In this document: one piece after another, positions 1-64,000 of the stretch
Layout: the number at the start of each line of letters is the position of its first letter
How positions within the stretch are numbered: the stretch's first letter is position 1
Assembly: GCA_020536535.1 (NCBI GenBank)
Contig: JAHLWZ010000275.1
Location: 62,001-126,000 of the forward strand
Source of the DNA: Pelomyxa schiedti
Taxonomy: Eukaryota; Protista; Evosea
Direction of reading: 5' to 3'
Length of the DNA stretch: 64,000 bases
Position numbers and translations under genes: made by a program
Notes under the pieces: model-generated
Databases searched by the model: none
Seen by the model: only the letters and a program-made list of their open reading frames with translations
Told to the model about the DNA's origin: nothing

Positions 1-63
1 CTATGGGTCCTATTTCCTTTACACAAAAAAAGCCTTTCCCCAATTTCCAGAGGAAGTCTGTTC

Positions 64-3000
64 TCACGGTCGCCAGCAGCAAAGTGCCACACCACGTTGT
101 ATCCATACAGAAGGTGGAATACTAGGAGTTCTGGCATCAATGGTGAATAGGACATCAGCCCGGGTTTCGGTGAGATAAACGGGTAATGTAAGTAGTGGAG
201 TGGGTGGGGCTGAACTTGTCGGTGCAGTTGCCGGTGCCGGTGCTGTGGTTGGTGCTGGAGCTGGTGTTGGTGTTGAGGGTGCCTTGGGCTTCCAGGTGAG
301 GTGCACTGGTGCAAGGGAAACGTGAACTTCAGTGGTCATGGTGAGTTCATTATTTACAACGGTAGCGCCTTCCAGGGTAATACCTAGGTTGGCCAGAGGT
401 TAGAGGTTGTGGTGGTTGTTGTGTGAGTGTTTACCTGTTATGAAGAATCCCTCACGCTGGGCTGCAGTTATTGGGGTGAGCTCGGTGGAAGCCTCACTTG
501 AAGTGGAAAGTGATGAGGCTTCCAAAATAAGAGTTTCCAGAGACCACGAGTGTGCTCTGGCTGCGGCTTGCCTGGTGGCTGTGATGAATGCCTCTGGTAA
601 AAACATTCCCCCTAGCCAGACCTCTTGAACTCCAGAACATCCTGGCTGAGCTGTGGTATTTCCTCCATTTGGTGGAGCACAGACATTCCACTGGGTCCCT
701 AGTTTTTCAAGCTGGTTGATACGTTGGGAGAAGTCACGGAAGTATGCTGTCAGAGTGACTGACTCGGGCAATGAATATTTCCGCCACTCCCTTGGTATAA
801 GCCCTATGCATAAGGTGAGGTCACACAAAAAGTAACAACCCTACAACCTTTTACTAGCTCGTCCATGAGCGTTCGTGAATAGTTGGTATGCTTTTCCTTG
901 CCATGCACAACTTGAACCACCATAATAAGATCTTTTTTTACCTAAACAGATGTTGATGGGAAGTAGCTTGAAAGTTGTGAGATACTTTGGATAGAAGGCG
1001 GGCACCAGTTTTCATTTCACGAACAAGGCAACGCACAAGAGGGTCACTGGACTTCTCCGCAGCAGGAGTAATATTAAGTTGAGACTTTTGTGGGGGTGAG
1101 ATCATTTCACTTTGGTTGGGGTTGGAGTACCTGAGGTAGAAGTTTCATCCATGATTCAACATCCTTGCATAGAGACCTCATCCATGCAGGGATACCCGAG
1201 TCTTTCTCTGCTAATATTTTGATAAGTTCCTTAAAAAAAAAGAGGTAAAAGGAGTGCCTTGTCCTTGGTCTGTTGGTTGAGCTTCAGAGGCAATATCCCC
1301 CTCATCCGTACTTTGCATGCGGTGCACCTGACGCAACATTCTACTGCCTTGAGTTGTAAGCAGAAGTAATTCTGCATTATCTGGCAGGCCAAGCAGCATA
1401 GGGGACTCTTTGAAAGCCACTGTTTCTACCCACTCAAGACTTTTTTTTTCAGTGAGTATGAAAGAGTACGAAAGTCGAAATACCATTGAGCACGTTGGGT
1501 ACTGCTTGGCATTACCACATTTCCATCTTGTGTTGGAGCAAGTGCAAAGTTAATTCCCAAACTATCCGGTAAGAAAACTTTCTCCAATAGAGATTGCAAA
1601 ATTCTTTGATCGAAAATGTTATCAATTCTACCACCATAAATTGTCTGTGCCAGTAAAGTTCTGTTTGGTTTTTTTAAGAAAACCTGTGAGAAGGAACGGT
1701 AACTATTCTGGGTGAGGATACCGCAAAGCTACCCACGGAACTTGTGTGGGAGGCACAGATGACTTGCCTTGTGCAGCTAGATTTATCCAGTAATCAATTG
1801 TATCCATTGCACATTTGTGATCAGTCTCACTGAATTCGAATGTCTTGGTCCACCCTTCAGGCACATACCTGGAGAACTAAATAAAAATTTTATTCGGAAG
1901 ATGAAAAACCTAAGTCTTTCTTGTACAACTGAATGAAACCAGCAAAGAAGCATGTACAGCCGGGAGCGTTCCTGGGGTACTTTGTCCATTCGAGCAGTGT
2001 CAATTGAGGATATAACATGCTACAACCATAAATAACTGTGGAAGAACGAGAAGGACGGACCTGCATGTTGGCTTTTATGCCAGGAGGGGGCTCAAAAGTG
2101 AATATATGTGACATTCGTAACAAGTTAGGAGGTAATTTTGGATGGATTTCGGATGTCATAAAGAGTCTTTATAAGGTTAGGGAATATGTGGAAATCGTAA
2201 ACATACCTAAAGTTGGGGTGGGGAGCAAGAGCATGTAATTTTTTCTCTAGCTGTAAAAGCCACTGGGGTGCCAAGTGGATGTTCTGAATGGCATGTTATC
2301 ACAGAGGAATGAAAAAGCCAGTTATCGTACTTTGAGCATGACCCAAGAACCCTGTTTGCTTGCCAAAGAAATTGCCTCCTCAGCTAAAGCGAACCCCTCA
2401 GGTGAGCCAATTGCAAGACGGTTCAGTCTAAGGTAGTGAGGAGAAGTAAAAAAAAGGAGATGGGAGAAACTGTTTGTTTAATGATCCTGCTAAGGTGTCT
2501 ACTCGTCCACTCGCATCATATCCAGGAGCACAGCAGAGCATTATTGGTGATGTGTTGGTGCTCTGTGTCTGATTACGGGTGAGTATTGAAAATAAGGAAT
2601 AAGGAATACCTGAATCACTGCCCCAAAGTCATAGTGTTCGCCTCCTTGAACAAAGGCATCTCCAAAAACAGCAGAAATAAATTTCGTGGTACTGGAAAGT
2701 AACCTATCAGGTCTCAAAGTTTTGAAGATAAGCATGTGCCAGAATTTTGGTTTCACACGAGCTGATAGAGTCATGAGGTGAAAGGTTGAATAAGGCAGGT
2801 TTACATTCGAATTTAGCTGTTTTTGCTTGCTCTTTGTCCCAGGATGCAGGAGGAGCATCAGGGATTGTGTTACGTAAAAATTCTTGCCAGTCTTCAGTGT
2901 GCGAAAGAATGTGTTCTGGTAATTGCTTGAAGGCCTTTAACAGAGAGAGCTCTGTGATGAGTTTCATTTGTGCAGCAGATAGTATAGTTGCAAGTTGTGG

Positions 3001-6000
3001 AGGCTAATGGTGAATAGTCATGTCAAAGAATGGTTGTAATTAAGTGAAACAGACCAAATGACTTGCAGAAATGGGACTGTCTCCCCCTTTGAGTAAGAAA
3101 TCTAATTCGGTATCATCCAGTTCATCAGGCATCCCCTTGAGACGGAGATGCGCCAATTTAAATCCAAACGCTGCGTGAGCATCATGGAGCAATGTTCTGC
3201 ATACTCTTTGATAGACCAACTATACAAATGCATTAGAGAAAATGCGTGTAACCAAATACCTACACGGAAAATGTCATCAACTAAAATTCGAATCCTTTTC
3301 TCAGGATCTTCAACACCTTTCAGTTGGGCTGTATTTGATAATACACTGTATTTTGTTGTTAGCTCAAATTTTTCCCCTATCGGTACCTGTGAAATATGCC
3401 CAAAAAGAATCTTAATGAAAATTGATATAAAAAGTGTATTTGAGAGAGCTGATCCAATGCAAAGTAGATCCGAGCACAGGCAATAGACATGGGCCTATAA
3501 ACAGAGCTTATCTAGATAGCCTTACCAAAGAAAAAGATGAGAAGAGAAAACTAAACTGCTTCAGTTTGTTTCATTACAACTTCTGTAGCTGCATATTGAA
3601 TTGCAACTTCAGCTGAGTCCTTCTTAAGTGTTTCTAGTGTGGCTATGACTTTATCGTCGTCAAGAATATTGCCCTGTGATTGCACAAGGGCTTGCAGTAA
3701 CGACTTTTCTAAGTTACGTATTCGAACTTTAAATTCTCCTTGTTGTTTCATCAGTTCAGCCATCTTTTGTTGGATATCAGGTTTCTCAGCGCCAAGTATC
3801 TGCCCCAACGTGAATTGACTTCTTAGAATAGAGATGTGTTACATGGTGCAAGCATTGACTCTGCAAGCTAGCTGGTGTCACCGTGAAGTTGACAAATGTG
3901 ATCCTACTACATAAATCTGGAGTGAAGTTGGCTGTTGGGTCCCTTGTGGAAAGGAAGATGACGAATTTGGGTGAGAAATCGACCTCCTAAATGGCTTTGA
4001 GTGATATCCAAGGTAGATCACAACAAACCTGATCACCCAATCTGATTAAGATACGTCCTCCTTTTTTATGTATTTCCTTATTGAGGACAGGGTTCAGAAC
4101 AGGGTCAAGGTTTTCAACATCCTGAACAAGAAGAGGGTACCCAAAGCGAAGTGCACTCTCGAGATTCTTCATGAACGCTGTATCCAAGAAACTGTTGATG
4201 TTAGTGCAAATAACTGGAATAATCTCATTACCTAGTTTTTACAATTTTCTTTTCTCTGTACTGATTCATCAAAAATTCCACTGCCTGGCCACTTGGGTCA
4301 ATCACCAAAGGATAGCGGTTGAAATGCTGAGGTTTTTGTGAGCTGAGAAGGGATTGGGTTTTCTCTTTACATTCAGCATGATTGCGTTTGCAGCACATAG
4401 ATCGTCGGCTGGTAGAGTATTTGCTTGCCATGCCATCCGTTCCTCCTATACAAATGTGCTTAGGGAAAAGTCACATTTCACTAATTTCTCACAGCAGTAG
4501 ACAAGAAATCGACAATGGAAAGGTCTTGCTTGAATCCAATTCCCATAGCTTCTAGGAAAGTCATCCACTTTGCAAGAAGTTCAGCTCTATTAGTTGATCA
4601 ATGAATTGTGAAAAAAGTTAAGGAGAACCTGAAATGTTGGTCAAAAAACCCACTGTATGCGAGGAACGCAGAAGAGACCACGCAATCACCAATGAGTGTG
4701 GACATGTGCTGCTGGAAGGTTGTTCTTTGCTCTTCCCATCTTTGACTCTCTGAAGACAAGTCATGTAGAAGTTTTACTGATCTGGACTATTTGTTAAAAG
4801 AAGTAGTCTAGGTGGCTGTATACCTATCAACTTTAGACTTTACACGGTCAATTTCAGCTTTAATCACTTGTTTTTCACTGATTAGTAAGGCATACTCCTG
4901 TTTGTACTTCTCAATACTTTGCTCAATAGAGTCTGATGAACGTGAGTTTACATAAGTGTTGTATGTACTAAACTGATGGTTTTCACAAGATCGTCAGCAG
5001 TTTGTTGTAACTCGTTAGCAGCAGATTCCAACTTGGCAACTTCGTCCTTGAGAGGTTGCACACGGTCTATAATATCGGCATAATTCACTTGAGCATCAAT
5101 CCATTTCCAGAGGGGCCCACAAGCTTTGCTGGAGTAGTCTACTTTCTCGAAAGTGAATTCTGGTACTGCTAGATAATTCTGCTTCACTAAACGGCGGATG
5201 TTTCTTTCGAGGGTGAGACTATGAAAGAAGCAAGGTGCACTAACTCTGATATTTTTTTGGCATCAAAATTGACCACAGTGGGGATGAAGTTGGTATCGGT
5301 AATAATACGCCTGATTGTAGCCCAATCAACTTTTTTGCCCTGGATCACCAGCACAACACATTCAAGTGTCATCCTAACTAGTGCTGGGGGACTGGATATG
5401 ATATTAACGTTCAATCAAGACTTGGTACACAACTTTCCCATAGCTTTGACTTCTTCAAGATCTTTGCGTTTAATTTGTTTGACAGCAGTTTTGGCAGAAA
5501 TCAGAGCCGGTTCTGCTTTGTCCAGGTCTGCATGAGCTTTGGCAGATTGAATCTAAAACCGGTTTGTGAAAAGAAATCAAGGAGGAGTCTCCTTACTCTT
5601 ATTTCTTCCCTTTGCTTTCCTAACTTGCCTTGTAAAATTAAAGAGTCTTTCTTTTTTTGCTCCGCGATCTGTTTTGTGGCTGTGGGGAAAACCAAAAACA
5701 TGCACATAGCTACCTGTTGGTCAGCAACCATCTGTTTGAGTTTCTCATTTGCAGCAACCTCCTTTTGTTCTAGGGCCACTCCACTTGCTCGCAAAGCAGC
5801 CTACAAAACTTAGTATTTAAAAAGTACACTCCGTACCAGACCTGAAGCTGTGCTACTTGATTTGCTGTATCAGCCAATTTCTGTAAACCAACATTCAAGT
5901 GCAATTGTTGCTCCTCTAGCTCCGCTCTTTTTGTGCTGGAAATTTGTACGAAATGGCTTATCAGATCCAGGTAGTGTCTTGGAGTGACATAGTTCCTGCG

Positions 6001-9000
6001 TCCCTTTTGTGCATTTAACTTCAATCAAGGTGTGAAACGGGAAAAAGAAAATATGCCTGCAGTCTAAACAAGCGTTCGTTCGCTAGGCCAACAGATTGGT
6101 GTGTATAAACTAATGACATAACAACTGCATCCCTTTGATATAATGAGTTGACAGTGGATAGGTTCTTTGGTAAACAAAACCTGTTAGTGAGAGCACGCTG
6201 TGCCATGGGAACAGGCATATTTTGGGGGAGAAATTCAGGAGGCTTATAACTTGGATTTTCCAAATCCAATTTTTCAGTGAATTCAGCACCAACAAGAAAT
6301 AGTGCGGGACTGGACCAATCACCAAACCAATCAATCACACAGCGGTTATAAAGAGCAGGGGAAGTTGCAGCACGATTATGGAATTCTGGGCTAGCCGGGT
6401 TCATGGTGAAGATCACATGCAAATTTAATCTTACCTGTACAGTTTTAAAGATTTCCAAGTTGTTTATGGACTTGCCTGTTGGATGAACCATTTATACAGG
6501 TCATCTTCTGTGTCAAGAATTTTTCCTTTCCGTGAGGATGCTTCTTTTATTTGGTGAATAAGACCTTGCCATTCTTCGCCTTCAAATAGCCCAGGAACCT
6601 AAGTTTATAAGAAAGTTGAAAGGAAAGGAATGCAAACTTCTCCACTGGCTAGAAGTGTATTCATCCGTTCAAGGAAGCTTGACTCTAAGATGTTGGATTC
6701 ATCAAAAACAAAGCATATTTCCTCCCCTTTACATCCAGCACGTTTGAGTACTAATCGCAAGTCGTTGTCAAAGTCCTCCGCTTTGTACTTGTTGTTTACT
6801 TTGATACTGAAGAGTGACATTCCATTTTTCCAGGCAACAAATTTGGACAGAACTGTTTTTCCTCCACCACTAACACCAATGAGAAGTGCGTGTCCCTGGG
6901 GCATATGTAGAATCCTATCTATTCGAAGAATATGTTCCAGTACTTCAGCAAACAAAACAAGTTGCACTTCAAGTTCTTCCTCATAAAACACTTTCAATTT
7001 TGCTTTCACGAACTCCCGCAAATCATTCAAGGTGACACTGACGTAACTTTTTGATAGCCAGTTACTAAATAGAACAGGCCTCTGAATTGCAGTGGGTGAA
7101 GCATTGGGGAAATGCTTGCCAGCCATTTCGTCCATAAGTTTGTCAGCCCATTGGCGCTCCTCCTCAGTTACAAGTCTGTCTTGGAACAATCGTAATCCTT
7201 CATGCAACCACAGTCTCACCAGTTCATCAAGTGTACAGGATTCCATGGGTTTTATGGCTTCGTGCATTGCTCGCACCCAACGTGTGAGCTCACGTGGAGA
7301 ATATATGTAATGTGCATGAACATCAGGAGTGAATCTCTTCTGGCACGATTGGTAGCATTCTACCATTGCAGCAGTGAGAGGTTCAGCATGCTGTCGAAGA
7401 GGTGGCAGCAGTTTCATAAGTGCTCTATTGAAAGTCCCATAAATTTGCATCAGAGAAGGAACGGCAGGGAAGTCCACCAACAAAAGGGGTGCAAAACGTA
7501 AAAACCGGTGAGTCAGTGGAACACGTCCTGCATCAGTTGGAGGATTGCATGCCCCCACAAATTGTATTCGCTCCAAAGTAACCCATGTGTGATCTGCTGT
7601 TCTCCAAAACCCATTTTGTTCCACAAGCTGTCGAATGAACGAAATTACACGTTGGGTGCCATACTTATCAGCTTGTGGCAGATTAATCTCATCACAAAAG
7701 ACCACTAACCACTTCCCACTCTGTGTTGGGCGCAATATTGTATCCCCTGAGGGATTGCGCTTGTATTCACAGAAGTGATCAAACGTCTTGAGTAGCAATT
7801 CTGGGGTTGTGGCACTGCTGAAATTGAGAGTAGCCATCTCATAGTCAGGAAAAACACTTAAAGTATTTGTGAGTGTCATTGTCTTGCCAGAACCTGGAGG
7901 TCCACATAAGATTAGTGGCCTATGTTCCCCAAGCCAGGCTTGTAGCACCTCTACATGGCGAATTGTATCTACTGTAGGAATGATGATATCTGGTGAGCCT
8001 ACTTTATGAGTGTCAACCTCAATTGTGGGTGCTTTCCACTGAATCCAGCTTCCATCTTCAACAGTTACACCATAATCAAGTAGGAGTGTCCCTGGAGCAG
8101 TAGTAACCTTGATTGGTGCTTCAGCTTGTATGTACTTGCTGTACTCTTCCCGATCTGAAGTACTCATGGAACCACCAAACCCCCAAATAAGGGAGAAAAG
8201 GAGGCGATTGATGATGTATCTTGCTAGGAAGTCTTCTTCAACGGGTATGTCAGAAGTCATTTGTGTTTTTTCTATTATGTTGAGAATCCCTTTGCAAAGC
8301 AAAGAGAAGAATGATGTTAATACACGAAGACGTGTGAAGTCCATGATATGAGATTTTGATCGTGCAACGTCTAAGGCACGTTCAACTAATCCACTTTCAC
8401 TAAAAAGCGGTGCTAAAATCGCAGCACATTTTTGTTGTATTGCCAGTCCTCTGGGAACTGGTGGTCCTTCAGGTTTGCCTCCCTCCTGCGGAGTTGCTGG
8501 ATTCGTCCCTGTAGCAGATTGTTGCTGATTTTTAACTTGTAGACGTTCATGCTCATCAAGAGGTTGAGACTGCAACTGATGCAAAAAGTTGTAAAAGATC
8601 ATCTGTGTGGATAGAACTTCTTCACTAAACCAGACCATTCCACATCTACTGACAGTGGCCAGAGTGGCATAGCGCAGATCTTGTACTTCGAATACAACTT
8701 TCACGTTCTTTGGAAGAGCCAGACGTTCACCATTTGGAAGTGTGAGAAGTTTGTTATCATCCAGGAGACTGTTCAAATTCTCTACCCACTCAGGATCAAC
8801 ATCACCATCAAAAATAATCCAGTGTCGTTTGTTTGCACTATCACCTCTCAAGTTGTCAATGATCTTGCGTAGTATGTGAGTAAAAATGCCGTCAGTCCAT
8901 TCCCTTGTTGTTGGATCCATGCTTCCAAAGAGGTGATCCTTTATTATTGCCTTGGGATCAAGAAGATAGGCTTCCCCTTTGATACCATCGCATGCCTCCA

Positions 9001-12000
9001 TTGCACTCAACAAAACAGTCCAGGCGGCTGTTTTTCCACTCCCACTGGGCCCAACAAGCATCAGGCCATGTTGTATATTTTGTATCTGATAAACTTGGAG
9101 AAGTTTATCAACCCAAGCATCTCGGGCAACTAAATTGCGTTTGGCACATATCTCACATATATGTTGCTTGAGTTCTTTCAACATGATAGGAAGCAAGTCT
9201 GCACCAGGGAAAACATCTTTTACAAGGTTGTGTAGAAGGGGAATATCTTCAGCCACAAGCTTTGGGACAATTGTATCACATACACTCCTGATTAAAACTT
9301 CTTGCTCCTCCTGTTCAATGCCAGAGAGTGTGTCAGGCCGACTTGACTTTTCGGAGATCATTCTTCGCTTCATTATACCGGCACTGACGAGCACTGCCTT
9401 CAGTGCACGCAATCCAAAGTCGTAGTGTGCTTGGGCACTCAACTGTTCCTCACAAAGTTTAAATAACGGAACAACTTTGCTTGCGAGTCGTTCAGCTGTG
9501 GTAAAGCCTTGGGAGTAAAGCATCACCTGAGCAATCAGCTCTCTGTCGGGTTTAATCATTGCAATGCTGCGAAACAATTGTTTCAAGTTATCGGGAAGGT
9601 TGCTTCGTCCTGCATAGCCGGGATTCATAGTAATAAATATACCCATGGACGGATTGACATGAACATCTCTGTCGAGAAGTGTGAGGTGATATGTTTCATT
9701 CTTTATAGACTCTTGGATCATTTGAATTTGCTGGGATACAGCTGATAGTGTTCTTTCTTCAAGCCGGTTGAATTCATCAAAGCAGCCCCAGGCACCACAA
9801 AGACACAAGCCAACAAATATTCTGCTCATGGACTGAAGTCTAAAACCCTCATCACAACAAAAAACCACAACAAACCTGAAAAGTGTAAGAAGAATGATCA
9901 TTTAAAGGTGTCCAGATGTACCTTCCAAGTTGTGAGCCTAAGGCTTTGACTGTTTCTGTTTTTCCAGTGCCGGCAGGTCCGAATGGGTTGCCTCCCATTT
10001 TTGAGTCGAGTGCCTAGAAATGAAGTTGGTGTTGAGAAGTTTCATTGCAGTTACCTGGGTGAGGGTCAGATAACACCTGTCTATCAGGGGAGTCTCCACA
10101 AGGAAGTCAGACACACCAAGGTACTCCCAGCCATACATCATTGATACGTTGGCAATGCGCATGGACACACAATTGAGTAACTCCCGTTCATTTGGAAGCA
10201 AATAGGCTCTCAAATGGTACAGCCACTCAAAATTACGATTATCTGTGATCTTTTTCTCAATGAGATCCCTTGTGACATCTCGTTGATGCACAAGCTCAGC
10301 CATAAGATGCTCAAATTTCTTACCTAATTGCAGTGTGAGTGTACATAAACAAATGTATTTAGATACGAAGAATGGCAGGTAGCTCCTGTAATACATTGTC
10401 AGCAAGTTGTTTCAGTGTAAATGAAACAATATTCAGTGCCTCTTGTAACTCTCTTAGAGCTGTTCCTTCAGATGCAAAGGCACCCTCCACAAGCTGGCAC
10501 CAATGTATCTATTGTATTTTAGTTGGGTTCACCATTTTCCCTCTTTAATTGGTACTTGTGCACATAGGATGACAATTTGCGCAGGGTACTTTGCAACCCA
10601 CGCCTGGAAACTGGTGAAGTCATTAGAATCAACAGTCATCCTCTCTGCCATAGCAGTTTTAAGGCATGTGGCCAGTGCAATGCGCATTTCATTTTCAATT
10701 CCTGTCAACCATTCATCAACTCGGATACCTTGTCCCGACTTGACTGGTGTAACAAATGTTATCTCCTCTCCTTCAGGGGAAACAAGACCCAAGATGGTTG
10801 TGTTGTCTGGAGCAATGACCAGGGAATTTATTCCTGCAAACATTTTTTTCATGTGCTTCTGTATCTTGGGCAATTCTTTGCTATTACCAATGATTTCCAG
10901 CAAGTCCTGGTTGTTTTTTCCCACACAAAAGGAAAAGGGAAAAAATGTTGGATGTAGCCAAGCAAAAATAAGAACAGACCTCATCTCCAATGAAATAGAA
11001 GCGAGGGAATGCTGAGCGTTGTCGCTCCAAGTAATCACCAAGAGCTTTTTGAATTTTACCCAATAATTCAGCAATCTTGGAAAGAGTTTTATGTATGCCC
11101 TCAATGTTCAAAACTTCAATTGCCAGGCCAACCTTTTTTTTTTGCGAAAACTTTGAGATTCCAAATAGTAGGACAAAGACCAACCTGCTTCACTCGTTTC
11201 ATCAAATTGATAAACTCTGAGTTTATACTGCGGAACTTGGAACTTTCTTGGGGAAGAAGCATGTTGATATCGGCACTTCCTGTAAAAATTCCCTCAAGAT
11301 ACACCCATCTTCTTTGTACATCAATCCACACCTGAAGGTTGTTACAAATGCCAGTTGAGCAGTGGAGGCCTAACATCAAACACTTCATGGAGCCTATTCA
11401 GCTTATCTTCCCAGGAGGCAGCATCTTCGGCAAACACTTTATAGAAAGGAGACATTTTCATTGAAGAGAGATTGTTTAAGTGCTCCGCAACCTAGTTTGA
11501 CAATTAGCTAAATCGTACAAGATAAAAATTTGAGAAAGAAGCCTTGGTGAAGATGTCATCCCAACCTCGGATAAGCCAGCATTTGTTTTGGTAGTTAACA
11601 ATGTCAAGAACCATTGTTTGCCAGAACTCTCTGACCTAAAAAAAAATTATTGGCATATGTAGAACTTCTGGGATTACAAACCGCTTTTAGAAATTCTTCT
11701 AATGCCTTTTCTCCCTGAGCTTGGGTGATAACATCGCGAAATATGACTTCATTTTTCATTACACCAATATCCCATATCTAGTGAGACTTAGAAAATAGGG
11801 GAAATCTGGTAGAGACATACATGACCAAGTGTTAGCTCAGTGAGAACCCATGTGGCGTTTAATTTCCTTTTTAATATGTCCCAGTGCCTTTCACGCACAC
11901 TTTCAGAGTGAAGATCAGTTATTATGAGGTGACTCTACTAAATTGTGAACCACAGGAGAAATGTCAGGGTACATACCTTGGAGTACTGTCCCAATAGATT

Positions 12001-15000
12001 TTTAAGGAAGTTATATGCAGGGTATTGCATAAATTTCATAGGAATCTCTTTCATCTTTTCTGTGATGTCTTCCAGAGACTTGCTTGGGGTGAGATTGCAC
12101 AGTTGTATTTTCAACAGGAAGGTACCTTTTTAATTTTGCGAGGAACAAGTGCAGCCCAAGGTGTTTCTTTCAAAATCTCTATTTCCTTGAATAGTGCACC
12201 AGCAGATGTCCAGAGACTTCTAAGATCCTTTATTTCCTCTTCCAGAGTGACCAGGCTAACATTCAATTTATCACAAATGTTTGAAACAAAACAATTTTAC
12301 CTTCTGTTTTCCTCAAGAGCATCCAACATTAGGGCCGTTTTGGCACGTTGTAACTTGCTGAAGTCAGCACGGAGTGCTTGTAGCCGCCCTTCAAAAAACT
12401 GGCATGTTTCTAGTGCTGTTGTGTACTTCATGGCACCATCCAGGGGTTTTTGCCTGTGAGAAACTTATTTTCTGACTAATTATCCCAATTTCGTACTTTG
12501 CCCAAGTGTCTAGCAGCTCTTGTATTTTGGACTCCACCTGCTTTGTACTTGCCAGTACTTTCATTTGAAGCTGGGGAATGGTTTCATTTATCACAGCGTT
12601 TTTTCTTTGAAAGGTGAGTAGAATTTATTGTCTTCCATACAATTACCTGCTCAACAAGTCAGAAAAAGCTTTCAACTCCCCTTCTAAGCGATCTGCTTCG
12701 AGCCAATCTTCAGGAAAGTGAAATCTCTGCTTTTGCAGGATATCTTGTCCACCTCTGTATTGTCGGACACTTGTCTCCCACCGCGGGAGAAAACGGTCCA
12801 TTTCTTGTGCCAGTATAACAAAATTGACAGCCTAAAAATGATTGAGTTTTCCAGAACTGTATCTCTAAAGAGCCCTACTTCGTCCGTGGAACTGGTATCA
12901 ACTGAGGCTTTTTCCAGTGTGTCACGAGTTGAGGATATCTCTGTGAATAGCATTTTCATTTTCCCTCCAAGCTTGGAGCCAAATGTTGTAAGAACTTCTT
13001 TGTGCCAGAAATCATACTTCACAATGCATAAGGAATACTTATGAGGTCAATTGAAGAAACCTTCATGTTTACACTGGCTTGTACTTGAACAAAACTTATT
13101 ATTGTGGTTCCAAACTGCTTCTCACTGATGGATGTGTCGAAGGTGTTCCTTGCATCCTAATGTAAAATTTTCAGCTAAGAGGAGTTGGTGCACTCACAAA
13201 CCTTTATTTCAGTAAGTAAGTGTTGCCATTTGTTCATATCCTCACCCAGGGTAGCATAGAGCACCGATGCCTCCATATCCCATAAACCCTAGCAAGGTTA
13301 CTTCTAAAATAAAAAATTCCTCAAAAGACCTGATATTGTAGCCAAATCTTTGTGTATTCAGTAATATCCTTCATTTTCTTTTCGATTGTGGCATATGCAT
13401 CATATACTTCAGGAATTTTTGTCAAAATGTCCCGGTATGTCTGAGCAGACTGGGTACTTTGGATATTGGTGAGAGGTTGTTGGGATATTGTCAACACACG
13501 AGTCAGGACCCCCATATGGAGCACTTTCCAAACACTGCAATTGACAGACAACCCCAATCCACTCATGGAAGGCAGAAAAATGGTTTGCTCTTCCAGTTTC
13601 AAGAGGTGGATCTAGGGACATTACCTGGAATAGGTGAATGCAATATCTATCTTCAACCAGCAAACCTGATTCTTTATGACAAGTTCATGTTTGGTTGTTA
13701 AAAATTCGGGAACGACAATTGTAGTTGACTGAACAACAGGCTGTATTTCTGTTTTTTTTATTGTGCGAGTCCGTCTTGAACTGGGCTTATCTGCTGTTGT
13801 CTGCAAGGAAGAGGACTTCTTTCCAGTTACTGAGTCAACCCAAGCAATTATTGCTTCCTAAGGGATTGTGTTGGAGAAGTGCATTCAAATGCAAAGGTAC
13901 TTTGAGACGTCCTGCTAGGATGGTTGTGATTTTGTCATTAAGAGAGCTGACCCAAGTCTCGAGATTTGAAAATGACTGTAAACTAAAGTAATCTATGGTT
14001 TTCTGCATGTTTCCTTGAATAGCAGTGAACTTCTCTGTCTTCATATTTTGTATTGTTTATTGTACACAATAAGTACAAGAAGCCAGAAGTAACGGAAGAA
14101 CCTCATAAGGACAACTCTGGAGGCTCATTAAATCTGTGTTAAGTTGTGCATATTTCTCGAGAAGATCATCAACTTTGGTTGTAAAATGAGCCACTAGATC
14201 TGCAAGTTTTGATGCAAGTGAGTCAACTGGTTTTTGTGGTTCCCATGTAAGCCTACTTCCTGTCATGACTCAGTTTTTCTGTGATTTCGTGGATGGTACC
14301 TTCAAGTATTGCAGTTTGTATATCTTTCTTTAGGCCAGCTACAAGTGGAGCTGCTTCTGGTGGGATCTAATGTTTGAATCAATTCCATAAGAGGAAATAA
14401 GATTTTTCACTGAGACTACCTTAGAACATGTAATGAGGTATGTGTGTAGAGTTTCTTGCAGAGATACGGCCAGAGGATATAACTGCTTGCATGTCACAGC
14501 TGTGAGTGTCATTGAATACGGCATACTATACCCCAATGACCGTAGAATTTTATACTATTAAATTATGAGTCCTGGCTTGGTAAGTAAGATATATACTTCT
14601 TTAGAGAGGTACACCAAGGTGTCATCAAAGTCGACTTCCAAGACAAACAAACTTCCTTTTTGTTTGATGGATAAAATTCTTCCCTTTCCAATGTTTCCCT
14701 TGTCTCGGAGTTTGGTGTTAGTATCTTGTTGCCAGTTTTCAAAGATCTGAAAATAGTTGGAAGTGTTTGTGGAGGGAATGAACACGCAAACCTGACGGGG
14801 ATCCAGCTTTTTGTTGAAAGCATTCCCTTCCTCCAGCAGCTCATGAGCTTGAGGATTTGTTTGTGCTTCAGGTCCCATGACAGCCTTTATCCGTTGCAAA
14901 CTACGTTGTAACTGTGATTGCAGCTGTTTTCTCCACATGATGGATGCTGACTTGAGGGTTATCAAAGAACATTTGGGACACTGTGATGCATACCTGAGGT

Positions 15001-17692
15001 TGGTGGTACGTCACGCAGTTGACTCATTTGGAAGGCTTGTGAATTAGGTCCAAATTGCATCTTGAATTTGTTGTGGAGAGCAGTGATATCCTCTTTTACT
15101 TGTGCAATAAGCCTCGTTTGGTATTCCTCAACAGCTGCTTTTACCTGTACTAGGTGTAAGTGTCAGAAACATAATGGTTTTGAGACTGTACCACTGGTCT
15201 ATCCAAGAAGACCTTGAATTTGGAGAAAACACGAAACATTTCATTTGAGGTGCGAGAAGTTGCCAATTTCTCACGAAATTTGGCAGCCAGAAGATACTCA
15301 ATGTGAGTGGTGATGCTTTGATACCGACTAAGAAGCTCCCTTATCTCATCTTTGACAATTAGAGAACCCTAAGAGAAATTTCAGGGTACCATCGGAGGCA
15401 GAGAAAACATCAATATTTTTGAATTGATCATAGGCTTGAATAACTTCTTGCATGGGAATATCCTCTCCAACCTCCTCTATCATTGATACCTGGACTTATA
15501 AGTTAATTGAAGGAGCAGTTTGCTGTGAACCAGAGTATTGTGAGATTTCCGGAATTCTTGGATTCGCTTCCTTCTAACATCAAAAGAAACGTGCCATGGC
15601 TGCCAAGAGCTCAATGAGAGGGAAAAGTAAAGAAGTAATTTATACCAGTTTTACTATTTTTGTGGGTGTGGGAGAAAGGTAATTGGTCCACAACAAAAGT
15701 ACTTTATCGCAATTGTCAAGTGTCTACTGGGAATAAGAAACACCAAACTCATAAGAAACAACCTGCAAAAATTCATTATAACCAAGTGAAATCACATGTG
15801 GAGTTCGTAATAAGTATAACATTTTGTCTCGTAGGTCTTTTGCAAGAGCATCCAAAAATCTGGAGACTGGTAAGTGAGAAAGAGGGAAAAAAGGTGGTTA
15901 CTTGGCGGCTCTTGCTTGGGGGTATGTTCCATGACGTTTTTTCATGTGTTGGATAATCGTATTTGAAGCACTTTCAAGTTCAGCAAGATTTGATGCAGTG
16001 TGCAGCGCATTCAAGGGAAAGTTGTGCATCAGTGATTTGTGCGAATCAACTAGATAAAATTAGGCCAACAGCAATTGTAGAGGACCCCTTTTTCTTACCC
16101 AGTTGCTGGACTTTCTTGATCATGCTATTTAATTCCATTTCAATAGCGTGAAATCGTTTTGCAGATCGCAATACAGCAAAAGTCAGCTCTAGTGGGGGAA
16201 AATAAGAGTAATGAAGGGCAATTGTGTCCTACTAGAAGCAGGTGACTCGAGTTGCTCTTGAATATGCTTGACCTCAATATCTAAATCTCGCCAGAAAAAA
16301 ATTTCACTAATTGCTGAGGCTCCTTCTGGGATACCTGCCAATCTTTTTTCCCAGAATGTTGGTGGCTTAAAAAAACCCTGCCACTGTTTCAAACCTTGGG
16401 TGTTGAACAAGTACTTTATCTAATTGTCTAAGCCATTCATTTACGGTATGATGTACAGAATTTATGAGCTGATCAGATATAAGCTGTTCAATCTCTATTT
16501 TTTTCCCTGTAGCTTCACTCTGTGTGGAAAGATCAATAATGTAACAAAAGAAAGTTCATAACACAAAGTACTTAAGAAATAGGGTGAAAAGAAAGAGAAA
16601 GACAACCTCTTTTAAAACCTCCAATATCCGTGGGTGGTGAGCCAGCACAACCTGCTCCACAAGCATTTCTTGTGTACAGTTATTGAGTGTCTCTTGGAGA
16701 TCCCTCATTTTTTTTTGTACAACAGATATTCCTTCTGAAGAATTGTGAACAAATTGTTGCTACCCAGTGTGACACACTATACAATGACTCGGTTGTTTCA
16801 GTTTTTGTTATTTCCTTTTCAAGAGAAGCAAAAAACGGCAACAATGCATGCTGTACACATGACCGCAAGGTGTCAAAAGGTGGTCCCTCACCAAGGTCAA
16901 TAACTTGTATTTGAGAAGAGATTGTCCTGGAGATCATCTTAAAAACCAACCAACCAAAGTAAAAAAAGTCAAAAGTGGTTTTTTTGTGCCCATAGACAGA
17001 CATATAACGTCAAGCCAACATGAAGCCATTTAACATCAAAAAATGAAAATTCCAAACCTCGCAGGATTGATAGGAATATCTGCCACTCTCCTCACGACCA
17101 CAATGGAAGCGGCGTTCGGCCCATAATACATAACCGCCAAGTCCATCCTCACCTCCCATCCTCCCCCGCTCCCTCCTCCATCATTTTCCCCGCCACTCAT
17201 TCCCGGAATTGCCCCAGGTGCCGGTGATGAAGACGGCGACGGCGGCGGTGAAACCGTGGGCGATGACACATTCGGCGAAGGCGAAGAAGATAAGACCGGC
17301 GGCGAGTTCGATGGCGACTGAGCCTGGGACTGAGACTGAGACTGGGAAGGAGTCCTCTGGATCAGGAGCGCCGCGGTTGAGCTGGTGTTGCCTTCCGCGA
17401 ATCGGCGGATCTTGTCGCCGTGGGCGCCGATGGCGGCGTCTACGTCGGCGCCGTCGACGTCGAGCATGGCGCAGGCGACGCGGCGGACGTACTGGGCGAC
17501 CTTGAGGCCGACGACGGATCCCATAAGCGAGGCGGAGGACAGCGGGGAGCTGGCGGCGGTCGTCGTGGGCGTAGTGGACGTCGAGGCGGTCGGGGAGGGC
17601 GCCTGCTGCGGCTGCTCTGAGGCGTCGTAGGACGACAGGGGCGACGCTACCGGTACCACTACGCTGACGGCGGGCGCCTCCTGGGTGTCCAT
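64..17692 (-). CDS. DYNC1H1: Cytoplasmic dynein 1 heavy chain (multi-exon)
   Basis: Four AAA P-loops: GPAGTGKT (~9970), then [16 protein letters not shown] and GVSGGGKT in the 1098-aa ORF 6605-9901. Other conserved segments include [42 protein letters not shown], the stalk coiled coils, and the C-terminus [14 protein letters not shown]...RGVALCC. The likely ATG is at 17692 (MDTQEAP) and the TGA at 64-66. Internal exon boundaries are not all resolved. Confidence 0.97.
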
Positions 17693-17932
17693 GTATCTTC
17701 GCTCTGTTTTTTGGTCTGATGAAATGATAGATCGTTTGATTGGAGAAGCAAGCAATTTCAACCCCTTCAGTTCCCTAGGGAGGACTACCCCACGCACTCG
17801 GATGGTTAGAACTATCCTGAGGGCGAGATTCACAGACCAGGCAGCTCATGGGACGGCCACAGCGGCTCCACCTTGATGGTGGAAAAACATGCTTTTTTAT
17901 CCCCTTTTTTCGCGAACTCCCAACAACGAGCA
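17693..17932. promoter_or_regulatory. Short divergent intergenic region shared by dynein heavy chain and CDC14 (putative bidirectional promoter)
   Basis: Head-to-head ATGs are about 240 nt apart, and both first exons are GC/CpG-rich. Confidence 0.5.
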
Positions 17933-20900
17933 ATGTCGGGATCGAAGCCACCGCGGTCGACTCACACCTCGGCATCACACTCCTCGGGCGTTGTTAGTTC
18001 CACGTCGGGCACCACGCCGGTAAAAGCAACGCCCTCCCATAAGCCCGTCGCAGCCCCAACCCCGCCAACGCCCACCACGCCTCCGAGCCGTCGCAGCGCC
18101 GCATCGCCGAGCAGCGCCGGAAAATCGCCGGGCTCGCCACTGTCGGCGGCGGCGCGATCGCCGACGCATGTAGGGGAGTCTGGCGCCCAGCACGTCCACA
18201 GCCTCCCTGATCAGTCGTTGATAACTACTGTCATACAGAGTAGTTTTTATCATTATCATTATCATTAATCATGCTTTTTTTTTTTCCCTCCTACATTATT
18301 CATTTGTTTTATGTTTTGTTTTTAAAAACCAAAATTGCTATTTTTGGTTTCGTATAGCACTCATACTCGTGCAGATAAGTTATACTTGGTGTCAACATTG
18401 ACCAGCACAGCAAAGCTACCCCCTCGTTGCAGCTCTTGTCCATGCGGGTGCTCCAGTGTTGAATATTTCAGCATCGACAACCTTCTTGTTTATGAGCCTT
18501 TCTTCAGAGATTTTGGGTATCAAACTGCACTACAGTGAAATATCTAATTGCTTCTCAAGACCCCTTAACCTGGGGCACTTATACAGTTACTGTATGCTTC
18601 TAAAAGACAAGATGAAGGTAAGGACAAGTGTTCATGCACCAATAACTTTTTTTGTAATACAGGAGGGCCATTCTCATGGAAAAGTGTTTTACCACTGTAC
18701 CACACCCGATGGGACAAACAGAGCGAATAGCGCATACTTGCTTGGTTCTTACCTGGTACACCTTACTTTCTCAGCTGTGATTTGTTGGAAGTGATTGGCG
18801 CATTATGACTCTGCACTGTAGTACTAATTTTTCTCTAGATCATAATGCAAGGATTCACTCCTGAAAAGGCGTATGCCCCAAATAACATAAATTCTTGTTT
18901 TTTTTAGCTGATTTCTTCAGATACGAACCGTTCCAGGGTTTAAAACCAGCATTGCCCCCCTTCAGGGATGCCAGTGATTTGTATCGAGCACCTTTGGTTT
19001 TCCCGACTTTTCACCCAAATCAGGGAGTGCACATATAAACTGAAACTCCTCGACGTACTGAAAAGTGTGTATAAGGCAATGAAACTGAAAATTCTAGACT
19101 TTAAGACCTTTGACCTCAAGCGGTGACTTCATCTCCCTTTAATGCCTAGCAATCTGAATTTTTTAGATATAAGCACTTCGAGCTTGTTGAAAATGGTGAT
19201 CTGAATTGGATTGTTCCTGGAAAACTTCTCGCTTTTAGTGGCCCAGTTTCCAGCATAACCCCAGCCTCAAGTAACATTTATACACCAGGTTTCTTCTCTC
19301 TTTCAGTTTTAGGCCTTGTTGTAACCAAGAGTAGACGATTATGTTTCACTTTTCAAATCATTTGGCATCACTACGATTGTGAGGCTTAATAAGAAAGTTT
19401 ATGACCAAAAACGATTCACTGACTGTGGTTCGTTGCTTCTTCCCGAATGTTAATTTCTCACCATTTTAACACCAGGTTTTAGCCACTATGACTTGTTCTT
19501 CCCGGATGGAACAACTCCCACTCGTACAATTATGCATAAATTTCTTGAAATTGTCGAGGAGGAGCCAGGTGCGCAGAAATTCCTGTGACAACATTAATCT
19601 TTAAGTAGGAGCCATTGCAGTGCACTGCAAAGCAGGACTTGGCAGAACAGGCACTTTAATCTGTTGTAGTCTCATTAAGGTGAGCAATTCTTTTATAAAA
19701 AATAAATATCTCTTGCCACGCTTTTCTGTTTGTTATTTGACATTATCTCTACGAGAACCTGAACTAAAGTTATTGCATCCAAGCACTATCACTTTACTGC
19801 TGCTGAGGCAATTTCCTGGGTACGAATTTGTAGACCTGGCTCTGTTATCGGCCCTCAACAGCATTTCTTACAAGAGTAAGATTCTGTAACCACCAATCAA
19901 AACCAAACCACACCCAGGGTTCAAGAGCTCTTATTGAAAGAAGCAGAAGCAAAGGAGAAACATTCTTCCAAATCTACTTCAGGTAGAAATCACAACCTGA
20001 CATTTGTCTAAATTCGAGCAGGTCATTCTACCAACATTCCTCCTAAGTCGACATCTTCAAAAGCCTCCTCTGGTACCAGAAAACCCGAAACCAAAACAAA
20101 ACCCGTACCCACTCATAATTACAACTTGCGTAACCTTTCCGCTGTTCCAAAGGGATCATGTATGTTCTAGGTTTTATTTTGTTATTTTTCTAAGGGGGAG
20201 AAAGCACTACAACAGAAGAAAATGTTGAATCAACAGCAGGGTCCTTGGCAACTTCACCTTGCCAGTGCTGTACGACAAAGGTCAAAATCTGCAGCTGGGA
20301 ATTCACTAGCACCTCCCGTCTCTACAACTACCTCTGCTGCTCGAACTCAAGCTCTTCAGGAACTTAGTACAGCAATGACTGCACTCAGTGTTGAGTCAGA
20401 TTGTGAAAAGACACCAGCAACACCAACTAACAGAAAAGATAAGTTAGGTGCACCGTCCTCAACAACAACTCCATCGACATTAGGTACACCAACACCTTCT
20501 TCTAAAAGTAAAACACGTAGGAGGAGTGCATCGGCGGTAACTCCCACAAAAGATTCAACTCCCCCCAAAAAAACGTCACCTCCCACAAATAGTTCCACAA
20601 CTCCAAAGAACCCCTCCACACACCCAAAGCCATCATCACCCGCACCTTCCAAGGCGACTCCGCCGCACCCGAAGCAAGCCAGCGCCCTCAAATCCGCCAC
20701 ACCCCTAAAAAGTAAACAAAACCTCACCCCCCACATACACGAGAAAACCACCAGTACCACCCACAAACCAACAACAGGGGCCACTACCACAACACCCGTA
20801 AAGCCACCGGTGGCCAAAGGTGCAGCAGCACCCTCCCCCATTTCCACCACCAACAAAGTTCCACCCCCAAATACTCCCTCCACCCCAGTGTCTCCCAATC

Positions 20901-21067
20901 CTAAATCCACTACCAACAAACCAACGAAACTAACTACAACTAGCAACTCAACAGCAACTGCAACTGCCACAACCACTGTCACAACGGCCAAGGCTCCGCA
21001 CAAACCTCACCACAGAGCCACTACAACACCCACACCAACCTCAAAAACAACAAACAAGAGCTCTTGA
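17933..21067 (+). CDS. CDC14: CDC14-family dual-specificity protein phosphatase (multi-exon) with long T/P/K-rich C-terminal tail
   Basis: Spliced exons give [61 protein letters not shown], the catalytic [10 protein letters not shown] (19622-19651) and [18 protein letters not shown]. The ATG at 17933 is inferred. Confidence 0.93.
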
Positions 21068-21223
21068 AGAGTCCCTTGTGCCTTTCCTTTTTTTTGGGTT
21101 GGAATACTTCGTTCAAACAAGACAAAGAAAAATAGAGAAAATAGAGTCAAAATTGTTTTAGTTTTCCAATTCACTCTGCCGTGAGCGCTAGCACACGGAG
21201 AGGAAGTAACACTTATGTGGGTG

Positions 21224-24200
21224 CTAATTTACCATTTTGATTGTGCTTCCCCTCTCACCAAGGGCTTTGTGCGCACTCTTCATTACTATGAATGTTACTG
21301 TGTCATAAACCACAGCGGCACCAAAAAGCATCCAACACCCTTGGTCCAATGTGGCAATGACATCAAAGCAAGTGTCATATCCATCCAGGAGGGCATCCAT
21401 GTACTTGGCCAGTAGCACGTCCACACCGGTGCAATAGTCGGCAACAATGAACAAGGCCAGCTGCTCAATTTCTAACAAAGCTGCCAGAATAGACACAACA
21501 AACACCTGCAATGTAAAATGAGAAAAGCCGGAGTTCAAGAAAGAAGGGTATTACATCAAGAGATGCCCAAGCATTCAGTACTTCACAGAACGTATACCAG
21601 TGCCTTTGGGTGCGTCGGCTCATTGGTACCAGCCACAGCACAAGTAGGGCGAGCAAGTGAACAATTGGTAAGAAAATAGCCGTCAGGCAGAATACAGCCT
21701 GCACCGTCCTTACAGTGAACGTATTTGGGTGTTCTGTACCGCCCGGGACTTGAAAGGCCACACTGATAACGGAATACGTGCTTTCACTGCATGTATTTGA
21801 GTGCACAATACCAAAAATAGGTCTTACCTTGGAGTGGAGTAAGGTTGCAATTGATCCAAAAGCCATCCCGCTGCACCTTTGAATGAGAAAGAAAAAGAAG
21901 GTGTAATGAGGCCAAGAATCAGAGCTGCCAGAGTGAATACAAGTCCAAGGACAACCACCACATTGAATAGTACCCGAACTAGTGTTGTCTTGGTGTGCAT
22001 CACATGAACACACAAAGCCTCGAGATTCGACGCTGCTTCATCAGCTTGCTTCTTAGATGGTGACTCGGCATAGCGATGCAGTGCCACCAAAATGTGTGAA
22101 AGAACCAAGGAAAACATGGTTCCCAGCATTAATGTAAGGAATCCATACAAGGGATCGACGAAGACAACAATCTGGAAAGGATCTGCGTTCGCAGCCGGGA
22201 CATATGGGGGAAATATGATGACCATGTGGAATGAAACAAGCATCATGATCATAATGTAGGAGTCTAGTAAAGACCACTTTCCAAAGGCATCTAGCCAAGT
22301 CAAAAAAAAATAAAAAAATACAAAAGGTACCTAAAAACATAAGGAGATATTCCCTTGGTTTTACCGGCAAAATCCAAACTGGTGCAACCCATGCTCCAAA
22401 CATAAGCACTAATTTTGCGTACGGCCAAGCACCAGAGAAAATACAAATTAGAAGGGATAAAGGCCAAACTCCAGCCAGCCACATATCCTACAACAGAATC
22501 AGGGAAAAGACGAATGGGAATACCCAAGCACACATGAACACTATTAGCCAATGTAAAGGCGAACATAGGAGGGAAGTCAACAGAACGGCCCAGTCCAGTA
22601 ATAAACGCCAAATATACAGATGCACCTCCAGATGTATTGGACGACACAAACACCATCACGTTAAGGCAAAGCAGTAGGGGCATGATATAACGTATCCAAG
22701 CAGGGATTTTGGGATGGAGAATAAGACAGGGGTGCTGTTCCTGATCTGATTTCAGTGGTGTTGATTCATAGGAAGGTTCATTTTCAAATCTTGTGCTCTT
22801 CAAACTCTTTCGGTGCTGTTGAATGCACAGACATATGATAAGTACAATTAAAAACACCAGGAATGAGCCTATGATGGCGCTATAGGTTGCATAAGGATTG
22901 GGGCGATCTAATTTGAATGGGACATCCTCCTGGTACTCACACGTCGCTTCATTGAGTCCAGTTTTCATTACCTCATTTAGCATTTCCACACCAGGGCCTG
23001 CAACAAAGCCATTAAGGGCAGCAGGAATGCACTCCCCAAAGGATGTGGTAAGAAGCAGTAAGATATCATTGATGGCTTGATCTACGTCGTCCTCCAAGTC
23101 TCCTGCGGCAGCTACAATACCGAGTTGAGCGGCACTTATGTTAAAAAGCAACTGAGTGACGGCAGTACTATTTGCCCCGAAAATACTCAGTAAGCACTGA
23201 GGATCCATTGACATTGTGTTGGTGTAGTTTTCGGCCTCCTGCGGGTAAACCGTTACTTGAAAGGAATTGTCGAGTATATTCTCTTCAAGCTGTAAAGTAA
23301 AACGCGCTTCTTCATACAGCCAATGTGAGTCATGAAGGACTTCAGAGGCAATAGAGACATTTATAGCAAATGTGGCATTTAAAGAAAGGAGCCCTAGGTT
23401 CGTTTCTGAGACCAGTGAGTATATATCACTGGGAAGAAGCAATTCGAAAGTTTTCCAGGAGTTAAGGCCCCCTATTGACACATCTAAGATACCCAAGTCA
23501 ATTTGCCCAAGACCAGGGATTGCAATAGGAACTACTATATCCAGATTGTCCATAAAGAAGCTGCCTTCAAAGAAATTAGGGATTTGAAAAGAAGGAAAAA
23601 AAAAAGGGGGGGGGGGGGAATAACCTGTGCCATTAGTAATTACATCTATCAGTTGGTTGAGACCCAATGTACCATTGACGCCCACAAACACATTGAAAAC
23701 GTAGTCCAGCATGTTCACCAAAGCACTTTCACTGAGGTTGAAAGCACCAGGAACCACAAGTGGGATGGCAGGCGGCGGTTGCGGAAACATATAAGGGTAA
23801 ATTACAGTATTAAGGGCGGTAAGAATTTGAGTGAGGTTGTCGTTCACAATGACTTGAATAAGATCGCATGCAACAACCTCCAGAGCCTTCTCCAGGGCGG
23901 GTATAGTATTGTTCTTCATCAAAATTTCATCCATTTGTTCTGCAAAATTACCTCCAGTGAGGTTCAACTCGGAAATGATGAATTGGCTCAAGCACTGCGT
24001 TACATTTGCCGCGCTTGCCAGGCCCACCTCGTCTTGTAACAAAGTTACAGAAACTTCCACTGAAGAGTTTGACACTTTTGCTACAAGAGTGCCGGCACCA
24101 ACGTCGACAGTTCGACCGTGTTTGTTTATAGCGCTGAACTCTGCGAAACATGATGTTCCCAGCCCAAATGCGCCAACACTGACACTGTTAGTTGTGAGGT

Positions 24201-24510
24201 CAACGCTGGAAGTCACTTGCTCCAGAGAGATTCCATGACAAGTGATATTTGTTATGTTGCACCACACTTCGTGAAACGTTACAAATGTGTAGTTGAAGTA
24301 TAGCTGCTGGTCTGGAACAGTCACGCTGAAATCAGCCAACCAACAGCGTAAATCGCATGGGCCATTTTCGTCAGAAGCCTCAGCCGGTGTCGCAAATAGT
24401 ACGGTGGATCCGCAGAGAACAACTACGTAAACAACCAGACATAGATCTGGTTGCTGCCGGTTATTATATACTGTTACAGCCTGCAGATCTCTCCTTCGAT
24501 ATGTCTTCAT
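21224..24510 (-). CDS. Membrane protein with a large N-terminal beta-rich luminal domain and two PqiA (paraquat-inducible protein A / LetA-like) TM repeats
   Basis: Two PqiA-like signatures: IFSGAWPYAKL...GKWSLLDSYIMIMM and IFLPIVHLL...NAWASLDV-FVVSILAALLE. An N-terminal hydrophobic segment is followed by a long beta-rich region. ATG at 24510 (MKTYRR), TAG at 21224-21226. Confidence 0.75.
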
Positions 24511-25288
24511 TGCACGTGGGTCTGTGGGCGCCACCCGAAGGGTCTTGGCGTTTCGCTTTTTTTTTGTTGTGGGTGCGTTTTTTGGTTGTTTTTTTTGCGT
24601 GGAACAGATCTGGCAGGCAGTGCTTGAGCGCAGCAATCGTTGAACATCGCCTTTTTGGGAATCGGTGCACCAAAGTTGCGATGTAGTAACAAAGGTGCAC
24701 TACGCAATGACCCTCATCTTCGCCTTTTCGTTAAAGGGCGACAACGAGGTGGCAGAACCAAGACAACTTGGAATAATGGCTGGTACTCATTAAAAAGTAG
24801 GTTGTTCCCAGCTGGGGAGTGGACAATGGTCGTGTGTTGGCGAGCGAGTCGATGGGCAATGGGGGCTCTGAGTTGTCACTGTGGGAGATTGATTGTGATT
24901 TTGTCAAATTAAATTTTCAGGAGAGTGGTTTCAGGTTCCTACCCATAGGCAACCAGCAGGCACAGGCAATTGCCTGGTGACCAACAAAGACGCAGCCTTT
25001 TTTGTTTTTTTTTAAGGTATTTGCTTTTTTTTTTCCGGGTTTCATGCTTGTCGAGTTTGGTTCTGGACAAAAGGTGCAGGACCCTCATTTGAACAGTCGT
25101 AACATTCATCAAATTCGTCTTCCATTTTAAGTTTTCCTCTAGGAAACATCAAAAACAAAAAGTAAGACAACGTGGGCAGCACGTTGGTGCGCAAATTAAA
25201 TAAAAACCAAGGCGAGCCGAAAATGAGAACCAAACAAAAAAAAAAACCCAACAGCGAACAAAGAAACAAAGCATAACAAACACTACAA

Positions 25289-25985
25289 ATGGGAGCACTA
25301 GTTGGCAAATTCCTCAACAGACTCAGTGACAAGAGGATACTCATTCTGGGGTTGGATGCTGCTGGCAAAACCACAGTCTTGTATAGGCTCAGAATTGGCG
25401 AAGTTGTCACCACACTTCCCACAATTGGCTTCAACATCGAAGCATTGGAGTACAAGAACAAACTCAGGTTCACTATGTGGGACGTTGGAGGCCAGGACAA
25501 GCTCAGGCCACTGTGGGCCCACTATGTACCTTTCTCTTCTCACAAAACAAAATGAAACAATAAACTCCAAAAAACCTTCCAAATTCTCGTTACTTACTTA
25601 CTCCTAAATATAGTACCGCAATTCTGATGCCCTCATCTTTGTTGTTGACTCCTCTGATTCTGAGCGGGTTGAAGAGGCCGCCGACGAACTCAGAAAAGCG
25701 GCAGCGGATCCACTGCTTAGCGGAATCCCCGTTCTGGTTCTGTGCAACAAATCAGACATGGCATCCGCTATCCCAGTTCCCAAGCTCTGCGAACTTATGG
25801 GACTGGACAAGCTCGGATTCCTCACACCGCCAGAAAAAATCCCCGCCGCGGCAAAGTCATCCCACAAGTCCGCCAAGGGCAAAAAAGCACCGCGACAACA
25901 TAACTGGTACGCGCAGTCCTGTTCAGCAGTCAATGGTGTCGGCCTATATGAAGGCCTTGACTGGCTCGCCTCACAGCTCTCGTGA
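25289..25985 (+). CDS. ARF-family small GTPase, 2 exons (25289-25525, 25614-25985), about 202 aa
   Basis: MGA myristoylation start, [32 protein letters not shown] and C-terminal [13 protein letters not shown] intron at 25526-25613. Confidence 0.95.
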
Positions 25986-26199
25986 GAGTTCCTCAATACA
26001 ACAATCCAGCAAAATTCCCACTACACCATGATGCCAGTCAGTGCTGGACGTGAACTCTGGCACTGCCTGTTTGTTTATTATATCCCTGTGAATACAGAAC
26101 TCACTTTGTAAACAAGTAAACAAAAAGAAAAGATGTGTTATTTTATTCCCGATAGCGTCTTCTTCCTTTAGCGTGAGGCAGTGGGTGAAAGTGCAAGAT

Positions 26200-26736
26200 T
26201 CAAGGTACTGGCTCGGCATCTTGAGTTGCATGCAAATCTGTTGGCGGAGGCCCAGTCTTCAGAGCCAAAACTAAGCTCAGAGTGTCGCCATCTCCAATCC
26301 CTGAAACCAAGAAGTGATAGTTAGGCGAATCCATCGATACCCCGAAAACAAGCAAACAACCAAAACAAAAACGCATCAAGTACCGTAGTGGTCGATAGTC
26401 TCGATGTCGTCGAGCTCAGTGTCGCCGTGCACGAGCCTGTACTTATCGCACTCCACGACCAAGTTGGGGGCGCCGCCCAGCAGCACCGAGCCGACGTAAG
26501 CTGATGCCGAGAAGGACGCGTCGGCGACGGCGGCAGGCACGGCCGTCGGGGGCGGCGACGCGAGGAGCGCGATGATGCGGTGGCGCAGGCTCTCGACAGT
26601 CTCGGAGGGGTCCGCGACGTCCAGCTCCATTCTGGGCGTGTGCGTGATTGGCGTGCGGATGAATAGCTTCATCATTATGGGTTGGCTGCCGCCTTCGGGT
26701 GTGTGAGAGGTATTTGATTGGCTGATTGTTTGGGCT

Positions 26737-26741
<5 letters not shown>
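26200..26741 (-). CDS. Small ubiquitin-like domain protein (exons 26741-26384, 26300-26200)
   Basis: MKLFIRT...SETVESLRHRI...RLVHGDTELDDIETIDHY/GIGDGDTLSLVL follows the UBL pattern once a phase-1 intron is removed. There is an Ala/Pro-rich internal insertion. Confidence 0.7.

Positions 26742-26787
<46 letters not shown>
26741..26787 (+). repeat. Poly(T) homopolymer of about 47 nt, i.e. poly(A) directly before the UBL gene ATG on the minus strand
   Basis: Uninterrupted T run visible in the sequence. Confidence 0.9.
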
Positions 26788-26788
<1 letters not shown>

Positions 26789-26929
26789 TCTTCTATTTGT
26801 GGGCCTGGTTGTAGGCCGGTTCTTCCTACTCTAATTTACGAGACATTACTAAGGTTTTTTTGGGATCCTATTAAAAAGATGAAAAGGTGGCGCCGTTTGG
26901 AACGAGAATTGTCAATTTTTTTGGCAATG

Positions 26930-28519
26930 TCAAATCACTGTTGTAATAGAGGCAATTAAAAGGGCAGCACTGGTCAGAGTGTGCTGAATAACTACGACGA
27001 AGGGTCTGTTGAAGCTCACATAAAAGGGTGTTTCGACTTCACAGCTGCCCATAGTGTGTTCCTCATTTTGGCCGGCAAAATCTTTTGTACTGGCATCTGC
27101 TCTACGAAACCTGACGGCGTCTAAGGCCCTTGACATTACTATTGCCACACCTGACCCCGCTGCTATTCCCCCCTCGAAAATGTGCAGGCTTGCTGTGTGA
27201 ATTACTTGTGCCACGTGTACTCGAATCATCTCTGAGATTAGATTACGGCTGGAAGAGTTTATTCTCAAGCATACCTGATTCAAGCAAACTTGTGAAATTG
27301 GCTTCGTTACTAAACGCTTCCAGCATGTGCAATTTTCCTAGCTGTTCATTTAGGAGCCGTCGGGAAACCACATTGAACTCTGGCACCTTTACTGTGCCGT
27401 TGTGGTACCTGGATGAGGAATAAAGTGAACACAGAACCATTGGAAATAATAACCTGAAGCCAGACATCACTCTGGGAAAGTTCTCTGAAAGTGTGAACAT
27501 CAAGTCTGCACCAAGTAAGACTCTTTGTGCAACGCACACACACCTAAGACGCATTCATCTCTCGTTGGAAGCAGGAGAGTCACTATATAAGAATCGCCTT
27601 CCATGCCACACTCAAATCGAACAGCTTGATAGTGCTGTGACTTCTTGAACAGAAATGCATGCGAGAGTGACATCATAGAAACGCGCTCTGTCCGTGGCAT
27701 TCCTGTGCCAGGGTCTATTCCTGTGAAGTCACATTTTCTGGTCTCTGACGGATTAAAGGGTGATTTCCAAGAAGCCTGCAATATTGATAGGAAAAACGGT
27801 AGGAACTCAATTTTCAACTCACAGTAAACGTTTGTGCCGCCGTGAAGATAGTCGCATCAGAAGGATGCAACCCAGCAATCGGGGAAGTAACAAGACCGTG
27901 GGACTTATTTAAAAACCAAGAGCTGATATCACGGTAACCAAGAGTTGGAAGTGTCTGAGACTCTGCTGAATAAAATGCCTTGTTGATTTGATCAAACTCA
28001 GCCTTGACCTATTGTTCTCTGAGAATTTCTTATGCCGGGTTTTTTTCCCGTACTTCTAAGTGAGGAGGAAGCCATATCTAGCGTAAATGAGACGTGTTAC
28101 ATTCAAAACAAAGAGTATACAGCATTATCCACAGAGAGACTTTGTCCAGCAGCAGCAGTGTCCAGCATAGATAACTTCAACTTCCAAAGGTTCACGTTTG
28201 CCTCTGCCATTGTGGACTTTCCAAACTTGAGGGTATTCATTATCTCTCTGTTGATCTTCTTCAGCTGTCATTTCCCATCTCCGCTACCTGTGAGTTGCGC
28301 TGCCATAGGCCGCACCATTGCATAGGAAAGTCAAAATTTGCACAATGTTGAAGGTTCCCAACACCAGGTTCAAGGCCACAGCCTGACTTGCAATCACTGC
28401 AAAAGTCCATAAGCAAGAAAAACCCATAAAACAAAAAAGACGAAACCCCAAAAAGCCAAACTAGAACCGAACGCATTCACACTCGCGACCGCACTGCTTT
28501 CTATCTGCACCATCATCAT
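26930..28519 (-). CDS. Serpin-family protein (multi-exon)
   Basis: ASWKSPFNPSET (W-x-x-PF breach motif), VPEFNV (LPKF-like), VAQVIHTASLHIFEGG hinge and the C-terminal signature FNRPFVVVIQH. Probable start MMMVQIESSAVASVNAFG at 28519. Confidence 0.85.
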
Positions 28520-28874
28520 CAACCTAGTACCTAGTTGGCCCAAAAAAACCATCAGGTCCAAATTAATAATCCTCCCTGGAAACAGTTGGAAAGCGAAAAG
28601 TGGGAAAAAAAAAAAAAAAACCAAAAACCAAAGCAACAGGCAAAGCAAAGTCGTCCCATGTCGCAGTACTGTGCATGCCCGTTGGAATGCAAAACACCGA
28701 TTCTAGTGCGACCAGGCCAAAACGCCAATGAGGAGGTGGGGGGGGAAAAAAAAAAAAAACCCGTAACCACAACGCAGCAACACCTTGGTTCCTTGTGGAA
28801 CTTGTTGGCGCCATCTTAGCTTTGCTTTTGTTTCGTTCCCACACTAACATGGCGGCCAGGTGGAGAGACACATC

Positions 28875-31800
28875 ATGGCAGAGCACGACGGACCCAGGCA
28901 CGACGAGCCCGGCACGGGGCCCCAGGCGCCAGTGTACCCGCCGCCGCCGAGCCGCTACGCCAGCCATCCCGGCACGACGAACTCCAACGCGTTAACAAGC
29001 GGAAGCGGAGGCGGCGGCGGAAGCCCCAACAACGCCGCCCCGCACACGCCCCCTCGCGAGAGAGGGCTTACGGGTTCCCCGGAACTGCGTTATGGGACGA
29101 GTACGGAAGCTGCTCACCGAGGAAGCCCTTTGTCCCCGACTCTGTCTGTGTCTCCGTCATCGCCCTCTTCTTCCTCTGGATATGGAAACAACGCAATATT
29201 TCCGGAATCTCCTATGTTGAAAGGAAGTGGCGCACTGGTGACTTCCAATATAGGGATGCTGAGTGGTGGTGGTAGTAGTACTGAAAGCACATTGCAGGAC
29301 CCGGGTCGATCCAGCAACACTGCCAGAAGTTTCTACCCAGGCCCTATGACACCGCTTACTGCAGCTTCTCCACCCAATCAAAGTACAAGTCCCAGTATTC
29401 CTGGACAATCTGCAATGCTACCACCGGCGATTCCTTGTGTCAGCAACGTATGCCAACCAGTTCAATCGGGCACAGTTCCCAATCCCAGCTCCCGTTCGAG
29501 TCTTAATACGAAATCTACCAGCAATTCACAAGCTGAAACCAAAGAAATGGAAAACCAGTCTCGTCTGCCAGCAAAACGTACAGATAAACCTGATACTCAG
29601 GTGGAACAACCATTGCCAAAGAGAAGCAATGCAGTATCATACGCTAATTTCCCGTACAAGGCAGCACCATCAGATCGAGCGATAATCATCTGCAAAACTT
29701 GCAATACCAGAGTGAAGGACAAGAAAGAATTTGACAATCACTCTTGCCCACATAAAGTAATTGCCTATATCTGTCCAAATTGTACACCCGAGGCCATATT
29801 TCCATCAACTCAGTGTTATGCTGCTCATGTCAAGAAGCACAAGCAACAAACCCCTTCTGTACCACCAACACTACAACCACAAGCAACAAACCTGGTCACC
29901 AATTTTGCATCCACAGCCTCATCCAATCTATTGCCAGCACTACCACCCGTTCAACAAGCCCCAATAACTTATGCCAAATTTTCAACACCTTCCAAGCCGT
30001 TGTCAACACAATTACCGCCTACACAGAACCATTCTACAGCACCAACAGTTCCTCCACATTCACCACTGTGGACGACAGCACAATTCCCGTGCTTTCATTG
30101 CAATGAGGTGTTCCAGGACCATCGCTCGATTGAGGCACACAAGAGAGAAAGGAATCATGTCTGCGACACAAAGTGGCAGTGCCGCCACTGTGGAATTCTC
30201 TTTGAAGCCCAACAGTCACATGCTGCACACATTGGACAAGTGAAGCAGGTATTCCCCATCCATAATCACAAATTAGGATTGTTCATTAATCGCAACCCAA
30301 AGGAAACTGGACTGAACGAAAAAGACACCGCGATGGTCATCAAACGTATTGAAGACACATTGCAGAAAATCAGTGTGAAGCTTCTCCCACCACTCGAGCT
30401 GATTGACATCAAGCCAGGGGCCCACCACCTTTCGAGGTCTTCAGAGAAAAGAACCATTGCTCTCGCGAACAGTGATATTAACCCTCTGGCAGTGCCTGAA
30501 CTGCAACCATACCAAGTGTTTCCATCACAGGTGAAAGAGGCTCATAAATTCTTTGAGATGATCCAAGGGGTGTGGAAGGACCTTCCAAACTCATGCCACT
30601 GTCTGGACGTGCTGATCCTTGTCCCACCACGAAACACACTGTTCAACCAGACACTCGAGAGAGCGAGGAGCTTTGAGGAACACATCACCAACAGCGAGCA
30701 GTTTCATGGGATGAGGAGGAACCTCCGCATCCGAGTTGTCAAGGGAAACAAGTACAAAGATAGCAAGAATGCCACAAAGGAGTTTTTCGACAAAGCTGAA
30801 AGGTGCAAAGACGATCCCGAATACTTCTTTGTCATCATCCACGACGAGTGCCACTGGGGTGCAAAGTGCGTCAACAAAGGGAAGAAACTTGGTCGGATTG
30901 GATCCATCCTCCGGGATGCCCTTGTGATGCCTGGAAACAACATGTTGACACTCCAGATTTCAGCAACTGCGTGGAACCAGATCGAGCTTCTGAGGCAATC
31001 TTTTGGGTCTGATGAGAAGATTGGAACACTCGAGAAGCACGTGCATGGGTGGACCGAGGTTGGTGGTCCGGGGATGGAATACATTGGTCGCCAGAAGCTG
31101 ATGGACCTTGGATGCATCATGCAAAGCGACTTGATTTGCCCTGGGAAGTGCCAGGAACTTTGCAACGAGCTGTTTCCTGATGACCCGTTCATGTACAACA
31201 AACTTGTTACCTCGAGTGACTGGCCCACCTTTGTGAGCATCATGACGTATGCTGCTGCGTTCATCAAGCGCCATTGTGAAGAGGTTTCTCTCCTCTTTTG
31301 TGAAAAGGTGGTCACTGACTGAATCTCCTCCCCAAAAAACAACACTATACAGTATTCTGAAGTCGTTCCCAGTGAAAGATGGATCCAAATTGTGGACTGT
31401 CCACACACCCTATATGCAGTGAGGCTGATACAACAGGGTCACGTTGTTGCTGTGAGGCTGCCGAGCAACCTGTCACGGTGTTACGGAAAAATCATCTCGC
31501 GGCTCCTGAAAGGGTTGGGAGAAACAAGATTCTTCTGTGTTCATGATGCCATTGACTCTGACCACGATGGCTCCAAAACACTCGTGACTGAGGAATGTGC
31601 GGTCCGTCTCGCGGAGTTGCAGGGAAGGAGAAAGGCCACATTCCGGAATTACCAAGACCTCAATGGGCTTCCTTGCCTGCTCGTTCTCGTTGAGAAGGTA
31701 TTCGTTGTGTGTGCTTTTTGAATGGTTTTGAACGTGACCATTGTGACTTCTTCCTTTCCTTCTTCTTTCTCTCCCTTTTTCACGTCCGTGATTCGTTTCC

Positions 31801-33154
31801 TCCAACAACATTCAGGCACGAATGGGAGACACAATGCCAAGCAACTTCAAACTGTTTGACCTGAGGGCACGTTACCTCACTCCAAAGTTTGTTTTTTCGG
31901 CCTTCTTGCAGGACATTGGACGTGCATTCAAGTGGTGCAAATCCGGCACAACGGCAAACGCCTGCATTCACGTTCTTCTCAATTCAGTGGCATTTCAATA
32001 CGCAAAAGATCCTGTTACCGCATTACAGAATTCAAATGGTCAGTTGGACCCTTGTTTGAGGAAGACTGGTAAAAAATCCTCGTCGGATCAGCCATCTCCT
32101 TTGCCAGACCCGTCTGATCAAGAAGTGGGTGATTTCTCAATTATTTCCTCCAGATTTACATCATTTTAGGAATCACCGGAGTCACTTGCAGTTTTCTTCC
32201 ACCCGAATCTCATTTGGGAGCCGTCGGAGAAGAGTTCTTGGAAATTTCTGGAGGAGAACTTGAGTGACCTGTCAGACAAACTGAAGCAACGGTTTGTGAT
32301 CTCAGCTGAGCCTCAGATCGGCAAGACTGGTGCTTACCTCCACTTCATTGAGCTCCTCGTGAATCACTTTCACCTCCCGCCTGCTAACCCGGAGGAGGAA
32401 AAGTTTTACGAAGTTCTCGAGAGCCTAAAAAACATGGATCCCAGTGAACTCCACTCCAAGTTGCAAGCCGAACCGGAAACACTCCAGAATTGGCAGCTTC
32501 TGCATCGGTATCAAGACCAGCAATTTAGTACCCTGTCTGCAAGGGAAAGAATGTCGGCACCAGAACACCAGAATGTTCCATCAACACGAGCAACCAACTT
32601 CATCAAATTCCTGTGCTTGAATGGTGGCCCTCTGAGCAAATTACCCGTGTGCCTTGTCGCGGACATGGGCTGTGGAACTTGTGCACTCGCAAAGAATTTG
32701 GCATGGCAACCTCAAATACAGGTGTGAGAGAAATGATTACTGCACCACCATTAACTTGGAAAATGAACAGGTTGCGAACTATGACCATTCTATCAAAACA
32801 GACTCAGACAGCAGGTTCACAGTTCAGCAGTGCAACTTCCTCCACACGCCATCCAACGCAGGGGTGTTTGATGTTGTTGTGTTCAGCATGTCACTGAGCT
32901 GGGGCGGCGCCAGGCCAGAGTTCGTTCAAAGCGCCATCGCGGAGGCAAAGAGGATACTCAAGCCGAATGGGTATGTCTTTGTGGCTGACGAGAAGAACAA
33001 CTGGTGCTGGCAACGTGGTGGCGTCTCACAGGCCGTTGTGGACGAATTCACCAAGTCCGGATTCACGCTGCTGGAGGATGGGCACAAACCAAGTCCAAAT
33101 GGAAGATACTTTTACCTTGCTGTGCAACTGAAGTCTGCCTCAGGCAAATGGTGA
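28875..33154 (+). CDS. Paralog 1: zinc fingers + circularly permuted SF2 helicase + Rrp8-like class I SAM methyltransferase
   Basis: Inferred introns: 30249-30302, 31284-31352, 31698-31815, 32125-32169, 32722-32770. Motifs in order: four ZnF-like units, VLILVPPRNTLFNQ, IIHDECH (30843), ISAT, LVLVEKARMGD, QDIGRA (31909), SAEPQIGKT (32308), VADMGCG, FDVVVFSMSL, EAKRILKPNG. Confidence 0.85.
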
Positions 33155-33336
33155 AAGGTTGTGCGCCAACGCACACAAGTCCCACAGTGTCCCGGTGCTC
33201 TGCATCCTAAGTAAGTAAATTTATAACCTTGTTGTCTTTACACCTTTATCAAACCCCACGAAGTCTTCCAAACCGTTGGAGGAAAAAGCAACAACAAAAA
33301 AAAAATCCAAAAGAGGCTCCGGGTTGCGTTTTTTCC

Positions 33337-36300
33337 ATGTCGACGTATGTCCCTTGCCCCATCTGTAACCAAGAGGTTATGGTTCCAGAAGACCATAGCC
33401 GCGACTTAGAAGTAAGCCTCTTTGGGTTTCGCCTTACCCCCCCGATACTACTCACTTCCCCCTCTCCTTTCGTGTCAACCAAACTACCCACAGATCGGCC
33501 GACACATCGACGCGGGGTGCCCTTGTGTCGGTTCACGTTCTCCATGGCCACAGGCACCAGTTCACCAGCCTCCGCCCAGTAGTCACATGAACGTATCATC
33601 AACTGCCGCAGCTCCCCCCACAGCCACAAGCACAAGCGCAAACACAAACGCCAGCAAGGTCGAAGGGGCTCCCGCGCTTCCGGGTACAACTGACTTTAGG
33701 GCTGGTATTCCGCCCGACGACCTCCAGCCATCACCCCCGCGGGGCCTAGATCCCTACGGGGACGATTTGCTGGATGACGAAGTAGAATTCGAAACTGAGA
33801 CCGAGTCCGGGTTCGGCGCTGAGGCGGATTCCAATATAAGTTCCGGCGACTTCGCACACAGCCCGATACATTATCTCCATAGAGATTATGGTGATGCCCC
33901 CGCAGAAACAACCACTGCTACTACTTCTTCTTCTGCTACTTCTACTTCTTCTGCTACTTCTACTTCTTCTACTACTACAGCAACAGGAGCTCCAAGACCA
34001 ATCCCCAATCCTCCAGCGCTTTCGATGCCTGGAAATGGTCAGCCTCAAAATGACGTGCCCACCAACGAAACTGAAATTGAAAGTGAAAGTTCTCTGCCAC
34101 TGAAACGTGTCAACATTTCTCGTGCGGAAAAGGAGGCAGGGGCACCACCGCCAAAGAGAGGTTATGCACCATCTACTAAGGTGAATGCGAAACCAACGCA
34201 GATGGCACCATCTGATAGCAATGATAACATAGGGTCTACGTCTCACACGATGCCAACCAAAACCCGCCGCCCGACCTATAGGAAAAAGCCATTATATACT
34301 CCAATTCCTGCAATTTTTGGTTGTGAGGTTTGCAAAAAACGGATGGATAAGAAGGAATTTCGCGTGCACCCATGTCCAAACAGAACACCCTTCTATATCT
34401 GTCCGACTTGCACACCGGAGTTAACGTTCTCCACGTCTCAAAAATATGCTTCTCATGCCAAGAACCAGCACCATCCCAGACAGGCTGCTTCCCCAGGTCC
34501 ACTCTCACCAATCAACCAGGTCAATGACTCTGTATGCACAACCGCACTGCCCAAGCCCTCGTCAGAATCACCAGCACCAACCAGTAATTCCACATCAGCC
34601 GATACATTGTCAATACTACCGCCACGGGGAGCACCAACCCATAGCTCCGCATTGCCAACCGAACCTCCCAATAGGCTACCGGCACATTTACCGTCACAGC
34701 GAGCTCCACTAGAGCTCACTGTAGATACAACCAAGTGGACAACCGCACAGTTCCCGTGCTCTTGTTGCAAGGAAGTGTTCCAGGAACACCGCTCGATTGA
34801 AGCACACAAGAGAGAAAAGAACCATATCTGCGACACAAAGTGGCAGTGCCGCCACTGTGGAGTCCTCTATGATGTCCAACATGCACATGCGGCGCACATT
34901 GGACAAGTGAAGCAGGTAAAAACCACTCCTTGTTGTTCTTTTCTTTATGAGTTTTTCCAAAATCCTCACGATAAAAAAAAGGAAATTTGGAAGCACGGAC
35001 TAAGTGAAGAAGACACTGAGACTGTAATCAATTGCATTGAGATGAAATTGAATGCCACCTTGCAAGCCATCAGTGGGCAGCTTCTTCCCCAACTCGAGTT
35101 TATCGACATCAAGCCAAAGGCTCACCACGCTTCAAAGGAATCAGAGGACAGAATCGATTCCCTTGCAAACCCACACATTATTTCACCAAATCTGCCGCCA
35201 TATCAAGTGTTTCCATCACAGAAGAGAGAGGCCGACAGTTTCTTCAGGATGATCCAAGGGGTGTGGAAGGACCTTCCAAATTCATGCCACTGTCTGGACG
35301 TGCTGATTCTGGTGCCACCACGAAACACACTGTTCAGCCAGACACTTGAGAGAGTGAGGAGCTTCGAGGAACACATCACCAACAAGTTTCATGGGAGGAG
35401 AAACCTCCGTATCCACGTTGTCAAGGGCAACAATTATCACAAAAGCAAAAAAGCAACAAAAGACTTTTTCGACAAAGCTGAAAGGTGCAAAGACGATCCC
35501 GAATACTTCTTTGTCATCATCCACGACGAGTGCCACTGGGGTGCAAAGTGCAGCAGAACGGGGAAGAAACTGAGCCGAATTGGATCCATCCTCAAGGATG
35601 CCCTTGTGAGGCCTGGAAACAACATGTTGACACTTCAGATTTCAGCAACTGCGTGGAACCAGATCGAACTTCTGAAACGATCTTTTGGGCCTGCCGAGAT
35701 AGGGATGCTGATGGCCCACGTCCGGGGGTGGACTGAGACTGGTCCTGATGACGGCATGGAATACATTGGTCGCCAGAAGCTGATAGCACGTGAGTGCATC
35801 ATGCGAAGCGACCTGATTTGCCCTGAGAAGTGCCAGGAACTATGTAACGAGCTGTTTCCTAACGATTCTTTCATGTGCAACAAACTTGTTACCTCGAGCG
35901 ATTGGCCCACCTTTGTGAGCATCATGACGTATGCTGCTGCGTTCATCAAGCTCCATTATGAACAGGTTGGTGCACTCCTCTCTTTTATTACGCGGACTCA
36001 GCTCTCACCCCATACAGCATCCTGAAGTCGTTCCCAGTGCAAGATGGATCCAAATTGTGGACTGTCCACACACCCTATATGCAGTGAGGCTGATACAACA
36101 GGGTCACGTTGTTGCTGTGAGGCTGCCGAGCAACCTGTCACGGTGTTACGGAAAAATCATCTCGCGGCTCCTGAAAGGGTTGGGAGAAACAAGATTCTTC
36201 TGTGTTCATGATGCCATTGACTCTGCCAACGAGCTTCGCTCCAAAACACTGGTTACTAAAGAATGTTCAGCTCACCTTGCAACTTTGCAAGGAAGAGACA

Positions 36301-37827
36301 AAGCGATATTCAACAATTACCAAGACCTTGATGGTCTTCCTTGTCTGCTCGTTCTTGTTGAGAAGGTATTTTGTGTTTTTTAAAAGGTTTTTATTTGTGT
36401 ACTTCCTTTCCCCAAACCAACAATTCCTTTTCCCCTTCCTCTTTTACTTAACCCTTCAATAATATAACAAATAGGCGCGAATGGGAGACACAATGCCAAG
36501 AAACTTCAAACTGTTTGACTTGAGGGCACGCTACACAACTCTGAGGTTTGTGTTTTCAGCATTCTTGCAGGACATTGGGCGTGCATTCAAGTGGTGCAAG
36601 GTTGGAACACCTGGTCAAGACTGTATCCACGTTCTTCTCAATTCCGAGACATATCACTATGCGGAAAACCCTGTTGAGGCACTCGAGAAATCGAATGGGC
36701 AGCTGGACCGCTGCTTAAGGAAGACTGGCAAAGCAGACACCTCTGATCAAGTACGCGCATTCTTTGACAGTGGTTTGCCTAATTTTTCTCAATTTTAGGT
36801 TCAGGATGCAGACTCACCAGAGTCGCTTGCAGTTTTCTTCCACCCAAATCTCATTTGGGAGCTATCAAAGGAGAGCCCATGGAGATTTATGAAGAGCGTC
36901 ACTGACCTGTCAGACAAACTGAAGCAACGGTTCGTGATCTCAGCTGAGCCTCAGATCGGCAAGACTGGTGCTTACCTCCACTTCATTGAGCTCCTCGTGA
37001 ATCACTTTCACCTTCCGGATTTCGACATGGAAGAGGAACTCTTTTACGATGTTCTCCAGCGCATAACCAACATGGATCCCAGTGAACTCCACTCCAAGTT
37101 GCAAGCCGGAGAACCGGAAACACTCAAGAACTGGAGGTTCCTACTTCACCACCAAGGCATGCAATCCTTGGCAAGTAACGATCCATTGGCACAGATTCCA
37201 GCGGCACGAGCTGACCGCTTCGTCAGATTCCTGTGCCTCGAGGGTGGCCCTCTGAGTTGTTTACCTGTGTGCCTTGTTGCGGACATGGGCTGTGGAACTT
37301 GTGCACTAGCAAAGAGGTTGGAACCCTGGCATCCTCACATTCAGGTTAGTGCCAATGACTTGTTGCCAAAAACCAAGAATTAAACAAATAATTACAGGGC
37401 TTCACAACAATCAACTAACTAACGATGCAATGAATAGGTTATGAACTACGACCACATCGCTGAAACGGAACCCGACATCCGGTTTACAGTGCAGCCGTGT
37501 AATTTCGTAGTCAGCACTCCATGCAACGCAGCGATGTTCGACATCGTTGTGTTCAGCATGTCACTGAGCTGGGGAGAAGCCAGGCCCGAACTTGTTCAAC
37601 ACGCAATCGCGGAGGCAAAGAGGATACTCAAGCCAAATGGATATGTCTTTGTGGCTGACGAGTTGAACAACTGGTGCTGGCAATCTGGTGGTGTCTCACA
37701 GGCCGTTGTGGAACAATTCACTGGGTCCGGATTCACGCTGCTGGAGGATGGGTTCCAAACGAGTGCCAACCGAAAGTACTTTTACCTTGCTGTGCAGCTG
37801 AAGTCTGCCTCAGGCACAAAATGGTGA
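33337..37827 (+). CDS. Paralog 2: UBZ-like finger + zinc fingers + circularly permuted SF2 helicase + SAM methyltransferase
   Basis: Inferred introns: 33412-33493, 34916-34981, 35966-36017, 36366-36474, 36751-36798, 37345-37437. Motif order matches paralog 1 (DECH at 35525, EPQIGKT at 36946). The reading frame is intact. Confidence 0.85.
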
Positions 37828-37936
37828 ACGTGATTCGGAATTTAAATTATTTTTTTCTTTATTGTATTTGTGGACCAATTTAGGCTACCGTACGACAACG
37901 TTCTTTAAGAAATAACAAAAAAAATAGTTTTGCGGG

Positions 37937-40900
37937 ATGTCGGACAACAACCCCCCGGTCGCTTTTACCGAAAACCCGAGGAATACGGTAGTCGCTACTT
38001 GCACAAAAAAAAAAACAACTTCGCAACTCACTCGTATTCCCCACGTATAGAACCCAAACCCCAGCGCCATCGAAACCTCTACGACCACGTCGCCAGCGAC
38101 GTCGACCTCGTCGGCTAGTCCTGCAAGTAGCCCTCCCAGCCAGAACCCAGTCGCCGATCACGTCCAGCAGCCGCGCAATCCCTGCGACAACGACGCTGCT
38201 ATCGCGGCGGCACTGCAGCAGCGGGAGGAAAACGGCGGCCGGGAGCTCCCCCGACTACCGGAAGAAAACCGTGAGCCTCTGTTGCGTGATACTGGTCCAG
38301 TCGCCAAGCACGAGGCGGTGAGTCCACCCAATGCCCCTGACACCATCAATTGTGGAGGCACTGCTAAGCTGGAAGCTGGGTATCACTTACCAGCAAAACG
38401 CAATTATGAATATGGGGATGAACCTCCATCTGCATCGCCTCCAAAGAGACCTACTGCCGTAGCCGCTAGTTTCCCGTACAAGCCAGCACTCCCAGATAGA
38501 GCGATTATCATTTGTAAGACCTGCCAAACCAGAGTGAAGGATAAGAAAGAATTCCTCAGTCACAAGTGCCCAAACAAAGTAATCGCCTATATCTGTCAAA
38601 GGTGCACATCCGAGGCCATATTCTCCACAACTCAGAGTTATGCTGCTCATATAAAGAACACACACCACTTAAGACAACACACCACTTCTGCACAACCACT
38701 AACAACAAACACGACATCTATAATCACACATCCCAATCCATTACCAATACCAACACCTGTGTCACCATATCCAACACAAAACACACCTTCCCATGCACCA
38801 CGAAATACACACACTCTAGCTGTAGATATGACAAAGTGGACGACAGCACAATTCCCGTGCTCTGTTTGCAATGAGGTGTTCCAGGACCATATCTCGATTG
38901 AAGCGCATAAGAGGGAACATAATCACATCTGCGACACAAAGTGGCAGTGCCGCCACTGTGGAGTACGATATGACGTCCAACATGCACATGCGGCACACAT
39001 TGGACAATTGAAAAAGGTAAAAACTGCTTCGTGGCACTCACTGATTAATCACTACCAAAGGAAATTGGTAAAAACAGATTAAATGACCAAGACACCGAAC
39101 GGGTCATCGGACTCATTGAAGAGAAATTGCAGAAAATCAGTGTGCAGCTTCTCCCTTCACTCGAGTTGATTGACATCAAACCCAATGTTCCCCACCCTCA
39201 AAAGTCCTCAGGGGGCACAACCAACTCCCTTGCGGACCCACACTCTAGTTCGCCAGATCCGCATCCAACAGCACCCGAACTCCCACCGTACCAAGTGTTT
39301 CCATCACAGGAGAGAGAGGCCCGCAAGCTTTTCGAGATTATTAAAGGGGAGTGGAACGAACTTCCTAACTCTTACAGAAGCCTGGACGTGCTGATCTTGG
39401 TCCAACTACAACTGTTCGATCAGACACTGAATAGAGTGAGGAGCTTTGAGGAACACATCACCAACAGCGAGCAGTTTCATGGGATGAGGAGGAACCTCCG
39501 CATCCGAGTTGTCAAGGGCAACAATTACAAAGATAGAAAACATGACACAAGGGAGTTTTTTGACAAAGCTGAAAGGTGCAAAGACGACCCTGAACACTTT
39601 TTTGTCATCATCCACGACGAGTGTCACTGGGGAACAAAGTACACCAAAAAAGAGAAACCTGGTAGGCTTGGCTCCATCCTCAAGGATGCCCTTGTGAGGC
39701 CTGGAAACAACATGTTGATACTTCAGATTTCAACAACTGCGTGGAACCAGATCGAACTGCTGAAACGATCTTTTGGGTCTGAGAAAATTGAGGAGAGAGA
39801 GAAGATTGGGAAGCTTGAGAAGCACGTGCATGTGTGGACTGAGACCGGTCCTGATGACGGCATGGAATACATTGGTCGCCAAAAGCTGATGGATAGTAAG
39901 TGCATCACCGAAAGCAACTCGTTTTGCCTTGAGAAGTGCGAGGAACTTTGTAACGAGCTGTTTCCTGATGACCCATTCCTGTTCAACAAACTTGCTGCCT
40001 CGAGTGACTGGCCCACCTTTTTGAGTCTCATGACGTATATTGCTGCGTTCATCAAGCGCCATTGTGAAGAGGTTGATTCCCTTTCCTTTTCTCCCGTTTG
40101 TGCCTCACCTTTAAACAAAACAGTATTCTGAAGTCGTTCCCAGTGAAAGATGGATCCAAATTGTGGACTGTCCACACACCCTTGAAGCAGTGAAGTTGAT
40201 AAAACAGGGTCACATTGTTGCTGTGAGGCTGCCGAGCAACCTGTCACGGTGTTACGGAAAAATCATCTCGCGGCTCCTGAAAGGGTTGGGAGAAACAAGA
40301 TTCTTCTGTGTTCATGATGCCATTGACTCTGACCACGATGGCTCCAAAACACTCGTGACTGAGGAATGTGCTGTCCGTCTCGCGGCGTTGCAGGGAAGGA
40401 GAAAGGCCACATTCCGGAATTACCAAGACCTCAATGGGCTTCCTTGTCTGCTCGTTCTCGTTGAGAAGGTGTGTGCTTTTTGAATGTGGAGGAGTCTTCC
40501 CCCCCCCCCCCCAACCGACTGACTGACAACCAGGCACGAATGGGAGACACAATGCCAATCAACTTCAAACTGTTTGACCTGAGGGCACGTTACCTCACTC
40601 CAAAGTTTGTTTTTTCGGCCTTCTTGCAGGACATTGGACGTGCATTCGAGTGGTGTCAGGCTGAAAAACCTGGAAAACCTACCCAAGACTGTATCCGCGT
40701 TTACGTCAACTCAATGGCATATCAGTATGCAAAAAACCCCGTTGAGACACTTCAGTGTTCCAATGGCCAGTTGGAACCTTGCTTGAAGAAGACCGGCGGC
40801 AAAAAATGTCCATATGAACGAGTGAGTTCTTTGACAATGTGGTTCCCCCCAGACTTACCTCAATTTTAGGTGCCGGACAACGCTTTCCCAGCGTCGCTGG

Positions 40901-41894
40901 AGGTGTTCCTCAACCCGAATCTCATTTGGAAGCCATCGGAAATGGGTTCCTGGAAATTTCTGGAGGAGAACTTGAGTGACCTGTCAGACAAACTGAAGCA
41001 ACGGTTTGTGATCTCAGCTGAGCCTCAGATCGGCAAGACTGGTGCTTACCTCCACTTCATTGAGCTCCTCGTGAATCACTTCGAACTCCCGCCTGCTAAC
41101 CATGAGGAGGAAATGTTTTACTATGTTCTCGGGAGCCTGACAAACATGGATCCCAATGAACTCCACTCCAAGTTGGAACGGGGCGACCCAGAAACACTCC
41201 AGAATTGGAGATTTCTGCTTCAGTGCCAAGACAAACTGTTTGAGGCAACGTCGGAAAGGGAGCGACTGTTGCTGATACCACCTGAAGATCAGACGGTTCC
41301 ATCATCACGAGCAGCCAGCTTCATCTGGGATCTGTGCTTTAAACACGGCCTTCCGCAAGAATCCCTTCTGGACGGCTCCCCCGTGTGTCTTGTTGCGGAC
41401 ATGGGCTGCGGAACTTGTGCACTCGCGAAAAAGTTGAAAGAATACCACCCCCAAATACAGGTGCGCGATCACATAATGTAAGTCCCACCCAACCACTATT
41501 CATCAACAAACAGGTGACCAACTTTGACCACACATACGGGGAAGAGGACAGCTGCTACAAAGTGGTGCCGTGCAACTTCACCAACACTCCAGCCCAAGAG
41601 GGAGTGTTTGATGTTGTTGTGTTCAGCATGTCGCTGAGCTGGGGCGGCGCCAGGCCAGAGTTCGTTCATAAAGCAATCGTGGAGGCAAAGAGGATACTCA
41701 AGCCGAAGGGATACATCTTTGTGGCTGACGAGTTGAACAACTGGTGTTGGCTGGGTGGCGTTGACCCGGTGCCGCGTGCGCTCATGGTAGAATTCGCAAA
41801 CCAGGCAATCTCGCGGATTGGGAATGATGGGAGCTTGTTCATCAAAGAGAGAAGCATCGATAGGAAGTACTTTTACCTGGCAATGCACACGTGA
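37937..41894 (+). CDS. Paralog 3: MIU/UIM-like motif + zinc fingers + circularly permuted SF2 helicase + SAM methyltransferase
   Basis: Inferred introns: 37988-38050, 39017-39060, 40072-40123, 40469-40533, 40822-40869, 41461-41513. DECH at 39616, EPQIGKT at 41020, VADMGCG. The reading frame is intact. Confidence 0.83.
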
Positions 41895-42031
41895 CAATTT
41901 CCGGCACAACGAATTGTCGTACAACGAAAATTTTTTCTCTGTCCACTGCTTTTTTCTTTTTGTTTTTGGCCACGGAATTGCCCCGAAAAAAAAAACACTT
42001 GCGAAAGTTCGAGTTACAACAACGCAAGACG

Positions 42032-42892
42032 ATGTCTCAGAAGTGCCCACGTTGCACCAAGTCCGTCTACGCAAACGAGCGGTATTTTCCTTTCTTTTGC
42101 TTCCTCCTTTTTTTTCCCCAGTCGGTGCCTAGCGCGCGAGTTGAGAGAAAATGGAATAACTTTGTTTGCGTTAGAGTTTCTGCTCTTGGAAAGGCTTTCC
42201 ACAAGTCATGTTTCAAGTGCATGCAGTGCAACGGCGCCCTGCAGCTCGGTAGCGAGTGCGGCGGCCCTGATTCGTTGCCCTACTGCAAGAAATGTCGGTT
42301 TCCTTTTCCACCTTATTTTAAAAATAAAAAAGCTGCGAAATGTTCTAACTTACACTTCTCATTGAAGGTTACGGCCAGAAGTTCGGCCCTAAGGGTTTCG
42401 GTGTGTCTTCCCCCTGTTTTGTAGAAACCCTAGAATTACTTTGGTCGTGGAGTCTTAGGCATTTATTAACATGCAAAAACAGGACACGGCTCAACAGAGG
42501 CAACTAATTCGCAGAGGCGACAACCCGGCGCACCGGCTCCCAATGTTGCACCCAGTGGGCCTGTTGTTGAGTGCATGATGGATAAGGAGGCCGCCCAGTA
42601 TGATTCACCACCAGAGCCTGAGCCGCAACCAGAACCCACACCAACTCCTGTTGCAGTGACTACTCCTGCTTCACCCCCTTCAACACCCACTCCAGCTGCT
42701 ACTACTGGGCCCAAGTTCTGTCCAGGTTTGAATCTTTTTCGTCATTGTTCTTATACTAAACAAACTCCCACCCTTATCTGCTAGAGTGTGGATCAAAAAC
42801 CACTGGTGCCAAGGTAGTTGCCCCGTTTTGTTTCAAAATATTGACACTGCCCCACATAGTTTTGCCCAGAGTGCGGAGCCAAGCTGATTTAA
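42032..42892 (+). CDS. LIM-domain (CRP-like) protein with Pro/Thr linker and C-terminal double zinc ribbon
   Basis: Spliced sequence reads CPRCTKSVYANER/VSALGKAFHKSCFKCMQC...PYCKKC/YGQKFGPKGFG. The C-terminus is KFCPECGSKTTGAKFCPECGAKLI, with TAA at 42890-42892. Confidence 0.85.
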
Positions 42893-43219
42893 ATTTCAAA
42901 ATGGACATGAAAAACATCTTCACTTTCTCCACTTTTTTTTGAATAGGAAAAACCCAAGTTGTGTATTGCCAGGAAAAGGCTTGGCACTTGTTTGGAACCC
43001 AACAGTGTGGTGAATTCAAAATTCTGATCTGCACACAGGCTGAAGAGCCTCAAGATTGCAGAGGTACTGGACATTTGGGTAATTTTTAATCACCAGACAA
43101 GCCTCCCCTCCACTTGATTCCTGCATCTGAAGAACGCATCGCGTTACTGTCTTTGGAGCTCTTCCACCTTGTGCCTGGGCGAAATTGGTTGCTTTTCCGG
43201 CACTTCCGCAATTTGGGTG

Positions 43220-44393
43220 ATGCTTGTCCCCGATTTTTTTGTGGCCGCGCACGGGTCGTCCAGTGGCTTCAGTGGTTGTCCCATAATTGTGGTACATTGG
43301 CTCTGCCATTTGTTGTTTCCTCGTTTGGTTCGGGCTCCATCCGGACACCAACCTCCCTGAACCACCGACCGACCGCGATCGACTCTAACCCCCCACAAAA
43401 CGACAGCCGGCTTTGACTATCGGCAATGTACCGCAGATGGCCTGTGACCTGCTGATTCACAACAGCCACGCGAACCGCGTTGGCTACATTTGCTCCGACG
43501 ACGTTGTTGCCACATGCGGCGTGGATGCCTACACTCCCCCGTCTTCTGGCGTTGTTCATACTTCTGTGGAGTGTATTGACTTTCTCCCCCTCTTTTTGGG
43601 AATATTTTCTTTCTCTGCTCGTCGCCTACATTTTCCTTATCGAAATAACTTAGTGTATGAGTGTCCCAGACCCACGGGTAGTGTATTCATTCTCCAGCAA
43701 CGCTCTCCAGTGAGACAGGTGATTCCCACCTTTGTATATGTTGCTCCGCTGATTCATCTTTCTTTTACTCCAGGGTTGTGGCTTGCAATATGCCGCTAGT
43801 CTTAGCAAGTGGCTAAAGGACTCTGGGTTTTCCCATGTTGTATTGTTAGTAAGTATTGATGCTGGGAGAGTGCCACCACAAGAAGGGTACCGTCTTTGGC
43901 AATCCTTACATAAATAATCAAACCAATCCCAAACCGAAGGCAAAGGAATTAATTGGTTAAACTGCAGCTCATTGAGATTCTTTGTGAATAACCTGGAGAG
44001 TGCACTTTCGACTCTCTCCCCCATGGGTCAGAAAGTTACCGAATCCGACCTTCTTATGCTCTCTGAGGATTCACCTTCACTCGCGTAGGTGTCCATTTGT
44101 GTTGCCCATTCTCACCCCCTTTAGACTGTGGAAGTTTTCCAAAGAGAGTGCCTTACCCTTTGTTGTATTGGAAACAGTATGCCACGAGGGAGACAATGTA
44201 GTTGACGCAGTACAATTCACCTGCCAGGTTAATGACTATTTGCATCTGTTACCAGGTAGGCAGAACAAACCCCTTGACTGCCAGTAACCCTCTGTTTTCA
44301 TCAGTTACGGAAAACCCAAGAATAACTGTGCCTCCATCCTGGAGCCATACCGTACTCTGGGGTTCTGTTGGCCACACAACAACACTCTACTGA
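43220..44393 (+). CDS. PSMG2: Proteasome assembly chaperone 2 (PAC2 family), multi-exon
   Basis: MLVP...GCPIIV/PALTIGNVPQMACDLLI...RVGYI matches the PAC2 N-terminal pattern (PAVSVGNVGQLA.DL). The C-terminal PPSW...LWG matches P.SW..LFG. Confidence 0.8.
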
Positions 44394-44432
44394 GCACAAC
44401 AACACACCGCTCCTCCAAATGGCTGATTAAAA

Positions 44433-44599
44433 AAAACACCAGACCGCCGATCCTGAGCCAATAACGAAAAGTACAGCGTTCCGGTCTGTTGATTATTTTA
44501 TTCAGGCAAAATACACTTGGCAGAATAAAACACCAGACCGCCGATCCTTAGCGACGATAACGAAAATGACAGCGTTCCGGTCTGTTGATTATTTTATTC
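44433..44599. repeat. Two tandem copies of an approximately 70-nt hairpin element (44433-44503, 44527-44599); candidate small ncRNAs
   Basis: Near-identical units ACACCAGACCGCCGATCCT...ACAGCGTTCCGGTCTGTTGATTATTTTATTC. Each has a CAGACCG/CGGTCTG terminal stem, and the differences are confined to the loop. Confidence 0.8.
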
Positions 44600-44666
44600 C
44601 TCTTGCCTTCCCAGAAAAATAGCGTGCGTGTCGCACAGTGAGAGCTGGTAAATTTTTCAAATCGTG

Positions 44667-45401
44667 ATGGCTACATCAACACCAAGCAGTGGGAGTGGCA
44701 GTGGGCTCGTAGTTGGGCTGAAGAGGGAGGCCCCTGCTTTTGTAGTTCAGACCGAGCACACTGCCGCCAAGTACTCGAGCGGCCTGGCTCCTGTTCTAGC
44801 AACACCGCACTTGGTGAATCCCAGCAGTAATAATAATAATGGGCAGCGTCGTTGAGTGGTGGTTTAATATAATAACAGTTTGTCCATCACCGCAACTATG
44901 TGGTTGGGGTGTTTGTTAACAACTTCTATTTGCTGTATGTAGGTTGCCATGTTTGAGTGCTGCGGGAAGGACTTGATGGATCCGTTCTTGGAGCCAGGCC
45001 GTAGCTCCGTCGGGTACTCTCAACATGCCAATCCTCCTTGTACTAACAGCCTTTGTTTGTTGCAGATCATTCATTACTGTCAAACATACTGCTCCTACGC
45101 CAGTGGGAATGAAAGTTACCATTTCCATGGAACTAGTACGCTTCCTTGCCCTTATTCTCTATACTAGAAAGTATAGTATAATAAAATAGTACTTGGAAAA
45201 ATTCAAAACAGCTAATATCTTTTTTTTTACTCAAAAAAAAAGGTTGCTGTCGATGGACCAAGACTTAAGTTCAAGGGTATTGCTAGGGATGAAGTGGAAG
45301 TTATTGGAGAATGTGAGCACGAGAGGTTCATAATCAATTGGGAAAGGTTCATGGCTAAAGTTGCTGCAAAACAAGCCAAAATCGCCACTTCATCCTCATA
45401 A
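44667..45401 (+). CDS. FlK-like (fluoroacetyl-CoA thioesterase family) hotdog-fold thioesterase, 4 exons
   Basis: Spliced sequence reads HTA...GLAPVLATPHL/VAMFE...LEPGRSSVG/SFITVKHTAPTPVGMKV.../VDGPRLKF...IGECEHERFII. The Thr, Glu and His catalytic positions are present. Introns at 44814-44942, 45014-45066, 45136-45242. Confidence 0.85.
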
Positions 45402-45449
45402 GAAAATTTTCAATAAATGAACTCCATGCCTCAAGCTCTTTCTGACTTC

Positions 45450-47565
45450 TTAGCGGCGTTTTTTGAATATTGAGCCTTCCTGGTAGAGGTATGAATCGCC
45501 GTTCACAGTGAATCTTCTTCCTTGAGGAAGGGTACGGTAGTGTGTAGGCACGTTTGCGTGAAATTGGTTGGAGGGAACCATGAAAGGAGGTGTGGGGAGT
45601 AATGGGTTCCTCGGGTTTGGTGTGGGACTAATTGGACGTGGGTTGAGTTGTAAAGGTAACTGATCGGAATTGAACCGCGGAGTTGGACTTTGAGTCATTC
45701 CCCTTGGCGTTGCATGTACCTACTTGTGTTAGAAACATTAAGAGAAAGTACTTGCTAGACCACAGGAAAAGTGCAGTGAGCCGCTACAGGCGACGTGCTA
45801 GAAGCTATGGATGGTGTCTGCGTGTCTGGGTGTGAAACAATGGGTTGCATTGGAGGGATGGTGCGCGTTTCAGCGGGTGAACTGTGGAGGCCTTCATAGC
45901 GCGGCTGTTCACAAATACTTGTACAACCTCTGAGTGCATCTCTACCAGCCGGCTCGACCAAGGTCTCATCACTTCTGAGGGACGAAAAAGGAATCTGCAC
46001 CTTGGAAAATAGGGTAGAGAACATGCTGGGTGGGTCTTTGTCCTCGTAACGGGCCCTGGATTGCTGAACAGGGGCAGTATATGCTTGAGGAAGATCCCAG
46101 GGCAATACATCTCGTAATGCAGGAGGAGGTGGCAAAGGTGGAAGAGGGGGGAGCGTAGTATGGTCGTTGACGGGTATAGTTGGCATTGGGCTCTGAAGGA
46201 ATTGAGTATCAACAATCCCTAGTCGAGTTTGAAGTTGTACTAGAGCGGATTCTCTCTCCTTCAATTTGGTATCAAAGGCGGCAACTAACTGTTTTTGAAA
46301 ATATAACTCATTATTAGTAGCCCTGGCCTTCTCTGCGCGGTGGGTCAATTTGGTTTCCAGGTTTTCCATCTCTTCTTGCAGAGCCACAATCTGTTTCTTC
46401 ATTTTCACATTTTCTTCATCATTTTCAGTCGTTTGTGACCGCTGGTGTGCTTTGAGTAGCTCTACGTATGCGCGCAGCTGTTCCACTTCACTTCTGAGCT
46501 CTCTTGCTTCGTCTAGGGCAGTCTGAAATCTCCCAACCTCTACCACTTCCGCTCTGAATTGCGCAAGTTCAGCTGAATCAAGTTTCAGTTGAACCACCTT
46601 CTTTTCTAGATTTGCGCATTCAAGCTTCCATTTAGATGCCTCTTCTGTGAGAGTTTTCTTGGCGACTTGCTCGGCCGATACACGAGAACATAATATTTCT
46701 ACCTGGTGTCTGAGTTGAGCTGCTACATCTTCGGCTGTATGCAGTTTGTTCTCTGCCTCAGTAAGGGATACTTGACTTTTTCCTGTTGCCTCCTCGGCCA
46801 CACCACAGCGTTGTTTCCATGTCTCCGCTTCTGATCTGTTTGCACTGATTTGGTTTTTGAGCCGTGTTATCTCTGATTCCATATGTCTCAAGGACTGCGT
46901 CAAATCTGTTTCGGTTTTTTTGTTGGATTGCTTGAGCTGTGCTAAGGCTTGCTTGGTGGCACACACTTTTCCCTGTTCGTCCAGTAGTTGGGTTGCCAGT
47001 TCAGTTTTACTCTTTCTCTCACTATCAAGTAATTCTTCTAGAGTCTGGCATCTTTGGTTTTGTCGTCTCAACTCTTCATGGAGTGTCAAGATAGTGGTTT
47101 CATGATTGTCCAGTACTTTCTCAGGTGAATTTGTTATTTGAATGCAGTTTGTGTCGGCTTCTGCACGTTCAACATCCATAGGTGGTTGCGTCACAGTAGA
47201 GTGAATGTGTGTATCCTGCTGAATGATAGGTGCTTCATTAACAGCTGTGGGAGCCGAGTCACAGTCTCGATGGACTGGTAAATCCTCCGGAACGTTGAAA
47301 GGTACTGCTGCACAAGTTCCCTGTTCAGGTTGTTGGTCAAGGCTCTCTCCATTCTCTTTCGGTTGGTTCCTTTGCATAGAAGGAGGAGAGTGCATCAGTA
47401 TGTCTTTCATTAGCTTCTCGTGTCTGTGTGCGAAGTGGTGAAGTAAGAGTAGCACGGAATCTACGCCTCATTTAAACGCAAGAGGTTGGAGAAAGAAAAA
47501 ATTGTACCATAGAAACCCCGCGATGACAGTAGACAAACGACAAGCGTTACTACCCAAGTCGTCAT
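45450..47565 (-). CDS. Coiled-coil protein of unknown function with a hydrophobic N-terminus and Pro-rich C-terminus
   Basis: 566-aa ORF 45755-47455 with long heptad-rich E/Q/K/L stretches. A phase-compatible first exon (47565-47508) and last exon (45719-45450) were inferred. Confidence 0.7.
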
Positions 47566-47802
47566 TCCGACGACAATGCTCGCTACTGGTGTAAATCTAA
47601 GAGCCTGTGGATCTCGCCACAACACCGATGCGCCGTCGTGCTGCCTTTGTTTGGTTGTTATTGGTTTTTTTAACCTTTGGCATTCATCATCCTGGCGTCC
47701 AATATTTTGGCAGGAATCCCCTGCGACACGAAAGTTAACGCGAAGAAGACAAAAAAAAAAAATTAGAGCGAGTGGTTATTTGGATACTGCTATAACTTGT
47801 CG

Positions 47803-47886
47803 TTCTGACGCTCTACCAGTTGAGCTACCCCACTTTTTGATGACTAGTGGGGGTTGGCGTTGATCCAACGACCTTCAGACCTTCAT
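47803..47886 (-). tRNA. Circularly permuted tRNA-Phe(GAA)-like gene: 3' half (47886-47845) upstream of 5' half (47834-47803), 10-nt linker
   Basis: The 5' half is AGTGGGG TA GCTC AACTGGTA GAGC G TCAGA. The upstream 3' half is (A)TGAAGG TCTGA AGGTC GTTGG ATCAACG CCAAC CCCCACT A. Acceptor stem 7/7, D stem 4/4, anticodon stem 5/5 and T stem 5/5 are all Watson-Crick. A T-run follows at 47762-47751. Confidence 0.8.
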
Positions 47887-48062
47887 AGACTGGGTTTTTT
47901 AATCGAGGAAGCAGTAGAGTCCCTTTTGGCACTCTCCCCAGTCTTTTTTGCCAGCGTCGTCCTTCTTCCCCGTGCGAATTTTTCCACGAACATCATTGTG
48001 GGAACCTTTCTCAAAAATCGGCCCGTCAACCAACAAACAAAACAAAAAAACCACGCAAAGCA

Positions 48063-49174
48063 ATGCCGTTGTTCAAGGTAGATTCGGTTGTGCTTCTCAA
48101 GCCCAAAAAGAAACACGCAGAAACCAGGGAGCAATACCGTTCCCTCAAAGGTTCGTGTTTTTCCACATTTTTTTTTTTTTGAAGGTGGAATTAATTGATG
48201 AAACCAGTGACTCTGTCGCTCACCCACTTACCAACCCCTTTCTGGGGTTTTTTTTTTTAAACTACAGCAAGTTTGGGAAGGGGTATGCAGCTGAAGGATG
48301 CTGTTAGACTGCCTCCTGGGGAAGACCCTAATGTGTGGATAGCAATGAATAGTAGAATCCCTTCTTTCTAAAAATATTGTTTATATCTGCTTGCTATGTT
48401 CACTTTTCTTTGATTTGACTGTAATAATTACTAGCTATGGAGTTGTACAACACAACTTTTTTGTGCTTCGGCATTGTCACTGGGACTTGTACCACAAGAA
48501 GTTGCCCAAAGGTTTGTAGCTTTATATACTGCTCCCTTTCATTTAACCACCCACCAAGATGACAGCTGGTCCAAGGTATGCCACATGACCAGAGAAGTGG
48601 GCGGAATAAATCTTCTTTGTACAGGTATGAGTTTCTGTGGACAGATAAAGGAACAAAAGCCAACGTTTCCTTGCCGGCACCAGGTTAGTCACTGTTTGCA
48701 TTTTTAATCTTAAACCCTTCTCTAGTTTATATAGACAATCTCGCGGATTGGGTTCACGAACAAATCAACGATCCAGCTGTCTTTCCACCCAACTCCCGAG
48801 GTTTCAGCCCAATAACTCCGCTTCTCAGATTAACTAATTGCACTAGCCTACCCCAAGACCTTCATTCCCACCTGCTCGAAGATTCTGTCGAGGCTTTTCA
48901 GGGTGTAAGTTCCAGAAACCTTCTTATCCCAACCCGTATCCACCTTCACCACAGATTTGCACACATGTATCACCATCACTTTGATGACCTGAGGGTACAT
49001 TTTTTTCTTCTCCCTATCTAACTTTCCACCAAAACTAACCACTTCCAGCGCCTTGGTGCTGAAGCTCATTTCAACACCACCCTCAAGCACTTCTACTTCT
49101 TTGTAAGTGAATTCCACCTTGTTGAACCTGCAGCCCTTGACCCTCTCGCTGCTGTACTTTCCACTTTCGTCTAA
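48063..49174 (+). CDS. MOB kinase activator (MOB1-family), many short exons
   Basis: Exons read KPKKKH...QY, LKDAVRLPPGEDPNVWIAMN, CTTRSCPK/MTAGP, YEFLW, YIDNLADWVHEQINDPAVFP, SKILSRLFR, FAHMYHHHF and AEAHFNTTLKHFYFF. Confidence 0.92.
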
Positions 49175-49302
49175 AAAAAAGCCCCCACCTGCTTTTGATT
49201 GTTTTCTTTTTTTTTTTTTCTTTTTAAATCCAGTGCACTAAGGGAGGGCAAATGAATGAAAATAAATCCATTTCCCACCAAGCATCCCACCCTCGAGCCA
49301 CA

Positions 49303-52132
49303 TCACATGCCAGAGGAAGCAGGTGTGCCAGTTTGTGTGCCGGTGCCTAGTTCATCAGCTGCTGTGCTGAATGACTGGCCTGCATCGTCGCTGTCTCCGC
49401 CGGGGAATTCCTCTTCATCGCCGTGGAAGACGGCTGTGTCGTCGAGTGAGTGGGGCGCCGCGAGTATTCCCGAGCGGGCCAAGGGGGCAATTGGGGGTGG
49501 CGGGAGCCGAGAGGGTGCCGTGTTGGTGAGCTGCAGACTAATTTATTTATGGGTGTGGTGGTTAGATAGACCACGCAGAATGTTTGGGCGCCATACTGTT
49601 TAATGAGAGTATCGAGGTGAGCAAGGGTGTCTGTTTGTTTTTCAGCAATCTCACCGGCAAGGCTGCCGTTAAGCTCCGCGACTTGCTTGGAAACTTGTTC
49701 ATTTGTGGCAGAAATACTAGATAAGGTTGGTGCAATTCACGTACACAATGTGTTAAACCTGGCAGTATCGACAAGGAGTTTTTCTAAGCTCTTGGGTGCG
49801 GTTTGGGAAAGATTTTGAATCAGGGGGTATGTTTCGTTGAAGTACTTGAACCCTTGGAGGTTCCTAAATTCTCGTTAAGAACTATTAAAACCTCGGCTCC
49901 ACACAGTTGGTTAAAGTAGTTCCCAAGTGTTTCAAGATCTTTGTGTAAAATAAGAAGTGTGGCTTTGGTCTCCCTAAACATGCTGATGAGAAGTATTGCA
50001 AAAAGATGGAGACACACTCCGTTATTCGGCCAACAATTTGCTCTTTCCTGGTTTTTTTTTTTTTTGTTTAGTCGGAATTTAGGGGAAAATGGATTTCTTC
50101 ACCTTGCCTCAGCTTTTGTAGTGGCGTCAGTGGAGGTAGAAACCATGACAGAATTAAATTGTTGTTGCAGTTGATCAATGCTATTCTTTATAGCTGTTCT
50201 AGTCTCTCTATGGATATTGGTAGCAATTTCAGTAGTGTGACAAAGGAGAAGTACTGTGCTGATCTAGCAATAGCTTCGTTGAAGTCCACCTTAGGAGTAG
50301 CCTCTGCGAGCCTTGATAGGAGTGAGGTTGGAGAGAGGATTGCTAGCTTACTTGGAAACAGTCCCAGGAAGTTGACCACCGACAAAGTCTTGTAGTGTTG
50401 CCGTGTGCTTTGTTAAAGCTGTGGTAATCCTATTCAAAGTTACGGTCATTTTGTACTAAAGGAATTACTGTTTTGTGGACTGTTCGAGCTCTGTGGAGAG
50501 AACATCAAACCGAGACTGCATTGTGACCAGTCTGAATACACATCAGAGAAACAAAGAAAATGGGTTGCACACTGCTCCATAGTTTGCTTTAACTTTTCAG
50601 ATGTTTTTACAAGACTAGTGGTTGTGTCCGTTATTCCAGAGGCAACTGCAAGTCGAGTGTTTGCTTGTTCCTCAAATGACAACTTTGGTTGTCAGCGTTA
50701 TTACTTTGGGGGTTTCTTATACCTTAACTTGGGAATTATTGTCATCGACCTGCTTCACGAGCTGGTTGATGCGCCCAAGAGATGCCTCGATACTTTGCAC
50801 TACCACAGTAAGCTTTTGGTCAGCACCTTCTTGTTTGGCTGTGGTTTGGAAATCTTGCTTCCTGTGCGCTGTCAGAGTCGTCAAAACATGGATCTTCTTT
50901 TACATTTGTTGAGATTGTGTGTCCACCTTGTTTTCCAGGTCCCCACTGTACACAAGCGTTAAATTATAAAGTGTGAAGTAAGGGAGCTACATTTTGTTGA
51001 CAATTTCGGTTGCTTGTTGATGCTGATACCTGAAAGAGTTGGAAAAGAAAAGTAACAAAAACAAAGAACTACAGTTGAAGTGTCTCCGTGATTTGCTGGC
51101 ACATGGCCTTCACATCCTTTTCAATTTGTTGATTTGATGCACAATTTTAACAAGAGATTACCTGAGAGATAGCAGTGCTTATAGAATGTTGCAAAAGATT
51201 AATTAACTCCTGCCGTTTGTGTGCTTTCTCCTCTTGGGATGTGCCATGATGCTGTGAGAATTCTCTGAACGCAGCTCTAACGGTTTTCTTATTATCTTCA
51301 ACATTTCGAAGCATTCTGGCACTACAAGTAGCAGACAAAAAAAGTCAGTCCATATGTACCAATGAAGGTGAATCAACCTTAGTTCAGCTCGTAAATCACG
51401 CAAGGAAACCTCTAGTTTGCGCCTTACCATCCATTGCACAACAATGGACACGAGAATAACAATTGTACAGCCTTGCATAAATAGAACAGCTCCCCGGATT
51501 AAACCTACAACCAACCAATGTTAGCTTACCAACTCTAAGTTCAGGGAAGAGGAGAGAGAAAACAAAGGGAAAGAAAAAAAAAAAAAAAATTGCACTCATT
51601 TCACCCCCCACCCTCCATTCCTCGTAGACACACTTGTCTGTGGATCCCATTGTGCCGCCTTGTTGCTGAAAAGCAGTGTGAACGCGGGCAGCAGAACCAA
51701 CAACGCAACATCGAACGTCATCCACACGAACCCGCGCCCCTTCTTCGGCGGCAACGGCGGCGGCTCCTTCTCCTCCACCATCTCCGTCTCCATCCCCATC
51801 TCCATGCCCATGCCCATGCCCATGGCCCCCTCGCCCTCGCCCTCGCCCCCCGCGTACCCCTGCCCCCCCTCCACGTACTCCCCGCCCTCGCCCACGGCTC
51901 CCTCCGCGGCCCCGTCGTAGCCCCCCTCCGCGCCTCCCAGCTCCATGGCCATCGCCCGCTGCTGCTGCGGCGGCTGCTGCGAGTCGTCGTAGTCGGCGCC
52001 GCCTTCGTATGTGTTGCTGCTGCCCGGAGTGAACCCCGCGCACAGGGGCTGCGCCACCGCGTCGGTAGATCGCGACGCTCCGTCGACCTCATCGCCCCCG
52101 ACAACTTGCTCCCCGGTGTTGGCGTCGGCCAT
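49303..52132 (-). CDS. Unknown membrane protein: acidic Gly-rich N-terminus, two TM segments, coiled-coil/helical region, acidic C-terminus
   Basis: ORF 51596-52132 has TM FVWMTFDVALLVLLPAFTLLF, and the next exon has TM VVGLIRGAVLFMQGCTIVILVSIVVQW. Further helical exons run down to a TGA at 49303-49305. Joining these into one gene is inferred. Confidence 0.55.
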
Positions 52133-52336
52133 TTTTTGTGCGTGTTGTTGCTTGTGGCTTTTTTTTTCCTTGTTTTTGTTTTAGATTTTTTTCTTTTTTG
52201 GAACTTGGTGGGTGCTAAGACAGTTGCGTGAAAATATCAACCGACTGGAGATACAGATATGAGAGAAAGGCTTGCTTTGTGTTTTGTTTGGTACGGTTTT
52301 ATAGTACACAACAAAGATTTTTGTATTGTAATACAG

Positions 52337-53594
52337 TCACAGCTTGATACAGTAGTACTCAATGTAGGACCAAGCAGTGCAACCAACAAACGACAGTAGA
52401 AACAGGATAAAGGCCAGGGTGAGGTGGCAGCCCCAGCTGCACCCACTGTCCCAACACCAAGCTTGTGTCATAAGGCAAGGTGGTGCTAGTAACTGCACTG
52501 CAAATCTCGCTGTAGATACAGCATGCAGGGAAGCAAAGACTGCCCATTGTGTGCGCCTCCGCACAAATGAAATGGTTGAGCCACGCCCAAATTCATTGGG
52601 AAGTGTAGCGGCACCCTTGTGTCTTAGGATGAGAACGAGTGAAAACAAGTAACAGGCAAGCCCCTGGAATACAACAACGCACAGAGCTGCGATAGAAGTT
52701 GCCAATACTGATTGAGGATTTGCTGATGAGAAGCTGTGCAATGGAATCATTAGAATAAGCATCCCTATGCACAGAATTGCATTGCGTATTGTAAGAGCCT
52801 CCAGAAATATTCCAAGCCACATAACAAAATACTCAGCGCATACAAGTGTAAATGTCCATTTTCCCTTCGATAGTAAAAATAGAAGCAACAGTGCCAAAGT
52901 AGTTTCTCCTGTGGCAAAACCATTTTTCGTTCTACTGTCAATGGGGCGAGGGCCTGCTATCATCCACAAAAACGCAATAAGCGTAGTAGTGTATAAAACT
53001 AATGCCGCGACAGTTGAAATCAGGTTGTTATCGGTATCTGCAAGGACAATGAAAGTGGCCACGAGATCGACAATTGTCACGTAGAAACCAAACAGAAGGT
53101 AGTCTTGTATAATTCAGAGACAGGAGAGGAGAACAGTAAAAATACCAAATAATGTTACATCTACAAGCGGCTCATTGGCTTTTTGAATGTAGAGGATTAG
53201 ATCAAAGTTACAAACTTGAACAGAAAGATACTTGCTCTGGATTTGTAAAGTGACCTCCAGCACATCAACTGGTACCGATATAGACGGGAGCGAGGGAAGT
53301 CACGTAAAAACCTGGTTCTCCACAATTCTTCAGAGCTCGCCAGGTCATACCAATGTCTACAAACCTGACAAGCAACGGCACATTAGCAAAAAGTCCGCAA
53401 ACAGGATGCAAGCACAATCATAGATCTACCCTCTGACAAGAAGCCAAAGATCTCGCATCCAAGTACTTGAGCACTTTCATGAGATAGGCGTCACGCAAAA
53501 CCGGGTGACAGTCATCGCCAACTGGCTGGCGCAGTTTCGGTGATAAATATGCTTTCTTGAGCTCCCTCACAATGCTGGGCACCAGCTTCAACAT
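52337..53594 (-). CDS. F-box protein fused to a multi-pass (about 7-8 TM) membrane domain
   Basis: Exon 1 (53594-53430) joined to exon 2 (from 53364) gives LRDAYLMKVLKYLDARSLASCQR/VCRHWYDLASSEELWR, an F-box pattern. Two short inferred introns then link it to the hydrophobic ORF 52337-53080. Confidence 0.72.
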
Positions 53595-53884
53595 TTTCTT
53601 GGTTTTTGTTGTATTAATTTGCCGGACTGCCTGTCAACGTACTCCCTCACTAGCGCAGTTTTCTATTTACAGAGTGCTTTTTTTTCTTGCTCCTATTCGC
53701 TTTGTTGGGGAACACGGAGCTATTGCAGTTTAATTGCACTCACCCACAGGCTCCTGCACTTGATTCTGAGAAATCTGATAATCGAATGAGTTGATAACCA
53801 CAGGCAATTCTCTCAAAGCCACTTTTTTTCGACCGACCTCTCAGATTTGTGCGGGTCAACGAAAAACATCAACTTCTCACAAAA

Positions 53885-54708
53885 ATGTCGCAACAGCAGA
53901 AGGCGGTTATGTGGCCGACCGGGGTTGGGTTTGAGTACTGTGCGGTGGAGTTGAGTGACGATCTTAACTGCGTTGTGTGTTTGTCGTTGTTGGGAGAGGG
54001 GTGCGTTCAACACCCGCGATGTGGGACACATTTTTGTCAAAATTGCGTAGGTAGCTAAACCCCGTTTCGTTCTTTTTTTTTTTTTTTTTTTTATTGTAAC
54101 CCAATGCGGTTTTTCCATTTTTTTCATGGACAGGTAAACTCCGTGATTGTCCAATTTGCGGCGATGTGCTTCTTACGGCACCTCCGAAAGATAAGGTACT
54201 GGAGGCACTCTCTTTGGTTCATGTATACTGTCCTGTAACAGGGTGTCCGAAAAGTAAGACCCTCTCAACAACACCTTCATCTTCATCGCCTTCTTCGAAA
54301 CCAACTACCTCTTCACTTGATGGTGCCCCACTCACCAAGGCAACTCTGTGCGACCACATGGCCTCTAATCATCTAAGGGAGCTATTGTCCAGTATGCAAG
54401 CGCAAATTGATTCCCTCACCGCCCTTGTTCAGACACAACAAGCAGAGATACTCTCCCTAAAATCGGCCACTCCTCCTCCGCCAACTACCACTACAACCTC
54501 GACCACCGCTCCGCCTCCTCCCGCACCTGTTCTATGCGGAAGATGCCGGACCATGTTCGCGGAAGCAGAGAATAATAACCATGCCTGCCACTACCACTCT
54601 GGCTCACTGACCAGGGGGGCTTGGAGCTGTTGCTCTCGTGGGGGTACCTCTCCTGGCTGCCGAACGGCCAGACACTGCTCCCTTGCTGAATACGGAATGT
54701 CATCCTGA
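53885..54708 (+). CDS. C3HC4 RING protein with TRAF-like Zn finger remnant, coiled coil and C-terminal Btk-motif-like zinc finger
   Basis: CVVC...HPRCGTHFCQNCV/GKLRDCPIC (intron 54051-54133), YCPVTGCP, coiled coil MQAQIDSLTALVQTQQAEI, and CGRC...CHYHSG...WSCC...PGCRTARH. Confidence 0.8.
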
Positions 54709-55005
54709 TGCACTGGCACTACACCATTTGTCGGACTCCCCTGTTTCTTTCATTACATCTTTTCATAACAATCAGCTTCAGGTTCATCCAATGCTTTTGC
54801 TTCCTAGTTTAATGCACTTTGTATGCAAAAGTACCCCACTGGATCAGAGCTCTTGTTGTCTTTGGCTATTTTTTTGAACTTCGTCCCTCTGGCTTTTTTT
54901 TTTTTACCACTTTTTTCTGCATCTGTAATCACCCACCTTTTTCGGGAAACAGGCCCAAACGGTGCTTCGACTTTTGGCGAAAAAAAGAAATTAAAAAAAA
55001 AAACC

Positions 55006-58000
55006 ATGTCATTTGCTGATCTCTGGGTACTTCAATGCAGCAGTGACACAAAGATCTAACAGGCAACAACAGGACAACTTCGATGTGGCGTGTAAATTCA
55101 TATTGGATAATTTGGCGGTGTTTAAGTACGTCACCAAGTGTCTCAGAGGAGTAACGAAGTTAGAAGAGGAGAGATCCAAAGCACTGTCTTTGGTCTCAAA
55201 GCATTTTCAAGACGACGTGAAACCGCCGTATGGGAACTTACACTTTTTATTATTTGTTTGTTTCCTTTTTTTCTTCCTGATCTTTTTTTTTGGGGGAGTT
55301 GTTGGGAGTATTGCACTGGAGTTGTGATTGTGATATTAATAATTTACACTGGCAGATGCTTGGCACAGAACGAACTGTTGAGGGGATTGACAAATCAGGT
55401 TAATGCCGAAAGTGAGGTGAGCCATACACTTTCGGAGAGCATTACGAATAAGGTTTCTTACGGCATCGAACTTTCTTCCTCTACAAACAAATTTATGTTT
55501 GTAGGTGTGCCTGCCACTGAAGCAAGCGTTACCAGACCTAGAGTCATTCTATAGACAGGTTTGCTGCTGGACTCTTTATAAAAACTCATCATTTTAAGTT
55601 CGTCTCTGAAGGAACAAAAAATGCTCATGATTACCGAAATTCTGTTTCGAAGCTTGAGAGAGTACAGGAGATTTTTGAGAATTTTTGTTGACTTTTACTC
55701 CCAACAGAGTAGGGCAGCTTTTATTCGGGTAAACAAGGAACTCGGGCAGACACATGATGCACCTAAGCGGGCAAAACTTACTCAGGACTTGGCTCAGAGT
55801 ACCAAAGACTATCAGGTTCAGATAGAAGAAACAAACGGTATGCAGACTAAATTTTTAGCTGAAGCCAAGAGAGTGCTTGAGGTTCACCTGCTTGACTCGT
55901 AATGAAGTGCCTCATTTTCATTATAGGAAATGCAAAAATTGGATTCAAGAAGATCTGAACTACTTTCGACACATTTGACGATTTTTTTTGATGTATGCTT
56001 CTTTTCTTTGTTTCGCAGTAACCTTGATATTTCCATACTAATATTTTGTTAACCACAGATACATGCAACTCTACCAGCTCAAATCCAGGATCAAATTGGG
56101 AAGTGGCGAGACCTTCAACAATCTTCCAATTACCAAAATGGTAATTTTCTCCCTCTCAAATGAAGTCAAACCATGTTCGCCAGACCTTGTCCAATTTGTT
56201 GTGCAGAATCGTAGTGGAGCGCCACCACCTCCACCATTTGAGTTTGAGGCGTACAAGCCAGAGGGTGTAACTGACCGCCCCAAATCTCTTCGACCTGCAT
56301 GGCTTAAGCTTGGAACTCTCAAGAAAAAGGTATGGAGGGGAATTTTACTTGTAACTCACCTCTCACAGGAAGCAGAGGACCTGATTCAGCCAGGGCTTCC
56401 ACCAAAACCTCTTATATATGGTGTGAGTTTAGATGAAATAGTCTCGAGACAGAAAGAAAAATACCCAAACCTCAGAATTCCAATGTTCTTGATTTTGATG
56501 CGAGACACTCTATACACACTTGAAGGTTTTTCTTCATGTACACTTACTTGCTTTCTAAAACGTCTTTGCCAGCACCCACTACTGAGGGAATATTCAGGTA
56601 CTTTAATGTTGTCAAGTCTTCCTGAAACTGAGCTATAAATAAGGGTACCTGCCAATCAAAATGAATTGAACAAATACCGGGCTGCATTCGACTTGGAGGA
56701 ATTCTATATATCAGAGACAGCAAGTGTCCATACTATATGTGCCCTTCTCAAACTCTTTCTGCGAGAGCTTCCAGTGGCCGTCATTCCTCAAACAGTCTAG
56801 TATGTAAAATAAGTTTCTCCCTTACTGACTGTGCTCAGTTCGACTTTCATCAACCAGCCGTTCATTGATAGCATAAACTCTGAAAATGTGGAGTCTTTAG
56901 TATTTGATAAACTTCCAGAAAATCACAGAGATGTTTGCTTGTTTCTCCTCAAAATGATTCATGAGCTCGCTGCTTACTCCTCTGAGACAAAAATGGACAA
57001 AAGCAACCTAAGTATACAGTTTTGCTTTGTGGGTCCCATTTCCTTCACTGACAAGCTAGTTCTAAGGTATGGTGTTTGCACCTGGTTTACTTCGATGCCC
57101 TCTCGTGAATAGCCCTGATATGGTTCAACTCTATGAATTGGAGAGGGCTTTTGTACTTGCTATTGCATCACGAACGCCAACTAAGCTCTATGACTCTCTC
57201 AACACTACGCTTTCTGTGAGGCCAACATTGAAGGGACCTGATGAACCATATGACGGCAAGGGTTTTGAGGTTCTGACTGAAGAACAAATAACCCAAATTC
57301 GCAAGGTGTTTTCTTTTTATGTTAGCTTTATTCCTGATTTTCTTCAAGGAAATTGCAGAAGAACTTTTACGGGCTGAGCTCGAGGCCTCTGAAAAACTCT
57401 CTCTTTCATCCTCTGGGCCACTTACCTCTCAAACAACAGCCACCCCATCATCAGACCGCTTGACAAAAATAGGCCGCAAAAACATAAAGAATCAAATACT
57501 CAAAACGTTAGGAGGCTTAGACTCTGTGCGTGGCTCGTTGACAACTTCTCCAGTCCAGCAACCCACTCCGAATCCTACACCACGGGTCTCTGGTCCCTTG
57601 GAGAATACTGCAGACGGGATGTCATCAAACCAACCTACATCATCACCGGCTCGCCACCTTCCTCCAAGAAGTCATGGAACGCTGATTGGTGCCAAGGCAC
57701 TGCCTGCACAAACCACTCAAGGTGGACCACATGCAATTCATCACAACAACCCCCTACCCACAACGCCACAACGACCCATCCGTGAGCCAATTGATGATAC
57801 AAAGTTGAATAGCTTTGCTCAGGATATCAAGGATGAAGTTGAGCTTCTCCACACAAAATTTTGTCTGGATAACGACTCAGAGACTTTATTGTTTCTTGCC
57901 TCTATTGTTGAAGCCAATTACAAAGTTTGTTTCCCAAAAAAATAAATGGTGTAAGATGAAAGCTGGTTAATATGTAAATTTGTAGACCTTTAAATGATCC

Positions 58001-59435
58001 TTTCTCAATTCCTCCCCTTTTTTTCCCTACTAGTTGGCTTCTGAGAAAATTGCACCTATCTTTCAGGGAATCACCAGCAGTACCACGCTAAACATAGTTC
58101 CACCAAAATGTTCTTCACTTCTCGTCACTCAACAGTTTTGTGAAGTCATTATGCAAAGCATGCAGAAAATGGAGAGTTATGTGTCATGGCTAGCCGCTAA
58201 TGCAACAAATTATAAGCAGATTCCTCCTATCAAAGATGCCATTTTAGATCTGCATGATGTATGTTTTCTCCTTCCGAATTTCACTGACGTCTCTATCACC
58301 CCCTTTGTGCCTATCCAATAGTCATTGATGGTATGCACTTTAACCTGTATTCAATTTCCTTATGCAACAAGACTGTTCAAGGGAAACGAGGACTACAAAC
58401 GGCTACAATGAAAACTTCTCCGAGCCTTCTACCATTTGCTTATAAGCAGCCGGATATCTCTCCACCCCCTCCCATACCTTTTGTGGAATCTCCACCCCCA
58501 ACTGATTCCGTTGGCCCACCCATTGATGCTATTGCACCCCCACCTCCCCCCGTAGATCCCATCGCACCACCTCCACCAGTTGACTCTATCGCACCGCCAC
58601 CTCCTGTAGATTTTCTTCCACCTCCGCCTCCTGTTGATTCTGTTCTACCACCACTTCCCACAATTGAAATTATTGCACCACAGCCTCCAGTTGTTGCAGT
58701 TCCACCACAAGCTGCCCCCACACCCCCGCCCGTAGAACCGATTCCAATCCCACCCAAGAACGAAGCCGAAATATCTTCACCAAGTACCCCACCCATTACC
58801 GTCCCTCCTGTGGAACCGATTGCACAGAAACTACCTTCAGACAGTCAGGCTTCATCTGTCGCAACTCCCACTGATCCGGTAGCGCAGATAGCCACTAATC
58901 CTACCATTCCACAAGAAAAGGAACCCGACACAACAGCCGAAGTGGAGGAAGACACGGCGAGAGATAGTAGGTTCTTCACTTTTTACTGTGCTTAACCACC
59001 AAATTTAGGTTTGGAAGAATTCAATGGTCTCTTCTTGGACCTTAAAAATGCCCTTGTACCATTAGCAGAGCTACTCGCTTCCCCTTCACTTACACTAGAG
59101 GTTTTGCTCCCCCGGGCAAGGCCGCTCCTAGCATCCCTCAAAGTAAGAACAATACCAATCTTTTAACCCAGTCACAATTAATCCACACACAGCTGGCTAC
59201 TGAATTTGCAGCCACCAACAACATTCCCTTCGATGCACCTCCGGCACCACCCAAACTGGATGACAAAGTGAAGATGTTTATTCTAGTCACAAAGCACTCT
59301 GTTGCCCGCACTGTGAAAGTATTTGACGGAATCAGGTTGGCTCTGCCCAAGCTGTCTCCTGAGGTGGTGGAAAAGGCTCTCACCCTTCTTATGGAGTTTG
59401 TGGATATGCTAGAATCCAACAACGCGACAGATTGA
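55006..59435 (+). CDS. F-BAR (FCH) + RhoGAP protein with Pro-rich region (MEGAP/srGAP-like architecture)
   Basis: N-terminal MSFADLW followed by helical exons. RhoGAP motifs IYGVSLDEIV, EGIFR-VPA, VHTICALLKLFLRELP and KMDKSNL. Poly-Pro region at 58440-58800 and a helical C-terminus ending at TGA 59433-59435. Confidence 0.85.
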
Positions 59436-59483
59436 AACAGAGGGAGAAAAAAGCCAAAGGTTTTTTTATGTTACAAGAAATAG

Positions 59484-61793
59484 CTATTTATTTGGGACTG
59501 GGAAATGATGGATACCCTTTCCACTAGGGGTTTGTACCAACACTGTGCAGTTGTTTGGGGATAGGTCTCCAAGGGTAGTTTTGGGCTTTGAACTCCTGCT
59601 TTTGCGGGGATAGAGTGCACTGCCAAATGAGGGTGTTGTTGTGGGCCCACTGACCTCGACTGCTCTGCCCCATGGAATATCAATGGGGTCTATTTCTCCC
59701 GCCAGGCCAAGTGGCTCACTGATGTAATCATCCAAGCTCTCTTGGTCCCCGTACTGCAGAAAGCAAAGTGAGTTTTTTTTTTTTTTTGGGTTCAATAGTG
59801 AGAGACCTGGCTGTCAATAATGTCAGTGCCATTCAAAAATGTGTACCAGGAATCGCCCCCGGCTGCTAGGAAGGAATTCACAGCAACCCTGTTTCGGAAA
59901 TGAATATAGACTCGGGTGGCAGGGCTGAGAATACCGGTAGTATGTTGAAAGAGAGATTGGCACTCCGTTTAATTGCACGTTTTGTACGCCGTAATCACTG
60001 CCAGTGTTCCACCACTCGAAGTAGAAGCCTTCTGAGACTTGAATCATTCCCTTAGCCAAGGAAGCACCCTGGACGAGAACATCAACAACCTGTTAATCAA
60101 CGAAATAGAGTTAATGTACGAAATAGAATAACTTCATGCCTTTCCTGCTGTCCGGTGAGGCTCATTACAACTAAGGTATTTCCAAAGGGAAGTACATCAA
60201 AGGTGTCACCCCATGTTACATTGCACTGACCTGAACCAAAAATACATTTTCGTCTCCAAGGGGTTTTAAAGCATTGTACTTGTGTAGGGGCATGTAATAT
60301 CAGCTCTTAGCCCTCCTGGATTATTGAAAGCAATTTGGAGACTACCATCGAGTTTGTCATTGTCCCACAAATCCATTGCCCATAGGACGCCATCACTGCA
60401 CAAGGAGCCCTAGTGTAACCAATTAGACGAGAAGGTTCGTTTTTTTTTTGTACCATAAGACTTTCACCATAGGTGTTTCTAGTGATATTTAGTGTCGTGA
60501 TTCCAATGACAATGCTGGTAAGCGGCTCTACTTCGGCTTCCCAGTAAGCAACTTCCGTTGCCACATCTGGATCCTCACCACAGGTACTTGAAGAGATGGG
60601 GTTCAAACATCCATTTGTGACTTGATAAGTGTGGGTTTCAGGGTAAACATCGATTTCTACCTGTAATGAAGTTAATATGGGGTGTAATATACTCTGTACT
60701 TACTTGACCAACATAAAGACCCTTATCCCCAGCTTCGGCGATGTATATTCCATCAATATCAATGGGAGGCTGAATAACCTCATTTGTGTGCCCCCCAAAA
60801 ATAACGGCAACATGCTTTGAGGCACTGGCAAGGCCCTGTGCGAGGGATATTGTTCCCTACTTCTGTTGGTGTTTAAAAAGTACTTGAATGAGCGTACAGG
60901 ATAAGTTACTCCATCTGCCAAAACATCTTCTGTACCGCAATGCGCCAGAATGATAAAAACATCACATGCGGCATCAATCTCATCATAATAGTGCAGAGTC
61001 GTTTCCAACATATCTCGAAAGTGAAGTCCTTGAATTAATTCAGTTACATCCTGACCAAAAGGCAAAACTACCAGTGAGTACTCCAGGTGTTGAGTCTATG
61101 GGTGTCTCAGTAGTAGTTAGCCCCAAGACTCCGATTACCACTGTGCCAGCCTTAAGAAACGTATATGGTTGAAGCCAAGAGGGCTGATCCCATTCTGTAC
61201 CATCAAGAATTATGTTAGCAGACACCCAGGTGAAATTTGACTGCTGGATTCTATCTTTTTTTGGTTTTTTTTTTTTTTTTCAGGTAAATTGACATCAAAA
61301 ATAGAAGAGAAGGGGGATGCCTTCAAGAATATCTATGCCATGGTCAAATTCATGGTTGCCAATAGCAGCAACCTGGTACCCTAAGCACTACGGTTAGGTT
61401 ACCTCCCTATGCTAAGTTTAATCTCACCCATCATGTTGTAAATATCAATTGTGCTTTCTCCCTCCAGAAGCTCGGAAATTGCAGGTGCACTGAAGAAAAC
61501 ATCGCCCACATCTATCAGCAGGACGTGGGTATGTGTGCTTTCATATTCTCTAATCTGATCCACAAACCACGCAATATGTGCCGACCCTCCCTCCCCGGTG
61601 TTGTCCCTTGGGTACCCACAGTTTACTACCACACGGCAAGAATAAGGTCTACTTACGGTTCGAGGTTTCCGTGGAAGTCATTGGTGTGCAAGAGAATTAA
61701 CTTTTCATTATCTGCTGCTGTAGTTTGTGCGAACAAAACGGCAACAAATACCAGCAGCCCGGGGGCCGCACCCCAAACGTTACTTGATTTCAT
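59484..61793 (-). CDS. Secreted 5'-nucleotidase / UshA-like calcineurin-fold metallophosphoesterase (multi-exon)
   Basis: Signal peptide, then LILLHTNDFHGNLEP, LLIDVGDVF, AIGNHEFDHG, IGVLGLTT, IILAHCG, and C-terminal FLAAGGDS. The exact 3' end is uncertain. Confidence 0.88.
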
Positions 61794-62091
61794 TTCAATT
61801 TCAACTCGGACCGACTTCTCAAATCTGATCTGCTCCGGTCGTAGCTCCTTCACCCAAGCTCAAACAAGGAACATGGGTACATCATTGAAGACAACTTGGC
61901 TGTTGGTATGTGGTGGTCGTTGCTACCATTTCAGCGGGTTCAATTACCAACGCGCATTCGTGTTTACCCGTTTTTTGGTTTTTTCTTTGGACCAAGTCGA
62001 GGCTTATATCCAACAGATACAGGAAATAGCATACGTGTGTCTCCAATAATTATGCAGTATTGAGGACACTTAACGGTTTGGGTATTTTTTT

Positions 62092-62524
62092 TTACATAAT
62101 CGAACAAGGACAGCCGCCGCCAGTCCTTTCTTTGAATTCTATAAACTCCTATTGGCGAATACTGTCAACTTTAAATCATTCTGTACAATTACGCACTTGA
62201 TCTTGAATGTCAGTATATGAGCCTATTCTATCATCATCTTTCAACCAGACTTTTTCATCTGTGATTTGTAAGCCCACCGATTTCGTGTTTGTCTTGTAAT
62301 GTAGTAGTGTATGATCCATATACTTATAAGTATGCGGTTGGTAGTGAGCGAAACCAACCAGGTAGATACAAGCCAATGTTATTGTTCTTATAGGGCACTC
62401 TTAGACTCTCGCCAATAAAGGTGACAGAGTCCTTGACAGTAAGGTTGCTGTCGATTCTCACCACCTTGTGGATAAGGGGGTATGTTTGAGGAAATTTGAT
62501 GCGCAGAACCAACGAATTGGCCAT
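62092..62524 (-). CDS. 94-aa ubiquitin-fold (talin F0 / FERM_f0-like) protein ending in CaaX (CPCSIM)
   Basis: Exons 62524-62359, 62258-62197 and 62148-62092 give MANSLVLRIKFP...KVVRIDSNLTVKDSVTFI...IGLYLPDEKVWLKDDDRIGSY...EFIEFKERTGGGCPCSIM. This resembles the talin N-terminal GLF...GIWLE pattern. Confidence 0.75.
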
Positions 62525-62929
62525 ATTCAGTCAAGTTATGTACTAGAGTGTGGGGAATTTGATGGTGTGGGGGAAAAAATACAGTGGGATGATCGGTGAT
62601 GTAGGTGTGTTGTGAAGTCGATGTACAGCAGCAACAACTTACGTCGTGTATGTTTGGGTTGTTTGCGTGTGTGCTGTGTACAACACTACGGTACGGCGAT
62701 ACCGCGTTGTTGGTTTGTTTTTTGTTTTGAGGAAAAAAAGGAGGTAACGAGAAGTTTTTCAATTCCCTATCTAGGGCTAGGGCTCCGGGCTATTTTCTTT
62801 CTTTTCTATCTCGCATTCTGCGGAATGTCACCGAGCCACTTTATTTCAAATAAAATCGAAGTGAGAAAGCCGCAGTTGCAGGCCCGGAAGGTAGTTTTTT
62901 TCAAACAGGTCCAGCTGGGTGCTGTTGAG

Positions 62930-64000
62930 TACAACCTGCAACGAACTGCCACTGTGAATTCAATGAGAAGCTTTTAGTCTGTGCTCCTCAAGGTGATACC
63001 GCATGAATCCTTGCGACATCTGTGATCTAGGGTGAGAATGAGGACAGTGATACAGAAGTAAGCTATGTGTATTGTCGACATTTTGAAAACTAGAGGAACT
63101 TCTTTTCATTCCCAAACGCCGTACACCAGATTCTGTCCAAAAAGCATCATCCCTAATGCTTCTCGAAAGCTACTCCAGTTAGCGGTGCTAGCTTGAACCT
63201 CAATAGAGTTCTTGCAGCGTTACTGTTGGTGTTATCAGTGGCACCCTTCACAATAGCCAAGTTTCTAAAAAAATAAAAGGACTACCTCACAGGCTCTTTT
63301 GTTTTACCATGTTACATCAACAGAGAGTGGTGCCAGCACACAACAGAGTGGCACGCAGGTCTTTCAGTCTTTGTACTGAAGAATACAGAGTAGTAGCATA
63401 CTTTGGTGAGTGGCAACCAACAATGTCCCCTCCAAACCATGTATCTCCACTGAATAGCAGTCGTTCAAGGAATATCCTATGCTGTAAGCAACGGGATCGG
63501 CTACTTACTGCCATCACTCTAAGCCGCTTTCTGTAGACTGAAAACAGGGGCGAGACCAGTCGATACGCGAAGAACGTAGGTAGCGGACTCCGCCGTGTAC
63601 TGTTTTATACGATTTCAAAGAAAGTTCTACTCTTCAAGTTAAAGGTAGAATGTAACATAGGCACTGAGGCTTCAGCACAACAAAGTGACATTATGTCAAG
63701 GTGCTGGTCGCGCCATCCAACGTACCAACCCACTTTCCGTGGTCAACCGTAGAGTTTTTCACTTGGTCCTCTCATCGAAGACTCGTTCTCTTTGCTGTTT
63801 CCCTGATTCGTGGAAAGGGGTGTGCCCGGGTTCCTCTGCATCAGTACCAAAATTCTGAAATGTGCTTACAAATCTAAATGTTACCAAAGCTTTCGGTTGG
63901 AATGTTTCTGTTCTGACTGATGTTGCCAAAGCCCCAGCCGAAATAGCGCCGGTGCTCCAAATAGAAGCAGAATTCTTTAAGAGAGTTTTTTGTTTGCCCC
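62930..64000 (-). CDS. Probable 3' part of an unidentified multi-exon gene running off the window end
   Basis: Short open segments are separated by AT-rich intron-like stretches (e.g. QHRIFLERLLFSGDTWFGGDIVGCHSPKY). No family was recognised and the boundaries are approximate. Confidence 0.3.

What the first reader, a model, noticed from the sequence alone, without database searches (positions are those of the whole stretch)
28875..41894. Three tandem genes encoding ZnF + circularly permuted SF2 helicase + Rrp8-like methyltransferase: candidate nucleic-acid modification system
Seen: in all three copies the helicase motifs run Q-like (YQVFPSQ), Ia (VLILVPPRNTLFNQ), II (IIHDECH), III (ISAT), IV (VVAVRL), V (LVLVEKARMGD) and VI (QDIGRA). 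Only after these comes Walker A, FVISAEPQIGKTG. No P-loop lies upstream of motif Ia. The C-terminus carries VADMGCG...FDVVVFSMSL...EAKRILKP.G, and the N-terminal half has four C2H2/CCHC-like fingers. Established: a circularly permuted SF2 domain is described for the GREB1 family, where it is coupled to a TET/JBP-associated glycosyltransferase. The methyltransferase motif spacing resembles Rrp8/nucleomethylin (m1A). Inference: this is an ATP-driven DNA or RNA base-modifying enzyme in which a methyltransferase replaces the glycosyltransferase. I do not know of a characterised example.
Basis: partly seen in the sequence, partly recalled or inferred. Interest (0 to 1): 0.85.

Follow-up and report, generated by a model that had tools for sequence, protein, structure and literature searches.

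The report
Triplicated permuted-helicase–methyltransferase fusion genes
Three neighbouring genes of the anaerobic amoeba Pelomyxa schiedti each encode one large protein joining zinc fingers, a GREB1-type helicase motor with rearranged motif order and an Rrp8-like methyltransferase; this enzyme type is conserved across several eukaryote groups, appears unstudied, and probably uses ATP to open RNA or DNA and methylate a base.

Summary
Window 28658-41894 carries three intact, head-to-tail, intron-containing paralogues from Pelomyxa schiedti (copy 1 = Pelo_3530, 1345 aa). Each encodes a disordered N-terminus, four C2H2/CCHC fingers, a circularly permuted SF2 ATPase (Pfam PF20692, E 7e-53) and an Rrp8/nucleomethylin-type SAM methyltransferase. 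The ATPase's only P-loop (AEPQIGKT) follows motif VI. For the methyltransferase, Pfam PF05148 scores above its cut-off, and the top sequence and Foldseek match is RRP8 structure 2zfu (E 1.6e-11). Walker A and methyltransferase motif I share one exon, so this is a true fusion.

A library-wide profile search shows a conserved branch of the GREB1 helicase family. It occurs in Archamoebae, an ichthyosporean, a choanoflagellate, rotifers and environmental eukaryotes. In it the methyltransferase occupies the place of GREB1's TAGT glycosyltransferase: 23 versus 59 representatives, none with both. The branch also has its own motif VI signature.

Most likely function, by inference: an ATP-driven RNA (possibly DNA) base methyltransferase, with N1-adenine the best guess for chemistry. 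I could not check whether the P-loop sits in the ATP site, because model coordinates are not exposed. No characterised example was found. It is a new, uncharacterised variant of a known family.

The parts
28658..33154 (+). Copy 1 gene (Pelo_3530, 1345 aa). Exons: 28658-28735, 28860-30248, 30303-31283, 31353-31697, 31816-32124, 32170-32721, 32771-33154.
   Evidence: The spliced translation equals P0001 exactly. Annotated in GCA_020536535.1, contig JAHLWZ010000275.1.
33337..37827 (+). Copy 2 gene (1349 aa in my model, 1346 annotated). Exons: 33337-33411, 33494-34915, 34982-35965, 36018-36365, 36475-36772, 36812-37344, 37438-37827.
   Evidence: Homology-guided GT-AG splice search. No internal stop. 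The called gene has the same span.
37937..41894 (+). Copy 3 gene (1210 aa). Exons: 37937-37987, 38051-39016, 39061-40071, 40124-40468, 40534-40821, 40870-41460, 41514-41894. It lacks the N-terminal CxxC mini-exon and is diverged in motifs Ia, III and VI.
   Evidence: The model reproduces the annotated length of 1210 aa.
29691..30230 (+). Copy 1 zinc-finger cluster (aa 304-483): a CCHC + C2H2 pair, a P/S/T-rich linker, then a C2H2 + C2H2-like pair. Equivalents: copy 2 34322-34897, copy 3 38513-38998.
   Evidence: Regex and inspection. Pfam zf-C2H2 hits are weak and below the cut-off.
30510..32376 (+). Copy 1 circularly permuted SF2 ATPase (aa 559-1103, spliced across 3 introns). DECH lies at 30840-30854. 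Equivalents: copy 2 35201-37014, copy 3 39289-41088.
   Evidence: PF20692 E 7.2e-53. AlphaFold2 model of this domain: pLDDT 89.5, pTM 0.90. Foldseek matches SF2 ATPases (MDA5/LGP2, DDM1, Rad54, HsdR) with probability about 1.
32293..32331 (+). Copy 1 Walker A segment FVISAEPQIGKTG (aa 1076-1088), the only P-loop, located after motif VI. Equivalents: copy 2 36931-36969, copy 3 41005-41043.
   Evidence: Regex. It matches the C-terminal end (profile positions 658-702 of 716) of PF20692. GKT is at least 90% conserved across 100 family members. It is predicted as strand-loop-helix with pLDDT 94-97.
32620..33154 (+). Copy 1 Rrp8-like class I SAM methyltransferase (aa about 1185-1345; motif I VADMGCG at 32656). 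Equivalents: copy 2 37240-37827, copy 3 41356-41894.
   Evidence: PF05148 36.9 bits (cut-off 27) and PF08241. PDB 2zfu is the best match by sequence (9e-5; 7e-12 with the family profile) and by fold (E 1.6e-11, TMt 0.74-0.76).
32170..32721 (+). Copy 1 exon 6, which encodes Walker A, the helical linker and methyltransferase motif I in one open frame. Equivalents: copy 2 36812-37344, copy 3 40870-41460.
   Evidence: ORFs 32260-32727, 36889-37383 and 40870-41481 each contain both RFVISAEPQIGKTG and VADMGCG.

Best explanation
Each of the three genes encodes a single-chain enzyme that is probably an ATP-dependent nucleic-acid methyltransferase.

Shown:
- The three genes are intact paralogues under purifying selection.
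- The domain order is zinc fingers, then a GREB1-type circularly permuted SF2 ATPase with intact DECH, SAT, QxxGR and a C-terminal GKT P-loop, then a helical linker, then an Rrp8/nucleomethylin-type SAM methyltransferase with intact SAM-binding motifs.
- The fusion belongs to a conserved branch of the GREB1 helicase family in which this methyltransferase stands where GREB1 has its TAGT glycosyltransferase.

Inferred:
- The fingers target the protein to a nucleic acid.
- The SF2 motor, whose nearest structural neighbours are duplex-tracking translocases (RIG-I-like, Snf2, HsdR), uses ATP to remodel or locally open a structured RNA or a duplex.
- The tethered methyltransferase then methylates an exposed base.
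- Rrp8 family members make m1A in large-subunit rRNA, and N1 of adenine lies on the Watson-Crick face. The most likely chemistry is therefore N1-adenine methylation of a base that must first be unpaired, and RNA is the more likely substrate.
For: Architecture and integrity. dN/dS is 0.30-0.45 in the helicase and methyltransferase.

Family assignments:
- PF20692, E 7e-53.
- PF05148 above its cut-off in P0001, P0002 and P0003, and at 79 bits in P0014.
- RRP8 structure 2zfu is the top hit by phmmer (9e-5), by family profile (7e-12, next hit 1e-3) and by Foldseek (1.6e-11, next hit 8e-7).

Models: pLDDT 87 / pTM 0.85 for helicase plus methyltransferase, and 89.5 / 0.90 for the helicase alone. The Walker A strand-loop-helix scores pLDDT 94-97.

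Active-site conservation: D-E-x-H, SAT, QxxGR and GKT are invariant or at least 90% conserved over 100 homologues. The methyltransferase residues D660, G662, G664, D684, G724 and G746 (numbering of P0001:540-1345) are invariant in 13 methyltransferase-class members.

Effector swap: 23 methyltransferase-bearing against 59 TAGT-bearing representatives, none with both. The TAGT clade of 58 rows has SH-aLRT 97, and 16 of 17 methyltransferase rows lie outside it. The methyltransferase class has its own motif VI, QDxGRAFG[YW/K].

Both alternative effector families act on nucleic-acid bases in their characterised relatives. Rrp8 makes m1A645 of yeast 25S rRNA (PMC6085284). TAGT relatives glycosylate modified pyrimidines in DNA (PMC7968844, PMC6163654).

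Fused transcripts exist in Mastigella eilhardi (P0157) and Microstomoeca roanoka (P0020).
Against: - There is no biochemical or expression data for any member.
- The position of the P-loop in the ATP site was not verified in 3D.
- Motif VI lacks the second arginine that the TAGT class keeps (K in copies 1-2, E in copy 3, G elsewhere). This could lower or alter ATPase activity.
- Animal GREB1, the only characterised family member, was reported to glycosylate a protein (ERα) and its helicase module is described as catalytically inactive (PMC7968844). A nucleic-acid substrate is therefore not guaranteed.
- C2H2 fingers and the lineage-specific expansion fit DNA targeting at least as well as RNA.
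- Copy 3 has altered motifs Ia, III and VI.
Confidence: 0.6

Rival explanations
1. The substrate is genomic or invading DNA. On this view these are DNA-modifying (epigenetic or genome-defence) enzymes. The C2H2 fingers read DNA sequence, the SF2 motor tracks duplex DNA as Snf2 or HsdR do, and the methyltransferase marks DNA bases. This parallels the DNA-base glycosylation done by TAGT relatives of GREB1.
For: - The sister effector domain, TAGT, is related to DNA-base glycosyltransferases (PMC7968844, PMC6163654).
- Structural neighbours include the dsDNA translocases DDM1, Rad54, INO80, ISWI and HsdR.
- There are at least five paralogues in P. schiedti, including a tandem triplet, with fast-evolving finger and N-terminal regions (aa identity 20-60%, dN/dS 0.3-0.6). 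This is typical of conflict-driven families.
Against: - The methyltransferase is specifically Rrp8-like, and every characterised Rrp8 family member held in the literature read here acts on rRNA (PMC6085284).
- No DNA-methyltransferase family scored.
- The equally close structural neighbours MDA5, LGP2, RIG-I and Dicer are dsRNA motors.
- The fingers are not conserved outside Archamoebae.
Confidence: 0.25
2. The protein is a protein methyltransferase or a regulatory scaffold. As reported for animal GREB1, the helicase module would only bind (nucleic acid or partners), and the C-terminal transferase would modify a protein, possibly within a ubiquitin-linked pathway.
For: - GREB1 O-GlcNAcylates ERα, and its helicase module is described as inactive (PMC7968844).
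- Two methyltransferase-class homologues carry deubiquitinase domains: UCH in P0020, and a weak OTU hit in P0006.
- The second arginine of motif VI is lost in the whole methyltransferase class.
Against: - The Walker A GKT, DExH, SAT and QxxGR motifs are almost universally kept, which is not expected for a dead ATPase.
- Rrp8-type enzymes are not known as protein methyltransferases.
- Purifying selection acts on both catalytic domains.
Confidence: 0.1
3. Annotation artefact or decaying duplicates. On this view the helicase and methyltransferase are separate genes or transcripts that were wrongly merged, or some of the copies are pseudogenes.
For:
- Copy 3 has altered motifs Ia, III and VI and a shorter N-terminus.
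- My model of copy 2 differs by 3 aa from the annotation.
Against: - Walker A and methyltransferase motif I share one exon and one open frame in all three copies.
- All copies splice to uninterrupted ORFs with conserved intron positions.
- dN/dS is 0.3-0.45.
- The same fusion occurs as single ORFs in transcriptomes and in intron-poor contigs of unrelated eukaryotes.
Confidence: 0.04

Closest known systems
GREB1 / GREB1L family (Zn-binding N-terminus + circularly permuted SF2 helicase PF20692 + TAGT glycosyltransferase PF20691)
   Same: The helicase family is the same (PF20692, E 7e-53), with the same permuted motif order ending in AEPQIGKTG. The overall layout is also the same: Zn-binding N-terminus, helicase, then a C-terminal transferase (PMC7968844).
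   Different: The C-terminal domain is an Rrp8-like methyltransferase, not TAGT, and no TAGT hit was found. The helicase lies on a separate branch of the tree. Motif VI is QDIGRAF[K/E]W rather than QExGRxCRY. The C2H2/CCHC fingers were not shown to be homologous to the GREB1 N-terminal domain.
Rrp8 / nucleomethylin (NML, RRP8; Pfam Methyltransf_8 PF05148), the m1A methyltransferase of large-subunit rRNA
   Same: The methyltransferase core is closest to this family by Pfam, by PDB sequence search and by fold (2zfu). The motif I (VADxGCG), acidic post-I, FDVxVFxLSL and EAxRxLKPxG blocks are shared.
   Different: Rrp8 is a stand-alone nucleolar protein of about 400-450 aa without a helicase. Here the domain is the C-terminus of a 1200-1350-aa ATPase fusion. 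Identity to human RRP8 is only about 23%. Substrate and modified atom are untested.
Duplex-tracking SF2 motors (RIG-I-like receptors MDA5/LGP2/RIG-I and Dicer helicase; Snf2 ATPases DDM1/Rad54/ISWI; type I restriction HsdR)
   Same: These are the best structural matches of the helicase model (Foldseek probability about 1, E 1e-6 to 1e-4). They share the two RecA-like domains with a helical insertion between them.
   Different: TM-scores are low (0.3-0.4) and identity is about 11%. These proteins have the canonical motif order with Walker A at the N-terminus. No significant sequence match to any solved helicase was found.
Helicase-coupled base modifiers: restriction-modification enzymes that combine an SF2 motor with a methyltransferase, and kinetoplastid JBP2 (Snf2 ATPase + thymidine hydroxylase). 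Analogy drawn from general knowledge, not tested here.
   Same: The logic is the same: an SF2 ATPase physically coupled to a nucleic-acid base-modifying domain.
   Different: The helicase lineages and modifying domains are unrelated. There is no nuclease here. The comparison concerns how it may work, not membership.

Membership tests
cpSF2-GREB1 (Pfam PF20692) | Significant match to the curated profile, above the gathering score | tested here: met
   P0001 scores 180.7 bits against a cut-off of 26.2, E 7.2e-53, in three stretches covering profile positions 2-702 of 716. Exon pieces of copies 2 and 3 also hit.
cpSF2-GREB1 (Pfam PF20692) | Permuted motif order: Ia, II (DExH), III (SAT), IV, V, VI, then Walker A. 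No P-loop upstream. | tested here: met
   Motif positions in all three proteins, with a single [AG]x4GK[ST] per protein after motif VI. The family consensus is the same.
cpSF2-GREB1 (Pfam PF20692) | The C-terminal strand / P-loop / helix completes RecA-like domain 1 and faces DExH and motif VI in 3D | not testable with these tools
   The AlphaFold2 models are confident (pTM 0.85 and 0.90). The segment is predicted as strand-loop-helix with pLDDT 94-97 after a low-confidence return loop. Coordinates and contacts are not exposed, so distances could not be measured.
GREB1 proper (orthologue of animal GREB1/GREB1L) | C-terminal TAGT glycosyltransferase domain (PF20691) | tested here: not met
   No TAGT hit in P0001-P0003. 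A local TAGT HMM hits 59 family members and none of the 23 methyltransferase-bearing ones. The window proteins lie outside the TAGT clade.
Rrp8 / nucleomethylin (Pfam Methyltransf_8, PF05148) | Profile match above the gathering score, and a better match than to generic methyltransferase families | tested here: inconclusive
   Above the cut-off: P0001 at 32.8-36.9 bits, P0002 at 60.4, P0003 at 51.7, P0014 at 78.7 (cut-off 27). It is the best methyltransferase family for P0002, P0003 and most homologues. For P0001 itself the generic Methyltransf_11 scores marginally better (38.5 against 36.9 bits).
Rrp8 / nucleomethylin (Pfam Methyltransf_8, PF05148) | Closest solved structure is RRP8 | tested here: met
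   2zfu is the top hit by phmmer (9e-5, next 0.078), by family profile (7.1e-12, next 1.3e-3) and by Foldseek (1.6e-11, TMt 0.74-0.76, next 8e-7).
Rrp8 / nucleomethylin (Pfam Methyltransf_8, PF05148) | Stand-alone nucleolar enzyme that forms m1A in helix 25.1 of large-subunit rRNA | not testable with these tools
   Activity cannot be tested in silico. The architecture differs because this is a fusion. I could not determine whether P. schiedti also has a canonical Rrp8: the word-indexed search with the methyltransferase profile returned only ArsR-UbiE-type proteins.
Class I SAM-dependent methyltransferase | Motif I GxGxG-type loop, acidic residue after strand 2, and motif IV/post-IV blocks all conserved | tested here: met
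   VADMGCG, N[YF]DH, FD[VI]VVFSMSLSWG and EAKRILKPxG occur in all three copies. D660, G662, G664, D684, G724 and G746 are invariant in 13 homologues.

The most novel reading that the evidence does not exclude
The cpSF2-Rrp8-like methyltransferase proteins are a previously unrecognised, Amorphea-wide class of ATP-driven nucleic-acid methylation 'writers', sister to GREB1. The motor would unpair a base so that the methyltransferase can methylate its Watson-Crick face (for example m1A), on RNA or DNA targets chosen by lineage-specific N-terminal modules (zinc fingers, WD40). If so, the GREB1 family began as helicase-coupled base modifiers with exchangeable effector domains. The Pelomyxa expansion would then reflect a regulatory or genome-defence use.
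Probability: 0.3. Interest if true: 0.8.

Novelty: new variant of a known kind. Interest (0 to 1): 0.6.

Why it matters
GREB1 is a much-studied hormone-response and cancer gene, yet the biochemistry of its helicase module is essentially unknown, and no structure of the permuted helicase is in the PDB copy searched. A sister branch was found here in which the same motor keeps all ATPase motifs and is wired to an RNA-type base methyltransferase. This supports the view that the family's ancestral job is helicase-coupled nucleic-acid modification. The amoebal and holozoan proteins are single-chain and lack GREB1's large vertebrate-specific regions, so they could be more tractable for testing that job. 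If the enzyme writes m1A or another Watson-Crick-face methylation in an ATP-dependent way, it would be a new type of epitranscriptomic or epigenetic writer. If it proves inactive or protein-directed, it would constrain ideas about GREB1 evolution instead.

Tried and rejected
1. Viral origin or relatives. A scan of IMG/VR with the family alignment matched 329 patterns, and none was confirmed by tblastn. Foldseek against BFVD gave only generic SF2 helicases at TM 0.3-0.4. No evidence for a viral source.
2. Prokaryotic relatives. I did not repeat it.
3. Nearest stand-alone methyltransferases, or a canonical Pelomyxa Rrp8. The word-indexed search with a 12-sequence methyltransferase profile returned only four ArsR-UbiE-type proteins. 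This was uninformative.
4. Independent recognition of the C-terminal P-loop segment as helicase motif I. Pfam scans of ten 71-aa segments at E up to 10 matched only the end of PF20692. The family profile against PDB gave only marginal P-loop hits: Miro 3e-3, DnaB 0.6, Cas3 0.6.
5. Literature. Iyer et al. 2013 (PMC3763556), the source of the cpSF2 description, is not held. Full-text searches for cpSF2 with methyltransferase found nothing relevant.
6. Mobile-element context. The neighbours are ordinary cellular genes: phosphatase, PqiA-like, Arf, serpin and LIM. The other paralogues sit among kinase, TFIIA and IBR genes. Rejected.
7. Rfam and tRNA scans of the window found nothing.
8. Pseudogene hypothesis. 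Rejected for all three copies, since the ORFs are intact and dN/dS is below 0.5.

Full report
**What is in the window**

The region is eukaryotic DNA from the anaerobic amoeba Pelomyxa schiedti. Searching the long first ORF returned 'hypothetical protein Pelo_3530 [Pelomyxa schiedti]' (P0001, 1345 aa, contig JAHLWZ010000275.1 of GCA_020536535.1).

The repeat finder shows a threefold direct repeat with a period of 4.1-4.7 kb across 28.6-41.9 kb. tblastn of P0001 gives three collinear hit sets.

I rebuilt the gene models by exact mapping and by a homology-guided GT-AG search.
- Copy 1 (28658-33154; 7 exons, 6 introns of 45-124 nt) translates exactly to P0001.
- Copy 2 (33337-37827) gives 1349 aa, against 1346 annotated.
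- Copy 3 (37937-41894) gives 1210 aa, equal to the annotated length.
- Copies 2 and 3 have introns at the same positions as copy 1.

None of the copies has an internal stop. Nei-Gojobori dN/dS is 0.30-0.40 in the helicase and 0.28-0.45 in the methyltransferase. The N-terminal low-complexity and finger regions evolve faster, at 20-60% aa identity.

The flanks are ordinary cellular genes: serpin upstream and a LIM protein downstream. This is a tandem triplication of one gene, not an operon-like system or a mobile element.

The motifs appear in the stated order in every copy: YQVFPSQ, Ia, IIHDECH, IS[A/T]T, [V/I]VAVRL, LVLVEK|ARMGD (split by intron D), QDIGRA, then FVISAEPQIGKTG. A regex for [AG]x4GK[ST] finds exactly one P-loop per protein, downstream of motif VI.

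VADMGCG, N[YF]DH, FD[VI]VVFSMSLSWG and EAKRILKPxG are present in all copies.

Each copy has four fingers in two pairs, CCHC + C2H2 and C2H2 + C2H2-like, separated by a P/S/T-rich linker. Copies 1 and 2 add a CxxC mini-exon at the very N-terminus.

Corrections:
- The gene starts at 28658, not 28875.
- Copy 3 has Ia VLILVQLQLFDQ, III ISTT and VI QDIGRAFEW.

**Domain identities**

- Helicase. On the spliced protein, Pfam gives cpSF2-GREB1 (PF20692) at E 7.2e-53, covering the profile from position 2 to 702 of 716. The Walker A segment matches the very end of the profile.
- Methyltransferase, sequence. The C-terminus hits Methyltransf_8 (PF05148, the Rrp8 family) above its cut-off. The scores are 32.8-36.9 bits for P0001, 60.4 for P0002, 51.7 for P0003, and up to 78.7 for homologue P0014. 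For P0001 alone the generic Methyltransf_11 is marginally higher.
- Methyltransferase, solved structures. The best PDB sequence match is 2zfu, the methyltransferase domain of human nucleomethylin/RRP8. It scores 9e-5 with the single sequence (next hit 0.078) and 7.1e-12 with the family profile (next hit 1.3e-3).
- No solved structure matches the helicase part by sequence.

**Structure**

AlphaFold2 with a 100-sequence alignment gave a confident model of helicase plus methyltransferase (residues 540-1345; pLDDT 87.0, pTM 0.85). With 92 sequences, the helicase alone gave pLDDT 89.5 and pTM 0.90.

Foldseek of the full model against PDB puts 2zfu first (E 1.6e-11, TM normalised to target 0.74-0.76, 23% identity). 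This is five orders of magnitude ahead of Trm9, NodS and METTL6.

The helicase model matches SF2 motors with probability about 1 but low TM (0.3-0.4). The hits are MDA5/LGP2/RIG-I and Dicer helicases, the Snf2 ATPases DDM1, Rad54, INO80, ISWI and CHD1, and HsdR. Low TM is expected for a permuted, two-lobed domain.

The Walker A element is predicted as strand (1075-1080), loop, then helix (1086-1101), with pLDDT 94-97. It follows a roughly 30-residue low-confidence loop. This is what one expects if the chain returns from RecA2 to complete RecA1. I could not measure contacts because coordinates are not exposed.

**The wider family**

A profile search of 1.84 billion representatives found 706 proteins at E ≤ 1e-3. 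Among the 158 sequences held, a local HMM of the window's methyltransferase domain hits 23. A TAGT HMM built from Pfam-confirmed GREB1-type members hits 59. None carries both.

Named methyltransferase-bearing members:

| Protein | Source | Notes |
|---|---|---|
| P0157 | Mastigella eilhardi (Archamoebae) | transcript |
| P0059 | Sphaeroforma arctica (ichthyosporean) | |
| P0020 | Microstomoeca roanoka (choanoflagellate) | WD40 + cpSF2 + Methyltransf_8 + UCH |
| P0009 | Rotaria magnacalcarata (rotifer) | |
| P0017 | metagenomic eukaryotic contig | lies beside a hAT transposase |

Several other metagenomic eukaryotic contigs also carry the fusion.

A maximum-likelihood tree of the helicase domain (quick IQ-TREE search, LG+G4) separates a TAGT-associated clade of 58 rows (SH-aLRT 97) from the rest. 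The rest holds 16 of the 17 methyltransferase rows. The window protein groups with the other Pelomyxa paralogues, Mastigella and an environmental sequence (SH-aLRT 98).

The methyltransferase class also shares a motif VI signature, QDxGRAFG[YW] (K or E at the G position in Pelomyxa), without the second arginine. The TAGT class has QExGRxCRY.

Across 100 members, D-E-x-H, SAT, QxxGR and GKT are invariant or at least 90% conserved. In 13 methyltransferase-class members the SAM-binding residues are invariant.

**Is the fusion real?**

Exon 6 of each copy encodes Walker A, the helical linker and methyltransferase motif I in one open frame. The same fusion is found as single ORFs in transcriptomes of other species. 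Merged-gene artefacts are thus very unlikely, though no Pelomyxa transcript was available.

**Mechanism**

Shown:
- The ATPase and SAM-binding motifs are intact.
- Both domains are under purifying selection.
- The fusion is conserved.

Inferred: an ATP-driven motor coupled to a base methyltransferase.

Characterised relatives of both alternative effector domains act on nucleic-acid bases. Rrp8 forms m1A645 in yeast 25S rRNA (PMC6085284). TAGT relatives glycosylate modified pyrimidines in DNA (PMC7968844, PMC6163654). This makes a nucleic-acid substrate the most economical reading.

N1 of adenine is on the Watson-Crick face, so an Rrp8-type reaction needs an unpaired base. Coupling to a duplex-remodelling motor is therefore mechanistically sensible. 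I rate RNA somewhat above DNA.

Caveats:
- The only studied family member, animal GREB1, was reported to modify a protein, and its helicase is described as inactive (PMC7968844).
- The methyltransferase class lacks the second motif VI arginine.
- The fingers and the paralogue expansion (at least five genes) would suit DNA targeting.

**Novelty**

The helicase family and the methyltransferase family are both known. Automated annotation already labels some homologues as 'GREB1-like circularly permuted SF2 helicase domain-containing protein'.

I found no description or characterisation of the helicase-methyltransferase branch in the literature held. The founding paper, PMC3763556, could not be read. 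I therefore cannot exclude that the architecture is mentioned there.

Verdict: a new, uncharacterised variant of a known kind, and of real interest for understanding GREB1-family biochemistry.

Noticed in passing
window 31425-31571 (copy 1), with equivalents in copy 2 (about 36090-36236) and copy 3 (about 40196-40342): A 150-nt stretch of exon 4 (motif IV region, VVAVRLPSNLSRCYGKIISRLLKGLGETRFFCVHDAIDS) is 96-98% identical at the nucleotide level among all three copies, while neighbouring windows are 72-81% identical. Copies 1 and 3 stay 97% identical for a further 150 nt, into intron D. This looks like a gene-conversion tract (also D1).
   Followed up: partly
family-wide (alignment A2; proteins P0016-P0148): GREB1-type, TAGT-bearing representatives almost all keep DE[CA]H, [ST]AT, QxxGR..R and the GKT P-loop (39 of 39 have GKT). 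The GREB1 literature nevertheless describes the helicase module as catalytically inactive (PMC7968844, PMC6163654).
   Followed up: partly
P0020 (Microstomoeca roanoka, 1610 aa); P0006 (Logan contig, 1024 aa): Some methyltransferase-class homologues carry ubiquitin-system domains. P0020 is WD40 + cpSF2 + Methyltransf_8 + UCH deubiquitinase. P0006 has a weak N-terminal OTU hit (2.9e-4, below the cut-off). This may point to a ubiquitin-linked pathway.
   Followed up: no
window 37937-41894 (copy 3): Copy 3 is the outlier. It has no CxxC first mini-exon and a shorter N-terminus. Motif Ia is shortened by two residues, motif III is ISTT and motif VI is QDIGRAFEW. It is still an intact ORF with dN/dS below 0.5. 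It may be sub-functionalised or under relaxed constraint.
   Followed up: partly
L004 846-4540 (P0002, contig JAHLWZ010001121.1): Paralogue P0002 is named 'bifunctional metallophosphatase/5'-nucleotidase' in NCBI but has no such Pfam domain. It is ZnF + cpSF2 + Methyltransf_8. Its model also lacks the motif VI segment present in the near-identical P0003, which probably reflects a missed exon.
   Followed up: partly
window about 28600-28640, 33290-33320 and 37900-37925: Each copy has an A-rich tract (runs of about 8-16 A) within roughly 70 nt upstream of its ATG, and all three genes begin ATGTCG. This may be a shared core-promoter or 5'-UTR element.
   Followed up: no
P0012 (Planoprotostelium fungivorum PRP75493.1, 2887 aa): This amoebozoan protein has two complete cpSF2 modules (Walker A at residues 802 and 2218) followed by one TAGT domain. 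The duplicated arrangement could bear on how the circular permutation arose.
   Followed up: no

Follow-up and report, generated by a model that had tools for sequence, protein, structure and literature searches.

On the minus strand of the window, that is, of the whole 64-kb stretch of DNA that was analyzed, positions 47889 to 47786 carry a circularly permuted tRNA-like element that is real, rare and beyond what chance would produce. From 5′ to 3′, the element runs from a T arm through a closed acceptor hairpin of 7 bp to a D arm, and the ends of the module pair to form an anticodon-type stem of 5 bp and, beyond it, a closing helix of 6 bp (Table 1). The permuted topology and the tRNA ancestry were supported by the analysis. 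The proposal that this is a functional permuted tRNA-Phe gene, made when the DNA was read from its letters, was not supported by the defining features tested at this single locus, and a tRNA-shaped non-coding RNA or a rearranged relic fits better than a working tRNA-Phe gene. The explanation tentatively favored here, with somewhat less than even confidence, is that of a tRNA-derived, circularly permuted, tRNA-shaped non-coding RNA with a YrlA-like topology, and not a decoding tRNA.

Architecture and tRNA likeness of the element

The sequence-only reading had described two tRNA halves in inverted order, a linker, a trailer and a run of 12 T residues (T12), and every one of these details was found on the minus strand at the place given for it. 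The pairing that it had reported across the permutation (acceptor 7/7, anticodon stem 5/5) was confirmed as Watson-Crick, and adding the D stem (4/4) and the T stem (5/5) brings the total to 21 Watson-Crick pairs out of 21. Two features had been missed, namely the 6-bp closing helix and an end-to-end match to the Rfam family YrlA. The nucleotides of the tRNA core and elbow (U8, A14, G18, G19, A21, G53, U55, C56, A58 and C61) are in place; in the T arm, G53, U55, C56, A58 and C61 are retained and A54 and G60 are atypical. The dinucleotide UA stands between AGUGGGG and the D arm and a single G between the D arm and UCAGA. A 41-nt trailer separates the 5′ half, at its UCAGA end, from T12, and no T4 run occurs inside the unit, T12 coming after it.

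Table 1. Coordinates of the permuted element and of its flanking signals, in 5′ to 3′ order of the minus strand except for the last row, which lies upstream
Feature	Position in window	Strand	Remarks
Closing helix, 5′ strand CUAUGA	47883..47888	-	Pairs with UUAUAG (47795-47790); overlaps A32-U33-G34-A35 of the sequence-only reading
UGAAGG	47885-47880	-	Read from the sequence
AGG	47880..47882	-	3-nt side of the 3×8 internal loop between closing helix and anticodon-type stem
UCUGA	47875..47879	-	3′ strand of anticodon-type stem (positions 39-43); 5/5 Watson-Crick with UCAGA
AGGUC	47870..47874	-	Variable-loop equivalent (44-48)
T arm GUUGG / AUCAACG / CCAAC	47853..47869	-	Aligns to the YrlA T stem-loop
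Acceptor 3′ strand CCCCACU and discriminator-equivalent A73	47845..47852	-	7/7 Watson-Crick with AGUGGGG
10-nt linker GUCAUCAAAA	47835..47844	-	Closes the acceptor hairpin; CCA absent, T-run absent
Acceptor 5′ strand AGUGGGG (1-7)	47828..47834	-	
D arm GCUC / AACUGGUA / GAGC	47810..47825	-	With A14, G18, G19, A21
UCAGA	47804..47808	-	5′ strand of anticodon-type stem (27-31)
ACGACAAG	47796..47803	-	8-nt side of the internal loop; a BHB would require 0 unpaired nt here
UUAUAG	47790..47795	-	3′ strand of closing helix
27-nt tail	47763..47789	-	From closing helix to T-run
T12 run	47751..47762	-	First run of at least four T 3′ of the element on the sense strand; plausible Pol III terminator
AUUAAAAAA	47900..47909	-	Sole A/T-rich (putatively TATA-like) stretch in the upstream 50 nt

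The in silico rejoining of the halves, which had been proposed as a check, gave a 73-nt sequence called tRNA-Phe(GAA) by ARAGORN, and the same rotate-and-rejoin procedure applied to 20,000 random segments of the window gave no tRNA call at all (0/20,000). Similarly, a tRNA profile (18 real tRNAs) run over the 64 kb ranked the two halves first and second (E 0.0045 and 0.98) and returned nothing else, and no second copy of either half was found in the window with up to three mismatches allowed. In the unrejoined window, both ARAGORN and Rfam at its gathering thresholds were silent, an example of how such elements escape standard annotation. The isolated 107-nt RNA was predicted to adopt, as both its minimum free energy (MFE) and its centroid fold, the closing helix plus three hairpins (z = -2.1); the closing helix is short and A/U-rich, and a helix of at least 6 bp between these flanks arose in 8% of shuffles.

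An assembly or chimeric-read artifact that fused two tRNA fragments is extremely unlikely as the source of this arrangement, considering that the halves are exactly complementary over 12 bp, in two helices, within one 104-nt stretch that is shorter than any read, and that the flanks are unique sequence.

Regarding transcription signals, the window contains 19 runs of at least eight T residues on the strand of the element, which makes T12 modest evidence of a terminator, the more so because homopolymer runs are common in the intergenic DNA here. A 47-nt T run was observed at 26741 on the plus strand, and many A or T runs of 11-20 nt occur between 48 and 61 kb. No TATAWA sequence or TATA box was found in the 50 nt upstream of the element, and A/T runs are common in the window. 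Moreover, the B box precedes the A box within the element, which inverts the order of a type-2 Pol III promoter.

Junction, processing signals and tRNA identity

The permuted tRNA genes described so far have their junctions at positions 20/21, 37/38, 50/51 or 59/60, linkers of 1-74 nt, and a leader and trailer that form a bulge-helix-bulge (BHB) or relaxed BHB motif; they are also preceded by a TATA-like element and followed by a T-stretch, as in Cyanidioschyzon merolae (Soma 2014 review, PMC3978253). The element resembles these genes in several respects: its 3′ half precedes its 5′ half, the 10-nt linker falls in the 1-74 nt range, the cloverleaf is complete, and it has a T-stretch on its 3′ side; the A/T-rich stretch on its 5′ side may recall the upstream element of C. 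merolae (PMC3978253). Together with the tRNA-Phe(GAA) call of the rejoined cloverleaf, its U33, G37, A73 and AGGUC, the lack of partners for the halves and a fold that looks constrained, these features speak for a functional permuted tRNA-Phe(GAA), whose precursor, after cuts at 31/32 or 32/33 in both strands, would pass through a circle, be opened by RNase P and tRNase Z at its acceptor, receive CCA and be charged with Phe.

The junction and its surroundings argue against such a gene. For the GAA anticodon to be formed, the junction must lie at 31/32-32/33, or up to 35/36 with C33, and the 31/32 and 32/33 options cannot be told apart because the trailer also begins with A; none of these is a position known from permuted tRNAs. 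In addition, a junction at 31-33 falls within the 6-bp helix CUAUGA/UUAUAG, outside any bulge. An exhaustive scan of all 4-bp leader-trailer helices detected no hBHBh′, hBH or HBh′ motif at any junction, in agreement with the earlier caveat that a strict bulge-helix-bulge could not be built by eye, and the 6-bp closing stem was the sole leader-trailer helix in that scan. On the leader side, helix AUGA, a 3-nt bulge (AGG) and stem UCUGA are arranged as they should be; the trailer side leaves 8 nt unpaired against the 0 needed for BHB or hBH, which results in a 3×8 internal loop. The claim of a functional permuted tRNA with a junction at 31-33 was not supported, the site lying inside a helix, at no known position and at a locus without any BHB-type motif. 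The accompanying statement named red and green algae, a chlorarachniophyte nucleomorph and Thermofilum as the known hosts of permuted tRNA genes; reports of such genes still come only from algae and archaea, and this adds to the case against a permuted tRNA-Phe gene.

A second processing route was evaluated at the canonical 37/38 site, where the eukaryotic endonuclease ruler would place the cut. The leader geometry AUGA/AGG/UCUGA puts the 3′ cut between the second and third nucleotides of the bulge, just before G38, and the profile alignment sets the break near position 37, both of which point to this site. Cutting there would yield the loop ACGACAG with the anticodon GAC (Val), which leaves C33 and G38 in the loop; the central helix has only 2 of its 4 pairs (ACGA/AUGA), and the anticodon-intron pair is absent, A32 standing opposite A. 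Furthermore, the usual Val anticodon of eukaryotes is IAC and not GAC, and a permuted tRNA processed in this manner is highly improbable.

With respect to tRNA identity, the rejoined sequence has GAA, U33, G37, A73 and the 5-nt variable loop AGGUC. An elongator tRNA-Phe is expected to carry G20, G34-A35-A36, A73, Y32, A38, T54, an R15-Y48 Levitt pair and, usually, G1-C72. At the conserved and identity positions of eukaryotic elongator tRNA-Phe(GAA), U20, A32, G38, A54, A15·C48 and A1-U72 were found instead. Among them, U20 replaces G20, a tRNA-Phe identity element, A32 and G38 are very rare, and A1-U72 with A54 are hallmarks of eukaryotic initiator tRNAs that disfavor elongation. These substitutions bear out the caveats attached to the sequence-only reading, in which A32, G38, A1-U72, A54 and G60 had been singled out as atypical. 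A non-decoding role is favored because A1-U72 and A54 disfavor elongation. The Phe label itself depends on 3 nt, whose U33/R37 context is expected by chance 1 in 8 times, and the D arm and anticodon stem are presumably as close to tRNA-Lys(UUU) as to tRNA-Phe. An anticodon-like triplet at the edge of a permuted module is, in general, weak evidence for a decoding function. Considering the junction, the missing BHB-type motifs and these departures from elongator identity, a functional permuted tRNA-Phe(GAA) is improbable.

Genomic setting and origin of the module

The window represents nuclear DNA of an intron-rich eukaryote. It includes a cytoplasmic dynein heavy chain 1 gene (67-17500, minus strand) with many introns of 30-90 nt and AG/GTYTG or GTAAG donors, whose closest database relative, from an ENA metagenome contig, is only 78% identical, and the genome seems to be unrepresented in protein libraries. 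On the plus strand, three to four tandem ORFs with a GREB1 circularly permuted SF2 helicase domain (PF20692) extend over 28860-41481 and look like a local paralog expansion. The closest recognizable genes on the low-coordinate side are represented by a LIM-domain exon (41891-42424, plus strand) and a weak PAC2 (proteasome assembly chaperone 2) exon (43413-43799, plus strand), the latter without a homolog in a word-indexed search. A unit of about 95 nt also occurs twice in tandem, with 93-95% identity, at 44428-44599 (plus strand). A 566-aa ORF (45755-47455, minus strand), starting about 300 nt downstream of the T-run, encodes a coiled coil and a Pro-rich C-terminus; it has no Pfam domain and no homolog among 1.84 billion representative proteins.

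Alternatively, the element could be a non-functional relic. In this case, rearrangement or retro-insertion would have removed the outer halves from a tandem (dimeric) pair of tRNAs or from a fragment of its RNA, and the surviving middle piece, composed of the 3′ half, the spacer and the 5′ half, would be silent or have no role. Tandem tRNAs naturally provide the order from T arm to D arm and match both the same search pattern and the YrlA model. In addition, the element is present in a single copy without detectable conservation, its type-2 Pol III promoter order is inverted, and A54, A15·C48, A32, G38 and G60 look like decay. The start of the trailer (ACGA) and the start of the 3′ half (AUGA) may represent overlapping copies of loop positions 32-35 inherited from two parents, and T12 may be incidental given the A/T runs that are common locally.

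On the other hand, a relic requires two independent breakpoints, each in the anticodon loop of one of two copies, and no remnant of the outer halves is detectable. In fact, the search for decayed partner halves in the 150 nt on each side gave no significant remnant, the similarities seen by eye being non-significant as well, and the claim that no conventional partner half lies nearby was upheld over the same 150 nt. The event is not obviously recent because the outer halves have left no trace, and the inner fold is nonetheless flawless. About five to seven positions of the element are atypical, all of them outside the stems, and the 21 stem pairs are all intact, without a single G·U. Five neutral hits would all spare the 42 stem nucleotides with a probability of 0.014 (about 0.01-0.03), a value that assumes a canonical parent tRNA, and this sparing of the stems points to selection on the fold. 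The closing helix, placed exactly at the ends of the module, is a further point against decay. Overall, a relic is a rather unlikely explanation, second in probability to the tentatively favored one.

In sequence collections, the permuted order with the T loop of the element was recovered only from bacterial or phage tandem tRNA arrays; no relative of the element was found in metagenome, viral or prokaryotic collections, and the exact 3′-half core was absent from the prokaryotic and viral ones. The nearest related genome (ENA ERZ21831265 ctg82076l, the source of the dynein with 78% identity) showed no tRNA-like element in the 31 kb available; collinearity with it ends at the dynein gene, and no orthologs of the genes neighboring the element were found. 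A candidate second copy at 50541-50681, suggested by a repeat search and MAFFT, scored below every shuffled control and was discarded as noise.

Two further observations were made in passing. A full-length YrlA match of 31.3 bits was recorded at L003 389-520 (minus strand), on the tRNA-rich JGI contig Ga0213868_10009934 (34% GC). No complete tRNA is recognized there by ARAGORN or by the Rfam tRNA model, and the match may represent either a YrlA-like RNA of a phage or a disrupted pair of tRNAs. Within the element, AAG/GUCUGA resembles the local splice donors and is followed 37 nt on by a UAG acceptor (47883-47844, minus strand), which gives a typical local intron length and is probably a coincidence. 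An exon-intron reading of this segment was rejected, the upstream frames being closed by stop codons.

The YrlA-like topology and known systems

YrlA RNAs are bacterial and phage RNAs in whose tRNA-like module the T arm is followed by a closed acceptor hairpin and then by the D arm, and their ends form a stem that binds the Ro60 ortholog through the motif GNCGAAN0-1G (PMC4201824). According to the YrlA crystallographers, most YrlAs "resemble circularly permuted tRNAs" and derive from dimeric tRNA transcripts, and tandem tRNAs form a class of false positives for YrlA (10.1101/312249). In a permissive Rfam search of the 64 kb, YrlA (RF02553) was the sole match at E of at most 1, with 37.4 bits (E 1.3e-4) against a gathering threshold of 69, and the alignment ran end to end (model 1-114 of 114). 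When tandem tRNA junctions were placed on the YrlA model, they scored 27.3 and 31.3 bits, 6-10 bits under the element.

The resemblance to YrlA comprises the terminal stem, the internal loops, the anticodon-type stem, the T arm, the closed acceptor hairpin and the D arm, which is identical to the consensus apart from loop length, and the 7-bp acceptor is also present in M. smegmatis YrlA, which is an RNase P substrate. An origin from dimeric tRNA, as proposed for YrlA, would fit the element too. Unlike YrlA, the element sits in eukaryotic nuclear DNA, its alignment lacks the middle helix of the Ro60 module, and its T stem departs from the nearly invariant YrlA T stem. The motif GNCGAAN0-1G was not found in the element; the closest sequence, UAUGAAGG, differs at 2 of the 6 specified bases. 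Membership in the YrlA family is judged, among other criteria, by a Ro60/TROVE gene on the same strand within about 4 kb, and no TROVE or VWA match was obtained in the larger ORFs scanned up to 4 kb on either side (approximately 43.0-52.2 kb). The 566-aa ORF was examined as a possible adjacent Ro60 gene and rejected as a coiled-coil orphan without a Pfam match, and the other ORFs within 4 kb lack TROVE. The topology is therefore shared with YrlA, and membership in the YrlA family is not supported.

Metazoan Y RNAs have a helix with a GGUCCGA 5′ strand and no apparent tRNA-like domain (PMC4201824), together with a 20-30-nt terminal stem, a conserved bulged C and an oligo-T placed directly after the stem (PMC4030889). 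The element is similar to them in being a small RNA with paired ends, probably transcribed by Pol III with an oligo-T terminator, and, loosely, in the likeness of its UGAAGGU to the GGUCCGA-type 5′ strand. It differs from them in lacking the bulged C, in having 6-bp and 5-bp helices in place of a long terminal stem, in the 27-nt tail before T12 and in being the only one of the two to have a tRNA-like domain, and Rfam Y_RNA gave no match at E of at most 10.

A bona fide eukaryotic Y RNA or YrlA ortholog that tethers a Ro60 protein would explain why the full-length YrlA match is the only Rfam match in the window, why UGAAGG occupies the Ro60-motif site in the alignment, and why GA over UU, at the top of the closing helix, is reminiscent of the GGUCCGA helix of metazoans (PMC4201824). 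However, the altered motif UAUGAAGG, the missing bulged C and 20-30-nt terminal stem (PMC4030889), the divergent T stem, the lack of TROVE in the ORFs scanned within 4 kb, the nearly equal scores of tandem tRNAs and the tRNA-like domain not apparent in known metazoan Y RNAs (PMC4201824) make such an ortholog very unlikely.

The tentatively preferred explanation, a tRNA-shaped non-coding RNA, envisages one transcript that would start just upstream of 47889, end at T12 and probably be made by Pol III. This RNA would fold into an L-shaped tRNA body in which the T arm and the D arm flank a 7-bp acceptor helix capped by an 11-nt loop, and its anticodon arm, having no terminal loop, would run through the 3×8 internal loop into the 6-bp helix formed by the ends of the RNA, the topology seen in YrlA RNAs of bacteria and in permuted pre-tRNAs before processing. 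By analogy with M. smegmatis YrlA, RNase P and tRNase Z might be expected to open the acceptor hairpin, because the full 12-bp acceptor/T-arm stack and an A73-type discriminator are present. The result would be a two-piece tRNA-like particle that could act as a mimic, decoy or tether through tRNA-binding proteins. The sequence, the pairings, the topology, the uniqueness and the lack of a splicing motif were directly observed, and it is an inference that the RNA would be transcribed, fold in vivo, be processed and have a function.

This explanation draws on the 21 of 21 pairs, the core nucleotides, the closing helix in the MFE structure, the full-length YrlA alignment and T12. Counting against it are the YrlA score (37.4, below 69 and near those of tandem tRNAs), the 8% of shuffles with a comparable closing helix, the missing Ro60 motif and nearby TROVE, the 27-nt tail unlike that of Y RNAs, the inverted A and B boxes without a TATA box, and the lack of relatives in the collections and in the 31 kb of related genome. 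In a broader formulation, that a non-algal eukaryote has an expressed and selected permuted tRNA-shaped RNA, be it a eukaryotic YrlA-type mimic or a BHB-independent permuted tRNA with its junction at 31-33, the proposition has close to an even chance.

The relevance of the element lies in its position between two families. So far, permuted tRNA genes have been found only in a few algae and one archaeon, and tRNA-shaped Y-like RNAs only in bacteria and phages; an origin from dimeric tRNAs has been proposed for both. The element fits neither the processing signals of the former nor the binding signals of the latter, and it is found in an unrelated intron-rich eukaryote. It might therefore represent an independent origin of this architecture, providing a testable case of the passage from a tRNA dimer to a new RNA, or it might be a clean example of the precursor before decay. 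If it is expressed and conserved, either reading would be the first outside algae or bacteria.

Among known systems, the permuted tRNA genes of Cyanidioschyzon merolae, Ostreococcus/Micromonas, the Bigelowiella nucleomorph and Thermofilum pendens share with the element the leading 3′ half and the short linker, as well as the closed acceptor hairpin, transcript ends that pair beyond the anticodon stem, the downstream T-stretch and the inverted order of the A and B boxes. Unlike these genes, the element has neither BHB nor relaxed BHB, its GAA junction at 31-33 lies in a helix and not at a known position, its loop and several identity and tertiary positions are atypical, and its host is a non-photosynthetic-looking, intron-rich eukaryote. 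Dicistronic or tandem tRNA genes, in turn, have the same succession of T arm, spacer and D arm and are picked up by the same search pattern and, at 27-31 bits, by the YrlA model; in contrast to them, the element wholly lacks the outer halves, and its two inner halves make up one cloverleaf.
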